Part shown: positions 1 to 64,000 of the stretch, piece by piece | Position numbering within the stretch: the first letter of the stretch is position 1 | Layout of the letters: the number at the start of each line of letters is the position of its first letter | NCBI GenBank assembly: GCA_016187835.1 | Contig: JACPIY010000028.1 | Coordinates: 33,455 to 97,454, forward strand | Source: Deltaproteobacteria bacterium | GTDB lineage: Bacteria; Desulfobacterota_D; UBA1144; Nemesobacterales; CSP1-2 | Direction: 5' to 3' | DNA: 64,000 nucleotides | Program-made: the position numbers and the translations under genes | The notes under the pieces: generated by a model | Databases searched by the model: none | Told to the model about the DNA's origin: nothing | What the model saw: only the letters and a program-made list of their open reading frames with translations

Positions 1-1
1 T

Positions 2-130
2 TTAATGGACGCCGAGGTTCGCGATAAACTCATAATGAACGGAAGAAAAACGGCTGAGGCTTATAGCTGTAGAAACGCGGCATTAAGGTATGAGGAGTTT
101 TATAGAGGGATTTTAGAAACTGTTAGATAG
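2..130 (+). CDS. C-terminal end of a glycosyltransferase family 1 gene (partial; the gene starts left of the window)
   Basis: Frame 2 translates to ...DAEVRDKLIMNGRKTAEAYSCRNAALRYEEFYRGILETVR*, a typical GT1 C-terminus (recalled consensus, e.g. ...RLxxNARxxAxxFSWExxAxxxxxxY). The stop is at 128-130. This is the intact template of the degenerate repeats B, C, E and D. Confidence 0.5.
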   Translation, partial: LMDAEVRDKLIMNGRKTAEAYSCRNAALRYEEFYRGILETVR

Positions 131-141
131 GGTCACGGCTG
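5..141. repeat. Repeat copy A: the intact GT 3' end, which is the template for the degenerate direct repeats bounding the downstream cassettes
   Basis: It aligns with copies at 713-843, 3178-3295 and 6664-6765. The shared core is ...gaggct...cattaagg..cggagttttatag.g.gattttagaaa.tgttagatag. Confidence 0.6.
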
Positions 142-546
142 TTCAAGTTCCGCGTTAGGCAATGTAAAGTCAAGAACTGACCCTACTACTTCTGTTCCCT
201 TGAGCCAATTTTTAACCTCGCTACAAGCTTTCTGATGATCAGAGCATATCTGGCCAGAATCTTTATCGTATTTTAGGTCTACAAAGCCTATTCGCTTTTT
301 GTTAGTCCCCTCCCGGACGCGAAGATCCTCAATGGCATCGTCGAGATCTACACGGGGGCTAAGTACATATCTGGTTTGTGTTGCCGCCCCATTCTCGTAA
401 TCTATAACCAACGTGAGGCGACAATCCTGCGATACGCGTGAAAATTCTATTGGGAGGCGTGGCCCACCACTTTGCCAAGTCCCCTCTCTGGGCAACTCCC
501 GCGGATCCCAAATCAACGATCCCCATCCTATAATTGCAATCCGCAT
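133..546 (-). CDS. ChaC-like / gamma-glutamylcyclotransferase-like protein (137 aa)
   Basis: The N-terminal motif MRIAIIGWGSLIWDP resembles the GYGSLIW signature of ChaC/GGCT-like enzymes. A single gene occupies cassette 1 between repeat copies A and B. Confidence 0.45.
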   Translation of the reverse strand: MRIAIIGWGSLIWDPRELPREGTWQSGGPRLPIEFSRVSQDCRLTLVIDYENGAATQTRYVLSPRVDLDDAIEDLRVREGTNKKRIGFVDLKYDKDSGQICSDHQKACSEVKNWLKGTEVVGSVLDFTLPNAELEQP

Positions 547-712
547 TGTGCTGACCCCCTGTGAATCGTGTGTATATTAATTAACTTGCAAAATGCAGCC
601 TGAAATTCGAAAGAACGTGTTGTGCTGCAAGCGGTTATTTTACTTAATTTTACCCACTGGATACGAAAAACCTAATTTCAAGTCAAGAGGAAGGTAAGTG
701 GCAAACCGTCCA

Positions 713-843
713 AAGAAACTTCTCGATGAGGTTAGTGAGGCTATGCGGTGTAAGCTTTTAGCTGGCGAAAAACAGCATTAAGGCACGCGGAGCTTTATAG
801 TGAGATTTTAGAAAGTGTTAGATAGAGTAACGACCAGCGGCTG
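713..843. repeat. Repeat copy B: degenerate direct repeat of the GT gene 3' end
   Basis: About 85% identity to copy A over the 3' half. It still reads ...LLDEVSEAMRCKLLAGEKQH* in frame and then decays. It is preceded by the motif aatttcaagtcaagagg (671-690), which also precedes copy E. Confidence 0.6.
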
Positions 844-931
844 TGAGTTTGGCCTACCAATGCCTGAGCAAGATCGCCCTCTCATGCTGGTCTGCTCGAA
901 CCGCTTCTTAGGCCGGTTCCCGTTGAGGTGA

Positions 932-1615
932 TCATTTCTGGTCTCCCCATTCCTTCAAGACCCTATAAACAGACTCTTCTACCTCGGTTCGCGCCTCCCT
1001 TCTATCGTAGCCTCTCGACAGAAGCTCGTCGTATTTTGTTTCCGTATGCCGAATGTGAGCGATCACCGCTAAGCGCACCGCCTCTTCATCCAACTTCTTT
1101 GCTGATGCAGATCGACCTATCCGGCCGCTATATTTGAGGCACGCATGTTCGGCTATCTCTCGCTCCCTTCCAGTGGGGCACCTGGGGAAAAGTTCTCTCA
1201 CCCGTGTGGCAAATTGTTCCGCATATTGACGGTCTAATTCCTCTCTCCGGACGGCTTCTCGCTCCCTTCGTCGAACTCTTACCTCGCTATCGGCCAAACA
1301 TTCCTCTTCTGCCCTCTCCAGTGCGCGGGTTTCGACTAATAGCCCCTGCCTTTCATACCGCTTCCGAGTGCGACTCCATTTCAAAACAACAGCGGCTAGA
1401 GTCGAGTGCTTCCGGGCACGTCTGGTAAGTGCCGCATCGCCGGGTGGAAGAAAAATCAGATGATCCAAGTCGGCGCACGCGAGACACAAGGCACCTTTAT
1501 CTCTGGTCAAAGTAATCCAAGCTTTGGGACCAAGATTTTCTCCACACTCATCGCAGGTTGATTCACGGGTCGAGATAAACACTTTGAGTTCTTCTTGTTT
1601 CATGTGCAATTTCAC
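932..1615 (-). CDS. Zinc-ribbon protein with a conserved C-terminal IRHxxTxYDxLL motif, recalled as DUF2293-like; function unknown
   Basis: There is an N-terminal CDECG...CLAC pair (CxxC-N18-CxxC). The C-terminal HIRHTETKYDELL matches my recollection of the DUF2293 signature. Confidence 0.45.
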   Translation of the reverse strand: MKLHMKQEELKVFISTRESTCDECGENLGPKAWITLTRDKGALCLACADLDHLIFLPPGDAALTRRARKHSTLAAVVLKWSRTRKRYERQGLLVETRALERAEEECLADSEVRVRRREREAVRREELDRQYAEQFATRVRELFPRCPTGREREIAEHACLKYSGRIGRSASAKKLDEEAVRLAVIAHIRHTETKYDELLSRGYDRREARTEVEESVYRVLKEWGDQK

Positions 1616-1739
1616 AATCGGGTCTCGAATTTCACGAGGTCCCGTGCCTTATAAGCGTTAAACGACTCCTTTATAATATAACTAAAACTGTTCCACTCTT
1701 TAGAAGAAACTTGTAGACCATTAGCCGCCGAAGGTTAAA

Positions 1740-2135
1740 TCAGTCCTCGCACTTTTCCGCCAAATACGGTGAGATGAGAGTTGTTACAAGTACCACTAAC
1801 CAAAGACTCCCCTTCAAAACATCATACGCTTCTAACAGCTTGCTCAACGATTCGCCCATAACAAAATGTCCAAACAAGAACTCGAATGCTACCGTCAACA
1901 GTAGCCAGATGCCTCCAACAAGCCAAGCTTGATACGAACTGTTTATACCTAAGATTGGGAAGACACCTAATGTGATGACAAAAATGATGATCGATACCAA
2001 TAATCCGCTTACCGGGTGTGCCCACTGTTGTCCCAAATGAGGAACGAGTAGCTTTTCCCTTACTCCTCCATTGAGGATCGCCAGTAGGACCAGAAGAATC
2101 CAAATCCCAATGGATTTTATTGCTATTAATGCCAC
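1740..2135 (-). CDS. Small integral membrane protein (about 4 TM helices), function unknown
   Basis: Hydrophobic segments at ILLVLLAIL, LLVSIIIFVITLGVF, WLVGGIWLLLTVAF and LWLVVLVTTLI. Confidence 0.45.
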   Translation of the reverse strand: MALIAIKSIGIWILLVLLAILNGGVREKLLVPHLGQQWAHPVSGLLVSIIIFVITLGVFPILGINSSYQAWLVGGIWLLLTVAFEFLFGHFVMGESLSKLLEAYDVLKGSLWLVVLVTTLISPYLAEKCED

Positions 2136-2208
2136 TACTTTCTCCCCCTACCGTAGTGCCTGACTTCTCAAATACCTAATAGGAACTGCTTCTTTCTTCG
2201 ACTCTTGC

Positions 2209-2646
2209 TCAATCCTCATGACATGTCGGGGGTTCGTCTGTGGGTTCACTAAAACTAAGTATGTAGCCATTGCAGTCTCGGATAGCGAACTCTCTCCGGC
2301 CATAGTGATAAACCTCCGGACCCCACTCGATTTTCACCTTGTCCACAATCCGGGCATGGAGTCCCATCACATCTTCCACACCGATGTAAAGCTGTCCGGT
2401 AAAGGCCGGGTCCGGCTCGCGCTGGTCGGTATCAACGTAAAAACTTACATGCACATCCCCATGCTCGAGTATACAAAAGGTGTGGTTGTCCTCCGGCCAC
2501 ACGCAGCCCACCATGGACCCAAGTATTTGCGTGTAGAAGTCAATCGTTCGCCACAGGTCGGTCGTCTTGAGCATGGGCCTAATCTCTTTGAATTTGACCA
2601 CAAACCGCCTCCCTAAATTGTGATAATGCCCAAGGCGGTGCTGCAT
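2209..2646 (-). CDS. VOC (glyoxalase/bleomycin-resistance/dioxygenase) family protein. The likely true start is the internal Met at about 2574.
   Basis: VOC-like fold signature and composition (…WRTIDFYTQILG…HTFCILEHGDVHVSFYV…). It is adjacent to a second VOC gene. Confidence 0.55.
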   Translation of the reverse strand: MQHRLGHYHNLGRRFVVKFKEIRPMLKTTDLWRTIDFYTQILGSMVGCVWPEDNHTFCILEHGDVHVSFYVDTDQREPDPAFTGQLYIGVEDVMGLHARIVDKVKIEWGPEVYHYGRREFAIRDCNGYILSFSEPTDEPPTCHED

Positions 2647-2648
2647 AC

Positions 2649-3065
2649 CTACCCAGCGATCTCATCATACCGGCGTCCTAGGAACTCGATCAAGCAGAAG
2701 CCGTTACCGAAAGGGTCGGCCATGTTGGCGATGTGCCCCCATTTGTGTGTCTGGATATCACCCTCAAGCTGAGCCCCGGCAGCTTTTGCCTTTTGGACTG
2801 CCGCTTGAATATCTGCAACTACGAAGTCGAGGTGAACAGGAGTCCAATGTCTTTGATAGTCGCGCCGCTGTGGAGTATTGGGAGAAACAGAGCTACCAAC
2901 GGGCTTAGCCAAGAGATAGATAACTGAGGAAGCGCCGAGCATTTCGGCTACGCTATCGTTAAAACGGCGCCCTAATTTCAGTCCGAAAGCGTTGCCATAA
3001 AACTCTATCGCCCTCTCGAGATCATCTACATCTATGTTTGCAAGTAACTCGATTGTCATGATCAT
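2649..3065 (-). CDS. VOC (glyoxalase I-like) family protein
   Basis: IDVDDLERAIEFYGNAFGLKLGRRFND...VHLDFVVADIQAAVQKAKAAGAQLEGDIQTHKWGHIANMADPFGNGFCLIEF is typical of the glyoxalase/VOC superfamily. Confidence 0.6.
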   Translation of the reverse strand: MIMTIELLANIDVDDLERAIEFYGNAFGLKLGRRFNDSVAEMLGASSVIYLLAKPVGSSVSPNTPQRRDYQRHWTPVHLDFVVADIQAAVQKAKAAGAQLEGDIQTHKWGHIANMADPFGNGFCLIEFLGRRYDEIAG

Positions 3066-3177
3066 TCTAAATAGATGTTATAGGGGATCCTTGCATCTTT
3101 TTTCTTCTTTTTGGAGTGTACTTAAAGGGGCTTCCCAACTCAAGTAAATACGAGAAAAATTACGGACCAACGCCCCA

Positions 3178-3295
3178 ATATGCTTCTCGATAGGGTTCGT
3201 GAGGCTATAAGGCGCAAGCCTACAATTGGCGAAACACAGAATTAAAACACTCGGAGTTTTATAGTGGAATTTTGGAAGGTGCTAAACAGGTTTAA
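3178..3295. repeat. Repeat copy C: degenerate direct repeat of the GT gene 3' end
   Basis: About 80% identity to copy B. It reads MLLDRVREAIRRKPTIGETQN* and then NTRSFIVEFWKVLNR. Confidence 0.6.
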
Positions 3296-3385
3296 AAAAA
3301 ATTGCACATCTATACTACTTGTATCCATAAGGCATTGGTGGTCTGGCCGAGCCAATCAGTCTCAGGACTCCACCTACTCCTTCGA

Positions 3386-4267
3386 TCATGCAGCCATAGA
3401 AGCTACCTTAGCGAAATGCTCCGACAGACGGCGACGGCCGCGGGTGGGGGCGACGCACTCGCTGGTAAAGACCCGTGCGACGAATTCCAAGACCTCTCCG
3501 TAGCGGGGGTGTAACGGCTGTACCATGGCGGCGGTAGCCAAGAGCACATAGCGAGGGATGTGAAGTATTTTGGGCTTTTTACCAACCGTCTTAAATGCTA
3601 TCCGGGCGATTTCTTCGCGGGAAAGTATGTCGGGGCCGCCGATCGAGACGGAGACATCGTTGCCGAGTGTGAGGGTCTCAACGCATGTCTCTGCAACGTC
3701 GAGCGGATGAACGGGGTTGGTCAACGCCTTGCCATTGCCGGGAATATAGATGATCCCACGGCGAGCCATGTGCAGGAACGGGTCAAAAATCGGGAACGTG
3801 CCTGTTGGGCGAACGACGCCGAAAGAGATACCGGATTTCCTGAGTTCTTGGATAACCTCTTCGTGTGCCCGGATGTAGGCAGTCCGGGCGTAGCCCGGCT
3901 GGACATGGACGGATACATAGACAAAGCGGCTTACGCCTGCCTTATTTGCGGCTTGAACGAGGTTACAATTTGCTACGGTATCCACCTTGTGGAAGCTCCG
4001 GCGGTCTTTACCAGTGAAGCCCATAGGTGCGCCGAGACAGGAGATTACCGCATCCACTCCGTCGAAGACGTCGTCGAGACTCTTCGGCTTTGTTGCATCC
4101 CCGGTTGCGATCTCGTGGGCGATACCGCGAAGCGCTTGGGCGCGGGCAGGGTTTCTAGAAAATGTCTTGACCCGATAGCCCTTTTCGCGGAGGAGTTTTG
4201 CGACCTCGTGTCCCAGCATGTCGGTTGCGCCGGCGACGAGAACTGTCACAGAGGCTGCACCCTCCAC
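3386..4267 (-). CDS. NmrA-like / atypical SDR NAD(P)-binding protein
   Basis: N-terminal Rossmann motif TVLVAGATDMLGHEVAKLLREKGYRVKTFSRNP. The start may be the GTG overlapping the upstream stop (GTGA), which would indicate translational coupling. Confidence 0.65.
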   Translation of the reverse strand: MEGAASVTVLVAGATDMLGHEVAKLLREKGYRVKTFSRNPARAQALRGIAHEIATGDATKPKSLDDVFDGVDAVISCLGAPMGFTGKDRRSFHKVDTVANCNLVQAANKAGVSRFVYVSVHVQPGYARTAYIRAHEEVIQELRKSGISFGVVRPTGTFPIFDPFLHMARRGIIYIPGNGKALTNPVHPLDVAETCVETLTLGNDVSVSIGGPDILSREEIARIAFKTVGKKPKILHIPRYVLLATAAMVQPLHPRYGEVLEFVARVFTSECVAPTRGRRRLSEHFAKVASMAA

Positions 4268-5244
4268 TGAGGATGTCGCAGCAGCACGGAGCCCATCGGA
4301 TTTCTCTCCGGGCTGAACCAGATCTGAGACCAGCCTTCCAGTTGAATATCGAACCTAATCTCTAGCTGTACCCAAATGGACAGGTTCGGATTGGCTAAGC
4401 CGAACTCAATGGGCGGCATGGGAATAAAACCTTGAAGAAAAGCGTCCTTGAAACGTGACTCGTTCTCCTCTTCTATCAAAGTCTTGACCTCTTCCCTCGA
4501 GGCAAGTACGACGGGCGTTTCTACGGAATGTAACCCAGGGACACCGAAATCATGAGGGACCAGTTGTAGCGCGGTTTGTTTAAGGTGCAACCAGCACTTG
4601 CACCATTTGTCATCGGCTGCCCATAGCCAGTGCCAATAGCCAGTGAAGCCGGTGATCTGCCCAAATAGCTCGACGATGGGCGAGGATGCAAACCGGCCAC
4701 TGCTGGAGGGCGGCCTGCGATTCGCGTGCAGTTCAAAGTGAGCGACGGCCCCGGTGCTGGCGTGGATCAATGGGTCGTCATCGTAGTTGATGCCGCCAAA
4801 GAAGTGTAACCCGTCTGTGAGAAACGCGGTTTCAATCCCGCGTGAAGAGTGAAAATCTGTGCTTGCCCACCAGAACTCCCCATCGGCTGTCGGCTGTATG
4901 GGATGCGGTTCAATGTCTTGCGGTTTTATATGAAATAAACCTTCCGGGAGCTTGAAGCTACGCGCTACTTCCAAATTGGCTTCGTATTCCTGCCTGATAT
5001 TTGCCACATGCTCATGCAGATCGGGAATCTCCTTACGCACCAATTCAATAAGTCTCTTGTTCAAGCGGCGTTCTTCTTTGGATCCCTTCCTAACCGCAGC
5101 GGTTCGTCGTTGTCGTTGCTGCAGCTCCTTCATTTGCAGGTCTCGCAGCAATCTCAATGTTTTTTTGCTATCCTTGGGCACTTGATGAGACTCGTTGTGG
5201 ACCTCATTCCTGGTCATTGATGAATCTTTTGATTTTTTTGACAT
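4246..5244 (-). CDS. Hypothetical protein with a Lys/Arg-rich coiled-coil N-terminus and a C-terminal domain of unknown function
   Basis: The start is chosen at MSKKSKD because aaggag lies 6 nt upstream. I recognise no family. Its end overlaps the NmrA-like gene. Confidence 0.45.
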   Translation of the reverse strand: MSKKSKDSSMTRNEVHNESHQVPKDSKKTLRLLRDLQMKELQQRQRRTAAVRKGSKEERRLNKRLIELVRKEIPDLHEHVANIRQEYEANLEVARSFKLPEGLFHIKPQDIEPHPIQPTADGEFWWASTDFHSSRGIETAFLTDGLHFFGGINYDDDPLIHASTGAVAHFELHANRRPPSSSGRFASSPIVELFGQITGFTGYWHWLWAADDKWCKCWLHLKQTALQLVPHDFGVPGLHSVETPVVLASREEVKTLIEEENESRFKDAFLQGFIPMPPIEFGLANPNLSIWVQLEIRFDIQLEGWSQIWFSPERNPMGSVLLRHPQWRVQPL

Positions 5245-5417
5245 GATTGTCTCCTTTTCTCGGAAATCATACTTTAGCTTCACCAAATTGTCACGACCGC
5301 TAATTATTCGTAACCGACAGCCTTGCCTTAACTTATCTTTCCAATGCGACTAGCTATTTATTAGGTGGCAGCGATTTATACAACGCTGTCGATAACCGGT
5401 CATCACACGCTTCTCGG

Positions 5418-5837
5418 TCAAAGATGCTTTGTAACCAGAACGCGACCCTTTGCCCCGACGGCGGTCTGGCCGTCTTCACCCTTGACTCGACCTCGCAACT
5501 CAACGATGTCTCCACCAAGACGGGCGTTTGAGGTGACTTTAATCACAAGCCATTCGAGACGGATGGTCTCATCGGTAAATACAGCGCGGCGGAATCGCAC
5601 CCAGAACTCGAGACCGACCATCGAGGAACCCTTCGAGAAGTGGGCCGCGGTAAGCCCGAGAAGTAAAGCGGTGGTATGAGCACCGCTCGCAATCGGGCGA
5701 CGATATCTCGTTGTTGCCACAAAAACCGGATCATGATGGACCGGGTTGTCCTCGCCGGCAGCGCGGGCGAACTCAGCCACCATCGCGGGATTGAGCGCGA
5801 CCTGAGAAGAGAATCTGTCTCTTGGACGAACATTCAT
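5418..5837 (-). CDS. MaoC-like (R)-specific enoyl-CoA hydratase / hotdog-fold dehydratase
   Basis: FARAAGEDNPVHHDPVFV is the MaoC dehydratase signature (FAxxSGDxNPxHxD). Confidence 0.65.
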   Translation of the reverse strand: MNVRPRDRFSSQVALNPAMVAEFARAAGEDNPVHHDPVFVATTRYRRPIASGAHTTALLLGLTAAHFSKGSSMVGLEFWVRFRRAVFTDETIRLEWLVIKVTSNARLGGDIVELRGRVKGEDGQTAVGAKGRVLVTKHL

Positions 5838-6026
5838 GACCGGGCTCCCTTTGCCGGATGACGCCGAACAATTAATTAGGCTACATAGGTATTCTATTTA
5901 TCCTAACGTCCCTGATATACCCTGACCCTTTGCTTTACCTAATTTGGCACACAGAATACAAAGAGCCTGATTTCAAGTCAATAGTATAAGCACGGAGGTT
6001 GAGGATGTTTATGTAGATGTAAGAAA

Positions 6027-6085
6027 TAAATTTCTCGGCATAGCTTGGGAAGCACTGCGTTAAGTGCCGCTACCTCGCCATAGAT
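6027..6085. repeat. Possible fifth, highly degenerate copy (E) of the GT 3'-end repeat
   Basis: aaatttctcggcatagcttgggaagcactgcgttaagtgcc is about 60% similar to the start of copy B. It is preceded by gatttcaagtcaatag (5969-5984), the same flank motif that precedes copy B. Confidence 0.25.
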
Positions 6086-6094
6086 GATCCAGGC

Positions 6095-6465
6095 TCAACG
6101 AGCCTCCGCCAGCCACTGCCAAGTAAAGAAAGACAAAACTATAGAGCGCGGCAACTCTCCTTTATTCAGTAACGGCCAGAACTCCTGTGGTACGTGAACC
6201 ATAAAGTAGGCTACTGCCATCTGCCCAGAAAGTATGAAGGCAACGGGCCGGGTGAAGAGTCCAAGGAGTATAAGGAGCCCACACCGAAGAGTTCCAGCAC
6301 CCCAGCCATTCCCATCAACGACATTAGAGAAGGAGTCTGCTGAGCGGGCGGGATGGAGAAGAGTTTCTGACCTCCGTGCTGCATGAATAGCAAAGCTGTA
6401 GCGATCCGCATGACGCTGAGAAAGCACCGGGACAACTTAGAGAAGAATGAATTTGGATTAGCCAT
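6095..6465 (-). pseudogene. DoxX family membrane protein, split by a frameshift (ORFs 6211-6465 and 6095-6427 in different frames)
   Basis: The N-terminal part MRIATALLFMQHGGQKLF and the C-terminal part LLILLGLFTRPVAFILSGQMAVAYF are both DoxX-like but lie in different frames. Confidence 0.55.
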
Positions 6466-6663
6466 ACGATCCCTCCAGATATTAAGGACTTGTTTAGTAT
6501 TATGCTAAAAAGCGTTGTCTAAACGGTTAATCGTGCGAATAAAACTCGTATAATCATCGTTTGGTATGCTACAGAAAAACGTTGCACCCTAGAATTCGTT
6601 TGGCATTGTAATCAAAATATCTCTTTGAGTCTAAGAGCTGAGGGATCATGGAGTGATCTCAAT

Positions 6664-6765
6664 AAACCTCTCAATCGGGTTCGCGAGGCTAATTTCGAGC
6701 AGAGTTATTACTGGTGGAGCACCGCACTAAGACAACCAGAGTTTCATTAAAAGCAAATGTACTCG
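6664..6765. repeat. Repeat copy D: the most degenerate direct repeat of the GT 3' end
   Basis: ctcaatcgggttcgcgaggcta aligns with ctcgatagggttcgtgaggcta of copy C, and ...ctggtggagcaccgcactaagacaaccagagtttca aligns with ...attggcgaaacacagaattaaaacactcggagtttta. Confidence 0.5.
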
Positions 6766-6935
6766 GCTCATGAGCGAAACTCATGGCCTGTCCAGACCCG
6801 AAATTCTTGGGTAGTACATCAGTCTTGCCGGTGGACAGGAATAAGATGAGATTCTATTTCTGAAAGCTTACCCTGAGTTTAGCCCGAGGAGTCTTCGAGA
6901 TAACGAGCCGTCAGAACCTCTTTTACAAAAGGTTT

Positions 6936-7811
6936 TTAAAGATTAAGAGAAGAGAATTTATTTATCCTTTCTAACAGGTCACTGCTGATTTCGCCATGTG
7001 AGACTTCCTCTACCGGCCCTCGCATTCTCAATGACCAGTCCTCTCTCACTTCAATTTGAAGCTCTCCGCCCGGCATCGAAACGGTTATATAACTATCTGT
7101 AAAACCGTTTTTAACACACGCCGCTGCTACGGCACATGAACTGCTTCCCGATGCAAGCGTATAGCCGGCTCCCCGCTCCCAAATGAGAATATCTACTCTC
7201 TCTTTCGATATGACTTTGGCAAATTGAACGTTAGTTCGCTTGGGAAAAAGAGGATGAGTCTCAATTATGGGACCGAGTTTTCTCGTATAACCTTCATCCA
7301 GTTCGTGGGCAAAAACCACACAGTGTGGGTTTCCAACCGAAACCGCCGTGAATTTAAGTATCTCGCCGTTTATTCTAATTTCTTCACCCACTACTTCTCT
7401 CTCTTCGCCTTCAACGGGAATTAGATTGCTCCTAAAAGTGGCTTCTCCCATCTCTACCGTGACAAACGATGCTCTATCGTCTTTGGTCTCGAGCTCCGCT
7501 GTGACTATGCCCCCGAGTGTGTCTATCTTGAATGAGCTTTCTCTTGTATAACCATGCTCGTAGAGAAATTTGGAGAAGATTCTGAGCCCGTTTCCGCTCT
7601 TTTCCGCTTCGCTTCCATCCGGGTTAAAGATCATAAGCCCAAAGTCCGCTTTCTCGGATGGGACGAGAAGAAGTATGCCGTCTGAGCCTATTCCGTAATT
7701 TCTATGGCAGAGGAGTCTTATGACATATGGAGTAAGTTGAAAGGTAACATCGGCTTTATCGAGAACTATATAATCGTTTCCCAGTCCATGGGATTTAACA
7801 AATCGGTTCAT
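6936..7811 (-). CDS. dapF: Diaminopimelate epimerase
   Basis: MNRFVKSHGLGNDYIVLD and GNPHCVVF are the DapF signatures. Confidence 0.9.
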   Translation of the reverse strand: MNRFVKSHGLGNDYIVLDKADVTFQLTPYVIRLLCHRNYGIGSDGILLLVPSEKADFGLMIFNPDGSEAEKSGNGLRIFSKFLYEHGYTRESSFKIDTLGGIVTAELETKDDRASFVTVEMGEATFRSNLIPVEGEEREVVGEEIRINGEILKFTAVSVGNPHCVVFAHELDEGYTRKLGPIIETHPLFPKRTNVQFAKVISKERVDILIWERGAGYTLASGSSSCAVAAACVKNGFTDSYITVSMPGGELQIEVREDWSLRMRGPVEEVSHGEISSDLLERINKFSSLNL

Positions 7812-7964
7812 GTGTGAATCCTCTCTGTCTACCTAACTTGAAAGTAAATAATCAATGCATAGTTTTTCCTTGGTAAAAAAATAAAAGGGATTAAATACGC
7901 TGCGACCCTTTGAGTAAATATTTAGCACTAGACTACATGCAATCTTCTAATGAAGGTTTTATGC

Positions 7965-8375
7965 TTAAACTATTTCTTCTCTGTAGCCCTCTGCTCCGCG
8001 GAAGATAACTTTGAATAAATCGGTTGTGGAAATGATGCCTACCAATTTTCTTCCATCCATGACGGGAAGATAGCGGACGTTCTCCTCATACATAATCCTT
8101 ACCAGGTCGTCAATGTTATCCTCAGCCTGTGCGCATTGAACACTCTCGGTCATGACCTCGTTTATCTTTGTCTTCTCCAGGTCTTTATCCTCCGCGACTA
8201 CGCGGGAGAGAAGATCGCCCTGAGTAAATATGCCAAACGTCGGCCTTGGGGTTTGAACAATAAGAGCGCCCATATTGTGCATTGACATGATTCGAACTGC
8301 TTCCTTCACCGATGTGCTCTCATCAACTGAGAGGACGTCTTTGGTCATTATCTCGTGAGCTTTCATAACTAACAC
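7965..8375 (-). CDS. CBS-domain pair protein
   Basis: Two CBS motifs (IMTKDVLSV... and VMTESVQCAQ...RYLPVMDGRKLVGIISTTDL). Confidence 0.75.
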   Translation of the reverse strand: MLVMKAHEIMTKDVLSVDESTSVKEAVRIMSMHNMGALIVQTPRPTFGIFTQGDLLSRVVAEDKDLEKTKINEVMTESVQCAQAEDNIDDLVRIMYEENVRYLPVMDGRKLVGIISTTDLFKVIFRGAEGYREEIV

Positions 8376-8589
8376 CTCCTTAATATTATTTTAATGAGGC
8401 TTGTGCTTAATTTATAAACCAGCTTTATCCGTAGAGAGGCAGTCTTGTTATTCAACCAATATAATACATGCAAATGCAAACTGTTATGGGTTTATTGTAA
8501 ACAAAAATTTTATTTTGTACTAGTTGCTGAATATGAGATGAATAAAAGAGATAATGGCATGATTTTAAATGCAACTTTAACTCGATAAT

Positions 8590-8900
8590 TCCCTGTATCC
8601 CTGCTACAGGGTTTGCACTATTATTCCGAGCACATTCACCCTTCGGTTACACTCAGGGCATGCTTGGTTCAGTGTAAACTCAGCGAAGCAATCTCTCTTT
8701 TCGTTCATTTGTCATGTCGAACGCACGTGAGACATCTAGATTTCTCGTTTCACTCGAAATGACAAACTCAGCATCGGATTGCTTTGTCGCAGACTCTGCT
8801 CTGAGCCTGCCGCAGGGCTCCTCGCAAAATGACCAAGGCAAACGTCTGTGTTCACATGACGATACCCTGCAGCTTGCTGCGCGCTGATTCACTGTTGAGT
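8590..8900. repeat. Divergent member of the modular intergenic repeat family (see 46184 and 54664)
   Basis: It shares modules with the other copies: ctcagcgaagcaatct vs ctccgcgaagcaatctgaca; cccttcggttacactcagggca vs ccttcggcggagtttacactgagca; ctcgaaatgacaa vs gtcgaaatgacag. The 70-aa ORF at 8680-8892 lies inside it and is probably spurious. Confidence 0.35.
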
Positions 8901-8954
8901 TTAAGTTAAGGGTAGAGGAATCCGTGTTGCTTCTTAGTCATCATAAGATTGTAC

Positions 8955-9790
8955 TCATGGTGTCAATCCTTTAGGCACGCCGTTGGGAAAGTTCTCTTGA
9001 ATTGCCAGTTGAATTCGCTCAATGCGATTCTCTGGGTTGGGATGAGTGCTGAAAAATTCCGGCTGGCGCGTGCCTCCGGAGGCTTCCTCAAGAATCCTCA
9101 TCATTCCGACAAGAGCGCGTGGATCATAGCCAGCATCAGCCATGAAGCGTACGCCCAAAGTGTCTGATTGCAATTCGTCTTCGCGACCATACTTCATGTG
9201 GGATCATTTGGGTCATAAGTTGACATGACCAATGCTCCGGTAAGTCCCTGAGTCAGCTCTTGTTTGGCTATGCGCTGCGCGCTATGTCTTGCAACAACGT
9301 GCCCGATCTCGTGTCCCAAGACCCCCGCCAACTGTCCTTCGGTTTCGAGACGTTTGAAAAGTCCGGCTGTAATAAAAACCGGTCCCCCAGGCAGGGCAAA
9401 TCCATTCACTGTTTGCTCGTCAGCCAGCAAATGAAACTCAAAAGGGTAATTGGTTTGTGCGGCAGCACTGTTGGCAACCAGTTTTTTGCCTACGGCATCA
9501 ACGATTGCTTGGGCTCGTTGATCGGGATGTTCTCCGCCATATTCTGCTGTCATTTGTGGTGCAGCTTGGAGGCCTAGTGCGATTTCCTGCTCCTCGGTGG
9601 TGTTGATGTACTGTTTTTCACCTGTGATGGGGTTGTAGACGCTGGACATGAAATACGAAAAAAGTGCAAAAAGAGCCATGACCAGCCCAATGAGCAGGCG
9701 CGCTTTGCCAGAGCCACCCCTTGGACGGGTAGATGATGGGAAGGCGCGTTGGCTTAAAATCTCTCTTGTTGAAGGTCTTTGTCTGCTCAT
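8955..9790 (-). pseudogene. M48-family Zn metallopeptidase, split by a 1-bp frameshift near 9195
   Basis: HExxH motif GHEIGHVVARH in ORF 9194-9790. The downstream ORF 8955-9197 carries EDELQSDTLGVRFMADAGYDPRAL. The junction acatgaag looks like a deletion from acaatgaag. Confidence 0.6.
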
Positions 9791-9872
9791 GGTTCCTCCT
9801 TTTCATTTTGGGGGCGGTTGCCGCTTGGCAAATGTAAGGGATTTAGTTTACGTTTCGTATTTTACACATTGA

Positions 9873-10364
9873 TTATTCCTCGACAGGGACAAATTCTTCA
9901 ACTTCCAACCCCTCATAGTTGCCCCCAGCGAGTGCGCCAAAAATAATATGGCTTAGTGCCATGATCCAGCTTCGCATCGGAAAGAACCAAGGAAAGATCA
10001 AGGTGAAGGTGTAAAAGTTAATCAAATATAGGGCAAGCCCAAACAAAGCCCCGCCGAGAATCCCGACAAGTAGTCCCCAACGGTGGAATATAATAGCTAG
10101 TAAACAGGGGAAGCCTATGGAAAGAGGAATGTGAACGATAAGTGAAACGATAAAGATTGAGATATCAAACGTGGCAGGCGGAGGCAAAACGGTTTTGCCC
10201 ATCACTATAGAAGCAATTATACGAACTATAATCCAGGGACTGCCGAGATATATGGCAGTCAAAATCATGTTAATCACAAGGAAGATAATGCCGCTAATCA
10301 CACCAGCCCACACCGCCGCGCTCCAGTCAACAACTTGTCTCATTTTAGCTGCTGCTTGGCTCAT
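9873..10364 (-). CDS. Polytopic membrane protein, function unknown
   Basis: Four to five hydrophobic helices. Confidence 0.45.
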   Translation of the reverse strand: MSQAAAKMRQVVDWSAAVWAGVISGIIFLVINMILTAIYLGSPWIIVRIIASIVMGKTVLPPPATFDISIFIVSLIVHIPLSIGFPCLLAIIFHRWGLLVGILGGALFGLALYLINFYTFTLIFPWFFPMRSWIMALSHIIFGALAGGNYEGLEVEEFVPVEE

Positions 10365-10847
10365 GCGGACCTACTATGTGGTTTCACCAATTCTCAATTT
10401 TCGTAAACTGAAAGAGATAAAAGTGGTGAATGTCTTCGTTCATTTGTTGATTATGTGGAATTTGTCTTTTTTCGGAGGATCTAAATAAAATGTCTTATTA
10501 AGTCAAGGGCATAGGGGAAAATTCTGGAACTGGAACGACATCCCTACGGTCAATTTTTGAGGGTACCTTATTAAATCTTTCCTTATTCCCATGATTGTTC
10601 TGCCCTTCAAGAAATGCCTATATTTTGTCTACAAAAGCTTACTTTATAAGCAGTAAAGCATGGTAAAGATACCTAGAAAAGACAAAGACTGCTCCGAGGG
10701 GTTGCTTGTTTCCAAGGAGGTGTGTCGGAGCAGTCTTTGGATAAGCCTACTCATTTAGTTTGTTTGGCAATACTCGTGCCACTTGTGATTCATGTGATAT
10801 ATTAAATAAATAAATAAATAAAAAAATTCTCAGATAGTGAAGAACAA

Positions 10848-12296
10848 ATGGAGATTAAAATCAATGAAAAACTTTTAGGCGGAAAACTAAAAGAGCTGCA
10901 AAAAGCCAGATCATGGAGACCAAATGTAATCTCTAAGTTTGAGGACTTGATTCGCTCCGGTGATGACTATTCACTTTTCAGGGTAAATCCTTTGAAATTC
11001 GGAAGTGAAAATGGTATCTCAGAGCAGGAAGCAATAGACCTTTTTCTTTATGCGACGATGGTTGGGCTTTTCGAGATGAACTGGCAGCTCTTATGTCCTG
11101 GATGCGGAGATGTGGTTGAAAGCTTTAACACGCTCAGGAATTTGGATTCCCAATACCATTGCAACCTGTGTCAGAAGGATTTTGAAGCTGCACTTGATGA
11201 TTATATCGAGGTTAGCTTTACCATTGATCCCAGGATCAGGGAGATAGCTTTTCATAATCCTCAGTCCCTTTCTATAGAGGATTATTTCTTTAAGTATGTA
11301 TTTAGCCATGGCGCCGTTTATCCTGATGGGACGAAAATTGTTGACGTTGTACAAAAGTTGGTAAAAATCCTCACTTATCTTGAGCCTGGGGAAAAGAAGG
11401 AGTTTGAAGTTGAAATCCCTACAGGTTTTTTGGTGGGTTATGATTGTATAAACCATGCAGAGTTTCTTTTTAATGTGACAGGAGAACCGAAACCTGGAAT
11501 TCAGCGGTTTTCTTCTAAATTTGTTGAAGGAAAATATTCGCCCGCTAAGGATGAACTCTCTCCCGGAAGATATGTTTTCGGTTTTGAAAATCACACAAAC
11601 GAGAGAGGAGCCCTTTTATTAATCCACGAACCCACCGATTATTCAACACCGGGACGGCTCCACTATGAGCCGTTTCTCACAGGAAAGAAGGTTCTAACCA
11701 CACAAACCTTTCGCGACCTTTTTCGCTCAGAGATTATTCAGGGAACCGAAGGGATCGGAGTCAAAGACATTACAATTCTTTTTACCGACCTGAAGGAATC
11801 TACGGCGCTCTATGATGGTATAGGAGATCTCAAGGCTTTCGCACTTGTCAGGCAGCACTTTGATATCTTGGGGAAGGTTGTAAATATGCACTCCGGTGCT
11901 ATCGTGAAAACCATCGGAGATGCTATTATGGCTACTTTCTTGAATCCCTTTGATGCGGTAAATGTGGCTCTTGGAATGCTCCATAAAATGGAGCGCTTTA
12001 ATCAAGGATTCTCGGGTAAGGATATCAAATTAAAAATCGGGATCCACAAAGGTTCTTCTGTTGCAGTAACCTTGAATGACCGTCCCGATTATTTTGGTCA
12101 AACCGTAAATATTTCTTCAAGGGTTCAAAAACTAGCTGATGCGGATGAAATCAACATCAGTCATGATGTTTATGCCTATCCCGGAGTTCAGGAACTTTTA
12201 AAGGATTTTGAAGTTGTTCTCGGAAAAGCTAATCTAAAAGGGGTTCAAGGAGAGATTCAGATTTATAAAATTAAAAAAACTGCGGTTGTACCTTAG
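10848..12296 (+). CDS. Class III adenylate/guanylate cyclase with an N-terminal domain recalled as DUF5939-type
   Basis: C-terminal cyclase motifs ITILFTDLKESTALYD...KTIGDAIMATF. The roughly 290-aa N-terminal domain contains a CPGCG...CNLC pair. Confidence 0.8.
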   Translation: MEIKINEKLLGGKLKELQKARSWRPNVISKFEDLIRSGDDYSLFRVNPLKFGSENGISEQEAIDLFLYATMVGLFEMNWQLLCPGCGDVVESFNTLRNLDSQYHCNLCQKDFEAALDDYIEVSFTIDPRIREIAFHNPQSLSIEDYFFKYVFSHGAVYPDGTKIVDVVQKLVKILTYLEPGEKKEFEVEIPTGFLVGYDCINHAEFLFNVTGEPKPGIQRFSSKFVEGKYSPAKDELSPGRYVFGFENHTNERGALLLIHEPTDYSTPGRLHYEPFLTGKKVLTTQTFRDLFRSEIIQGTEGIGVKDITILFTDLKESTALYDGIGDLKAFALVRQHFDILGKVVNMHSGAIVKTIGDAIMATFLNPFDAVNVALGMLHKMERFNQGFSGKDIKLKIGIHKGSSVAVTLNDRPDYFGQTVNISSRVQKLADADEINISHDVYAYPGVQELLKDFEVVLGKANLKGVQGEIQIYKIKKTAVVP

Positions 12297-12317
12297 CTTT
12301 ATGGCATTATGATTCTT

Positions 12318-13406
12318 TCACCTTTTTACTGCCCATCTTACCATTCCGGATACGATTATTATACCAACAATCCATAGCCAGTAACTCTTTATGAAGTTTA
12401 TTGTCGAGTAAGCAGGGTTGAATTTTACTTTTACAGCCTTTACATATAAAGGATAATTTTTTGATTCAGTGCCGAAATCAGGACTATCTATCCTCACTGT
12501 GGCAGAGAGTAAAAGCGACTGAATTCCGGTCTTTAAAGGAATAACGTCCCAACCCCAATCTGTAAACTCTTGTTGAGCTGTTGTTTGTTCCTCCTGACTT
12601 AATGGCGTGATATAAAAGTTATTACCGGTTAAGTCGATTTTCATAGGTTCCACTAAGTTGATTTTATCTATTTGGGGCATTCTTTTTTTCTTGAGTGAGG
12701 TGTATAAGTCTTCTATCAGCGTCTTAGAAATCCTCACACCTACTCTTTGGCTTAGGCCGGCTTTCATTTCACGGGAGGGATTGAAAATGATCTGTTTTGG
12801 AGCGAGTTTCTTTAGCTCATCTTCGAGGGCTTTAGATAAATCTTCTGAGGTCAATAAAGCTTGTGGCGTTGACCGCCGAGGCTCATCTGTGGTTGCAGAT
12901 AGGGATTCGGGTGACTTCGGAGTTAGAGCTGGTTCCAGAATAAGGTGGGATCTTCTATTTAACTGAAAAGCTTCTTCAGTGCTTTCTGAAGAGAATTTTA
13001 TGGTTGCCCCCTTCGCTACTGTCTTTATTCTTTTCGGATCAATTCCGAGCTTGACTAAATATGCTTTTGTGGCGTCTGCCCTTGTTTGTCCGAGTCTCAT
13101 GTTGTATGTTTCCACGCCCCTTGTATCCGAGTATCCCTCTATTAACACAGTTGTATTGTGGTTTTTCTTTAAGGTTTCTGCGTTTTCTCTAAGAACGGAC
13201 TCTGCATCGGATCTGATGTTATTCTTAGTAAAATCAAAAAATATGTCCTTAAGCTGTAATTCTTCTTCCACAATTGGAGGAGGTATTGGTGGAGACCCCT
13301 CTTGAGCGATTACAGGGGTGTTCATAGCTATAATGAGGAAGTGTAGTGACACTGATAATTTAATTAAAGCCCCCGAAATCCTAAACGGAGTAAAAGTTTT
13401 TCTCAT
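12318..13406 (-). CDS. OmpA/MotB-domain protein with unusual topology: signal peptide, N-terminal OmpA-like domain, long linker and a C-terminal TM anchor
   Basis: FDFTKNNIRSDAESVLRENAETLKKN...VLIEGYSDTRGVETYNMRLGQTRADATKAYLVKLGI is an OmpA_C-like peptidoglycan-binding domain. The C-terminal YWLWIVGIIIVSGMV is a TM helix. Confidence 0.65.
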   Translation of the reverse strand: MRKTFTPFRISGALIKLSVSLHFLIIAMNTPVIAQEGSPPIPPPIVEEELQLKDIFFDFTKNNIRSDAESVLRENAETLKKNHNTTVLIEGYSDTRGVETYNMRLGQTRADATKAYLVKLGIDPKRIKTVAKGATIKFSSESTEEAFQLNRRSHLILEPALTPKSPESLSATTDEPRRSTPQALLTSEDLSKALEDELKKLAPKQIIFNPSREMKAGLSQRVGVRISKTLIEDLYTSLKKKRMPQIDKINLVEPMKIDLTGNNFYITPLSQEEQTTAQQEFTDWGWDVIPLKTGIQSLLLSATVRIDSPDFGTESKNYPLYVKAVKVKFNPAYSTINFIKSYWLWIVGIIIVSGMVRWAVKR

Positions 13407-13638
13407 CTACTATCTCTCAATTTTAATAATGCTATCTAGGGACTTATAGCTTGAAAGGTTGTTGTATATACGAAAAGGTTTTCTATCCATCTATCCCCCG
13501 TCCTTGTTGCACTATGGAAGATTTTAACAAATTAGCTAAATAAAAAGCAAGGTGGGTTAGATTAATCGTTACTGTTGGTTTATTAAAATCAAATCCATGT
13601 AGGGTATAGTTTACTTTCATCATTAAGCTTAAAAAACT

Positions 13639-14487
13639 ATGAAAATCTCGACTATTCTAGCTCTTTCTGTTTTTCTTCTTTTATCGTCAAAAACAGCTTG
13701 GTCTAAAGAAATAGTTTTTAAGAATCATGGTAGATTGGTTAAGGTTTTAACTCTCGAGCAGATTGAGAAGTTTCTTCCGGCTACGATTGTTACTGTATCA
13801 GAGCCGCATGAATCGGAGAACCGAAGGTACAAGGGGTTTCCGGCAAACGCGCTTTTTACTGCGGTATATGGGGAGGACTGGAATAAAGCCGAAGAGATAT
13901 TATTCGCCTGCGCGGATGGCTATCAGCCATCCCTACCTTCCGCAAGATTTGAGAAATATCCCAGTTACCTTGTCTACTTCAGCCCCGACAAAAGGGAGTT
14001 TGTTCTTCGCAACAAGCTGCAAAATAATGAGCTTGTAGAACTCGGCCCTTTTTATCTAATCTGGGATAACCTTAAAAACCCTGAGCTTCAAGCCGAAGGT
14101 GGGTCAGGCTGGCCCTATCAGGTCACGACTATTGATTTAATTAGTTTTTCAGACCGTTTTCCCAATATGGCTCCTCCTGAGAAGAGTTCTGAAGAGGTAA
14201 AGAACGGTTTCCTCTTTTTTCGAACTTACTGCATGAGTTGTCACACAATTAACGGGGAGGGGGGAGGAAAATCAGTGGAACTCAATTATCCGGTGAGTGT
14301 AACCGAGTACATTAATGAACCCTGGCTCGTAAGATGGATAGATACCCCGACAAGCATTAGATACAACACAACCATGCCAAGATTAAATCCAAATGCCAAA
14401 GACCGAGAGACGATTATAAAAAATATTATCGCCTACTTAAAGGCGATGAAGAACAATAAGCGTGAGCCTATGACTGGAAAGGATTAA
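13639..14487 (+). CDS. Secreted protein with a C-terminal c-type cytochrome motif
   Basis: Signal peptide MKISTILALSVFLLLSSKTAWS. The CMSCH heme-binding motif (CxxCH) lies near the C-terminus. Confidence 0.55.
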   Translation: MKISTILALSVFLLLSSKTAWSKEIVFKNHGRLVKVLTLEQIEKFLPATIVTVSEPHESENRRYKGFPANALFTAVYGEDWNKAEEILFACADGYQPSLPSARFEKYPSYLVYFSPDKREFVLRNKLQNNELVELGPFYLIWDNLKNPELQAEGGSGWPYQVTTIDLISFSDRFPNMAPPEKSSEEVKNGFLFFRTYCMSCHTINGEGGGKSVELNYPVSVTEYINEPWLVRWIDTPTSIRYNTTMPRLNPNAKDRETIIKNIIAYLKAMKNNKREPMTGKD

Positions 14488-14490
14488 ACC

Positions 14491-15336
14491 TCATCTATCT
14501 GGTATCAGAGCAATTATACGAAGAGGGCCGCCGCTTCCTCCTTTGATTTTCATTGGCATGGCAAATACTATTGCTCCTTTTGTCGGTAACTTATCTAGGT
14601 TAGCTACGTTTTCAAATGCCGGAACGTTTTTCTCGAAGAGAATTCTGTGACTTTCAAATAGTTCCGATTGTCCGTAATCGATACTTGGCGTGTCAAGTCC
14701 GATAGCGCTGATTTTACGATTTTCAACCAACCACCTGGCCGCCTCGGGATGCAAGCCAGGGAAATGGAGTTCCTTTACCGCATCGGGTCCGAGCCTGTCA
14801 GTTCCCATATATTTCGTGCGGTCAGGCCAGTACTGTCCGTAGCCGGTATATAGGAGCACAATAGCATTTTGGGGTATTTTCCCGTTTGCAGATTCCCATG
14901 CGGTGAAATCTTCGACGCTAATCTGATAATCCCGGTCTGCTATGGCTTTTTTGGAGACATCAACTACAACTCCCGCTCCAATGAGTTGTTCCAGAGGAAT
15001 CTGGTCAAGGGTGTTACGACCGTCTGCAAAATGAACGGGCGAGTCTATATGGGTTCCTCCATGTTCTGCAGCGCAAAATTGATAAGCCGAATAAAAAAAC
15101 CCCTTATCTGTAGTGCCTCTAAAGACCATGTCTAACCGGAAAGGTTGGGAAGTTGGCCAGTATATGGTTTCGGAAGAAAAATCGTGAGTAAGGTCAATCC
15201 AGCGACCTGATGGAAAGGAATCGGTCTTTGTACAACCGCAGGTTGTTAGCAGAATCAACACCAAAATAAAGGCTAATTTGTTCCCCATCATCCTATACCT
15301 CCATGATCTTGATATTGCCCATGAATTATATTCCAA
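14491..15336 (-). CDS. Putative cyclase family protein (kynurenine-formamidase-like metal hydrolase), lipoprotein
   Basis: The EHGGTHIDSPVHF HxGTHxDxPxH motif. Lipobox LLTTCGC. The start is probably the internal MMGNKLAF at about 15291. Confidence 0.7.
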   Translation of the reverse strand: MEYNSWAISRSWRYRMMGNKLAFILVLILLTTCGCTKTDSFPSGRWIDLTHDFSSETIYWPTSQPFRLDMVFRGTTDKGFFYSAYQFCAAEHGGTHIDSPVHFADGRNTLDQIPLEQLIGAGVVVDVSKKAIADRDYQISVEDFTAWESANGKIPQNAIVLLYTGYGQYWPDRTKYMGTDRLGPDAVKELHFPGLHPEAARWLVENRKISAIGLDTPSIDYGQSELFESHRILFEKNVPAFENVANLDKLPTKGAIVFAMPMKIKGGSGGPLRIIALIPDR

Positions 15337-15546
15337 TATTGATTCGATAAAAATAAGGCGATTTTTTGACCAATTGCAAGTCTTATGTTTTTTTCTCTAC
15401 GAGCATTTAAGGTTGGTTTTATATATGAAATTAAGGTCAGTCCACCAGTCTTGCTGGTAGGGGCTACAACGAGGAAGCTGGCTTGAGCTTGATGAGGAAC
15501 TAGCTACGTGGTTGTCATGCACGAATGTATTAATTGGGCATCCATT

Positions 15547-15572
15547 TAGAGACGCCATTAATGGCGTCTCTA
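15547..15572. promoter_or_regulatory. 26-bp perfect palindrome tagagacgccattaatggcgtctcta
   Basis: Checked base by base. It has the same outer half-sites (TAGAGAC-N12-GTCTCTA) as the palindrome at 37435-37464. Confidence 0.5.
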
Positions 15573-15749
15573 CCATATTAGATTCCCACTAAGTACTTGC
15601 AAGTGACAGATTTATATATTCGCTAGAGCGTATTTATGTGTAACATCGGTTGAGAATGCCACTAAGTTTATACACTACAGACAAACTGATGTCGTGCTGG
15701 GTCTTTGATGTGGACTGAGTTTAAGTGTCTGTAGTACGATCCGACTTCT

Positions 15750-16064
15750 TTATGCCGAGTGTCTGCATTCGGGAAGAATGTGGCTACGTTCGACATCCTC
15801 AAGAGTGTCTGAGCTAGTGGGCTGTGAACCGGCATTCAGTCCCAAAACAGACTCGTCAATCTGAAGTTCTGAGCCATGAGAAATCACTACTGCCCTTTCA
15901 ATTACATTCTGTAGCTCTCTTATGTTTCCAGGCCAAGAATAGTTAGTAAGCCGATCCATAGTATCCTTTGGAACAACTCTAACTTGTTTCCCAAACTTTT
16001 TCGTGAATTTGACAAAACAGCTTAGGGCGTTAAAACCTGAGTGGGCAAATTGTAACGTGAGAGA
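15750..16064 (-). pseudogene. Remnant of a sigma-54-dependent (NtrC/EBP-type) transcriptional activator, consisting only of the C-terminal end of the AAA+ domain and a degraded HTH
   Basis: ...FVKFTKKFGKQVRVVPKDTMDRLTNYSWPGNIRELQNVIERAVV matches the EBP C-terminal consensus (YxWPGNVRELxNxIERA). An upstream in-frame TAG leaves no room for the receiver and ATPase N-terminus. Confidence 0.55.
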
Positions 16065-16359
16065 AAGCTAATAATATCATTTTAAGAAAAAGATTCCGGC
16101 TTTTAAAAGTTATGTAAAACCAAGGAGAGTGGGGCAGTTCGCGAACCGCCCTACAACAAAATTTAGGATCCATTCAATGAACTTGTATAACCCTTGTTTT
16201 TCAGAAACTTAGTTTTATAATTTTACGAAAGGGCGATGATTGATTAATATATTAATAAGAACGATTGCATTAGAGGAGTGACAAGAATTCGTATTATTAT
16301 TTAATATAAGTTTACGAATTCGACCGCATCTGGTACAGAGCTAATGGAGGGATGAAGTA

Positions 16360-16518
16360 ATGCCTAAGAAGGGGCGAAGAAAAATAAAAGATTTGGTTGA
16401 CATGCTTGAAGATCCGGATAACTCGGGTTATATCGGTGGCGATTACGAAGACCTAATGGAACAAATTGAAAGAGAATTGGCCGAACAAGAGGAAGATCAA
16501 GAAATAAAAGAAGAATAG
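16360..16518 (+). CDS. Small acidic protein (52 aa), hypothetical
   Basis: ATG with ggaggg 8 nt upstream. It reads MPKKGRRKIKDLVDMLEDPDNSGYIGGDYEDLMEQIERELAEQEEDQEIKEE. It overlaps the 3' end of mnmG convergently by 22 nt. Confidence 0.3.
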   Translation: MPKKGRRKIKDLVDMLEDPDNSGYIGGDYEDLMEQIERELAEQEEDQEIKEE

Positions 16519-18407
16519 CTTTCTTTACTTTGAAGTTCCTTCCGTTTTAGGTAAACCATGAGAACAGAAATTGCAGCGGGTGTAATCCCCGATATTCGGC
16601 TTGCCTGTCCGAGAGAATTTGGACGAATTCGTGAAAGTTTTTGGACGATTTCTCTTGAGAGACCAGGGATGCTTTCATATGAAAAACTTTCGGGTATTTT
16701 TATGTTTTCAATCTGCTTAAATTTATCTACCTGCTCCATCTGTTTTTGAATATAACCTTCGTACTTAACTTCCATTTCAACTTGTGAGAAAATATCGCTG
16801 CCGATAAAAGCTCTAGAAGGCGGATCAATGAAACTGAGTTCATTATATGAAATCTCAGGACGTCTTAAAATTTCTTTAAGTGTCTGTGGTTTCTTAAGCT
16901 GTGAAGAACCAAGTTGCAGAAGGATTTCATTAAACTTGGAGTTCGGAAGAATCTTTGTGTTTTCCAGTCTGTCAAGTTCTTCTCGAATCCTTCTTTTCTT
17001 GTCTAGAAAACTCTCAAAATCACCTTCCTTGACTAGACCAATTTTATAACCCTTTTCTCTGAGTCGTAGGTCAGCATTATCTTCTCTGAGAATTAGACGA
17101 TACTCAGCACGCGAGGTAAACATCCTGTACGGCTCATCCACTCCTTTTGTTACAAGGTCGTCAATCAGTATCCCAATATAAGCCTCGGCACGGTCAAATA
17201 TAAGAGGTTCCTCTCCTTTTACGAGAAGCGCTGCGTTTATTCCAGCGATAAGCCCCTGGGACGCTGCTTCCTCGTAACCTGTCGTGCCGTTTATCTGCCC
17301 TGCAAAAAAGAGATTCTCGATGATCTTTGTTTCCAGCGTTGGTTTTAGTTGAGTAGGATCCGAAAAATCGTATTCAACTGCGTATCCCGGTCTCATAATT
17401 TCAACCTGTTCGAGACCTCTAATCGTCCTTATAAATTCATATTGAACTTCAAGCGGAAGGCTTGTTGAAATCCCGTTTGGATAAATCTCATAGGTGGCGA
17501 CTCCTTCAGGTTCAAGGAATATCTGATGCCTTTCCTTGTCAGGAAACTTTACAACCTTATCCTCGATTGAAGGACAGTATCTTGGACCGATGCCTTTAAT
17601 CACTCCCGAATAAAGCGGCGATTTATGCAGGTTGTCTCTAATTACCTGATGACTCTTTTCATTTGTATACGTTATGTAACACGGTAGCTGTTCTCTTTCG
17701 ATTCTGTCGTTTGAGAATGAAAACGGTTTAGGATCGGAATCTCCGGGTTGGACCTCGAGTATTTCCCAGTTGACTGTTCTTCCGTCGAGTCTTGGTGGAG
17801 TTCCGGTTTTGAGCCTTCCGATTTTAAAACCAAGGCTCTCGAATGAATCGGAAATCCCAACGGCAGGCGCTTCGCCTGCACGTCCTGCAGAAATCTGTGT
17901 TAGCCCTATGTGCATGAGTCCATTTGGAAACGTGCCCGGAGTAACCACTACGGCATCGGCGAAGAAATGCTCCCCAAGATTGGTTTTTACTCCAACTACT
18001 TTTCCCCCTTCAACCAGAAAACCCTCCACCATTCTCTGCTTTATATCAATGTTTTTCTCTGCCTCAAGGACTTTTCTCATGTAGATTTTGTAGGCTTGTC
18101 TGTCTGCCTGAATTCTCGTTGCTTGAACAGCGGCTCCTTTCCTTGTGTTTAGTCTTCTGAATTGAATCGCGGTTGCATCAGCGGCTTTTCCCATCTCTCC
18201 GCCAAGAGCGTCTATCTCCTTTACGAGATGTCCTTTCCCAACCCCGCCAATAGAGGGATTACAGGACATAAGCCCTATAGTATCAATGTTTGCAGTTAGT
18301 AGAAGGGTCTTACATCCCATCCTCGCCGGTGCAAGCGCGGCTTCACACCCTGCGTGTCCTGCGCCGATTACGATTACCTGATGTTTCTTTGTGTATGTAA
18401 TAGCCAT
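16497..18407 (-). CDS. mnmG: tRNA uridine-5-carboxymethylaminomethyl modification enzyme MnmG (GidA)
   Basis: MAITYTKKHQVIVIGAGHAGCEAA... is full-length MnmG (636 aa). Confidence 0.92.
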   Translation of the reverse strand: MAITYTKKHQVIVIGAGHAGCEAALAPARMGCKTLLLTANIDTIGLMSCNPSIGGVGKGHLVKEIDALGGEMGKAADATAIQFRRLNTRKGAAVQATRIQADRQAYKIYMRKVLEAEKNIDIKQRMVEGFLVEGGKVVGVKTNLGEHFFADAVVVTPGTFPNGLMHIGLTQISAGRAGEAPAVGISDSFESLGFKIGRLKTGTPPRLDGRTVNWEILEVQPGDSDPKPFSFSNDRIEREQLPCYITYTNEKSHQVIRDNLHKSPLYSGVIKGIGPRYCPSIEDKVVKFPDKERHQIFLEPEGVATYEIYPNGISTSLPLEVQYEFIRTIRGLEQVEIMRPGYAVEYDFSDPTQLKPTLETKIIENLFFAGQINGTTGYEEAASQGLIAGINAALLVKGEEPLIFDRAEAYIGILIDDLVTKGVDEPYRMFTSRAEYRLILREDNADLRLREKGYKIGLVKEGDFESFLDKKRRIREELDRLENTKILPNSKFNEILLQLGSSQLKKPQTLKEILRRPEISYNELSFIDPPSRAFIGSDIFSQVEMEVKYEGYIQKQMEQVDKFKQIENIKIPESFSYESIPGLSREIVQKLSRIRPNSLGQASRISGITPAAISVLMVYLKRKELQSKESYSSFIS

Positions 18408-18506
18408 AGTTTTAGCTGCCTTCCTTCAAATGAATTTAGAAAATTCTAAATACACAATGAGGAATCGTCAAATGTTTGCCTTTCTTGCTTTGTAAGTGAG
18501 TGTTAT

Positions 18507-18628
18507 CTGGGAAATGATGTGGCTAAATGTAGAGCGAATATTTTAGTGAAGGCTTATCTTCACTGAAAATGATAGAACTAATTTTGTAGGAGTTAAAATT
18601 TACTTGAGTACTGCTTTACTAGCTTGGA
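18507..18628. repeat. Left copy of a roughly 125-bp direct repeat that flanks the GC-rich segment 18629-21439
   Basis: About 75% identical to 21440-21570 (gggaaatga.g.ggctaa..gt.gagc.aata.ttt ... cttgga). Confidence 0.5.
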
Positions 18629-18670
18629 AAAAAACAGTTGACAAGTATGAATGATTTTGATATAAGTTGC

Positions 18671-18706
18671 CCTAAAGAACTAGTACTAAAGTACTAGTTC
18701 TTTAGG
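18671..18706. promoter_or_regulatory. Perfect inverted repeat cctaaagaactagtact-aa-agtactagttctttagg (17-2-17), 35 nt upstream of the 18742 gene, in the mnmG divergent region
   Basis: Verified by reverse complement. It is a candidate operator. Confidence 0.5.
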
Positions 18707-18741
18707 ATTAATTTTTACAGGAAAGGGAATGAGGTTCTCCA

Positions 18742-19179
18742 ATGGTGAGGGAAGAATTAGAAAAGGTCTGGGAAAAACATACCACCGCAGAGTTTCTGAA
18801 AAGAGATTTGGAGGCAACCATGGCGACGATGGTGGATGAACCTTACATTAAAATAATACCAATCAATGTCGGTGGAAGTGGTAAAGATGGAGTGCGTGCG
18901 TTCTACAGTGACGTTATGATTCCGTCGATTCCCGATGACCTTCAGGCAAGGATCATAAATCGCATTATTGGCGATAGGCATTTAGTAGATGAAATATACT
19001 TTACTTTCACTCACAACAAGCAGATGGATTGGTTCCTACCAGGCATACCCTCCACAAACAAGAGGATAGAACTTGAACACGTGGTAGTAGTGGAGTTTCG
19101 CGGTGACAAAATCGCAGGTGAGCGCGTTTACTGGGACCACGCAACGGTGTTGCGGCAAGTGGGGCTGTTGAAAGATTAA
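18742..19179 (+). CDS. NTF2-like / SnoaL-like small protein
   Basis: Size and pattern (…EFLKRDLEATMATMVDEPYIKIIP…ERVYWDHATVLRQVGLL) are consistent with the SnoaL/limonene-epoxide-hydrolase-like fold. This is a weak call. Confidence 0.4.
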   Translation: MVREELEKVWEKHTTAEFLKRDLEATMATMVDEPYIKIIPINVGGSGKDGVRAFYSDVMIPSIPDDLQARIINRIIGDRHLVDEIYFTFTHNKQMDWFLPGIPSTNKRIELEHVVVVEFRGDKIAGERVYWDHATVLRQVGLLKD

Positions 19180-19264
19180 GAATAGGAGTGGCTATTTTTT
19201 TTAACTTCTGCCGCGAGAACTATATTTGGCGCCACCTGACAAAAAGTAGTCAAGAGGTGATTTA

Positions 19265-19843
19265 GTGAATTTTGAAGAAAATTTTACAAGGAGTAAGATT
19301 ACTCGCCGAGATATGCTTGCCAAGATGGGTACTGGTTTGGTGGCCATCACGGTTAGCAGTGTTTGGGGGCAAATTAGTCCTTCACAAGCTCGGGCCAAAG
19401 GTGTAGCGCTGCGTAACCTTACCACTGTTGAAGGCCGTACGCTGGAGGCTCTCGGAGACATTTTGCTGCCTGGTGCCAGCGAAGCTGGTATTGCGCACTA
19501 TGTAGATGACCAGTTGAGTCGCGAAAATCCACTATTTGTCCTGAAATACATGGATTATGTTGGTTCCTATACCGAATTTTATAAACAGGGTTTGCAATCG
19601 CTGGAACGCCAAAGCCTCGCCAACCATGGTCAGCCTTTCGATACGAGTACTCTCGAGCAAAAGGTCGCGCTAGTGCGCGAGATTTCACAGAAAAACCCGG
19701 ATGGCTGGAGCGGACCACCTGCGCCTTTGTTTTATTTTGTCACCCGCAACGACGCTGTAGATGTTTACTATGGCACGACGCGGGGCTTTGAGAAGCTTGC
19801 GATTCCCTATATGGCCCATATTATACCGCCGCAAAAGTGGTGA
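19265..19843 (+). CDS. Gluconate 2-dehydrogenase subunit 3-like small subunit with a Tat signal
   Basis: A twin-arginine motif (TRRDMLAKMGTGLVAITVSS) precedes a domain typical of the small subunits that pair with GMC flavoproteins. Confidence 0.55.
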   Translation: MNFEENFTRSKITRRDMLAKMGTGLVAITVSSVWGQISPSQARAKGVALRNLTTVEGRTLEALGDILLPGASEAGIAHYVDDQLSRENPLFVLKYMDYVGSYTEFYKQGLQSLERQSLANHGQPFDTSTLEQKVALVREISQKNPDGWSGPPAPLFYFVTRNDAVDVYYGTTRGFEKLAIPYMAHIIPPQKW

Positions 19844-21410
19844 TAGATATAATGGATAAAGTTGATGTTGTGATTGTAGGGTCAGGAGCTTCGGGAAGCT
19901 TACTCGCAGCCAAATTGTCTCAAGCTGGCAAAAAAGTGTTGATTCTGGAGGCAGGTCCTGAGCTCAAAATGAGTTATCTTTACAGCTCACAGATCTGGGC
20001 GCGCCGCCTTAAGTGGGGTGGTCCAGCCACCGAAACAGGTGGGAAAGACCCCATTTCCGTAGCATTCAACCAGGGTTGGGGGAGTGGTGGAGTTGCAATG
20101 CACCACTACGCAGTGTGGTTGAGACTGTACATAGAAGACTTTGAGATGAAAAGTCGGTTCGGCCGGGGCTTGAAATGGCCTATTTCATACGAAGAGTTGC
20201 GTCCATTTTACGACCAAATTCAGAGAGAAGTCGGTATTTCGGGAGACGCTAAAGAAGAGGTGTGGAGACCAGTGGGCGAGCCTTACCCTATGCCCCCACT
20301 TCAGATTTTCAATCAGGGTAGGATTATTGAGGGGGGATTTAAAAAACTGGGTTTGCGCACTTCGTCACTTCCGGTGGCCATTAACTCGATAGAGTATAAC
20401 GGTCGCCCTGCTTGTATTTATGACGGCTGGTGTGATGCGGGCTGACCGATTTACGCCCTTGCAAACCCTCTGGCCGTTTACTTGCCACAGGCGCAAAAAG
20501 CGGGGAGTAAGATTGCACACGACATTTATGTTACTCGCATATTGGTTAAAGCTAAAGGTGATCGAGCAACCGGAGTTGAGTATTACGACGCCAAAGGTCA
20601 GCGTCAAGTTCAGGAGGCGAGCATAGTTATTTTGGCGGCGTTCACAGTGCAGAACCCTAGAATTCTGCTCAACTCTTTCACTACCAAGCATACCAATGGG
20701 CTTGCCAACTCAAGCCGATTACTCGGTAAGTACATGATGGCACACACTGCAGCCAACGTGTTTGGTCTTTTTAAAGAAGAAACTCAGAACTTCCTAGGTG
20801 TGACCGGCGGACAACTCTTGTCGCAAGACAATTATGCCAAGGACCCGCGCAAGGGCTATCTTGGCAGTTCACAGTGGGTACTCGCTAACGCTCTCAAACC
20901 CAACGACTTATTGGGTGTCGCCAACGCTCGTCCCGACCTGTTTGGTGACTCACTGCACAAATTTCTTGAAACCGCCAGTAAGCATCTTGCCACTATGAGT
21001 TTTTTGGCGAGAACTTGCCGAGTTTAGACAGTCAGTTGGTTATGAGCAATTATAAAGACAAGTACGGTCTACCATTGGCGCGCGTGATCCACGACTACGG
21101 TCCAGATGACATCAAATGTTTTGAGGTAGGTATGAAACAAGGACAAGAAATTTTCAAAGCGGCAGGAGCTTACGATGTTTGGGTCAGCGGGCGAGCCAAC
21201 GCGCACATGATGGGAGGCACGATCATGGGCCGCAGTGCTCTGACTTCGGTAACAAATAGCCACGGACAAACCCAAGATATTATCAACCTGTTCATAGCAG
21301 GGCCAGGCCTTTTCCCCACGGGAGGTGCTGTGAATCCGACCTTTACAATTCATGCGCTAACACTGCGGTCAGCCAAATATATACTTGACAACTGGTCAGC
21401 TCTGACTTAA
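19837..21410 (+). pseudogene. GMC-family FAD flavoprotein (gluconate 2-dehydrogenase large-subunit-like), disrupted by an in-frame TGA at 20443-20445 and a frameshift in a T6 run near 21005
   Basis: N-terminal DVVIVGSGASG dinucleotide fold. GWCDAG-TGA-PIYALANP sits where the GMC motif has GC-P. The pieces MSFLAR / GENLPSLDS are separated by a one-base shift in agttttttgg. The C-terminus GPGLFPTGGAVNPTFTIHAL is the GMC C-terminal motif. Confidence 0.65.
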
Positions 21411-21439
21411 AAATTGATCAGTCTTACAGATTTCAGTTG

Positions 21440-21570
21440 TCCGGGAAATGAGGGGGCTAAGCGTGGAGCAAATACTTTGGTTAAGACTCGTCATTTTAAA
21501 GTTAAACAAAAGATAGAATCAATTGCTGGGAGTCTACACTTTTCTAGCGAACTGCTTCTACTTGCTTGGA
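21440..21570. repeat. Right copy of the direct repeat flanking the GC-rich segment
   Basis: See 18507-18628. Confidence 0.5.
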
Positions 21571-21637
21571 GTTTCTAGCATCAATGGAATCCCAAGTAAG
21601 AGAATGGTAAAATGACCATCCAACTAATGGGTATGAT

Positions 21638-21961
21638 ATGACCACACCAAAAGAGATATTTGCTAAGCTCGAACGCAAAATCTTGGAAAGAGCCGGCGAG
21701 TTTTCTCAAATAGGCGGAATCTATAAATTTGTATTGAACGGAGTTGATGGCGGCACCTGGGTGGTGGATTTAAGGAAGGATTCTTTTGGTGTAAGAGAAA
21801 GCGACGAAGAAGCTCAGTGCAAAGTTACGATTTCATCTCAAGATTTTGTTCAAATAGCCACGGGAAAGCTAAAAGCTGATTCGGCATTCATGAGAGGGAA
21901 ATTAAAACTTATTGGAGACCTGGGTCTTGCGATGAAACTCGGGAAGCTTTTTGTAAAATAA
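21638..21961 (+). CDS. SCP2 sterol-carrier-like domain protein
   Basis: FMRGKLKLIGDLGLAMKL is the SCP-2 C-terminal motif. Confidence 0.75.
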   Translation: MTTPKEIFAKLERKILERAGEFSQIGGIYKFVLNGVDGGTWVVDLRKDSFGVRESDEEAQCKVTISSQDFVQIATGKLKADSAFMRGKLKLIGDLGLAMKLGKLFVK

Positions 21962-21983
21962 GCCAATATTTAGCCACAGATTT

Positions 21984-22023
21984 ACCCCGTGAGATAAATT
22001 AAAGCTACTAGATCTCACGGGGT
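21984..22023 (+). terminator. Hairpin accccgtgagat-N16-atctcacggggt directly after the SCP2 gene, with no U-tract. It is a member of the CCCCRTGAGATA hairpin family.
   Basis: 12-bp stem verified. The same arms recur at 46323-46352, 58008-58040 (inverted) and 60998-61026. Confidence 0.35.
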
Positions 22024-22294
22024 GAACAAGAATCAACATCAGTTCGATATAACTTTTCAAGAGCGGGAAATTAATTATGCAGCGGGATTAGAAAATCCCG
22101 CCTAGCTATATTTAGGATCCTGGATAGGTGGGACATTTCCTTCGATAAACTCAGGACAGGCCTGTTCTCCTATTACCAAATTAATATTAAAAAAACCAAT
22201 AGCACTCCAAGAGAAAGTGGAATCCTGAAGGATTCCGCCACAATAAAGCTCTTCCGTCGAACTCACGTTTATCCACTATTCAAAGAACTATTTG

Positions 22295-22618
22295 TCAAAA
22301 GCGTTTTAGAATTGAGAAGGTCTTCCAGAGGCAACTTTTAATTTTTAAAATACTGAACCTCTTGCCCACCTTTGGGTCTTTATAACAACTGAGTCCACCA
22401 TTCAGGTTATAAAGCCGTTTGAAGCCAATTTGACTTAGGAAAAAGCAGGCTTTTTGGCTACGCACTCCACGCTCGCAGACGACCAAAGTCTCACGAGATG
22501 GGTCAAGTTCAGCATATCTTTTTTCCAATTCTTGTATGGGTATCAGCATTGAATCCGGTATGTGGTGAGACTCATATTCCCTGGAAGTTCTTACATCTAC
22601 GACCTGAAACTTGCCCAT
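22295..22618 (-). CDS. Single-domain rhodanese-like sulfurtransferase. The N-terminus probably continues to a GTG at 22724 across a frameshift in a G5A5C4 homopolymer stretch.
   Basis: VVDVRTSREYESHHIPDSMLIP...LVVCERGVRSQKA is a rhodanese domain. The upstream in-frame peptide ISLNSEEAISGIL matches the usual rhodanese N-terminus but lacks a start codon. A GTG with ggaggc lies in the adjacent frame. Confidence 0.6.
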   Translation of the reverse strand: MGKFQVVDVRTSREYESHHIPDSMLIPIQELEKRYAELDPSRETLVVCERGVRSQKACFFLSQIGFKRLYNLNGGLSCYKDPKVGKRFSILKIKSCLWKTFSILKRF

Positions 22619-23032
22619 AAGTATCCCTGATATAGCTTCTTCACTATTTAATGAGATAAACGGAACCGGGGTTTTTCCCCCGCTTGTGCTTTAGTGCTCC
22701 AATAATCTCTCCCAGCAAACTCACTGTTATGCCTCCATGATGTATAGAACAGCCTCAATAGAAGAAATTGTGGATCAAATTTGCCGAAAAGTCATTAGAG
22801 AATCGTAAATCAAACTCAACCAACCTTTTTCAGCATACTTCAATTTTTTCCAACAAGAATTTTTGTCACTTTCCATCTAAGTATAAAACATCTTGTGTTA
22901 TTCTATTTCGCTCGTTATTTGAATTTGTTTAACTTAATTTCCGTTTTTCATGTTAACATTAGAGTCCGTATTAAAGCTTTATAGTTTTAACACCCTCACG
23001 ATTTCATTCAGGTTATGGGAGGTTAATTCCCA

Positions 23033-24577
23033 ATGTTAGATCGAATCAATGTTGATTTAATAGAGCAGATAAAGGAGAAGATTTTCAGTATCGTTTTAGA
23101 CTCTCAAAAAATCCTCAACAACTGTCACTACATAGATTTGAGGATAGGAGTAAGTGAGTCCAAATATGCCGTAGCCCAAAAAGGTGCTCCGAAAGAGGGC
23201 AGGGAAGAAGCGCAGATGTCTTTTAGTCTAAAGACGGTAGCGGGAGATCGCTTAAGAGCTTCCGGATACTTCGCCTCTTATCTTGGTGCGTCCGATCTAA
23301 AAAGGCTGGAAGTTGTTATAAAGGAAGGTATTGAACATGCTTACAGGCGTGCGCTGGCAAATGCTTCACTAAAGCTAAAGATGAAAGATATTCTGGGGGA
23401 ACTTGGAGAGTCAATATCGAGCACTAATCTTTCTCCAATTGAAATTTATAAAGATACTGTTGCTTTCCCCATTAAAGAAGACTCAAGAGGTATTTCACTT
23501 GAGAGCATAGTCAAAGAGGCGGTTGGCATATCTGATTCGGTTGAAAAACTCTATGAGTCCAATGGCTACAATGTGATTTCCATCTATACAACTATTGCTA
23601 GAGAGCTTTTTGCATCGTCAGAAGGAGCTCTAATTGATCAAACATACCCTCTTACGGAGGGCTTTGCTTATGTTCTTGTCGGAGACGAGCCGAACTATGA
23701 CCATTTGGGTGGAAGGTGCGGATGGGAAGCAATTCATGGAGAAAATCACTTTAATAAAACCTTTCATGATTTTGCTTTGGATCTAGCAAGAGAAACCATA
23801 GAACTTTCTAAAGCTGAAGTGCTTCCTTCCACCGATAAGGAGGTAGTGGTCGTTACAAACCCTCACTATAACGCCCTTCTCGTCCACGAAATCATAGGTC
23901 ATCCGGCCGAAGCGGATAGAGCGCTCAAAACAGAGACTGCCTACGCTGGAAGAAGCTGGTTATTCAGGGGATTTGATAAGAACCAGATCGGGAAAAAAGT
24001 AGCGTCTGATTTGGTAACCGCTTATTCAGATACTTCCCTCCCAGGTTATGGAAATTATAAGTACGACGCTGAGGGAGTAAGAGGGAAAAAAGTAGTTCAT
24101 ATTGATAAGGGCTTATTTCGGGGATTTTTAAACAGTCGTGAAACTGCGACAATTCTCGGCGAGGAGCCAAACGGTGCTATGCAGGCACCCTATACCTATT
24201 TTATTCCGCTCGTAAGGATGACAAACACGGTGTTTGCTCCCGGGGAGAGAAATCCTGAGGGAATAATCAAAGAGGTGGATGACGGATATTATCTCGTGGG
24301 TCACCATACACCTTCAATCGGAGAATCACGAGAGAATTTTAGTATATCGGCACGTCGCGTTCATAAAATAAAAAACGGCGAGCTTGTAAAGCTCTATAGA
24401 AGCGGAGGAATGACTTCAGATTCAAGGGATTATTTGATGAACGTTGATGCTGTGGGGAATGATTTTCGATTGTTTCCCATGCCAAACTGCGGAAAGGGGA
24501 TACCCATGCAGGCGCTTCGGGTGGGAAACGGAGGGCCAACTATGCGTAGCAAGGCAAGGCTTAGGGGTGGGAAGTAG
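23033..24577 (+). CDS. tldD: TldD-family metallopeptidase
   Basis: LLVHEIIGHPAEADR is the HExxxH motif. Overall length and C-terminal region are TldD-like. Confidence 0.8.
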   Translation: MLDRINVDLIEQIKEKIFSIVLDSQKILNNCHYIDLRIGVSESKYAVAQKGAPKEGREEAQMSFSLKTVAGDRLRASGYFASYLGASDLKRLEVVIKEGIEHAYRRALANASLKLKMKDILGELGESISSTNLSPIEIYKDTVAFPIKEDSRGISLESIVKEAVGISDSVEKLYESNGYNVISIYTTIARELFASSEGALIDQTYPLTEGFAYVLVGDEPNYDHLGGRCGWEAIHGENHFNKTFHDFALDLARETIELSKAEVLPSTDKEVVVVTNPHYNALLVHEIIGHPAEADRALKTETAYAGRSWLFRGFDKNQIGKKVASDLVTAYSDTSLPGYGNYKYDAEGVRGKKVVHIDKGLFRGFLNSRETATILGEEPNGAMQAPYTYFIPLVRMTNTVFAPGERNPEGIIKEVDDGYYLVGHHTPSIGESRENFSISARRVHKIKNGELVKLYRSGGMTSDSRDYLMNVDAVGNDFRLFPMPNCGKGIPMQALRVGNGGPTMRSKARLRGGK

Positions 24578-24764
24578 GGTTTTATAATTTAGCCACGAAT
24601 TGACACGAATGAACGGAATCACACAAGTAAAACGATGCACGATTCATGATACAGGATACAAGATGCACGTTAAATATTTATAAATCATGCATCATGTATC
24701 GTAAATCCTGCATCTTGTTTGTTTCATTCGTGGCCACATTTAAAGCTTACAAACTGGAGAGACT

Positions 24765-26243
24765 TTGATGATTACCATAGAAGACCTAAGAAAATGCGTA
24801 AAAGACGGGATTCAATTTGTTGAATCTCAAAATGATATTAGAGAAGCTGAGATATTCGCTTCCTGGAACGACAACGTGACGGTTAGAATCAATTACACAT
24901 CCGATATTCCGTGTAATGGTGTCCATGAGCCAAAAAACATCGTCGGGTATGGAGTTGGCATTGTAGCTGTGTTTGACACACCTGAGGGTTTCAAAATAGG
25001 CTCAGGAAGCGATACTGGAGACTTGAGCCCTGAGGGAATAAAGAGGGCCTTTGAGAAAGCCAGACAAAATTCGGTGAGCGACCCTAATTTTAAATCCCTC
25101 CCCCCTCCACCCGATGAAACACCCAAGCTTATTTCATATCATGACATGAACGTGATGAATTTAATGGATGAAGACATGGTCTCTCTTGGCTGGAGTGCTT
25201 TAAAGGGCGCTCTGTTGACATTTAAAGACGCGGGTTTTCTAAAGAGCCTGATTGTGGGAGGCGATGTTACGATTCTAAAAGAGAGAATGGCGATAGCAAG
25301 CACTCTAGGGATTGATGAATATGATGAGTCCTCCGCTCTCTTTGCATCCATTACTTCAATGATTGAGGAAAAGGATGCAAAAGGCACTGGGTGGACTACT
25401 GCGACTCATCTTGACAAGTTCAAACCGGAAGAAGCTGGAGCGATGGCGGCGATAAGCGCGATAAGCACTATTGAAGGGACGAGGATAAGATCGGGAAGCT
25501 ACAACGTGGTTTTTGGAAGGCAAGCCGTCGCCATGCTTTTCTCGGAGATGATAATTTCAGCATTATCCCTTAACTCAATAGATTCGGGTAACTCTCCCTT
25601 CGTCGGGAAGTTAGGGGAAAAGGTCGCTTCCGACATTGTTTCTATATATGATGACGGGGCAAGACTCTGGGAAGTCGGGAGCAAAAAAATTACCTGTGAG
25701 GGAATTCCTACGGGAAGGACAGATTTAATAGAAGAGGGAAGACTGGTTGGATTTCTTTCCAACAACTACTATGCGAAAAAGCTAGAGAGCAACGTTGCCA
25801 AATTTACACCGAGAAACGGGTTTAGGTTTGGAGATTTGGGAAGGGATTTTAGGCAAAACAATTCTATTTTTGCTACGAATCTTGTGATAGAAGGAACGAG
25901 GGAATTGGACTCCGGAAAGCTGATTTCCCATGTAAAGGATGGAATCTACATTGGAAGACTCTGGTATCTCTATCCGGTTCACGGACTGGTAAAGGCGGAC
26001 TTTACTGGGACCGTGATTGGCGATTCGTATATAATCAGAAACGGAAGATTGGAAGAGCCGCTCAAACCCAATACCGTGAGAATCAGCGATAACTTTGTAA
26101 ATCTCCTCCAAAACATCACGGGAATATCAGAAGAGAAAAGAACTACGATGATCTGGGATTCCAAAGAGGTTGTGATTGCCCCTGAGATTGCTGTTAAAGG
26201 AATGAGTCTCGAAAACGTTGCTGAGTTTGTGGAGGAGTTGTAG
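24765..26243 (+). CDS. pmbA: PmbA/TldE-family protein, partner of TldD
   Basis: TldE/PmbA family features (…GDSYIIRNGRLEEPLKPNTVRISDNFVNLLQNI…). It has no HExxH. It lies immediately downstream of tldD. Confidence 0.7.
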   Translation: MMITIEDLRKCVKDGIQFVESQNDIREAEIFASWNDNVTVRINYTSDIPCNGVHEPKNIVGYGVGIVAVFDTPEGFKIGSGSDTGDLSPEGIKRAFEKARQNSVSDPNFKSLPPPPDETPKLISYHDMNVMNLMDEDMVSLGWSALKGALLTFKDAGFLKSLIVGGDVTILKERMAIASTLGIDEYDESSALFASITSMIEEKDAKGTGWTTATHLDKFKPEEAGAMAAISAISTIEGTRIRSGSYNVVFGRQAVAMLFSEMIISALSLNSIDSGNSPFVGKLGEKVASDIVSIYDDGARLWEVGSKKITCEGIPTGRTDLIEEGRLVGFLSNNYYAKKLESNVAKFTPRNGFRFGDLGRDFRQNNSIFATNLVIEGTRELDSGKLISHVKDGIYIGRLWYLYPVHGLVKADFTGTVIGDSYIIRNGRLEEPLKPNTVRISDNFVNLLQNITGISEEKRTTMIWDSKEVVIAPEIAVKGMSLENVAEFVEEL

Positions 26244-26295
26244 ATGCAGATTGTTATTGGCTTTTAGTGAGAGTATTCTAGAATAATCCCTGTAT

Positions 26296-28848
26296 ATGAA
26301 GCCATATAAAGGTAAGCTTCTCTTATCAGCACTTCTTATAGCAACACTCACGTGTTTCCTCACGTCAAACTCCTATGCCCAATTAGAATCAAAGGAAAGA
26401 GGATGGAAGGGGCCATTATGTAAAAGACCAACATGCAAAAACGAGTTATTAAAAGAATTAAAAAAAGTTCAAGGAGACAGATATCAAACAGTTGAAGGTT
26501 ATATTATACAAGGCGATGACATTATTGCTATTATAAAAGAATCCAATATTGATATTAAAATCTATAACTCAATTATAAAGGGCGGGTTGGATTTTTCTAA
26601 GATACCAGAAGTCAATGGCAAACGTGAGGTAAATAATAAGATTGTGATATTGGATTCTGAAATTGGCTCTCGGCTTGAATTTTATTTTGCAGAAGAACTT
26701 CAAGAGGTTACTATTTTGCTGAGGTTAAGGGAAGAATCCATTCTTGCACAGCAAACCCATTTTAATAGAGATATCTTTTTCAGTTTGAAAACCACTTTCA
26801 ACGGTGATGTAGATTTTGCAGGCGCAACATTCAACCGAAATGCAATCTTCTCAAATACCACATTCAGTGGATATACAGGCTTTTCTGGAGTCACATTCGT
26901 TGGTAAGGCGTATTTTTCATATGCCAAATTCAATCGAGATACAAGCTTCGTTCGAGCCACCTTCGACAAGGAAGCAAATTTTGGACTAACTGTTTTCAAT
27001 GGTGAGGCAGACTTTCCGAATTCTACTTTCAAGCAAGGGGTAAACTTTGATAGAGCTGAGTTCAATGGTTATACGAACTTCTCAGGAGTAACCTTCAGCG
27101 GAGAAACAATATTTTGGAATACTAGCTTCACCAAAGTAGCAGATTTCAGAGATTGTAGTTTCAGTGGAATTGCAACGTTCTTGAGTACAAACTTTATTGA
27201 TGTGGCAGACTTCTCAAATACCACTTTCAGCAGAAATGCAAACTTTCAAGAAGCCGTATTCGAAAAGGCAGCATATTTTAGAAAAGCAACATTTTATGGT
27301 CTCTTATCCTTTGCAAATTCTTCATTCAAAGGATACGTTGGCCTGAGAGACACTACAATCAAAACAATTTACTGGATAAATTTCTCCTCAAGCTCGTCTG
27401 TTTTTGGCTTGATTGATATTTTAGGCCGGGTTGAACTAAGGGATGCTCAAGTTACAGAAGCATATTTTGAAGATATCTTCTTCAAAGATGATGTAGATTT
27501 TTCTGACACAGAGTTTGGTAGCCCTTTTCTGCTGTTTGATCAAAGTGATGTTCTTAATTGGCAAAAGCTTTTTAATAAGTTAAAAGAAAATAAAATTTCA
27601 GAAAAAAACACTTTAGCTAACCAAATAAATGAGAAGCTAGATCAGACACTTGAACGCCATGGAATTAACCTTAGTAAGGTTAAAGAGTTCGACGATAGCC
27701 TTAAAATAAAATTTATTGTTGCTTTGAATTCAATTCTCGAAAACACAGATTTATCTTATGAAGAATTTTCTGAACAGCTAGATAAAGAAAATCAGATAGC
27801 AAAAAAACTTCTGAAGAAAGATAGAGATAAACTTACTCGAATCGAAACAACTCTTTTAAATAGATTTCTAATTGAGTCTCTCTACCCAGACATTATCGCA
27901 AGTAAAACGCGGGAAATACAAGACGATGACTTTGCAACTGTTTTCAGATTTGTTACTTTTGGCTCTGATGTAAGTTTTGTCAGGACAAAATTTTATAGCA
28001 ATACTGCCTTTGAAAGCCTTACTTTTAAAAAAGAGACCAACTTTACAAGTGCTGAATTTAAGAAAAGCATATTCAGCATTAATGAACCAATATTTTCTCT
28101 TTCATACCTGAATTTTAGAAATTTAATTATTAATTTCGAACAGCTTCCCAAACTTGAAAACTGGGTACGTGATTCAAAGCATCGCATAAAAGGGCGGGCA
28201 GATAGGTGGAATAAGTCTAACAATTTGGGGAAGCCCCTCCAACCTGTTTCACAAGTGTTAGCAGAACTGGAGTCAACCTTTCTCAAGGAGAACAAGCTAA
28301 GTGACATGAACGAGGCTCATTATCATATGAAAATTGCTGAACTGGACGAAAAGATAGTAGATTGTAAGAACACGAATAGGGACTTTATACAATGTCTCAT
28401 CACCACTGAAGAAGGGAGAGAGTGGCTTAAATGGGGTTGGAGCAGTGGATATGGCGTGAAATTATGGCGGGTTGTCAAATGGTATATCGGTGTTTGGGTT
28501 TTTTTCGCTTTTATTTATTATGCACTTAGGGAGGATCTTGAAACAAAGAAAAATAAAGACACAAAGCCTGATTCTGAATTCAGGTCGAGGCTGCACAACT
28601 TTCCCTGGCACTTCTTAAAATCTGAGGGCATCAAAAACAAAAAAGTATTGGATTTCTTTACTGCTCTAAGATTCAGTAAAGTGCTACTTTTTAAGATTGG
28701 ACGGAGAGACACAGTGGCTTCAGGCAAACTAGTAATGACTATGGTATGGTTTGAGTGGATACTCGGATACTATTTGCTTTTGGTTTTTATAATCACCCTT
28801 ACAAACACTGTTCCTATCCTTAATAGTATTTTGAGTAGCGTATTCTAA
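26296..28848 (+). CDS. Large (850 aa) secreted pentapeptide-repeat protein with a central coiled-coil and two C-terminal TM helices
   Basis: Signal peptide. About 60 consecutive A(D/N)FxG-type pentapeptide repeats (ATFNRNAIFSNTTFSGYTGFSGVTF...). C-terminal hydrophobic helices WYIGVWVFFAFIYYAL and WILGYYLLLVFIITL. Confidence 0.75.
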   Translation: MKPYKGKLLLSALLIATLTCFLTSNSYAQLESKERGWKGPLCKRPTCKNELLKELKKVQGDRYQTVEGYIIQGDDIIAIIKESNIDIKIYNSIIKGGLDFSKIPEVNGKREVNNKIVILDSEIGSRLEFYFAEELQEVTILLRLREESILAQQTHFNRDIFFSLKTTFNGDVDFAGATFNRNAIFSNTTFSGYTGFSGVTFVGKAYFSYAKFNRDTSFVRATFDKEANFGLTVFNGEADFPNSTFKQGVNFDRAEFNGYTNFSGVTFSGETIFWNTSFTKVADFRDCSFSGIATFLSTNFIDVADFSNTTFSRNANFQEAVFEKAAYFRKATFYGLLSFANSSFKGYVGLRDTTIKTIYWINFSSSSSVFGLIDILGRVELRDAQVTEAYFEDIFFKDDVDFSDTEFGSPFLLFDQSDVLNWQKLFNKLKENKISEKNTLANQINEKLDQTLERHGINLSKVKEFDDSLKIKFIVALNSILENTDLSYEEFSEQLDKENQIAKKLLKKDRDKLTRIETTLLNRFLIESLYPDIIASKTREIQDDDFATVFRFVTFGSDVSFVRTKFYSNTAFESLTFKKETNFTSAEFKKSIFSINEPIFSLSYLNFRNLIINFEQLPKLENWVRDSKHRIKGRADRWNKSNNLGKPLQPVSQVLAELESTFLKENKLSDMNEAHYHMKIAELDEKIVDCKNTNRDFIQCLITTEEGREWLKWGWSSGYGVKLWRVVKWYIGVWVFFAFIYYALREDLETKKNKDTKPDSEFRSRLHNFPWHFLKSEGIKNKKVLDFFTALRFSKVLLFKIGRRDTVASGKLVMTMVWFEWILGYYLLLVFIITLTNTVPILNSILSSVF

Positions 28849-28864
28849 TGCTGAGGGATCAACA

Positions 28865-29536
28865 ATGCCGGAAAAAGTCCTTTTCTCATGGAGCGGTGGG
28901 AAAGATAGTGCGATGGCGCTTTATGACATTCAGAAAAGTAGAGATTATGAAGTAGCAGCTTTGCTGACTACTGTAACAGAAGACTACGACAGAGTCAGCA
29001 TGCACGGTTTAAGGCGGGTTTTGCTAGAGAGGCAGGCGGAATCGCTTGGGTATCATCTTGAGAAGGTTCTTATCTCAAAGAACGCTCCAAATGAAGAATA
29101 TGAGTCTAAAATGGAGAAAGTTCTTCTGAAATATAAGAGTGCTGGTGTTAACTCTGTAGTTTTTGGAGACATATTTCTGGAAGACATAAGAAAATATCGG
29201 GAAAGCAATTTAGCAAAGATAGGGATGGAGGGAATCTTTCCTATATGGAAAAGGAATAGTAATGAACTAGCTCAAACATTCATGGACTTGGGCTTCAAGG
29301 CAATCACTATATGCGTTGACTCAAACGTTTTGGATGGAAAATTTGTCGGCAGGGAATTCGATGCGCAGTTTTTATCTGACCTTCCTTCTAATATTGACCC
29401 TTGCGGTGAGAATGGTGAATTCCATTCCTTTGTATACGACGGGCCGATATTCCGGGAAAAAGTGTCGCACGAATTGGGCGAAATAATTTTGAGGGATAAC
29501 CGTTTCTACTATTGCGATTTGATTGCTGTTGATTGA
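28865..29536 (+). CDS. Dph6-like (MJ0570/COG2102) PP-loop ATP pyrophosphatase
   Basis: N-terminal SWSGGKDS PP-loop. The internal EFHSFV motif is typical of the diphthine-ammonia-ligase-like family. Confidence 0.65.
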   Translation: MPEKVLFSWSGGKDSAMALYDIQKSRDYEVAALLTTVTEDYDRVSMHGLRRVLLERQAESLGYHLEKVLISKNAPNEEYESKMEKVLLKYKSAGVNSVVFGDIFLEDIRKYRESNLAKIGMEGIFPIWKRNSNELAQTFMDLGFKAITICVDSNVLDGKFVGREFDAQFLSDLPSNIDPCGENGEFHSFVYDGPIFREKVSHELGEIILRDNRFYYCDLIAVD

Positions 29537-29729
29537 GGGGCCCTTCAAATCTGCAAATTCACCCCACGACAGGCTCAAGGAATATTTAGTTGACAACCAG
29601 CAACCGACAAGAAAAAAGAAGAGATTGCTTCGCTTCGGAATGACAGTGAGAAATCCTATACGGGGTGATCGGTTTGTTCAGACTTCTTTTTTCTCAATAC
29701 GTCACCCTTTGATAAGGTTTGAAACAGAT

Positions 29730-30275
29730 CTACTGGTAGGGTTGATACCTCTTTTGCTGGTTTACGAGCAGGAATGCTCTGTTAAATTTTTCTACGCTGT
29801 CTAGTACACCCTCTCGGACAATATTTTGCAGATTCGGCTGTCCGGTGATCCCCATGACATCGGTTGACCAGGTCGGTGCATAAACAACTATATTCTTGTC
29901 CCGAAAGATAGAAACCCATTGTTTTAGCTCCGTTTTAATTGAGTAGAAAAACAGTTCATTAGGTGCCTTCATGGCGTTAACTGTTATGTAGAGGTATGGT
30001 GCATCAGCTTCTATCTTGGCTACTCCTTCCGGGAATATTCTAATCCCGTTTGCCAGAAGCTTGAGTTCTATTTCGTTCCTGAGTTGAACTTTAGTAATAC
30101 CGGCTTGTTCAAAAACGTAGTTTATGCCTGTAATCACCAGATGAACTCCCTTAAGCCCTTTGAGGGATTCTTCGGGAGATGACAATTCCCATGCGGAAAC
30201 AGGAAAATTCAAACTAAATAACAATAAGGTTGAAATCAGCGCTACAGAAAGCATCCCAAATCTTTTGTTTTTCAT
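29730..30275 (-). CDS. Secreted hypothetical protein
   Basis: The start is set at MKNKRFGML because ggaggc lies 6 nt upstream. Signal peptide LSVALISTLLLFSLNFPVSA. Confidence 0.5.
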   Translation of the reverse strand: MKNKRFGMLSVALISTLLLFSLNFPVSAWELSSPEESLKGLKGVHLVITGINYVFEQAGITKVQLRNEIELKLLANGIRIFPEGVAKIEADAPYLYITVNAMKAPNELFFYSIKTELKQWVSIFRDKNIVVYAPTWSTDVMGITGQPNLQNIVREGVLDSVEKFNRAFLLVNQQKRYQPYQ

Positions 30276-30622
30276 TGTTTGCCTCCTTACGATCTTTGTT
30301 AAATAGAATAACATAGTTACCTTTCATTTCCTTCTCCCTCTGGCGCATAGAAATGTAAGGACACTTAGCGTAATTTTCTGAATTTTGCATCTAACTGAAA
30401 TATATAAGTTTACTTAGAATGACCGAATTGGCTGAAGATCAATTCTGGAAGAAACCAGATGATTCATAATGCCATTGGCCAACAGGACGGAAAAGATTTG
30501 CTACGAGATTATTGAACTTTTTCCGGCTACCTTCCAGGAAATTCAAACCAGGGAGGATGGTTAAAAAGTCTATGTGCTTGACAGCCTGTTATAACTTTGC
30601 TATAAAAAATAAGGAACCACAA

Positions 30623-31216
30623 ATGAAGAGATATTTCGAAAAAGCAATTAATGAGATGCTTTTTCTCGTGCTCTTTTGTGCGATATTAACAACTAACGCT
30701 CTAGGCTCTCCTATGGGGGTTCCAGAACATAACGTGGATCGTCCCGGCAATGATATCATGACCGGGTTTTCATCTCCTCATTGGAGTGCATGCAGTACAT
30801 CCTGTGCCACCAACAATCAGTGTCGAGCCTATACTTACGTTAATCCGAAATCCGCGGGTCAGAATGGTACTTGTTGGCTCAAGAATAAGGTTCCGGCGAA
30901 AAAAGCTAATACGTGTTGTGTGTCCGGTGTCCGCATCATGAGTCCTTTCGAGGAAGGTATAGATAGGCCGTGGGGGGACTTGATTCCGGGTTTTTCCGTT
31001 CCAACTCGAAGCAATTGCGAGACTGAGTGCACAAACAATTCGAAATGTAAAGCGTTTACATATGTTAAACCCGGGTATCAGGGTCCGGAGGGAAAATGTT
31101 GGTTAAAGTACAAGGTTCCGGCACCCAAGACTAATAACTGCTGTGATTCCGGCGTCAAGCTTATATTCCCAGTACGCCGCATCAATTTGCCAAACAATGA
31201 GCTTACACCTCCTTAA
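30623..31216 (+). CDS. Secreted protein with two tandem PAN/apple-like domains
   Basis: Two repeats fit the PAN Cys pattern: C..C.....C.A(Y/F)TYV.......G.CWLK.KVP......CC.SGV. The start is the internal Met with aaggaa 7 nt upstream. Confidence 0.6.
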
Positions 31217-31495
31217 GAGACCGTAAGTTTCATAAAGATGGAGCACAACAACCCTTGTGTTCTTTCTTTTATTTGGTTCTTAAATACTCGATTCCTAATC
31301 GCTTAAGATATAGGGTTATTGAGTACATGTTCATCATAGAAGGACTAAGATAGAATAAAGACCGTTTCTTTACCCTACCTTACTTTTACATTTCGGTTAC
31401 ATTTTACGCTGCAGAATATGGCATGTTGACAAGAGTCTGTAATTCGTGCGAAAATTGCGACGAAAAAGATTTACACACAAATAGGGCAATAACTA

Positions 31496-32737
31496 ATGCC
31501 GGGGATTCAAATGCTCGAAAAGCTTTTTCATCTCCAGGAGTCGGGAACTAATATCAAACGCGAGGTCATTGGGGGTTGTACGACATTCATGACGCTTTCC
31601 TATATTATCTTTGTCCAGCCAGCCATAGCTCTTGCGCCGGCGATGGGGCATAACTTTTATTTCGCATTTACGGTTTGTATAACGCAAGGCGTCTCGTGGC
31701 AACATGCGCTTGGCGCTGTTTTTATTGCGGGTTTATTATTTATCCTTCTGTCCACGGTCGGTTTGCGTGAGACTGTAATAGCGGTGATGCCGAACGCGCT
31801 TAGAAATGGTATCCCTGTCGGTATTGGACTGTTAATTGCTCTGGTGGGATTGGAATGGGCGGGAATTGTAGTTAGTCATCCGGCAACGTATGTCACGCTT
31901 GGAAAAGTCTTCTCTCCTCCTGTCTTGCTCTCCCTGTTTGGTTTGGGCTTGATTGCCACACTATTTGCCCTTAAGGTGCGGGGTGCGATTTTAATCGGCA
32001 TTTTTGCCTCAACGGTCGTTGGTCTAATTACCGGCCTGGTAGAGTTTCAGGGCGTTGTCTCTTCTCCTCCTTCTATAGCTCCGACCTTCCTTAAGCTCGA
32101 GATCCCCAATATTTTCGCCGAGCCTCATCTCATAGCGATAATATTCGTGTTCTTCTTCCTTGCTCTTTTTGACACCGTTGGGACGTTGATCGGTGTTAGC
32201 CAGCAGGCGGGCATAATGGTAGATGGTAGGTTGCCGAAGGCAAGGCAGGCTCTGCTCGCAGATGCTATTGCCACAAGCACCGGTGCTCTGCTCGGAACAT
32301 CCACAGTGACTAGCTACATTGAAAGCGCATCGGGTATTTCTGCTGGCGGTCGTACGGGCCTAACCAACGTTGTGACAGCGGTTCTGTTGCTGCTTGCGCT
32401 ATTTTTCAACCCGCTTATTAAAATGGTAGGCGCGGGGTATCAGGTCGGGGAAAATACTTTCCTCTATCCGATAATCGCCCCTGCTTTAATCGTTGTTGGA
32501 AGTTTGATGCTGAAAAATGTAGTCCAAATAGATTGGGACGATATGACTGAATCAATACCTGCATTTCTCACGCTCGTAATGATGCCCTTTACCTTCAGTA
32601 TTACCGAAGGGATCGCATTCGGTTTCATTTCTTATGCCCTCTTGAAACTCGTGAGTGGTAAAGGCAAGGAGGTTCATTGGCTTATTTACCTCTTTGCCTT
32701 GCTCTTTGTGGCTCGTTATATCTGGCTGGTTGGCTAG
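31496..32737 (+). CDS. NCS2-family purine permease (AzgA/PbuG-like adenine/guanine/hypoxanthine permease). The start is possibly at 31511.
   Basis: MLEKLFHLQESGTNIKREVIGGCTTFMTLSYIIFV is the AzgA-type N-terminus. The protein has about 12 TM helices. Confidence 0.75.
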   Translation: MPGIQMLEKLFHLQESGTNIKREVIGGCTTFMTLSYIIFVQPAIALAPAMGHNFYFAFTVCITQGVSWQHALGAVFIAGLLFILLSTVGLRETVIAVMPNALRNGIPVGIGLLIALVGLEWAGIVVSHPATYVTLGKVFSPPVLLSLFGLGLIATLFALKVRGAILIGIFASTVVGLITGLVEFQGVVSSPPSIAPTFLKLEIPNIFAEPHLIAIIFVFFFLALFDTVGTLIGVSQQAGIMVDGRLPKARQALLADAIATSTGALLGTSTVTSYIESASGISAGGRTGLTNVVTAVLLLLALFFNPLIKMVGAGYQVGENTFLYPIIAPALIVVGSLMLKNVVQIDWDDMTESIPAFLTLVMMPFTFSITEGIAFGFISYALLKLVSGKGKEVHWLIYLFALLFVARYIWLVG

Positions 32738-33000
32738 TTTTAAAAAGAATAGATTAAGCTGATCCAACTTTCATTTGTAGCAGTTTTCAGGTGAGTGTAC
32801 GGTATTTCTTCATTTCATAACCCGTTCACACAGCCTGTCGAAGGGTGTTGGGCGTCCTTCGATAAGCATGTCCTGAGCAAGGTCGAAGGACTCAGGACGA
32901 ACGGATATAAGCAGTAATGCCGCATACGCAAATTAAAACCGTTGCAATATTCATCCCAAGATAGCTCTTTTTTTAATTTAAGATAGAATTAATATGAAAT

Positions 33001-33702
33001 ATGAGTGTATTCGAACCCTTTATAGGAATAACCACCGATATAAAAACAGATGTAGCTAAGGAAGAAAGTTTCCTGATAGAAACGACCTATGCCAGGGCTA
33101 TTGCCAAGGCTGGCGGTATTCCGGTTCTCCTTCCATTGCTTTCTGCAAACGGTTCTCTTCTTGAAAATTTGGTAGCGAAAATAGACGGGCTTCTTCTTCC
33201 CGGCGGAAGGGATATGGATCCTAAATTCTACAACGAGGAGCCGCATCCAAAACTAAGACTAATGAGCCTTGAGAGAACCGAATCGGAGATGGTGATATTA
33301 GAGGAAGCTTTAAAGAGAGACATACCCGTTTTGGGTATTTGCGGCGGTATGCAGCTTATAAACGTTTTCTTTAAAGGCTCGCTATATCAAGACATTCCTT
33401 CTCTAGTACCTAATGCCCTGATCCATGAAAAGGGCTCGGTCCATAAAATTTATGTTGAAGAAGGGACGCTTCTTCAGGAAATAATCCAGGAAAAGAGCTT
33501 CTCTATAAAGAGTTATCACCACCAATCCGTAAAAGCGCTGGGAAGTGGACTCAGAGTTTGTGCAACGTGCCCGGATGGGGTTATAGAGGCAATAGAGGGC
33601 ACCGATTCTTTTATTCTTGGGATTCAGTGGCATCCTGAAAGGGAAGAGAGCGAGATTTCAAAAAGGATTTTTAAGGCTTTTATGGATGAGTGCAATAAGT
33701 AA
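33001..33702 (+). CDS. Gamma-glutamyl-GABA hydrolase-like class I glutamine amidotransferase (peptidase C26)
   Basis: LLLPGGRDMDP...VLGICGGMQL...IQWHPE is the catalytic Cys-His-Glu triad context. Confidence 0.75.
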   Translation: MSVFEPFIGITTDIKTDVAKEESFLIETTYARAIAKAGGIPVLLPLLSANGSLLENLVAKIDGLLLPGGRDMDPKFYNEEPHPKLRLMSLERTESEMVILEEALKRDIPVLGICGGMQLINVFFKGSLYQDIPSLVPNALIHEKGSVHKIYVEEGTLLQEIIQEKSFSIKSYHHQSVKALGSGLRVCATCPDGVIEAIEGTDSFILGIQWHPEREESEISKRIFKAFMDECNK

Positions 33703-33742
33703 ATTCATCCCCGCTTTTAATCCCAGGTAAAATTATTCTACT

Positions 33743-36556
33743 TTGCAATCAATCAAAATTATTGGAGCAAGGGAGCATAATCTAAGGAACATAAGCCTTG
33801 AGATTCCGAGGGGAGAGTTCATTGTCGTCACTGGGGTAAGCGGTTCGGGCAAATCCTCTCTTGCCTTTGACACTATTTTTGCAGAAGGCCAGAGGAGATA
33901 CATGGAATCTCTCTCTGCATATGCGAGGCAATTTGTAGAGAGAATTGATAAGCCCGATATAGATTCTATTGAAGGACTTTCTCCATCCATCTCGGTAGAT
34001 CAGAAAACATTTCAGAGGAATCCGCGGTCAACCGTAGGCACCATAACCGAGATCTATGATTTTCTAAGACTCCTATTCGCACGTCTTGGAAAACCCCACT
34101 GCTATAAATGCGGGGGTGAAATATCCGCCCAAAATCTTGAAAAGATGATAGACCGCATACTTTCTCTCGGAACGGGGGAAAAGGTCTCCATATTCTCACC
34201 TATTGTAAAGGGAAGAAAGGGTGAGTATAAAAAGGAGCTCGATGAGCTCAGGAATCAGGGGTTTCTCCGGGTAAGGATTGACGGAAAGTTTTTTGACCTG
34301 GAAGATGAGATACATCTTGAGAAGCAAAAGAAGCATACAATTGAACTCATTGTAGATGTGGTTGTACTTCGCGGCGATAATTTAAGAACCAGGATTGAGG
34401 ATTCGTTAAGACTCGCTTTAAAACGTGGAGGAGGAGTTGCAAGAGTAGAGACCGAGAGTGGAAAGACTATTACGTTCAGTGAAAAATTTGCCTGCCCTAC
34501 GTGCGGGATAAGTTACCCTGAGATCTCTCCCAGGCTTTTTTCATTCAATAGTCCATACGGCGCATGTCCTGAGTGCCAGGGACTCGGAGTGAAATCATTT
34601 TTCGATCCCGAGCTTGTGGTTGAGAGCTGGGACAAGTCAATTGAGGAAGGGACGATAATTCCCTGGAGAAATTCTAGCTACTTCCGTCGGTTAATAGAAT
34701 CCGTTGCCAGACACTATAAATTCAGCTTAAAAACGCCCCTTAAAAAGCTTCCCTTAAAAATACAAAAAATAATCCTCTACGGCTCAGGAGATGAGAAAAT
34801 TAGGTTTTATAGAGAAAGCGGGAGATGGATTGACGACTACTGGGACACATTTTCCGGAGTGATTGGAATTATCTCGGAGTGGTACAATGAGACTCAATCT
34901 GACGATGTAAGAGAAGCTCTTTCTAAATATGTACGCAGCGTTACCTGTTCTTCATGTAACGGCTCAAGACTTAAAAAGGAGAGCCTGACGGTGTTGGTGC
35001 ATGAAAAATCTATCCACGACATAACAACTATGTCGGTGGATGAGTGTGGCAGATTTTTCGAGAGTCTTGAGCTTGTAGGGAGGGAAAGAGAGATTGGCGA
35101 GAGAATTCTTAAAGAGATCAACTCCCGCCTAAGCTTCCTTAAGAATGTTGGTCTTGGATATCTTACTCTTGATCGTCCGGCGCCTACGCTTTCAGGTGGC
35201 GAGGCTCAGAGAATAAGGCTTGCAACGCAGGTAGGATCAAAACTCACGGGTATTACTTATGTACTCGACGAACCGACAATCGGCCTTCACCCCAGAGACA
35301 ATAAGAGGCTTATTCATACTCTCAAATCTCTAAGAGATAGTGGAAACACAATCTTAGTGGTTGAGCACGATGAAGAAACCATAAGGAATGCGGATTTTAT
35401 CGTGGATATGGGACCTGGGGCAGGAGAAAAAGGCGGTGAGATTGTTGCTCGGGGAAAGATTTTCGATTTAATGAGAAATGAGAGATCACTTACGGGGAAG
35501 TACCTTTCAGGAGAGCTTTCAATCTCTATTCCTAACGAGAGAAGAAAACCCGAAGGATACATAACGATAAAAGGTGCCAGTGAAAATAATCTGAAGAATG
35601 TGGATGTTCCCTTTCCGCTCCGTGTTTTTACGTGCGTCACAGGGGTTTCGGGTTCGGGGAAAAGCACGCTTGCTATTGATTCCTTACACAATGCGCTTTG
35701 TGCAAAGCTATATGGGAGCAAAGAAAAAGTAGGCAAACACTCGGAAATTATCGGAGATGGCGAGATTAATAAGGTTGTAAACGTTGATCAGTCTCCGATT
35801 GGAAGAACTCCAAGGTCGAATCCTGCAACGTACACCGGGGTTTTTACTCCGATAAGGGAGCTTTTCTCCATGCTTACAGAGGCAAAGATGAGGGGATATA
35901 AACCCGGCAGATTCAGTTTTAATGTTCAAGACGGAAGGTGTGATGGATGCAAGGGTGAAGGAACGGTGAAAATAGAAATGCACTTTCTGCCAGACGTTTA
36001 TGTAAGGTGTGAGCAATGCGGAGGCAAAAGATTCAATTCTGAAACTCTTGAGGTTAAATATAAGGAAAAAAGTATTGCCGATGTTCTAGATATGACCATC
36101 AGTGAAGCGCTAGAGTTTTTTAATAATGTCCCCCAAATAAAATCCAAACTCCAAGTCCTTCACGCTGTAGGGCTTGATTACATAAGGCTCGGTCAGCCTG
36201 CCACGACGCTTTCAGGCGGGGAGGCTCAGAGGATAAAACTCGCAAAAGAACTGTCAAGGCGAGCTACAGGCAGAACCCTCTATATACTGGATGAACCTAC
36301 TATCGGACTTCATTTTGATGATGTGAGGAGATTGCTCGAAGTCATCCAGAGGCTTGTCGATATGGGGAATACCGTAGTTGTAATTGAGCATAACCTTGAT
36401 GTGATAAAGTGCGCCGATTATATAATTGACCTCGGACCAGAGGGTGGGAAAGAGGGAGGGAGGGTTGTTGCTTATGGCACGCCTGAAGAGGTTTCTCAGG
36501 TCGAAGGATCATATACTGGTATGTTCCTTAAGAGGGTGCTTGAAAACCGAACTTGA
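33743..36556 (+). CDS. uvrA: Excinuclease ABC subunit A
   Basis: IIGAREHNLRNISLEIPRGEFIVVTGVSGSGKSSLAFDT. Two ABC modules and zinc-finger cysteines. Confidence 0.95.
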   Translation: MQSIKIIGAREHNLRNISLEIPRGEFIVVTGVSGSGKSSLAFDTIFAEGQRRYMESLSAYARQFVERIDKPDIDSIEGLSPSISVDQKTFQRNPRSTVGTITEIYDFLRLLFARLGKPHCYKCGGEISAQNLEKMIDRILSLGTGEKVSIFSPIVKGRKGEYKKELDELRNQGFLRVRIDGKFFDLEDEIHLEKQKKHTIELIVDVVVLRGDNLRTRIEDSLRLALKRGGGVARVETESGKTITFSEKFACPTCGISYPEISPRLFSFNSPYGACPECQGLGVKSFFDPELVVESWDKSIEEGTIIPWRNSSYFRRLIESVARHYKFSLKTPLKKLPLKIQKIILYGSGDEKIRFYRESGRWIDDYWDTFSGVIGIISEWYNETQSDDVREALSKYVRSVTCSSCNGSRLKKESLTVLVHEKSIHDITTMSVDECGRFFESLELVGREREIGERILKEINSRLSFLKNVGLGYLTLDRPAPTLSGGEAQRIRLATQVGSKLTGITYVLDEPTIGLHPRDNKRLIHTLKSLRDSGNTILVVEHDEETIRNADFIVDMGPGAGEKGGEIVARGKIFDLMRNERSLTGKYLSGELSISIPNERRKPEGYITIKGASENNLKNVDVPFPLRVFTCVTGVSGSGKSTLAIDSLHNALCAKLYGSKEKVGKHSEIIGDGEINKVVNVDQSPIGRTPRSNPATYTGVFTPIRELFSMLTEAKMRGYKPGRFSFNVQDGRCDGCKGEGTVKIEMHFLPDVYVRCEQCGGKRFNSETLEVKYKEKSIADVLDMTISEALEFFNNVPQIKSKLQVLHAVGLDYIRLGQPATTLSGGEAQRIKLAKELSRRATGRTLYILDEPTIGLHFDDVRRLLEVIQRLVDMGNTVVVIEHNLDVIKCADYIIDLGPEGGKEGGRVVAYGTPEEVSQVEGSYTGMFLKRVLENRT

Positions 36557-36650
36557 TAAATTTCTTTTAGGTATAAAACCTTAACTAACCCCTAATATCT
36601 TTTTCATGTAGAATTACTTTCCTTATTTTCTAATACATACGGAGAATCTA

Positions 36651-37367
36651 TTGGATTTACTACAGTCTATTGTTCTCGGAATCGTGCAAGGTATCACAGA
36701 GTTTCTTCCCATAAGCAGCACCGCACATCTGGCTCTTATCCCCTGGTTTTTTAAGTGGAATGACCCCGGGCTTGCTTTTGATGTTGCTCTACACATAGGA
36801 ACCCTTGTTGCTGTGATCTATTACTTCTGGCGTGAATGGGTGGTGATTATAAGAGGATTAATACAAGGTTTGCTCTCAGTAAGCTTTGCAAAAAATCCCA
36901 ATGGGAAGCTGGGAGTATATATCATCATTGCAACCATACCTGGAGCACTCTCAGGGTTTATATTTGAGGAGCAAGCATCTGGAATACTTAGACACCCCAT
37001 TGCTATTGCGGTCTCAGTCTTTTTCTTTGGAGTAATTCTTTACGTATTTGATAAATTCTCTAGAAAAGAAAAAGGAATTTCGGATTTAAATATTTTTGAT
37101 TGCCTGGTGGTAGGGATTGCTCAAGCTTTTGCGATAATTCCTGGAGTATCGCGCTCTGGAGTTTCAATTACAGGCGGTCTAATTAGATTAGATTATGCAA
37201 CCGTTGCAAGTCCTCCATTCATCGTTGGAATTCTCACGTCCGCCCTTTTTGGTTTTCTAAGCATAAAGTATCTTCTAAGATACCTTCAAGCTAAGACCTA
37301 TACTGTGTTTGTTATATACCGCGTAGCGCTGGCAGCTTTTATTTTATTTCTTTATTTTGGCAGATAA
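36651..37367 (+). CDS. uppP: Undecaprenyl-diphosphatase
   Basis: MDLLQSIVLGIVQGITEFLPISSTAHL is the BacA/UppP signature. Confidence 0.85.
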   Translation: MDLLQSIVLGIVQGITEFLPISSTAHLALIPWFFKWNDPGLAFDVALHIGTLVAVIYYFWREWVVIIRGLIQGLLSVSFAKNPNGKLGVYIIIATIPGALSGFIFEEQASGILRHPIAIAVSVFFFGVILYVFDKFSRKEKGISDLNIFDCLVVGIAQAFAIIPGVSRSGVSITGGLIRLDYATVASPPFIVGILTSALFGFLSIKYLLRYLQAKTYTVFVIYRVALAAFILFLYFGR

Positions 37368-37434
37368 GTTGCTTCTTGCGCTCAGGGTTCTTCAATGCAG
37401 GATGTCAAGTATACTAAGTGAGTCAGTTGCTCTC

Positions 37435-37464
37435 TGTAGAGACACAAAATTTTGTGTCTCTACA
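37435..37464. promoter_or_regulatory. 30-bp perfect palindrome tgtagagacacaaaattttgtgtctctaca between uppP and the secreted TldD-like gene
   Basis: Verified by reverse complement. It has the half-sites TAGAGAC-N12-GTCTCTA, as at 15547-15572. Confidence 0.5.
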
Positions 37465-37576
37465 ATAAGGCTGGTGCAAAACCCTCGGAATACTGGTGGA
37501 CTCAACCGTTACCTTTCACTTTGACATACTAGGCTTAGGGGGTAATCTTTAGGAATCCAAAAATGGAGTAAAAATT

Positions 37577-39274
37577 ATGCGCCTCAGAATATTGTCAATA
37601 TTTTTCATAATCCTCTACCTGTCGTTTCATTCCATCGGTGAATTGAAAGAACAGAGAAGCGATCTTGGTGTAATGAAAGCCATGCAAGAGGAGTTGAATC
37701 GCTCCTGGGAAAAGCTCAGGCTGGATGGCTATGAGTCTCCCTACTTTATAAGCTATCAGATTAAGGACAATACCTATTATAGTATAGAGGGGAAATACGG
37801 CGCTGTTGTATCGTCCGATAAGAACCGAATGAGACGTCTATTTGTGGATGTGCGCGTGGGCAATTACGAATTCGATAATTCGATAAGGGGACAGTCCGGA
37901 GGCAAGGTGCCTTTTTATAACGCTTCCTATATTCCGGTTGACAATGACGTTGATGCTATAAGAGCCGTTTTATGGCAGGCGACGGATTACGCCTATAAGG
38001 AAGCCCTCTCCCAGTATTTCAACAAGAAGGCAAATTATGTCCAGAAAGTGAAGGATGAGAATTTTGCGAGCTTTTCTCGTGAAAATAGTAATGTCTACTA
38101 TGATCCTGAAGTCAACTTGTTTTTTGATCCCAAGGAGTGGGAAAGTAAGATAAGAGAGATTTCAGCCATATACAAAGACTATAAGGAACTGATAGATGCC
38201 GATTTGGATATAACCGCTCAGAAAGAAACTACTTATTTCATTAATACCGAAGGGACACGATACATAAGAGATGAGATTCTCTATTCCGTGGACGCAGAGG
38301 TAACGACGAGAGCAGAAGACGGGAAGATTATTAAAAACTATAGAAACCTGTACTACGTATTACCGGAGGACTTGCCTTCGGTTGAAATGATAAAGTCGGC
38401 AATAAGAGAAATGGTCGAAGAGACCATAAAACTGAGAGAGGCGGAGGTGCTTACTCCAATAAGCGTCCCTGCCATACTCGAACCTGAAGCAGCAGGGATT
38501 GTATTCCATGAGGCTGTTGGACACAGGCTTGAGGGTGAAAGGCAGATTGACGACAGGGAAGGACAAACATTCAAAGAAAAAGTAGGAGAGAAAATAGTTC
38601 CAGCTTTTCTTTCTATCTTTGATGATCCGACAATGAAAGGCTTAGGTGGAACTCACCTTGTCGGATATTACCCGTTTGACGACCAGGGAGTACCGGGGCA
38701 GAAAGTCCTTTTGGTACAACACGGGGTTTTAAAGAATTTTCTCCTTTCCCGCACCCCTATTGAAGGTTTTAATAAATCGAACGGTCACGGAAGAGCCTCA
38801 TACGGAAGGGCGCCGATGGCAAGGATGAGCAGCCTTATTATTAAGTCTGATAAGGAATACACGAAAGAGAAGCTGAAAGAACTACTTATAGAGGAAGTAA
38901 AACGTCAGAATAACCCCTTTGGGCTTATAATTGAAAGAATGGAAGGTGGCGAGACAAACACCTCGTCTTACGATTTTCAGGCCTTCAAAGCAACGCCCCT
39001 TGTTGTCTATAAAGTTGATCCCAAGACAGGGAATGAAACACTTGTGCGGGGTATAGAAGTTGTGGGGACACCAATTGTTTCAATTAACAAGATTATCGCT
39101 ACCGGAAATGATTACGCAGTGTTTAATGGATTCTGCGGAGCTGAATCCGGATATGTCCCTGTCTCTACGGTTGCTCCAAGCATACTTATTTCGGAAATAG
39201 AGCTTCAGCGCATCTCTGAGAAGAAAGAAAAGCTCCCTATTCTTCCCCCGCCGTTTTTTGACGGGAGTGAGTAG
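37577..39274 (+). CDS. TldD/PmbA-family metallopeptidase paralog with an N-terminal signal peptide
   Basis: GIVFHEAVGHRLEGER HExxxH motif. The hydrophobic N-terminus is MRLRILSIFFIILYLSFHS. Confidence 0.7.
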   Translation: MRLRILSIFFIILYLSFHSIGELKEQRSDLGVMKAMQEELNRSWEKLRLDGYESPYFISYQIKDNTYYSIEGKYGAVVSSDKNRMRRLFVDVRVGNYEFDNSIRGQSGGKVPFYNASYIPVDNDVDAIRAVLWQATDYAYKEALSQYFNKKANYVQKVKDENFASFSRENSNVYYDPEVNLFFDPKEWESKIREISAIYKDYKELIDADLDITAQKETTYFINTEGTRYIRDEILYSVDAEVTTRAEDGKIIKNYRNLYYVLPEDLPSVEMIKSAIREMVEETIKLREAEVLTPISVPAILEPEAAGIVFHEAVGHRLEGERQIDDREGQTFKEKVGEKIVPAFLSIFDDPTMKGLGGTHLVGYYPFDDQGVPGQKVLLVQHGVLKNFLLSRTPIEGFNKSNGHGRASYGRAPMARMSSLIIKSDKEYTKEKLKELLIEEVKRQNNPFGLIIERMEGGETNTSSYDFQAFKATPLVVYKVDPKTGNETLVRGIEVVGTPIVSINKIIATGNDYAVFNGFCGAESGYVPVSTVAPSILISEIELQRISEKKEKLPILPPPFFDGSE

Positions 39275-39319
39275 GGAGTATTCAACCTAGAAAATAAATT
39301 TTGGATTGATGGTTTGCTT

Positions 39320-39365
39320 GTAGGGGCGAACGGCTGTTCGTACCTACTAAAGTATTTTTTACCGA
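39320..39365 (+). terminator. Rho-independent terminator candidate after the TldD-like gene
   Basis: Stem gtaggggcgaacgg / ctgttcgtacctac, with about 12 of 14 pairs, followed by taaagtatttttt. Confidence 0.45.
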
Positions 39366-39486
39366 ATCTCCATTTCTCAGACAGTTTTTCGTTGTAGTTT
39401 CATAAATCTCCACTTCCAAATCCACTTATTATTTGTTAGTATTGAAAATATTTATTTATCCCAATCCTTCATAAAGGAGCTACCAA

Positions 39487-41442
39487 ATGGCAAAAGAGGC
39501 AAAAACGATTTTAGACCTGCTTAAAGAGAAAAGAGTGTTTTCACCTCGTAAAGACTTCAGTGAAAATGCTCATGTGAAAAGCGAATCAGTCTATAAAAAA
39601 GCCAGTAGGAGCAGAGAGGCTTTTTGGGAGGGGTTTGCAAAGGAACTCGATTGGTATAAGAAATGGAGAAAGGTTTTGGATTGGAAAACGCCACATTCAA
39701 AGTGGTTCGTTGGAGGGAAGATAAACATTTCTTACAACTGTATTGATCGTCATATTAATACCGCAAGGAAAAATAAGGCGGCTATTATCTGGGAAGGTGA
39801 GCCGGGAGATAGTCGTGTCATTACTTATTGGGATTTGTATAGAGAAGTAAACAAGTTTGCAAACGTTCTAAAAAAGCTTGGCGTAAAAAAGGGAGACAGG
39901 ATAACTATATATCTTCCCATGATACCTGAGGCGGCAGTAGCAATGCTAGCCTGTGCAAGAATTGGCGCCCCTCACAGTGTGGTATTTGGCGGATTTAGCG
40001 CCGACAGCTTGAGAGACAGAATAAACGATTCACAGGCAAAAATACTCATTACGTCGGACGGGGGTTTTAGAAGGGGATCGGTAGTGCCTTTGAAGAAGAA
40101 CGCAGATGAAGCTCTTTTTGGTGCTGCATCAATAGAAAAAGTAATAGTAGTTAAAAGAGTCGGAGAAAAAGCACAGATAGAGATGAAAGAGAAAAGAGAC
40201 TTGTGGTGGCATGAGCTTATGGAAAACGCCCCCCAATACTGTGAACCAGAGAAAATGGATAGCGAAGACATGCTCTACATACTCTATACAAGCGGAACTA
40301 CAGGAAAGCCAAAGGGAATAGTTCATACAACGGGTGGATACCTAGTGGGAGTATATGCGACGACAAAATGGGTATTTGATCTCAAGGAAGAAGACACATT
40401 CTGGTGTACGGCTGATATAGGTTGGGTGACGGGACACAGCTATATAGTTTATGGCCCCCTTGCAAACGGTGCCACATCGCTGATGTATGAAGGAGCGCCT
40501 GATTATCCCGATAGAGACAGGTTCTGGGAAATAGTAGAAAAGTATGGGGTGAATATCTTCTATACTGCTCCTACAGCGATAAGGGTATTCATGAAATGGG
40601 GAGAGGAATATCCAAGGAAACATGACCTCTCTACTCTTCGACTTCTCGGAAGTGTAGGAGAACCTATTAATCCCGAAGCATGGATGTGGTATTACGTGAA
40701 TATCGGCAATAAAAAATGTCCTATAGTGGATACCTGGTGGCAGACAGAGACGGGCATGATACTAATTACTCCCCTTCCCGGAGTAACGAAACTTAAACCG
40801 GCATCGGCGACAAAGCCGTTTCCGGGTATAGAAGCTGATGTTGTAGATGAAAATGGAAAGAGTATAGAAGTTGGGGCGGGTTATCTAGTCCTTAAAAGCC
40901 CCTGGCCTGCTATGCTGAGGACTATATACGGAGACCCGGAACGGTATGTCCAGCAATACTGGAGCAGGTTTCCAAATATGTATTTTACGGGAGACGGAGC
41001 AAAGAGGGATAAGGACGGGTATTTATGGCTGTTAGGTAGAGTGGACGATGTGATGAACGTAGCGGGTCACAGGGTAAGCACAATGGAGGTGGAAAGCGCG
41101 CTTGTGGATCATCCATCGGTTGCAGAGGCTGCCGTTATTGGAAAAACGGATGAACTAAAGGGACAGGCGATATCAGCGTTTGTTACGCTAAAGGAGAGCA
41201 TTAAATCAAACTCAGGTCTGGTAGATGAGCTTAAAAAGCACGTAACGAAGAAAATAGGGGCTATTGCAAGGCCTGATGACATCATATTTACGGCAGAACT
41301 TCCCAAAACAAGAAGCGGCAAGATAATGCGAAGACTTCTTAGAGACATAGCTGAGGGAAGAGCATTGGGTGACACAACAACCCTTGCCGATCCAACTATT
41401 GTCAGACAACTAAAAGATAAATATGAGGATAAGGAAGGGTAA
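39487..41442 (+). CDS. acs: Acetyl-CoA synthetase (acetate--CoA ligase)
   Basis: [14 protein letters not shown]-binding motif. Full-length Acs architecture (651 aa). Confidence 0.92.
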
Positions 41443-41656
41443 TAACCCGGTTTCCTGGTAGCTATACTCCAGATCCCCTAAAGACTCGTTGCCTGGGAGG
41501 AGTTTGTTAAACAAAGCCCTACGGTTATGCATTCTATAAATCAAACGCAATGAGGATTTCACTACAGTTTCGCTCTTAGGTCGAACTTGTTTATTAGCAC
41601 CTAATAAATTTTAGTTGTATAGTAATTAGACTTAATTCCTTTTCGGTAATACAAAC

Positions 41657-43714
41657 ATGATCCAATTAGTCAATGTTTCACTCGCTTTTAGCGCACGGGT
41701 GATTTTTAATAACCTTTCATGGCACCTAAAACCCCAAAAGAAAATCGGGTTGTTCGGCCCTAACGGAACGGGGAAAACAACCTTACTTGATCTTATTGCG
41801 GGTGTTCGCGTGTCGGACTCTGGATTGATTTCTAAGGCACCATCAATAAATATTGGCTATCTGCCTCAGGAAGTGCACGAAGAAAACACAGGGCGTACGG
41901 TAATTGAGGAGGCTATCGCGGCATACAAAGAGGTATCAAACCTTGAGCAAGAGGTCGAGTCTATCACAGATGAGCTAAAAAAAGCTATAGATTCAAATAG
42001 CGGTGAATACAAAAAGCTCCTTTCCCGTCTCGATGCGATACAGATTGAGCTTACAACACGCGATGCACACAGGATTCAGTATGAAGCCGAGAAATTGCTA
42101 ATGGGACTTGGTTTCGAGACTGATGAGTTAACCAAACCCCTCAGTACTTTTTCGGGGGGATGGCGAATGCGCGTAGCGCTTGCTAAGCTCCTGCTTCAGA
42201 AGCCTGATGTGGTTCTTCTTGACGAACCGACAAATCACCTCGACATTGAGAGCATCGCCTGGCTCGAGAACTACTTAAAAACCTTCCAGGGCGCTGTGGT
42301 CTTGGTATCCCATGATCCTTACTTTCTCAACCGCGTGGTTGACGCTATAGCTGAACTCGTAATGGGACAAATTACAGAATATACAGGCAACTACTCATTC
42401 TACATTCGGGAGCGGGAATCACGTGTTGCCATGCACAAATCCGCATATGGAAACCAGCAGAGGCAAATCCGGGATATGGAGCGCTTTATTGAGCGCTTTC
42501 GCTACAAGGCATCGAAGGCTAGACAGGTGCAAAGCCAGATAAAGATGCTTGAGAAAATGGAGTTGATTCCGCCTCCGCATTCGGACGATCCTTCAATACA
42601 TTTTAGGTTTCCTGAACCACCGAGGTCGGGCAGAACCGTTTTGGAGCTTTCTACTTTTTCAAAATCCTACTCTGATAAAAACTGTGGTACTAATCAAGTG
42701 TTTACCCAAGCAGGGCCGTTGTTGGTAGAACGAGGGGATAAAACAGCTATTGCCGGTAAAAACGGCGCTGGTAAAAGCACACTGGCAAGAATACTTCTTG
42801 GCACTGAGCCATTTGAAGGGAACCGGCTAGTTGGCTATAACGTTGAAATCACATATTTTGCCCAACATCAAGCTGAATCGCTTAATCCGTCTAACACTAT
42901 TGTTGACGAGTTAGAATCACGTAGTAAAGGTCAAAACGAAACTCAAATCAGATCGTTGCTTGGAGCCTTTCTATTCACCGGAGATGACGTGTTTAAACCA
43001 GTCGGAATCTTATCCGGAGGTGAGAAAAGCCGCGTGGCTCTGGCAAAAACACTCCTATCACCTACAAACTTTATGATACTCGACGAACCGACTAACCACC
43101 TTGATATACAATCAAAAAATATTCTGATTGAAGCGTTAAAGCAGTACACAGGAACATTTGTTGTAGTGAGCCACGACCGCCACTTTCTGGACCAGATTGT
43201 AAACAAGGTGTGGTATGTTGAGCATGGGGAAGTCCATATGTGCTTCGGAAATTATTCCGACTGTAAATATCACCTGAGTACAAGAGGAAATGAAACTCAG
43301 CAAATCAAAGATGCAGGAGCATTGAACAATAATAACAGCTATGGAATTGTAAGCTCCTCTCTTAAGACCATGAAGCCAGGAAGCAAATTTAAAGAGGATA
43401 AGCGCAGGGTAGCGGAAGAGCGCAACCGTAAGTACAGAGAAATCCAGGAGCGTGGAATTGAAAACATAGAGGATTGGAGACAATTATCCCTAAAACAACT
43501 CCACAGAGCACTTGCTGACCTTGAGGAAAAGATCAAAGCGATGGAGGACAGAAAAACAGAAATAGAGAGACTCCTCCAAAACCCTGAATTCTATATGGAC
43601 AAAGAGCTATCATACGAAGTGACGAGCGAATATAATGACCTGCAAAACTCGCTCAAAGCTTTATATGAAAGATGGGAATCTATTACATCCCATCTTGAGC
43701 CTGAGGTTCATTAA
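41657..43714 (+). CDS. ABC-F family ATPase (two ABC domains with a C-terminal coiled coil; Uup/YheS-like)
   Basis: GPNGTGKTT and GKNGAGKST Walker A motifs. LSGGWRMRVALA and LSGGEKSRVALA signature motifs. No TM domain. Confidence 0.88.
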   Translation: MIQLVNVSLAFSARVIFNNLSWHLKPQKKIGLFGPNGTGKTTLLDLIAGVRVSDSGLISKAPSINIGYLPQEVHEENTGRTVIEEAIAAYKEVSNLEQEVESITDELKKAIDSNSGEYKKLLSRLDAIQIELTTRDAHRIQYEAEKLLMGLGFETDELTKPLSTFSGGWRMRVALAKLLLQKPDVVLLDEPTNHLDIESIAWLENYLKTFQGAVVLVSHDPYFLNRVVDAIAELVMGQITEYTGNYSFYIRERESRVAMHKSAYGNQQRQIRDMERFIERFRYKASKARQVQSQIKMLEKMELIPPPHSDDPSIHFRFPEPPRSGRTVLELSTFSKSYSDKNCGTNQVFTQAGPLLVERGDKTAIAGKNGAGKSTLARILLGTEPFEGNRLVGYNVEITYFAQHQAESLNPSNTIVDELESRSKGQNETQIRSLLGAFLFTGDDVFKPVGILSGGEKSRVALAKTLLSPTNFMILDEPTNHLDIQSKNILIEALKQYTGTFVVVSHDRHFLDQIVNKVWYVEHGEVHMCFGNYSDCKYHLSTRGNETQQIKDAGALNNNNSYGIVSSSLKTMKPGSKFKEDKRRVAEERNRKYREIQERGIENIEDWRQLSLKQLHRALADLEEKIKAMEDRKTEIERLLQNPEFYMDKELSYEVTSEYNDLQNSLKALYERWESITSHLEPEVH

Positions 43715-43750
43715 AACAGTGAAATATTCTTTATTAACCGACTTACATCC

Positions 43751-43996
43751 TTACTTTTTTTTGTATAAATCACGAATGTCAATTTCCTCACCATCTGGTG
43801 TGATAATTCTGGTTTGATTGTTCATTGTTACAATATGGAGTTCTGCGGTTCTGCCATCATCAAATTCTAGCCTGTACGCCTTGCCCACCATTTTATCAAC
43901 ACTACTGAGGATTTTGCCTTTTAAGCCCGGTTCATATTCCATATCGCCCATTTTAATCTTGGTCTTCACCACAAATCTTGCGCCTGGTATGTACAT
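43751..43996 (-). CDS. Small hypothetical protein (81 aa), possibly with a small beta-barrel (SH3/Tudor-like) fold
   Basis: The ORF has a KKK C-terminus. I recognise no family. Confidence 0.35.
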   Translation of the reverse strand: MYIPGARFVVKTKIKMGDMEYEPGLKGKILSSVDKMVGKAYRLEFDDGRTAELHIVTMNNQTRIITPDGEEIDIRDLYKKK

Positions 43997-44523
43997 TATT
44001 TAGCCCTCTCAAAAAGCGATAATATCTTTTTATAAGAATATGTTACGTATAAAATTATCTTATTACAATTGTTTTCGAGCATGGGACATCTAAATCTGTG
44101 AATCCCTACTGGCATAGCAAGCTTTATCTTTTGCTTTCTAATCTGTCTCATCTTACATCGGACACGAAGAAAGAACTTTTCTTGAACCATAAATGATTCC
44201 TAGTTCTGAAATCATTCCAAGGTACTATTGTAATTCTAGAGAATTAAACCTGATATTATTTGAAGATTTATGGGGATCCTAAAGTTTGAACAACATTTTT
44301 AGCCTGTAGCTCAATATGTTGATATGTTCTGAAAGATAGTTTAGTTAAATGACAAAAATCATTGTAAGTGAAGAGGGGAAATTTGCATTGATGACAAAAT
44401 TTGTCTTTTGTGCTCCAAGTTTGGGTCTCAATGTTGCGAAAAATGGACTCTTTTCCTTGTTAAAGATACTTAAAATTTGTTTTTATTAGGAACAACAGTA
44501 AGTTAGCGACAGTAAGGTGAATT

Positions 44524-44539
44524 TGGCACATATATTGCC
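44524..44539 (+). promoter_or_regulatory. Sigma-54 (RpoN) -24/-12 promoter, TGGCAC-N5-TTGCC
   Basis: Exact match to the GG-N10-GC consensus (TGGCACatataTTGCC), about 70 nt upstream of the 44609 small ORF. Confidence 0.5.
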
Positions 44540-44608
44540 ACTATCAAACTATAGGAATTATGGATAAATTAAAATTTGAAAGTCAGGTTAATTTTCTAGA
44601 GGTGCAAA

Positions 44609-44776
44609 ATGAAATATGAGGGCGAAAAAAAACAGTTGGTAGATGGATTAGTATTTATCTTTGATCAGAGAACCGGTGAATTGGAAGTAGTAGAAACTCA
44701 GAATAATTGCGATGGGGAAACACTAAAGGGGACAAATGCCGAATCCAGTGACGAAAGCGATGTTATATCAGATTAA
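44609..44776 (+). CDS. Small acidic protein (55 aa), hypothetical, preceded by a sigma-54 promoter
   Basis: ATG with agaggtg 6 nt upstream. It reads MKYEGEKKQLVDGLVFIFDQRTGELEVVETQNNCDGETLKGTNAESSDESDVISD. It is flanked by a promoter and a terminator. Confidence 0.4.
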   Translation: MKYEGEKKQLVDGLVFIFDQRTGELEVVETQNNCDGETLKGTNAESSDESDVISD

Positions 44777-44883
44777 TCTTTTTGAGGAATTTCAACGTTT
44801 ATATTATTTGCAATAATGTGCTTATTACACTACTTATAATTGCTAAGTTGTAAATATAAATTTATCAAAGAGTTCCCATCCTC

Positions 44884-44930
44884 CAAAGGGTAGGCTGGTT
44901 AAAACATATTTAGTTGGCTTACCCTTTTTT
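44884..44930 (+). terminator. Rho-independent terminator (11-bp stem, 21-nt loop, T9)
   Basis: aaagggtaggc ... gcttacccttt followed by ttttttttt. Confidence 0.5.
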
Positions 44931-44964
44931 TTTGAATACAACACTACAACTACCAGTTAAAGAT

Positions 44965-46098
44965 TTATGAAATTAGCTTAGGATAAACTGGCCTTGACTC
45001 AGCTATCTCTTCGGGATAGACGATAACCTTGTTTCCATTCCTCCACTGAACAATTACCATTTTGTGGCCAATCTGAGTACCTGTAGATTGGTCGATCTTA
45101 AAATGACCATAAAAGGTTTTAAAATCAGCTCTGCTTGCAGCTTCTCTAAGAGCATAGTCATCGAGCGTTCCGGCATCTTCAATACACTTTTGGATAACTG
45201 GTCCTATATTATAACTTTGAGCTGCGGTATAGTCGGGTTCCTTCCCATATTTATATTTGAACCTGATAAAAAAATCCTGAGGTGTCGGTCCAAGGTCGGG
45301 TTCTATTTTAATTCCCCCCTCCCATTGGCTTGGTCCCAAAAATCCCTCTACGTCTTTTCCGAGAGTTTGATGAAACTCTTTTATACCGGCTACGACAAGT
45401 CCTATCGCTTTTGCATTTACTTTATTTTCTACAATTTGCTTAGCAAGGAGCAAGTCATCCTCGGCGCGTCCTACGCCGAGGATTAGGTCGGGGATATTTT
45501 CTTGCACCTGTTTTAGAAGAGAGGAAAAATCCTTTGTGCCTGATACATATTTAAGCTCGGTTATCCGGAACCCATTTTCTTCTCCGTAGCGCTTTGCCCC
45601 TTCTGCTACATTTGTGGAAAATCCGCTGTCTTCCGCTCTAAATATAGTAATCTTCCTTGCTTCGTTATCGATTTTTTTTACCATTTCAATAATTCCGACA
45701 AAGTATTTACTAGCAGATGTAATCGTACTTACGATATATTTAGATCCACTCTCAAAAATCTCATCGGATGACCCGCCATGATTCCATAGAATTTTTTTGA
45801 ATTCTTCTGCAATCGGTGCTGCTGCTAGGGTAAGACCGCTTGAGTAAGGTCCTATTAGAACATCAACTTTATCTTTAACGATAAGCCGTTCCACGATTTC
45901 CTTACACTTATATGTCGAACTTTCGTCATCATAGTAAAGAAGTTCTACCGTAAATTTTTTACCGAATTCCTTGACAAAAATACCGCCAGATCCGTTTACG
46001 TCTTTAATCCAAAGTGCAAGCCCTTCAAGGCTCTCTTTACCTTGATTTGAATATCTCCCACTTAATGAGATAGGAATGCCGAATTTTATCTTTTGCAT
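44965..46098 (-). CDS. Periplasmic-binding-protein type I substrate-binding protein (branched-chain amino acid ABC transporter SBP-like)
   Basis: The FGIPISLSGRYSNQGKESLEGLALWIKDVN pattern is that of the LivJ/LivK family. No signal peptide is seen at the called start. Confidence 0.7.
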   Translation of the reverse strand: MQKIKFGIPISLSGRYSNQGKESLEGLALWIKDVNGSGGIFVKEFGKKFTVELLYYDDESSTYKCKEIVERLIVKDKVDVLIGPYSSGLTLAAAPIAEEFKKILWNHGGSSDEIFESGSKYIVSTITSASKYFVGIIEMVKKIDNEARKITIFRAEDSGFSTNVAEGAKRYGEENGFRITELKYVSGTKDFSSLLKQVQENIPDLILGVGRAEDDLLLAKQIVENKVNAKAIGLVVAGIKEFHQTLGKDVEGFLGPSQWEGGIKIEPDLGPTPQDFFIRFKYKYGKEPDYTAAQSYNIGPVIQKCIEDAGTLDDYALREAASRADFKTFYGHFKIDQSTGTQIGHKMVIVQWRNGNKVIVYPEEIAESRPVYPKLIS

Positions 46099-46183
46099 TG
46101 ATAGAATTCTACGTGATGAAGGTTTAATCGTAAATTTGGGAAATAAAGTTTATTTAGTATAAAACGGACAATGTAAGTACTAT

Positions 46184-46575
46184 TTTTCACCCTCTGTCAA
46201 ATTTCTCAAGGCTGTCACTCCTAGGGTTTCTACCTCACAGCCAGTACTTAGCAAAGCAAGTAATAAGGTCCGCTGAGCAATCTGACAAAAGGTGTTATTT
46301 CTCGAAGGCTAAGATTTCTCCCCCATGAGATATGAAATTATCTCACGGGGTCGAAATGACATGAGGGGAGGTCGAAATGACAGGTGGGTCGGTCAAAACG
46401 ACAGTCTCATTTGTCATTCCGAACCCTGTCCCGAGCGAATGTGAGGGAGCTTGTGAGGAATCTTGTTGTTTTCAGGATGACAGGAGAAACGGTTGAATGA
46501 CAGTTACTTGATAGGAATTATTAAACTAGGTGAGACTTGGCTCCACATTGTCTGTTTGGTCAAATTTAGTTTTTT
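46184..46575. repeat. Intergenic repeat element copy 1 (about 390 bp)
   Basis: It is largely colinear with copy 2 at 54664-55050 and near-identical to it over several stretches (not computed). It contains the hairpin ccccatgagata-tgaaat-tatctcacgggg and the modules gtcgaaatgaca(2x) and ggtcggtcaaaacgacagtctcatttgtcattccgaaccctgtcccga. Confidence 0.65.
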
Positions 46576-46609
46576 AAAGATAATGAGATGATTTATCTCT
46601 TTGTCGAAT

Positions 46610-47812
46610 TCATTTTAGCTTCTCAACTGCCTTTTCTATCCTATCAACTCCCTTTTTGATCTCTTCCATTGAAGTTGCATAGGAAATTCTTATATGATTG
46701 TCTGACCCGAATTCCGCTCCCGGAACGACTGCTACTTTTGCTTCTTCAAGAAGAAATTCGGTAAAATCGAGAGAGTTTCTGATTTCCTTCCCATTATACT
46801 TTCTTCCGAAGAACTTAGAGATATTTGGAAATGCGTAGAATGCACCCTGGGGATTAAAGCATCTAAAGTCAGGAATCTCGTTTAGTCTTTTAACTATGTA
46901 GTTCTTCCTTCTCTCAAATTCCTTCGACATTCTTTTAACTTCGTCTTGCGGACCTTGAAAAGCCTCTATTGCTGCTTTCTGAGAAATGGATACGGGATTT
47001 GATGTGGACTGGCCCTGAAGGTTATTCATAGCCCCGATTATTCCTTTATCTCCTGCTGCGAATCCGATTCTCCACCCCGTCATGGAATAGGACTTTGAAA
47101 CTCCATTTACGAGGATTGTTGATTTCTTTACATCCTCTCCAAGCGTTGCAACTGGAGTGTGAGTGAGTCCATCATATAAAATCTTGTCGTAAATCTCATC
47201 GGAGATAATGAGAAGTCCGGAATTCATCGCGACATTAGCTATTTCTCTAAGTTCATCTTCACCATAAGTGGCTCCGGTAGGATTTGATGGATAGTTCAGT
47301 ATCAGAGCTTTTGTTTTTGGGGTTAAGAGTTTTTTTAGTTTATCCAGATCGATTTTAAATCCGTTTTCTTCTTCAGTTTCAATAATTATGGGCGTTCCAC
47401 CGGCAAGGGTTATCTGCTCAGGATAGGAAACCCAGTAAGGTGACGGGATTATAACCTCATCTTCCTCTTCAAAAAGGACTTGGGATAGGTTGTAGAGCGT
47501 GTGTTTAGCCCCACACGATACTGTTATTTCTGATTTTTCATACTTTAGCCCGTAATCTTCTTTTAACCGATGTATAATTGCGTTTTTAAGCTCGTCAATT
47601 CCGCCCACAGCCGTGTACTTTGTAAATCCTTCTTTGATCGCTCTTACCGCTTCTTCCTTTATATTCTCGGGAGTGTCAAAATCAGGTTCCCCTGCACCGA
47701 ATCCTACAATGTCTATACCTTCTGCTTTTAGGGCTTTTGCCTTTGCCGTAATTGCAAGTGTCGCCGATGGTCTTAATTTATCCGCGCGAGCAGACAGTTT
47801 CATTAACTTCAT
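46610..47812 (-). CDS. Aspartate/aromatic aminotransferase (PLP-dependent, class I)
   Basis: Class I PLP aminotransferase pattern (…NPTGATYGEDELREIA…SKSYSMTGWRIGFAAG… with the PLP-binding Lys). Confidence 0.85.
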   Translation of the reverse strand: MKLMKLSARADKLRPSATLAITAKAKALKAEGIDIVGFGAGEPDFDTPENIKEEAVRAIKEGFTKYTAVGGIDELKNAIIHRLKEDYGLKYEKSEITVSCGAKHTLYNLSQVLFEEEDEVIIPSPYWVSYPEQITLAGGTPIIIETEEENGFKIDLDKLKKLLTPKTKALILNYPSNPTGATYGEDELREIANVAMNSGLLIISDEIYDKILYDGLTHTPVATLGEDVKKSTILVNGVSKSYSMTGWRIGFAAGDKGIIGAMNNLQGQSTSNPVSISQKAAIEAFQGPQDEVKRMSKEFERRKNYIVKRLNEIPDFRCFNPQGAFYAFPNISKFFGRKYNGKEIRNSLDFTEFLLEEAKVAVVPGAEFGSDNHIRISYATSMEEIKKGVDRIEKAVEKLK

Positions 47813-48303
47813 GCCTCCTGCTTCTTAAGTAATTTTTCTCTTAGCTTTTGCTCTACAATTTCCGGAATCATTTCTTTAGCTGAGCCACCTAGGGTTATTA
47901 TTTCCTTAATTAAAGAAGAACTTATATGTGAATAAGCACTTTCTGTAACCATGAAAACCGTTTCAAGCTCTGAATAAAGGGTTTTATTGGCAAGAGCCAT
48001 CTGAAATTCATATTCAAAGTCTGATACCGTTCTCATACCACGTAGCACTATGTTTGTTCCGATTTTTCTTGCATAATCTACAAGCAGTCCTTCAAAGTAG
48101 TCTACCTTTACCTCAGAACTGTTAGGGAAAATCTCCCGAATGATTTCGACTCTTTCTTGAAGCGTAAAAGTCGTTTTTTTAGATACATGATGGGCAACCG
48201 CAACTATAACTGTATTAAAGACTTTCACTCCACGCTCTATGATGTTTATGTGGCCGTTTGTGAACGGATCGAAAGAGCCGGGATATATTGCGACTTTATT
48301 CAT
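47809..48303 (-). CDS. coaD: Phosphopantetheine adenylyltransferase
   Basis: MNKVAIYPGSFDPFTNGHINIIERG. Confidence 0.9.
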   Translation of the reverse strand: MNKVAIYPGSFDPFTNGHINIIERGVKVFNTVIVAVAHHVSKKTTFTLQERVEIIREIFPNSSEVKVDYFEGLLVDYARKIGTNIVLRGMRTVSDFEYEFQMALANKTLYSELETVFMVTESAYSHISSSLIKEIITLGGSAKEMIPEIVEQKLREKLLKKQEA

Positions 48304-48851
48304 TCCTCACCTCTCCTGAAAAAGCTAACCTGAGTGCCTCCGAAAGATTTTGTAATTCTTCTGAAACCCATAGGTGTATCATCTATCTTGTAGTTGTGCT
48401 CGATTACGATTACACCTTCATTTTCAAGAAGTTCTGACACTCCATTTATAAAATCATTTACCTGTTGCTTTCCATAGAGAATATAGGGCGGATCAATGAA
48501 TATTAAGTCAAACTTCTCCCAGCTTTTTTGTAGTTTTTTTAGCGCTCCCTCATAGTGAGCGAAAATTAAGGTTGCTCTATCAAGGAATCCACAAAGTGAG
48601 ATGTTTTCCCTAAGTATCTTATAAACAGAAGGATTTTTTTCAATAAACGTAACATGAGCCGCTTCACGGCTCATAGCCTCGATTCCAAGACTCCCCGAGC
48701 CCGCAAATATATCGAGGACTTTTAAACCGCTTATGTCGCCAAGCGTATCAAAGATTGACTTTTTGATTCTGCTTGTAGTCGGACGAACCGTTTTTCCTTT
48801 TGGAACTTTGAGTTTTCTTCCTTTTGCCGTACCTGTAAGCACCTGCAACAT
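48300..48851 (-). CDS. rsmD: 16S rRNA (guanine966-N2)-methyltransferase
   Basis: GSGSLGIEAMSR...IFIDPPY, together with the conserved rsmD-coaD arrangement. Confidence 0.85.
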   Translation of the reverse strand: MLQVLTGTAKGRKLKVPKGKTVRPTTSRIKKSIFDTLGDISGLKVLDIFAGSGSLGIEAMSREAAHVTFIEKNPSVYKILRENISLCGFLDRATLIFAHYEGALKKLQKSWEKFDLIFIDPPYILYGKQQVNDFINGVSELLENEGVIVIEHNYKIDDTPMGFRRITKSFGGTQVSFFRRGEE

Positions 48852-49000
48852 TTGGTTTGATATACTACCATGTTAACTAGTTTTGGCAAAAAATGAGTTA
48901 TAAGAATTCTAGCCACAGAGAACACAGAGTGCACGGAGAGTTTTTTAAAAAATCTTTCTCTGCGTTCTCTGTGAACTCTGTGGGCAAATGAGGCTTTTAC

Positions 49001-49814
49001 TTATCTGATTTCAATTTTTCTGCAAAAAAAGGCGAGTGTCTTCTCCCAGGAATCCTTTGCAGCTTTGGCGTCATAAGAACGACTTTCCTGATTGGAAAAG
49101 GCGTGACCTGCTCCTTGGTAAACGTTGATGCTGACGTCTTTCCCTAACGCCTTCATGCTTTCTTCAAATGTCTTGACACTGATTGTGGGAATTCCTCTGT
49201 CTTGGTCTCCAAAGAAGCCGATAACGGAGGCTTTAATTTTTGCAAGCTCATTTTTATCGGTCACAAGCCTACCGTAATAAATCACGGATGCTGCTAGATC
49301 GGGACTATTTATCGCAAGTGATAATGAATATCCTCCTCCCATGCACCCATCCGATAGAGCCTATTTTATCTTTTTTTACCTCAGGCAGTGATTTGAGATA
49401 TGAAACGGCTGCGAGCATGTTCTTTACCGCTCTATCCTCTGGAAGCCCTCTCAAAAGCTCATGCGCTTCTTCCGGGTCTTTCGTCACCTTTCCTCGGTAA
49501 AGATCAACTGCAAGCGCAACATATACCTCTTTTGCCAGCCGTTTTGCTTCACCTTTTACCTGGTCATTCAGTCCCCACCATTCATGTATCACTATGATTG
49601 CGGGAAATGGTCTCTTTCTTTCGGGTATAACTAGGAATCCCGAGATCGTTTCTTCACCAGACTTGTAGCTCACCATTTTACCTTCCGGAGGGCTTTCGGA
49701 TTGGGTTTTCAGAGGAGTTCCCAGTAACAATAAGGAAACTAAAATCAAAAAAGAAATAGGTGAAAAAAATACCTTCATTATTCTAAACCTCCAGGGGCAC
49801 TTATAATCAGCCAC
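49001..49814 (-). pseudogene. Dienelactone hydrolase family protein, split by a +1 frameshift near 49335
   Basis: Signal peptide followed by IIVIHEWWGLND. KIGSIGW|CMGGGYSL is split between frames; tgggtgcatggg should read tggtgcatggg, so there is an extra G. Confidence 0.6.
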
Positions 49815-50364
49815 ACTTTTCTGTAATTTAAAGTTTCAATTGCTAATACAATTTCAGGGAATGATGTTCCAGTATGTCACTGATTATGATTTTAAACCCA
49901 GCACTTGGACGCTAGATCTATTTATTCAAGTTCCTGATGACGCCAATGGTCGAAAGACAACTAGACGGACTAATGAGTTTGTAGTGCAAAGATAGTTAAA
50001 GATTCGATTACTACAAGTTGCTAAAATAAAAAATCTTACGAGGAAAAATGACAATACTAGCTATTGTTTCCCAATTATTTGTGCAAATTTGCACAGTTTT
50101 TACAGTGTATTTTTACACAGATAACCGTATTTTTGTTTTTCCTGAGTCCGTCTGGTATCTATAACTTATTGTAACAATTAAAAATTAGGAAAATCTTAAA
50201 CCCGCTGGTACGAATATTGCGGATAAAGTTTTAGAATTATGAAACCTTAATATCGCGGACACCCTCATGGAGGTCCTCCCGGACATTATAAGTTTAAAGT
50301 GAAACATAAACGCGGGCATAAGTAATTTTTATCGTTTCAGATACCAAAATTTTCTCTTGAGAGT

Positions 50365-51363
50365 GTGATGACGATGATGAGATACTCTGAAAATATAAGA
50401 GAAGATCGAATCATAAGGGTATGTTTTTTCAGTTTTATTTTCGCGTGCTTATTATTTGTAGCATGCTCCTCCCCGGAAAAGAAACTCGAAGAGGCAAGAG
50501 AGCATTACACAAAGGGAAGGGATGCATATATGCTTTTCACGCCAAAAGGTTTAGAGGAAGCAATAACTGAGTATCAAAAGGCTATAGATTTGGATAAAAA
50601 CAATGCGCTTCCATACGCCGGACTTGGCGAAGCTTATTCCTTCTTGGGTTTGTGGAAAGAGCAAAACGATAATAAAAAAGATAATGGTCTCTATGATAAA
50701 TCCCTTCAGCATAGCCAAAAAGCAGTGGAGCTTGCTCCGGACTTGGGTGAATCTCATCGCGCTCTCGCTTCCAGTTATCGTGCCTCGGGTAAGTTTGAAG
50801 AGGCTAAGAAGGAAGCAGAAAAAGCAATAGAGCTTAACCCAAAAGATTCCGAGGCTTATTATGTACTCTGGACCCTAACTGGCGTGGATGTAAATAGTAA
50901 AAACATTAAAAAAGCCTTTGAGTTGAATCCGAATCTAAGCATAGCTCATAATGACCTTGGCTATATCTACTACACCAAGGGCAAGTATGAGAAAGCTGCT
51001 GAGCATCTAACGCGTGCGATTGAGATTACCCCTGATCTGATCCAAGCCCACACCAACCTTGGGCTTACCCTAGCGGCTCAGAAAAAGTTTGACGAAGCAG
51101 AGGAGGAATACCGGAAGGCAATTGAGATAAACTCTGATTATCTACTTGCACATTATAATCTAGGCGTTGCTTTTGGAAGCCAGGGCAAGTTTGACGAAGC
51201 CATTAGCGAATTTGAAAAGGCAATCCAAATCAACCCCGATTTCCCCGAGGCTTATATAACGCTCGCACTTGCTTATGAAAATAAAGGAGACAGAGAAAAA
51301 GCACTAGAGCAATATCAAAAGTTTGTTGACCTGGCATCAGCAAATAAATCAAGATATGAATAA
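50365..51363 (+). CDS. TPR-repeat lipoprotein
   Basis: Lipobox LFVACSS. About eight TPR units (AYxxLGxAY...). Confidence 0.7.
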   Translation: MMTMMRYSENIREDRIIRVCFFSFIFACLLFVACSSPEKKLEEAREHYTKGRDAYMLFTPKGLEEAITEYQKAIDLDKNNALPYAGLGEAYSFLGLWKEQNDNKKDNGLYDKSLQHSQKAVELAPDLGESHRALASSYRASGKFEEAKKEAEKAIELNPKDSEAYYVLWTLTGVDVNSKNIKKAFELNPNLSIAHNDLGYIYYTKGKYEKAAEHLTRAIEITPDLIQAHTNLGLTLAAQKKFDEAEEEYRKAIEINSDYLLAHYNLGVAFGSQGKFDEAISEFEKAIQINPDFPEAYITLALAYENKGDREKALEQYQKFVDLASANKSRYE

Positions 51364-51519
51364 CTGGTCGCTGAAGCCGGCAATAGAATTAAGAAGCTCC
51401 AAAAAGAAGATAAGTAATCGAGAGGGATGAACCACCCTGCTAGGGTTCTAAGTTAGCGAACTAAAAGGCGCTATTAGGTCCTTCGATTCTATAAAGACTA
51501 GCCTCAGGTCAAAAGGAGG

Positions 51520-52530
51520 ATGAGCATGAAAAGGCTGGCAAAAAACATACTGTTTCTTGCGATATTAATATCGGCTGTGTCAATAAGCCTCTTAAGCTGT
51601 GGAGGAGGGGGTGGGGGTAATGGTCAATCCAGCGAATCGGGCACAATAAACGGAAGAGTATCGGATGTTATGATGACAATGGCTCCGATGCAAGAAAGGT
51701 CATACATGTTAGCTTTGCTTCAGGAAATTATTAGCTTATCAAAAAAAGCCAATGCCCAGGCTTCAGGCGTTTCTGGAATCACTGTTTCAGCCATCCTGAA
51801 TGGAAATACCGTTGATACCGATACCACTGATGCAGAGGGTAATTTCACATTGACTGCTTTCGGCAATGTGACTCTGGTTTTCGTTACAGATGAATTTACA
51901 ATTTCTATAGATATTTCCATACCGGAAGGTACTGTGGTTAATATAGTTGTCACTCTCCTACCAGATGAACCGGATCCGGACGATCGGGTCGAAGTTGAAG
52001 ATTTGGAAATAGCGGGAACTGTACGTTGTGAAACCGGGGTTCTTAACATAAGTGACTTAGTCAATGATATTGTGATTGACGGAGGAGGGGAAGACGATTG
52101 TATAAGGGTTGAGGGAAGTTGTACTCTTAGTATGGGGTCTAATAACCTTACGCTTACCAATTGTGAGAGGTGTATTGATGCTAGAGGTACAGGCCAGGTA
52201 ACAATTACATCAGTGGATGTTAGCTGTGATGCCAGTGAAGATGGTATTAGAAGCAGAGGAAATTCCGTTGTTACCTTAGATGCCGATGGTGATATTGACA
52301 TTTCGGTTGGGGAAAATGGCATCAGAGCCGACGGTAACTCCGCTACCAGTTTGAGTGCTACTGGTGATATTAATGTTTCAGGGGATGAAAATGGGATTAG
52401 GGCTGAGGGCACGTCGAACGTCAATGTAAGTGCAGATGGTGAATGTTCAATATTTGGAGCTGAGAATCCTGTTCGACAAGACGGTGATCCGACAATCGAA
52501 ATTGCGGATTGTTTTCTCGCAGGACAATGA
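51520..52530 (+). CDS. Lipoprotein with a carboxypeptidase-regulatory-like N-terminal domain and C-terminal degenerate ~22-aa repeats (DGDIxxSxxENGIRAxGNS)
   Basis: Lipobox LLSCGGGGGG. TINGRV...GNFTLTAFG. Repeated ENGIRA(D/E)G units. Confidence 0.5.
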   Translation: MSMKRLAKNILFLAILISAVSISLLSCGGGGGGNGQSSESGTINGRVSDVMMTMAPMQERSYMLALLQEIISLSKKANAQASGVSGITVSAILNGNTVDTDTTDAEGNFTLTAFGNVTLVFVTDEFTISIDISIPEGTVVNIVVTLLPDEPDPDDRVEVEDLEIAGTVRCETGVLNISDLVNDIVIDGGGEDDCIRVEGSCTLSMGSNNLTLTNCERCIDARGTGQVTITSVDVSCDASEDGIRSRGNSVVTLDADGDIDISVGENGIRADGNSATSLSATGDINVSGDENGIRAEGTSNVNVSADGECSIFGAENPVRQDGDPTIEIADCFLAGQ

Positions 52531-52874
52531 GTCTAGAGATGATGATAGAATAAAGTTGAGCATAATTCTTGGAATGAGTGAGTGAACGCAATGTAGGTCA
52601 GAAAAATTATAGAAAATTGGAGCGGTAACGAAATGGCATTGGAATTATTATTTTCTTAGTTTTAAATATAAGTTACATATAAAATTCAAATAAGTTTAGT
52701 TTTGTGGGTTTTGAGTATGTCTTATGAAAAATTTTTCTTGACTTTTTTTTATTTTTATAATAGAAATAAGCTTTCTAGCAAATTCAAATTTGTTGAAGAA
52801 AGTGAATAGTATTTTATATTCTGATGCTATTGAGCTTTGTCTTACCATATTAAACTTATAAGGAGGATAGATTC

Positions 52875-53276
52875 ATGATTCTTATGAGAAATAAGCTGTA
52901 TAGGTTATCGATAATAATTATTGTTCTGTTGAGTTTCACCCCTATGTGTTTAATTTCTAAAAGCGTTGAGGGTGCTACACTCGCCTCGCAGATGATTTCA
53001 TCAGACGGTAAAACATCGGCAAGGGGAATTGAAGAAGCAAAAGTTCGTAGAGCACTTGAGAATAAAATAGTAGCTGAAAAGCTAAAGAGCTACGGGCTTT
53101 CTAAAGAAGAAGTAATAACAAAAATGGAGAGAATGAGCGATGAACAGGTTCATCAGTTGGCTTCTCTTTCCGACCGAATACCGGCAGGCGCTGATGGTGG
53201 TGCAACAGCGGCAGTGATAATTCTGGTAGTTTTTGTAATGGTACTCTTGGTTCTTATAGTGTTGAGAAGGATCTGA
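52875..53276 (+). CDS. Small secreted/membrane protein, recalled as PA2779-family-like (tentative)
   Basis: N-terminal signal/TM and a C-terminal TM (AAVIILVVFVMVLLVLIVL). It sits immediately upstream of a C39-like peptidase, as in the PA2778/PA2779 gene pair. Confidence 0.35.
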   Translation: MILMRNKLYRLSIIIIVLLSFTPMCLISKSVEGATLASQMISSDGKTSARGIEEAKVRRALENKIVAEKLKSYGLSKEEVITKMERMSDEQVHQLASLSDRIPAGADGGATAAVIILVVFVMVLLVLIVLRRI

Positions 53277-53291
53277 TCTTATCTCGAGGTC

Positions 53292-53867
53292 ATGAGGTTT
53301 TCTCTCATGTGTAGGTTTAGGGGGGTCTTTAGGTCTGGTCTACTTTTGGTTGTCGTCTTGCTTATTGCAGGATGTTCTCAGAGACCTTCTATACATGGCA
53401 GTGTTCCTGCTTCGAATGAAGCTAAGGTTATAGAGAACGTCCCCTTTGTAAAACAGAAAGGTAAGTTTTGCGGACCTGCAGCTATGGCTTCAGTAATGAG
53501 ATTCTATGGTCAAAATATAAGTCAGGAAGAAATCGCCAAAGAAGTGTATACTCCAAAACTAGGGGGAGCACTTATATCAGACATGGAATACTTTGCAAGG
53601 GAAATGGGGTATAAAGCAGAAACGAAAAACGGGGATTTAAAGGCGATAATCTCTATTATCAATGAGGGTATACCTACTATATTGATCGTTGACCTTGGAA
53701 AGTGGGTTGTAAGTGTTCCCCATTACTATGTGGTGTATGGTTATAACAAGAGTAGCAGCACGTTCCTACTGCACAGCGGATTCAAAGGGGATCAAGAAAT
53801 GAGTTTTTCTGAATTAGATAAAGAGTGGGAAAAAATGAATAGGCTTATGCTTGTAGTTAGAAAGTGA
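53292..53867 (+). CDS. C39-like cysteine peptidase domain lipoprotein (PA2778-family-like peptidase module)
   Basis: VPFVKQKGKFCGPAAMASVMRFYG is the papain-like C39 catalytic Cys context. Lipobox LIAGCS. Confidence 0.55.
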   Translation: MRFSLMCRFRGVFRSGLLLVVVLLIAGCSQRPSIHGSVPASNEAKVIENVPFVKQKGKFCGPAAMASVMRFYGQNISQEEIAKEVYTPKLGGALISDMEYFAREMGYKAETKNGDLKAIISIINEGIPTILIVDLGKWVVSVPHYYVVYGYNKSSSTFLLHSGFKGDQEMSFSELDKEWEKMNRLMLVVRK

Positions 53868-54484
53868 AAAAATATACAATAAATTTTGTCTTTTTTCTTC
53901 TTTTTTCCTGTCTGCTTTCTGGATGTAGTTACTTTCCAAAGCTAGTACTCCTACAGGACCCCTTAACCGCCGAGGAGCATAACAACCTGGGCGTGGCTTA
54001 TGAAAAAGAGGGAAAATATGAACTAGCCCTGAGGGAGTATAAGAAAGCGTTGGATAAAAAACCCAACTTGACTACTTCTATTGTAAATATGGGAAATGTT
54101 TACTCTAAACAGGGAAAGTACAAACAGGCGGAGAAAAGTTATTTGAATGCGCTCAAGAAAGACGAAAAGAATATTGAGGCCGCCAATAACCTGGCATCTC
54201 TTTATATTGCGCTTAATAAAAACTACGAGAAGGGCTTAGAATATTTAACTAAGGCTACTAGTTCTCATGATCAAATACCTGCCTATGCCCTTGATACTCT
54301 CGGGGTTTTGTACCATAGACTAGGCAACGAACTCAAAGCAAAAGAAATGCTCCTAAAAGCCTGCGAGAGTGTAGATGATGATAGAGCTCTCTTTGAGGAA
54401 ATAGAGGTTCACCTCAGGGAATTGGGTGAGGATGGGTGCAAAAATAAGTCTATTCAGCAACCAGTTTCTCTCGATAAATCATGA
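53864..54484 (+). CDS. TPR-repeat lipoprotein
   Basis: Lipobox LLSGCS. TPR units NNLGVAYEKEGKYELALREYKKAL... The start overlaps the peptidase stop (GTGA). Confidence 0.65.
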   Translation: MKKYTINFVFFLLFSCLLSGCSYFPKLVLLQDPLTAEEHNNLGVAYEKEGKYELALREYKKALDKKPNLTTSIVNMGNVYSKQGKYKQAEKSYLNALKKDEKNIEAANNLASLYIALNKNYEKGLEYLTKATSSHDQIPAYALDTLGVLYHRLGNELKAKEMLLKACESVDDDRALFEEIEVHLRELGEDGCKNKSIQQPVSLDKS

Positions 54485-54663
54485 ATTAATTTTTTCTTCC
54501 TTAAAAGGGAATAATTACCAAGTCATAAATAACCTGGTGATAAATGCACAACAGGCAATGTCTGAAGGTGGATTAATAAAGATCAAGGCCGAGAACCGAT
54601 TAATTCGATAACTATTTAATTGTAATAATCAAGATTTATTCTATCGGACAATGTCAGCACGAT

Positions 54664-55050
54664 TTTCACCCTTTGTCAAAATTCTCAAGGCTGCCAATCC
54701 TAGCGCTTCGATACCTCAGAGCAAAGCGAAGCAATAAACTCCGCGAAGCAATCTGACACCGCTGTCATTCCGAACGTATGTGAGGAATCTTAAACGCCGT
54801 AAAGATTTCTCCCTGCGGTCGAAATGACAGGAGGGTCGGTCAAAACGACAGTCTCATTTGTCATTCCGAACCCTGTCCCGAATCCTTCGGCGGAGTTTAC
54901 ACTGAGCACTTCGATTCTCTCGGTACAGGCTAATCTTGTTGATTTCGAGATGATAAGAGTAACGGTCGAATGACAGTTATTTAATAGGAATTACTAAATT
55001 GGGTAAGATTTACTCTACCTTGTCTGTTTGGTCGGTCAAATTCAAATTGT
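54664..55050. repeat. Intergenic repeat element copy 2 (about 390 bp)
   Basis: See copy 1. Both copies end about 10 bp from the stop codon of a minus-strand gene (pepF here, the aminotransferase for copy 1). Confidence 0.65.
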
Positions 55051-55070
55051 AGAATTTTAATCTCCCTTTG

Positions 55071-56903
55071 TTAATTACTCTTTTGCTCCGCAAATTTATC
55101 CGCGAGTTCTACGGCTTCTTCAACCATTTCCCTCAGCAAATCCAGTCCTCCCTGCCAGAAGTTGGGATCGGTAATATCAACGCCAACACGGGCTAGGAGT
55201 TTCTCCGGTGCATCCGAACCGCCTGATGAAAGCAGCTCGATATAACGGGAAACAAAGGCATCGCCTTCTTTTAGATATTTGTTATATAGGGCAAGCACCA
55301 GAAGCTCTCCGAAGGAATAGGCATAACAGTAAAAAGGCGAATGTATGAAGTGTGGAATATACATCCACCACCATCCGTAGTCCTCCGTCAACTTCACAGA
55401 GCTGCCGAACATGGGTTCATTGGCTTCAATCCAGAGTTCATTTATTCTCTTGGGCGTGAGTTCGCCTTCAGTTATTCGTGCCTGATGAAGCTTTTCTTCA
55501 AATCGGGTAAGTACGACTTGACGAAACACGGTTGCAAAAATATCTTCCAGTTTGCTGCAAAGAAGCGAAAGCCGAGATTTCGGGTCTTTTTCAGATTCTT
55601 TTAGTTTATGGAATACAAGAATTTCACCGAACACACTCGCGGTCTCTGCAGTGGTAAGCGGTGTGTGGCACTGGAAATACCCCTGCTTTCTCGACAGGTA
55701 CTGATGGATTCCATGGCCGAGTTCGTGCGCCAGCGTCATAACGTCGCGCAGTTTCCCGGTGTAGTTTATGAATACATAGGGATGAACACTCGGGACGGTG
55801 CTATGACTAAATGCGCCCCCTCGTTTTCCCTTTCTCACTTCTGCATCAACCCAATCCTTTTCAAAAAACTCTTCTGCAATCTCGGACATCCGGGGCGAAA
55901 AGTATCGAAAGGCTTCTAGAATGATTTCTTTGCCTTCTTTGTAGCTGATCGTGTTCTTTTCGGAAAAAATAGGTGCGTAGCGGTCATAGTCGCGGAATCT
56001 TTTTATACCAAGGAGCCTCTTTTTTAGGTTGTAATATTTCTCCACCATGTGATAGTTTTTTTCGCACGAGGTCATCAGAGTGTCTACAGTTACTTTATTA
56101 ATTTCATTATCTAGATGACGCGATGCCATGGGATACGGGAAAGATCGAAGGCGATCATTTGTAGAATGATCTTGAACGAGTATGTTGAAGATATAGTTAA
56201 GAACGTGGGCGTTATCCTTAAGTCCTTTTGTAAGTCCCTCTGCCGCGGCCTTCCGCTTATTTCTGTCTGGATCATAGAGAAGGGCGAGCGTTTCAGTTTC
56301 GGTAAGGTGTTTTATCTTGCCGTCTAATTTGACTTTGAATCTAATGTTATTTATTACCTCGTCAAAAAGGCGGCTAAACGCGCGGGAGCCCGTATTTGCC
56401 TTTTCATCAAGTATTTTTTCTTCAGGCTCGCTTAATCTATGGGGCTTATATCGTCTTTCGTGTTCAAGGAAGTGGCGGTAAAGTGAAACTGTTTGATCCT
56501 CAAGCACGCGATTTGCCATATCATCAGGCAGAGCAATCCACTCAAGCTCAAAAAACATGAGGTGTTTTCTAATTTGAGTTGCCTTTTCCTGAACTTCTTG
56601 AAGAAAAGCCCCGTGTTTTGGATTGCTAGTGTCTGCGGCAAATACGAGATAAGCATAAGAGAGTAATTTCCCTATCTGCTCGCTAATTGATTCAAGTTCC
56701 TGTACTGCTTCAATAAGAAGAGCGGGAGTAATCTCTTCTGAATTTATCTTTCCTCTGTATTTTTCTTCAAAGTACTTTGCTCTTCCGGATGCGTCTTGGG
56801 TATCTCTTTCAATTTGCGGATCATCGAGGTTTATATACAAATCCGAGAGATTCCATGTGACTCCCTCTGAGCCAACTGGAACGGTTTCTGCTACTTCAGC
56901 CAT
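55071..56903 (-). CDS. pepF: Oligoendopeptidase F (M3B)
   Basis: HELGHGIH zinc motif. The 610-aa length is typical of PepF. Confidence 0.88.
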   Translation of the reverse strand: MAEVAETVPVGSEGVTWNLSDLYINLDDPQIERDTQDASGRAKYFEEKYRGKINSEEITPALLIEAVQELESISEQIGKLLSYAYLVFAADTSNPKHGAFLQEVQEKATQIRKHLMFFELEWIALPDDMANRVLEDQTVSLYRHFLEHERRYKPHRLSEPEEKILDEKANTGSRAFSRLFDEVINNIRFKVKLDGKIKHLTETETLALLYDPDRNKRKAAAEGLTKGLKDNAHVLNYIFNILVQDHSTNDRLRSFPYPMASRHLDNEINKVTVDTLMTSCEKNYHMVEKYYNLKKRLLGIKRFRDYDRYAPIFSEKNTISYKEGKEIILEAFRYFSPRMSEIAEEFFEKDWVDAEVRKGKRGGAFSHSTVPSVHPYVFINYTGKLRDVMTLAHELGHGIHQYLSRKQGYFQCHTPLTTAETASVFGEILVFHKLKESEKDPKSRLSLLCSKLEDIFATVFRQVVLTRFEEKLHQARITEGELTPKRINELWIEANEPMFGSSVKLTEDYGWWWMYIPHFIHSPFYCYAYSFGELLVLALYNKYLKEGDAFVSRYIELLSSGGSDAPEKLLARVGVDITDPNFWQGGLDLLREMVEEAVELADKFAEQKSN

Positions 56904-56983
56904 AGTGGTTTCTCCTTTGCCAGGTTATTGTTTATTGGATTAATAGATGAATATTTAAAGCCGGAAAATACTAATTCACTGTT

Positions 56984-57468
56984 TTACATTGAACTGTTCA
57001 TAATAAAATCCAAAACCTCTTTTGCATGTCCTGCGGGGTTTATTTTTCGGTATATATTAGCCACCTTCCCAGAAGGATCAATGATAATAGAATCTCTTGA
57101 AGCATACCCACTGGAAACTTTTACATCGTATTGCGACATTATGTTATGTTCTTATCTCTAAAATCACAGTGGCTCTCTTTTGTATCAGCGCTTATGCCAT
57201 AAACCTGAGCGCCATTCTTTAAAAATTCCTCATAGAGTTCCGTGAATTCCTTGGCTTCAATAGTGCATCCCGGAGTGTCGTCTTTTGGGTAGAAATAGAG
57301 CACCACCCATTTTCCTTTTAGATTTTTTAAGTCAACGAGTCTATTCTCATGGTCTTTTGCTTTGAATTCAGGTGCAATCTCACCTACTTTAACCTCTGCT
57401 TTAGAGATTAAGATAAAATAAAAGAGAATAAAAACTGATAAGCCAAGTAATCCGAATACTTTTCTCAT
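56984..57468 (-). pseudogene. bcp: Peroxiredoxin (Bcp/AhpC-TSA family), split by a 1-bp frameshift near 57138
   Basis: PKDDTPGCTIEA peroxidatic Cys motif in ORF 57139-57468. The C-terminal RDSIIIDPSGKVANIYRKINPAGHAKEVLDFI continues in the adjacent frame down to the stop at 56984. Confidence 0.6.
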
Positions 57469-57482
57469 AATTATCTCCCAGT

Positions 57483-57947
57483 CTAAGACGAACCCTCTAT
57501 TTTTTCCAGTTCCTCTTTAGCTACTTTATTTACCAATGCACCGTCGGCTTTTCCTTTCATGCGAGGCATGAGTATTTTCATCACTTTTCCCAATTCTTTG
57601 ATGGTTTTTGCTTCGGCTTCTTGAATGGCTTTTCTCACTTCTTCTCTAACTTCCTCATCCGTCATCTGCTTGGGCATGTACTTTATAAGAACGTCAAGCT
57701 CGACTTTTTCTTTATCCGCTAAATCCTGTCTTTGTCCCTTCATATACCCCTCTATTGATTCTTTCCGTTTTTTAATTTCACTCCCTATAACCTCGATAAC
57801 CTCTTCGTTGGTTAACTCACCTTTGTTTTTCTCTATTTCTTTATTCCTTATCGCAGACTGAAGCATGCGAAGAACGGAAAGTTCCACAGCGTTTTTGTTT
57901 CTGAGCGCGTTCTTTAAGTCCTCGGGTATTTTGTTTCTAAGACTCAT
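57483..57947 (-). CDS. GatB/YqeY-domain protein
   Basis: YqeY-like pattern throughout (KNALRNKNAVELSVLRMLQSAIRNKEIE...). Confidence 0.8.
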   Translation of the reverse strand: MSLRNKIPEDLKNALRNKNAVELSVLRMLQSAIRNKEIEKNKGELTNEEVIEVIGSEIKKRKESIEGYMKGQRQDLADKEKVELDVLIKYMPKQMTDEEVREEVRKAIQEAEAKTIKELGKVMKILMPRMKGKADGALVNKVAKEELEKIEGSS

Positions 57948-58279
57948 TTTTCAAAGCCCTATTATTTTCATGATGCATGTGGTTCCCTGAAAACCCCATT
58001 CTTTACCCCGTGAGACAATTTCATATCTCATGGGGTGAATAGCTACTATAGATCCCACCGCGCATCAAATACCTCTAAAAAATTACCATAAAGTGTGGCT
58101 GGAATAAAATCTCGGTCCGAGTTGGAAAGGATAGACGTGGGTGGCTTTCCAGTCCTGTCTTGGTAGACGAAATTGTAAAACCTCGCATATCATTGGACGA
58201 ACGGCCACTCCCCCCTACTTATTAACGTACAAAAGGTCAGGTAATGTGATACCAATGGTAAAATCGAAGAGGTGTAATC

Positions 58280-58948
58280 ATGACATTTACGAAAGAACTC
58301 TGGCGAGAGATAATCCCAATTTATAAATCAATAATTTCTCATCCCTTTATTAAAGGACTTACCGATGGCTCGCTAAGAGAAGAATCCTTTAAATTCTACG
58401 TTATTCAGGACGCCCTTTACCTTCGAGAATTCGCAAGGTCTCTTAGCATTGCTGCGGCTAAAGCTCCGGAAGACGATTGGATAATAATGTTTAATGAACA
58501 TTCTGCCGGAGCACTTAAGGTAGAACGTGCCCTCCATGACAGCTTCTTTCGCGATTTTCGTATGAGAAAAAAGGATGTAGCGACCACTCCTCTTGCGCCG
58601 ACGAATCTCGCTTATACAACCTACCTCCTTTCCGTAGCGTATTCTTCTCCGTTTCACGAGGTTGTCGGAGCTCTTCTTCCCTGCTATTGGATATACTGGG
58701 AGGTAGGGAAAGCATTGATTTCTAAGGGTTCTACAAACTCGCTTTATCAAAGATGGATTGATACCTATGGAGGAGAAGAGTTCGCAGGAATTGTTAGAGC
58801 GGTCCTTGGCCTTACAAACAGAGTCACAAAGGGTTTAAGAGAGAACGAAAAAGAAGCAGTGAAAAAGCACTTTGTTGCCACAAGCCGTTACGAGTGGATG
58901 TTCTGGGATATGGGATTTAGATGTGAGAGATGGCCAGTGGGAAAGTGA
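58280..58948 (+). CDS. tenA: Thiaminase II / TenA family protein
   Basis: HPFIKGLTDGSLREESFKFYVIQDALYLREFARSL is the TenA/PqqC-like fold. Confidence 0.8.
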   Translation: MTFTKELWREIIPIYKSIISHPFIKGLTDGSLREESFKFYVIQDALYLREFARSLSIAAAKAPEDDWIIMFNEHSAGALKVERALHDSFFRDFRMRKKDVATTPLAPTNLAYTTYLLSVAYSSPFHEVVGALLPCYWIYWEVGKALISKGSTNSLYQRWIDTYGGEEFAGIVRAVLGLTNRVTKGLRENEKEAVKKHFVATSRYEWMFWDMGFRCERWPVGK

Positions 58949-58954
58949 TAGGGG

Positions 58955-59329
58955 TTATTGAGTAGAGCCCCTATTATGTTTGATGAAATCTTTAACTAAT
59001 TTCACAAGTGCTTTACTCGAAAAGGGTTTTGGTAAGAACCTGTTTCCTGTTGACTCTATGAATTCATTTATATTTCCTGATACGAATATTATCCTCTTTG
59101 CCTGTTCTTGATTTAGCGTCATTACTTTCAGATAAAGCTGGTCTCCCTTCATTTTAGGCATTTCAAAGTCAGAGATTATTGCATCGTAGCGATTATTTTT
59201 TATTCTTTCCAGACCCTCTGCTCCGTCTCTTGCAATCTCTACCTGAAATCCCTCTCTCTCTAAAAGGTCTTTCTCTAGGACTGATATTGACTCGTCATCT
59301 TCTACAATGAGGATTTTCTTTTTGTGCAA
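58955..59329 (-). CDS. Stand-alone response-regulator receiver domain protein (CheY-like)
   Basis: KILIVEDDESI...DAIISDFEMPKMKGDQL...PKPF provides the phospho-acceptor Asp context. Confidence 0.8.
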   Translation of the reverse strand: MHKKKILIVEDDESISVLEKDLLEREGFQVEIARDGAEGLERIKNNRYDAIISDFEMPKMKGDQLYLKVMTLNQEQAKRIIFVSGNINEFIESTGNRFLPKPFSSKALVKLVKDFIKHNRGSTQ

Positions 59330-59578
59330 TTATTCTCTTTCTCCAAATCGTAACTGTATAATCCGGATAATTTATACCTTCTCATATTTGTTAATTCATC
59401 TATGCAGAAGATATCTGTTTAAGGTGTACAACGGATTTATTTGCACTCCTTAGTTCCCCTCTTCAATGACAATATAGTAATACTTAGGACAAAGCAATTT
59501 AAACTAGACCTAAGGCTGGATTTTGCCTATGTCTTTAGTTATAAGAATACCCAAGCACTAAGCCTTTTATCGGATTAC

Positions 59579-60673
59579 TTATTGTTGGGAAAAATGTTGT
59601 GATCTTCCTGATTTTATCTGAAATATCTTTTTGTCGTCTTTTCGGAGGACTTCTTTTGTGGTAGTTGCTGTTACAAAGACCTGTCCTGTAAATCCTTCCA
59701 GAAGCCGGAATAGGAAGTTCCTTCTCCTCTCATCGAGTTCGCTTGTTATGTCGTCTAAAAGTAGGATGGGATTTCTTCCAAGGATGTTCCTGGTAAGTTT
59801 TATTTCAGAGGTTTTAAGGGATAGTGCAAGCGTTTTTGCTTCACCCTGAGAAGCCAAAACCGATGCGTCTTTTCCGTTTATACTAAATTCTATAAGATCC
59901 CTGTGAGGACCAACTGAGGTGTGTCCCCTGATTTTATCCTGTTTAAACCTTGACCTCAACTCTTTTCTCAATTCCTCTTCAAAATTACTGTCCAATTTGA
60001 AAGAGGGTTTATACTGGATTTTAACATCGGGTTTTTGTCCGGAGATGAATCCGTAGATTTTTTCTGCCTCGCGCTCGAGCTTCTCGATTATTCTAATTCT
60101 TCTCTTTATTATCCTTCCCCCTAGTTCTCCTATCTTTTCATCCCACACATCAAGCGTCTCTCCGGGGTCTTCTTTTTGCATCATGAGAGCGTTTCTCTGC
60201 ATGACGGCCCGGAAGTACGATTTTAGGTCTTTAAGATGGGCTGGGTCAAAGTTGAATATGAGACTATCAAGGTACCTTCTTCTATCCTGCGGGGTTCCTT
60301 TTACCAATTCTAAGTCTGATGGAAGGAAAGCAACAACGTTAAACTTGCCTAAAACCCTGCTCATATTGTATATGATTTTCCCATTGAGCTTTACGGTTTT
60401 TCCACCCTTCGTGAGTATTATATGTACTTCATTAAGACCTGAATCGGAATCGATCTCACCTTTTAATCTGGCTTCATTTTCTCCCAGAAAGATAAGTTTT
60501 TCCATGCTGACCTGTTTGAAGGGTCTGAACGTGAGTATAAAGTGTATTGCCTCGAGTAAATTGGTTTTGCCCTGGGCATTATCTCCAAATATAAGATTAA
60601 ACCTTTCATGAAACGTTAGGGTATCGGTTTTGTAATTTCTAAAGTTTCTTAGAGTGATTGATCTGAGTATCAC
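59579..60673 (-). CDS. recF: DNA replication and repair protein RecF
   Basis: LRNFRNYKTDTLTFHERFNLIFGDNAQGKTNLLEAI Walker A. Length 364 aa. Confidence 0.9.
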   Translation of the reverse strand: MILRSITLRNFRNYKTDTLTFHERFNLIFGDNAQGKTNLLEAIHFILTFRPFKQVSMEKLIFLGENEARLKGEIDSDSGLNEVHIILTKGGKTVKLNGKIIYNMSRVLGKFNVVAFLPSDLELVKGTPQDRRRYLDSLIFNFDPAHLKDLKSYFRAVMQRNALMMQKEDPGETLDVWDEKIGELGGRIIKRRIRIIEKLEREAEKIYGFISGQKPDVKIQYKPSFKLDSNFEEELRKELRSRFKQDKIRGHTSVGPHRDLIEFSINGKDASVLASQGEAKTLALSLKTSEIKLTRNILGRNPILLLDDITSELDERRRNFLFRLLEGFTGQVFVTATTTKEVLRKDDKKIFQIKSGRSQHFSQQ

Positions 60674-60837
60674 GGAACTGGTGCTTATAAGATTTATAGT
60701 ATTCCGCGATACAACCCATTTATTTCCATTTCTCGCGAACTGCGCTCGAAATAATTCACCTTCTTTGTCATCATAAGGCCCCCGCCGGCTTAACTGTGAT
60801 AGCGAGCATGGTAAAAAATCTCAAACGGGTTGCTTCA

Positions 60838-61045
60838 CAGAGTTTATACTTAGCACTTCGATTCTCTCAGTGCAGGCTCCGCGAATGTGCTCGCAATGAC
60901 GATTTAAGGGAAGTTACGCGGCTAACTATGAAACAAATTATAAATAAAATAATATGGTTGTTCAATTTGGTATCTGGGGGTAGGAATTCATCCATGAGAT
61001 ATGAAATTATTTCACGGGGTAAAGAGGGTGACTTTTCAGGGCAAT
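60838..61045. repeat. Partial, rearranged member of the intergenic repeat family
   Basis: Shares tttatacttagcacttcgattctctcagtgcaggct with copy 2 and ccatgagatatgaaattatttcacgggg with copy 1. The 84-aa ORF at 60796-61050 is probably spurious. Confidence 0.45.
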
Positions 61046-61107
61046 ATTAATCTTTCTTGACCTTGATCGGTTTGATACGGTAGTATTTTGTATCAGGGGT
61101 TGAAACG

Positions 61108-63258
61108 ATGTTATCCCTTAAAATTTACGAAATTTCGGTGAAGGATGCCGGTAAGGGTTTTGCAAGAGTTGACCCAAAGGATATGCGTGCGCTTGGTGTG
61201 AATCCCTGGGACATGATCGAAATTGGAGGAAAAAGAAAAACCGTTGTCAGGGTTATGCAGTTAGAAAAATCTCTTCAGGGGAAATCCATAGTACAGGTTG
61301 ATGGAATTACGAGAGAAAACGCAAGAGTAGGGATTGATGATCGTGTTTTTGTGAAGAAAGTTGGGACTGAATCTGCAATAAAGGTCGTGCTTGCACCATT
61401 TAACAGCGAGCTGCTTTTTAATGGAGACGATGGTAAGTTTCTGCTGAGCCGTCTTGACGGAATTCCTTTGACGGTTGGTGATAGAGTAAGGGTTACTCTT
61501 CCTGGGTCAAGAAACGAGGATTTTCAGGTGCTGGGGACTATTCCTGCTCAGTCAGTTGTAGTTCGGCCTACGACCAAGATAGAACTCAGAAAAAAACAAA
61601 AGAACAAATTAGACGCTTCAAGGGTAACATATGAGGATATTGGCGGTTTAAGAGAACAAATCAACAAGGTGAGAGAGACCGTAGAGCTTCCTCTCAGATA
61701 CCCTCAGGTATTTGAAAGACTGGGAATAGCACCTCCCAGGGGAGTTCTCCTTGTTGGACCTCCTGGGAGCGGAAAGACCCTTCTTGCAAAGGCTATAGCA
61801 CATGAGACAAACGCTAATTTCCAGTTGGTAAACGGCCCTGAGATCATACACAAATTCTACGGAGAGAGCGAAGCAAGGCTAAGAGATATTTTTGAAGTCG
61901 CTACTAGAAACCAACCATCCATTATTTTCATGGATGAACTTGATGCAATCGCACCCAAGAGAGATAAGGTTACCGGAGATGTGGAGAAAAGGGTTGTGGC
62001 ACAGCTTCTTGCCCTTATGGATGGGCTAAAGGATAGAGGAAGAGTAATAGTAATTGCCGCTACGAATCTTCCAAACATGATTGATCCGGCTTTAAGAAGA
62101 CCTGGCAGGTTTGACAGAGAAGTGAGTTTGGATGTGCCGGATAGAAACGGCAGGCTCGAGATTCTTGAGGTACATACGCGTGGAATGCCCCTTGCAAAAG
62201 ACTTAGACTTGGAACGCCTCGCTGATCTTACACATGGCTTTGTGGGTGCGGACATTGAAAACCTGTGTCGGGAGGCCGCAATGAAGGCTCTTAGAAATTT
62301 GCTTCCTGACATTGATTTTGAAGACGGATCCCTTCCCTATGAAAACCTTATGACACTGAGTGTGAGCATGCAGGACTTCATGGATGCTCTAAGAGGTGTT
62401 GAGCCTTCTGCAATAAGAGAGATATTTGTTGAGATACCTAAAGTTACATGGAATGATGTGGGTGGTCTTGATGAAATAAAGCAAAAGCTCACGGAAGCCG
62501 TAATTTGGCCTCTAAAGTACAAGGAATTATTTGAAGCAACTGGGACAAAAGCTCCAAAGGGAATACTTCTTTATGGACCGACAGGAACGGGTAAAACCCT
62601 ACTTGCAAAAGCGCTGGCAAATCAAAGCGGTGTAAATTTCATTTCAATAAAAGGGGCGGAGCTTCTTTCAAAGTACGTAGGCGAATCTGAAAATGCAGTG
62701 AGAGAGGTGTTTAAGAAAGCAAAGCAGGTTGCTCCGTGTACGGTGTTTTTTGATGAAATTGATGCGCTTGCTCCCTGCCGCGCTAAGGCTGAGGGTAATC
62801 GCGTTTCGGAAAGGGTTGTAAGCCAGTTGCTAACCGAGATGGACGGAATAGAAGAATTAAGAGGCGTTGTTGTTCTTGCCGCCACGAATCGGGTTGATAT
62901 GTTAGACCCTGCGCTCTTAAGGTCGGGGAGATTTGATCTTTTCCTCAATATCCCACTTCCAGATGAAGATGCACTACTACAAATCTTAAAGATTCACACC
63001 CGTGAGAAACCGCTTTCAAGGGATGTAAATTTAAGAGAGATGGCAGGCAGGATTAAGGATTTTTCTGGAGCCGATGTTGAGCTAATGTGCCATAGAGCTT
63101 CGATTATTGCAATAAAGGAGCATCTTAAGCGGGGAAAGGGCGTGTTGAGAATTAGGCAGAGCCATTTTGAAGAGGCTTTAAAGGAGATTGCAGAAAGAAT
63201 AAAAGGGTCTTTTTGCACTGCGGATGCTGAAAAGGGGAGGTTTGTTGGAGCCCAGTAA
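61108..63258 (+). CDS. Cdc48/VCP/VAT-like AAA+ ATPase (N-domain followed by D1 and D2 AAA domains)
   Basis: Cdc48-type N-domain (…[13 protein letters not shown]…). Two Walker A motifs: [13 protein letters not shown] and [13 protein letters not shown]. Second-region-homology arginines. Length 716 aa. Confidence 0.85.
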
Positions 63259-64000
63259 TTTTACCATCCTCTATGTATTTTCCTTTTTTTTTGGCTCAGT
63301 CATAGGAAGTTTTCTCAACGTATGTATTTACAGGTTGCCAAGGGAAGAATCAATAGTTTTTCCTCCATCTAATTGCACCTCGTGTAATAATCCGATCAGG
63401 TTTTACGATAACATCCCGATAATTAGTTATCTCTTTCTTCGTGGAAAGTGCAGAAGCTGTGGTGAAAGAATTTCTCCGGTTTATTTGATTGTCGAGGTTC
63501 TCTCGGGTTTAATCTCCGCCCTTTTAGTCTGGAGATTTGGTTTTAGTCTGACAACATTATTTTATTTCGCTTTTCTCTCCGCACTTGTCGTTATAACTTT
63601 TATTGATTTAGAGCATATGATTATCCCCAATGTAATAACCTTTCCCGGCATAGGGGTTGGGATTATTTACGCTGTTTTGAAAACCGATTGGAACACTGCT
63701 CATTTGCTCTTCGGGTCTTCTCGTTTTAATCTGGAGAGTATTCTCAGGATATTGAATGAAGTGCCGATTATAGACTCGATTTTTGGGATAATACTCGGAG
63801 GAGGGGTCCTGTTTCTTATAGGCTTTCTATATGAAGTTATAAGAAAAAGAGAGGGCATGGGAATGGGCGATGTAAAATTGCTTGCAATGATCGGAGCTTT
63901 TCTCGGCTGGAAAGGGGTGATCTTTGTAACTTTTATAAGCTCTCTAATTGGAACTGTTGTCGGCATATCAATAATTCTCTACAAAAGAGGCGATCTGAAA
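63226..64000 (+). CDS. pilD: Prepilin (type IV leader) peptidase / N-methyltransferase, partial; it runs off the window end
   Basis: CTSCNN...CRSCGE zinc-binding pairs. GMGDVKLLAMIGAFLGW active-site region. The start overlaps the cdc48-like 3' end by 33 nt. Confidence 0.8.

Follow-up and report, generated by a model that had tools for sequence, protein, structure and literature searches.

What are the two long, similar stretches that fill spacers between genes in the window, by which we mean the whole 64-kb stretch of DNA analysed here? The original prediction placed them in a four-member family of repeats and suggested that such an element might be either a structured RNA or mobile DNA of a MITE-like kind. 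We found one element present twice in the window in the same orientation, as copy 1 (about 46128-46576) and copy 2 (about 54620-55060). Aligned with each other, they reach 79% column identity over about 450 columns, far above chance, with blastn E-values down to 7e-30; identity is 83-90% in the left and right arms, and repeat blocks of 65, 80 and 47 nt match at 98%, 83% and 87%, respectively. Thus, both copies are real. They lie where they had been placed, although the homology runs further than the predicted extents, and all five modules quoted for the family occur in both in identical order. We set the boundaries of the element by comparison with copies in other assemblies, from which five related loci were recovered, seven in all with those of the window. 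Across loci its size ranges from 228 to 449 nt, the window copies measuring about 440 nt; since the left tip of copy 1 has diverged, that boundary is accurate to about 5 nt.

The plan of the element is simplest at locus L023 of another assembly, where the minimal unit of about 228 nt consists of a left arm of about 95 nt that begins with TTGTAATAATCAAGATTT, a small central hairpin (TGTCATTC...GATGACA) and a right arm of about 120 nt that terminates in ...TTGTCTGTTTGGTCAAATTTA(GATTTTTA). The tip TTGTAATAATCAAGATTT of copy 2 is identical in L023 and in a further locus, L027. In alignments the arms are conserved and the middle varies, from about 50 nt in L023 to about 220 nt in the window copies. 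This compact form, with its two arms and small hairpin, shows the window copies to be the same scaffold, enlarged to about 440 nt by short REP-like palindromic modules nested in the central hairpin. In copy 1 this middle holds a hairpin (46321-46351), two GGTCGAAATGACA units (at 46349 and 46370) and a 65-nt core (46370-46434), a module order also found at loci L024 and L025. In copy 2, the middle comprises a complete TGTCATTCCGAAC...GGTCGAAATGACA hairpin (54761-54830) and the 65-nt core (54817-54881), followed by a 39-nt module (54893-54931) that recurs at 60840-60878. A right-arm nhmmer profile recognized five instances (E = 1e-51 to 5e-36), those within the window being the two full copies only.

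Complementarity between the arms is patchy (CGGACAATGT with ACATTGTCTG, TTCTCAAGGCTGTCA with TGACAGTTACTTGATAGGAA). The left arm of copy 1 contains TTTTTCACCCTCTGTCAAATTTCTCAAGGCTGTCAC and, at 46166-46175, the subterminal repeat CGGACAATGT; the 10-nt inverted repeat that this forms with ACATTGTCTG lies inward of the left and right tips by about 25 nt and about 17 nt, respectively. At the tips themselves we found no inverted repeats, TTGTAATAATC and the reverse-complemented TAAATTTGACC matching by eye at about 4 of 11 positions.

Table 1. Coordinates of the two copies, their parts and neighbouring features in the window.
Feature	Position	Strand	Basis or remark
Copy 1, whole	46128-46576	+	Alignments and right-arm profile; blastn homology to syntenic relatives ends at 46107-46115 and resumes exactly at 46610
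Copy 1, left arm	46128-46235	+	Conserved in copy 2, L023 and L027
Copy 1, variable middle	46236-46458	+	Nested small palindromic modules; absent from compact copy L023
Copy 1, right arm (...GAATGACAGTTACTTGATAGGAATTATTAAACTAGG...CCACATTGTCTGTTTGGTCAAATTTAGTTTTTTA)	46459-46576	+	Most conserved module
Copy 2, whole	54620-55060	+	Alignments with copy 1 and other loci
Copy 2, left arm	54620-54715	+	92% identical to L027 over 104 nt; 87-90% to copy 1
Copy 2, variable middle	54716-54931	+	Repeat-block comparison, alignment with copy 1, blastn
Copy 2, right arm	54932-55060	+	Relative to copy 1, a 1-nt deletion and a GGTC duplication
PAS/histidine-kinase/receiver gene remnant	54426-54611	+	Adjoins copy 2; intact 686-694-aa gene in relatives
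Separate nested-palindrome mosaic	8600-8885		Same small module types; not the arm-bearing element
Stretch with two small modules	60838-61045		39-nt block at 60840-60878, hairpin at 60992-61020
30-nt hairpin CCCCATGAGATATGAAATTATCTCACGGGG, third copy, inverted	58005-58035	-	Inverted-repeat pairs; also nested in copy 1

The two remaining places assigned to the family carry short hairpin modules without the arms, and we rejected both as copies. At 8590-8900 there is a 20-nt match to copy 2 and a generic TGTCAT..CGAAC hairpin; 60838-61045 has only two short inserts, a 39-nt block in common with copy 2 and a 29-nt hairpin in common with copy 1. These are different mosaics, assembled from the same small palindromic modules. 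The mosaic at 8600-8885, with a DNA fold at z = -2.5, resembles positions 165-420 of L023, whose fold reaches z = -6.5. Units of the GTCGAAATGACA type were observed 14 times against 5.2 expected. The modules of the middle are short imperfect palindromes, whereas the arms are not palindromic units.

Small modules stand alone or recombined at 8600-8885, 29615-29650, 58005-58035 and 60838-61045 and at 165-420 of L023, the right arm is joined to different left partners in L024 and L025, and a 30-nt hairpin occupies equivalent positions in copy 1 and L025, with its orientation flipped. These observations would suit a BIME-like pile-up of REP-like modules with no unit element at all, the likeness of copies 1 and 2 being due to local duplication or gene conversion. 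We regard this as unlikely. Amid unrelated genes, the arms keep their order, orientation and boundaries in L023 and both window copies (the identical left tip also occurs in L027), and unlike the small modules they occur nowhere else in the window. Moreover, L023 has kept both arms without the middle modules, and the difference in size between its spacer and the corresponding spacer of locus L026 amounts to one whole unit plus a flanking repeat. Modules can also travel or decay separately, to judge from L024 and L025, which show no left arm within the sequence available, the element of L024 lying at a contig start.

The family had been predicted always to abut the 3' end of a minus-strand gene, with the two full copies stopping about 10 bp from the stop codon. 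This holds only in part. It is true of copy 2, whose right end lies 10 nt from the stop codon (55071) of a minus-strand M3 oligoendopeptidase gene; the right end of copy 1 is 33 nt from the stop codon (46610) of a minus-strand aminotransferase gene, and 60838-61045 falls between recF and a gene on the plus strand, in a divergent promoter region. The mosaic at 8590-8900 is found some 55 nt beyond where a frameshifted M48 peptidase gene has its stop codon. On its other side, copy 1 ends 29 nt from the start codon (46098) of a minus-strand periplasmic-binding-protein gene, and it occupies the whole spacer between these two co-oriented genes. At the site of copy 2, about 1.9 kb of a histidine-kinase gene is missing; gene maps of loci L001 and L003 show the gene intact, and window positions 54519-54596 match L003 at 17282-17359, within it. 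The source genome is also rearranged relative to its relatives.

Comparison with relatives offered a view of the same spacers with and without the element. In three syntenic relatives with an aminotransferase 86-94% identical, the spacer between the aminotransferase and binding-protein genes is element-free and 159-250 nt long, as against 511 nt in the window; because the relatives' spacer has diverged, this comparison of filled and empty sites is not base-precise. Empty orthologous sites were found in L001, L003, L005 and L026. The last of these pairs with the filled site of L023, the neighbouring protein being 85% identical and the spacers 377 nt (L023) and 131 nt (L026) long. Their difference of 246 nt compares with 244 nt for the L023 element (228 nt) plus a 16-nt repeat. 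In L023, GAGATTTAGAGTTTGT, the gene end including the stop codon, recurs as GAGATTTAGAGTTTAT past the right end of the element, a direct repeat of 14-16 nt (15 of 16 positions match) that can be extended to a local match of 22 of 25, the score of which was reached by 0 of 500 shuffles. Direct repeats flanking copies 1 and 2 were not significant, 346 and 291 of 500 shuffles, respectively, scoring equally well, and among L023, copy 1 and copy 2 we saw no target duplication of fixed length. These comparisons show that gain or loss affects the unit as one discrete DNA block, and that one insertion came with a target duplication.

For a transposon, the L023 duplication would be a long one, and part of it coincides with sequence similar to the ends of the element itself. 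The target reconstructed for L023 as it was before insertion, GAGATTTAGAGTTTATTGTACTAAAGATT, resembles the right end AAATTTAGATTTTTA plus the left end TTGTAATAATCAAGATT of other copies, with about 25 of 34 columns matching between target and joined ends in a hand alignment. Together with tips that lack inverted repeats and insertion points tightly placed 5-10 nt past stop codons at several ends, this might point to site-specific recombination of a circular intermediate with an end-like target instead of cut-and-paste, the element then being a miniature integrative element or a derivative devoid of terminal inverted repeats. We give this little credence: conservative recombination would not leave two tandem copies of ATTTAGAG at the L023 right junction, the sequences are AT-rich and of low complexity and their likeness was judged by eye, all the loci lack an integrase or recombinase, and a single insertion is informative.

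Two further observations bear on mobility. Across hosts, copies of the element are 87-92% identical (copy 1 is 88% identical to L024 over 160 nt and 90% to L023 over 117 nt). The one neighbouring protein compared between L023 and L027 is 78% identical, and other intergenic DNA cannot be aligned even where relatives share 94% protein identity; conservation of the element is thus out of step with its hosts. In addition, Logan contigs, which come from independent short-read assemblies of the same organism and are 100% identical to the window where compared, break off within an arm at each of the three sides examined, namely the left and right of copy 1 and the left of copy 2. Contigs that enter copy 1 on its left stop at 46213 or 46256 and those that enter on its right at 46509, 46536 and 46540; at the left side of copy 2, they end at 54645 and 54673. 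We count these breaks within the arms as multi-copy behaviour.

The modules can pair, as was correctly predicted, and their pairing reflects nested DNA palindromes. The structured-RNA reading was not supported by the tests that we applied. Rfam returned 0 matches at the gathering score for the whole window, only chance-level miRNA and snoRNA matches (E > 1) for the two copies, and no matches for the element in L023, L024 and L025, so that the Rfam comparison proposed with the prediction identified no family. Among 36 predicted arm pairs in three sequences there were 0 compensatory and 5 one-sided changes and 7 positions broken in at least one copy, giving a covariation term of +1.34, which is unfavourable, albeit of low power with three sequences.

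An RNA gene, possibly a mobile one, would place a promoter at the left tip, a long closing helix between the arms and a U-rich tail after them, with the middle as a tolerated peripheral insertion. The left tip TTGTAATAAT, identical in three of four left ends, does read as an extended -10 box (TGnAATAAT; 10 of 12 in a promoter scan), a T-rich stretch follows the right end, and the arms are more conserved than a helix alone would need. The plus strand of copy 1 folds well below shuffled sequences (-138 kcal/mol, z = -5.2), and in L023 two one-sided G.U changes, which pair on the plus strand only, preserve the outer helix CGGACAATGT/ACATTGTCTG. However, the nested palindromes contribute much of the folding energy and fold equally well as DNA, and the compact copy is no more stable than its shuffles on either strand (z = -1.2). 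The better-folding strand also flips between copy 1 and copy 2, and copy 2 has three uncompensated mismatches in two arm helices. We found no canonical terminator and no Rfam family at E <= 10 or at the gathering score, and the available sequence of L024 and L025 shows no left arm. In view of these results and the absence of compensatory changes, we consider an RNA gene improbable. Nor is the element a gene for a protein: in six frames there was no conserved ORF, the frames being interrupted or without a common start codon, and the sole partly open frame has a stop or frameshift in copy 2.

We favour as the probable explanation that the two copies represent a lineage-restricted, non-coding, non-autonomous mosaic mobile DNA element of a BOX/BIME/MITE-like kind. 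Empty orthologous sites, one target duplication, conservation out of step with the hosts and assembly breaks all speak for the mobile, MITE-like half of the original prediction. It is not a textbook MITE: its inverted repeat is subterminal, no target duplication of fixed length was seen, and no autonomous partner was found. Set beside general MITE features (PMC3184786, PMC10969869), the element is small (below about 600 bp), has no coding capacity and is dispersed, with presence or absence between relatives (two copies in 64 kb, five elsewhere), and it lacks terminal inverted repeats at its extreme ends. It also has conserved arms, predicted to pair, around a variable middle, which is a BOX-like feature of architecture only, without sequence homology. 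Conserved ends with a variable middle thus fit either a MITE or a BOX-like composite repeat.

Such a mobile element would move as DNA, its transposase or recombinase being supplied from another part of the genome. A Pfam scan of most, but not all, window ORFs of 110 aa or more revealed no transposase or recombinase, including no REP-associated Y1 transposase, and viral contigs and plasmids yielded no autonomous element with the same ends. The element would persist mainly in short AT-rich spacers just past stop codons because insertions there presumably do least harm. It would have no dedicated host function, yet it may have side effects, such as the site of kinase-gene loss, a filled spacer and the overlap of the copy 1 left tip with a -35-like hexamer of the downstream gene. 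We also considered, as a very unlikely variant, a self-transcribed mobile unit whose insertion chemistry would be unusual and directed to the few bases that follow a stop codon. From the conserved extended -10 box at the left tip, an RNA would be transcribed across the element, and this RNA would either guide a trans-acting recombinase, as a guide-only derivative of RNA-guided insertion, or be copied into DNA; either route could explain the 14-16 nt duplication, the lack of terminal inverted repeats and the likeness of the target to the joined ends.

Among known systems, BOX repeats of Streptococcus pneumoniae are composite intergenic repeats (boxA - boxB(n) - boxC) in which pairing end modules enclose variable internal modules; they are enriched downstream of coding sequences and are considered non-autonomous, with mobility supplied in trans, their terminal inverted repeats resembling those of ISSpn2 (PMC3049150). 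Our element is likewise intergenic, non-coding and composite, with conserved pairing end modules around a variable middle, and we count it as lying downstream of coding sequences and regard it as non-autonomous and probably moved in trans. In contrast to BOX, with which it shares no sequence resemblance, it resides in a different phylum, its middle is made of heterogeneous nested palindromes instead of a tandem boxB array, its inverted repeat is subterminal, and it has no candidate IS. Correia elements of Neisseria and RUP of pneumococcus are similar in being small and non-coding with conserved ends and a variable interior, in their presence or absence among relatives, in target duplication (here in one case) and in a possible promoter-like end. 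They differ from the element in that its tips have no inverted repeats, only one duplication (14-16 nt) is significant, nested secondary repeats nearly double its length and no parent IS was identified.

REP/BIME units are imperfect palindromes of 20-40 nt that have been linked to a REP-associated tyrosine transposase. Like BIMEs and REP clusters of enterobacteria and NIMEs of Neisseria, the element contains linker motifs and short, imperfectly palindromic units of alternating orientation and follows the 3' ends of genes, and its small units are reused in the middles, at 8600-8885 and at 60838-61045. Unlike BIMEs and NIMEs, it has arms of 95 and 120 nt that are long, non-palindromic and far more conserved than REP units, and the tyrosine transposase associated with BIMEs was not seen in the window.

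To our knowledge, elements of this kind have not been catalogued in this uncultured Thermodesulfobacteriota-type lineage. Our data add a mosaic nested repeat family to this sulfate-reducer-like lineage, and the family explains why short-read assemblies fragment at these spacers. The element by itself opens no new question; it does mark sites of gene loss, as beside copy 2 with the histidine kinase, and the one clean pair of filled and empty sites, L023 and L026, with its long duplication containing a stop codon, provides a starting point toward the mobilising enzyme. Annotators should be wary of spurious small ORFs inside the element, which gene callers may predict and which did arise in L025 (P0121).

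In the window, the two copies are co-oriented and can be aligned over their full length (~450 columns, 79% column identity), and the boundaries originally drawn for them proved too narrow, the homology being wider. Their left arms are 87-90% identical in blocks of 41-47 nt and their right arms 83% identical across 80-103 nt; the middles have only the 65-nt core in common, at 98%. All five modules quoted in the original prediction occur in both copies in unchanged order. The left end is marked by TTGTAATAATCAAGATTT...CGGACAATGT and the right end by ACATTGTCTGTTTGGTCAAATTTA. The left tip TTGTAATAATCAAGATTT is found in copy 2 and in two loci from other assemblies, L023 and L027, with unrelated flanks ahead of each, and the tip of copy 1 has diverged. 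The right end closes with ...TTGTCTGTTTGGTCAAATTTA, and because G(A/T)TTTTTA follows in most copies, the right boundary is uncertain by ~10 nt.

A family of four had been proposed, of which two copies are real; the regions at 8590-8900 and 60838-61045 lack both arms. The latter shares with copy 2 a 39-nt block from its middle and with copy 1 a 29-nt hairpin, likewise from the middle, and the former shares only a 20-nt match and a generic TGTCAT..CGAAC / TCGAAATGACA hairpin. Sensitive blastn with both copies revealed no further arm-bearing place in the window, and a right-arm nhmmer profile picked out no place there beyond copies 1 and 2. The same small palindromic modules also form other intergenic mosaics (see the table).

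Copy 1 occupies the spacer of two minus-strand genes, its right end 33 nt from the stop codon (46610) of a 397-aa aminotransferase and its left end 29 nt from the start codon (46098) of a periplasmic binding-protein gene. Copy 2 is flanked on one side by a plus-strand operon (DUF6627, C39 peptidase, TPR protein) and on the other by a convergent M3 oligoendopeptidase gene, whose stop codon is 10 nt away. That the element always abuts the 3' end of a minus-strand gene holds as a tendency but not as a fixed rule: stop codons often lie within 5-33 nt of element ends, on the left in copy 2, L023 and L027 and on the right in copy 1, copy 2 and another external locus, L024. Pfam scans of window ORFs showed ordinary chromosomal genes (among others mnmG, recF, dapF, acetyl-CoA synthetase, PmbA/TldD paralogues and an ABC-F protein), and no transposase or recombinase among those scanned. 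The window has three PmbA/TldD-like paralogues, two being next to each other, and beside them a gene for an 850-aa pentapeptide-repeat protein contains 58-nt DNA repeats spaced by multiples of 66 nt. Several genes have been disrupted: a GMC oxidoreductase (three ORFs), a dienelactone hydrolase (two), an M48 peptidase (two) and a histidine kinase, of which a remnant is left. As an independent short-read contig, L006, shows exactly the same hydrolase split, an assembly error is an unlikely cause of it.

Syntenic loci from three relatives offered a comparison with sites free of the element. Their aminotransferases show 94% (L005), 88% (L001) and 86% (L003) identity, the best matches of the window protein overall (84-94%) being to uncultured bacteria labelled Thermodesulfobacteriota by NCBI. 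The order rsmD-coaD-aminotransferase-binding protein is conserved in all three, and the aminotransferase/binding-protein spacer measures 159-250 nt, against 511 nt in the window, with no trace of the element. Homology of the window to the relatives ends at 46107-46115 and restarts exactly at the stop codon at 46610. At the site of copy 2, the relatives carry, from the TPR gene to the M3 peptidase gene, an intact gene for a 686-694-aa PAS / histidine-kinase / receiver protein. The window keeps a remnant of ~80-190 nt, part of which matches the kinase domain of L003, and copy 2 follows directly. Copy 2 therefore marks a deletion of ~1.9 kb.

Compared with L001 and L003, the block from rsmD to the binding-protein gene is inverted together with two further genes, and the cyclase gene, which neighbours DUF6627 in the relatives, lies 30 kb away in the window; the region is rearranged and invaded by repeats. 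In L005, the closest relative, the spacer orthologous to that of copy 1 holds a different small module, cccttcgccgagctcaggacaggcttgctcg, resembling the internal ccttcggcggag...cggtacaggct module of copy 2. This spacer has been colonised by different repeats in different lineages.

Relatives of the element were recovered from other assemblies. L023, a groundwater MAG contig, has both arms in a compact 228-nt form; L024, a JGI metagenome contig, has the right arm and middle modules; L025, an ENA contig found via a spurious gene-caller ORF across the right arm, has that arm and a copy-1-like middle; and L027, a Logan contig, has the left arm at its end, 5 nt past a carbamoyltransferase stop codon. 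Copy 1 matches L024 at 88% over 160 nt and L023 at 90% over 117 nt, and copy 2 matches L027 at 92% over 104 nt. L023 was the only real match among 15 to the left-arm pattern in genome contigs, the other 14 coming from unrelated taxa with no more than ~20-36 nt in common. The core 21-mer AAACGACAGTCTCATTTGTCA had no match in the genome and metagenome contig collections, which makes the 98%-identical core specific to the source organism. Five scans of viral contigs with arm and module patterns returned nothing; the AT-rich 18-mer of the left tip gave 13 matches in unrelated phage contigs, none continuing into the element. No plasmid matched the compact copy in distant mode, and the module sequences retrieved only unrelated papers from literature full text.

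In the compact unit of L023, the two arms enclose only a small TGTCATTC...GATGACA hairpin, and the middle modules are missing. Thus, the window copies represent the same scaffold with extra palindromic modules nested centrally. The L023 record is labelled Planctomycetota, and the only other named relatives of the neighbouring protein are from Candidatus Dadabacteria (49%) and Armatimonadota (47%); because the contig is only 3.1 kb long, we set the label aside and draw no conclusion about spread across phyla.

L023 can be paired with an empty site. At locus L026, the gene beside the L023 element has an 85%-identical counterpart and the same carbamoyltransferase fragment lies downstream, with the element absent. 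Its spacer measures 131 nt, versus 377 nt in L023, and the difference of 246 nt compares with 244 nt for the 228-nt element plus a 16-nt repeat. In L023 this repeat, GAGATTTAGAGTTTGT, comprises the 3'-terminal nine bases of the upstream gene (stop codon included) and seven more; it reappears past the right end as GAGATTTAGAGTTTAT, from where alignment with L026 resumes. The best local match from flank to flank is 22/25, a score reached by none of 500 shuffles. By the shuffle test, the repeats flanking copies 1 and 2 were not significant.

The explanation with the best support is a mobile DNA element that is non-autonomous and has a mosaic build. Of the two readings first offered, a MITE-like mobile element and a structured RNA, the former is supported and the latter is not. 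The conserved ends would be required in cis, the dispensable middle would have turned into a landing pad for small REP-like palindromes, and the element would depend on an enzyme encoded elsewhere. Its architecture is closest to that of BOX elements (pairing terminal modules, variable internal modules) and its behaviour to that of MITEs (PMC3184786, PMC10969869). Unlike MITEs, it lacks inverted repeats at its termini, and no partner IS was found; we therefore file it as a small non-autonomous intergenic repeat of no named family. Pneumococcal BOX, RUP and SPRITE repeats likewise lie near stop codons, which has been ascribed to weaker selection downstream of genes (PMC3049150). A preference for AT-rich targets that contain stops could also account for the proximity. 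Insertion by site-specific or other unusual chemistry is unlikely, with some room left for it because the single duplication is long and the L023 target resembles joined element ends.

Further copies are suggested by Logan short-read assemblies of seven runs from one SRA accession series (SRR12113390-SRR12113429) in which the organism is present. Three contigs aligned to the window at 100%, and the remainder were identified through exact protein identity. Those coming from the left of copy 1 stop at 46213 (twice) or 46256 and those from the right at 46509, 46536 and 46540; towards copy 2 they stop at 54645 and 54673 (twice), with a fourth ending at 54578, short of the element. The opposite contig ends, where examined, are scattered. 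As contigs end inside the arms and the arms of copies 1 and 2 have no 31-mers in common, we infer that the graph branches reflect additional near-identical copies in these samples.

To assess the structured-RNA reading, the copies were folded. Copy 1 folds well (z = -5.2 on the plus and -4.5 on the minus strand) and copy 2 better on the minus strand; the compact copy, at z = -1.2 on both strands, is no more stable than shuffled sequence. Rfam gave no match in the whole window at gathering scores, and a relaxed search of copies 1 and 2 and L023-L025 nothing believable. RNAalifold predicted 36 pairs in the arms of the three copies with both arms; across these three sequences none of the 36 was compensatory, five were one-sided, seven positions were broken and the covariation term was unfavourable. 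In L023, the outer helix has two one-sided changes that yield G.U pairs workable on the plus strand only, a weak hint of a plus-strand RNA. An extended -10 box can be read at the left tip, consistent with an internal promoter or with what is left of a transposase promoter. If self-transcribed, the element would give a discrete plus-strand RNA from ~7 nt after TGTAATAAT to the T-rich right end. Overall, these three sequences do not support the RNA reading.

A coding role was rejected, as were an intrinsic terminator and a shared promoter. Several copies share a right-arm frame, SNDSYLIGIIKLGET.LH.VCL.KF, with a stop just ahead and an internal frameshift in copy 2; start codons are unconserved and no frame is open in all copies. 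A right-arm peptide profile matched one protein in 5.8 billion, itself another element copy. No intrinsic terminator was found at copy 1 or L023, and minus-strand promoter-like sites differ between copies.

Coordinates of the element copies and of neighbouring features
Feature	Sequence	Position
Copy 1	window	~46128-46576
Core, copy 1	window	46370-46434
Copy 2	window	~54620-55060
Core, copy 2	window	54817-54881
Histidine-kinase remnant	window	54426-54611
Match to L003 kinase domain	window	54519-54596
Intergenic module mosaics	window	8600-8885; 29615-29650; 58005-58035; 60838-61045
Hairpin CCCCATGAGATATGAAATTATCTCACGGGG	window	46321-46351 (+); 60992-61020 (+); 58005-58035 (inverted)
Hairpin CCCCATGAGATATGAAATTATCTCACGGGG, flipped	L025	456-486
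Nested palindromes	window	8600-8885
Nested palindromes	L023	165-420
Palindrome cacctcccccaccccccctccttaccaaggaggggggtgggggaggtg	L025	278-335
Module cccttcgccgagctcaggacaggcttgctcg	L005	2990-3060
Regions compared with L001 and L003	window	44965-52530; 14491-15336
Two further inverted genes	window	50365-52530
GMC oxidoreductase, broken	window	19837-21410
Dienelactone hydrolase, broken	window	49001-49814
M48 peptidase, broken	window	8955-9790
PmbA/TldD-like paralogues	window	23033-26243; 37577-39274
Pentapeptide-repeat gene	window	26296-28848
Direct repeats	window	59-137; 754-832; 3218-3296
Minus-strand ORFs beside direct repeats	window	133-546; 932-1615; 3386-4267

Further repeats accompany the element. 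Three occurrences of a 30-nt near-perfect hairpin, CCCCATGAGATATGAAATTATCTCACGGGG, lie in the window; in L025 it is found at the element position it has in copy 1 but flipped (loop ATTTCA versus TGAAAT), which suggests independent insertion in both orientations or inversion of the palindrome loop. Long nested palindromes in the window and L023 are bounded by TGTCATTGCGAG / CTCGCAATGACA-type feet and contain inner motifs such as GCGAAGCAATC and CTTCGGCGGAG; that of L023, folded as DNA, gave z = -6.5. They are a second repeat class and the source of modules inside the middles of copies 1 and 2. Near the window start, each of three direct repeats (~80-135 nt, with 66-81% identity) closely follows the 3' terminus of a minus-strand ORF. 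An integrase or glycosyltransferase origin had no Pfam support; one plus-strand frame reads ...AYSWRKTALRHAELYSEILESVR* in all three, as though two duplications had copied the 3' end of a gene that extends beyond the window start. Upstream of the element in L025, a long G/C-rich perfect palindrome, cacctcccccaccccccctccttaccaaggaggggggtgggggaggtg, gave spurious Rfam miRNA matches (E about 1e-4).
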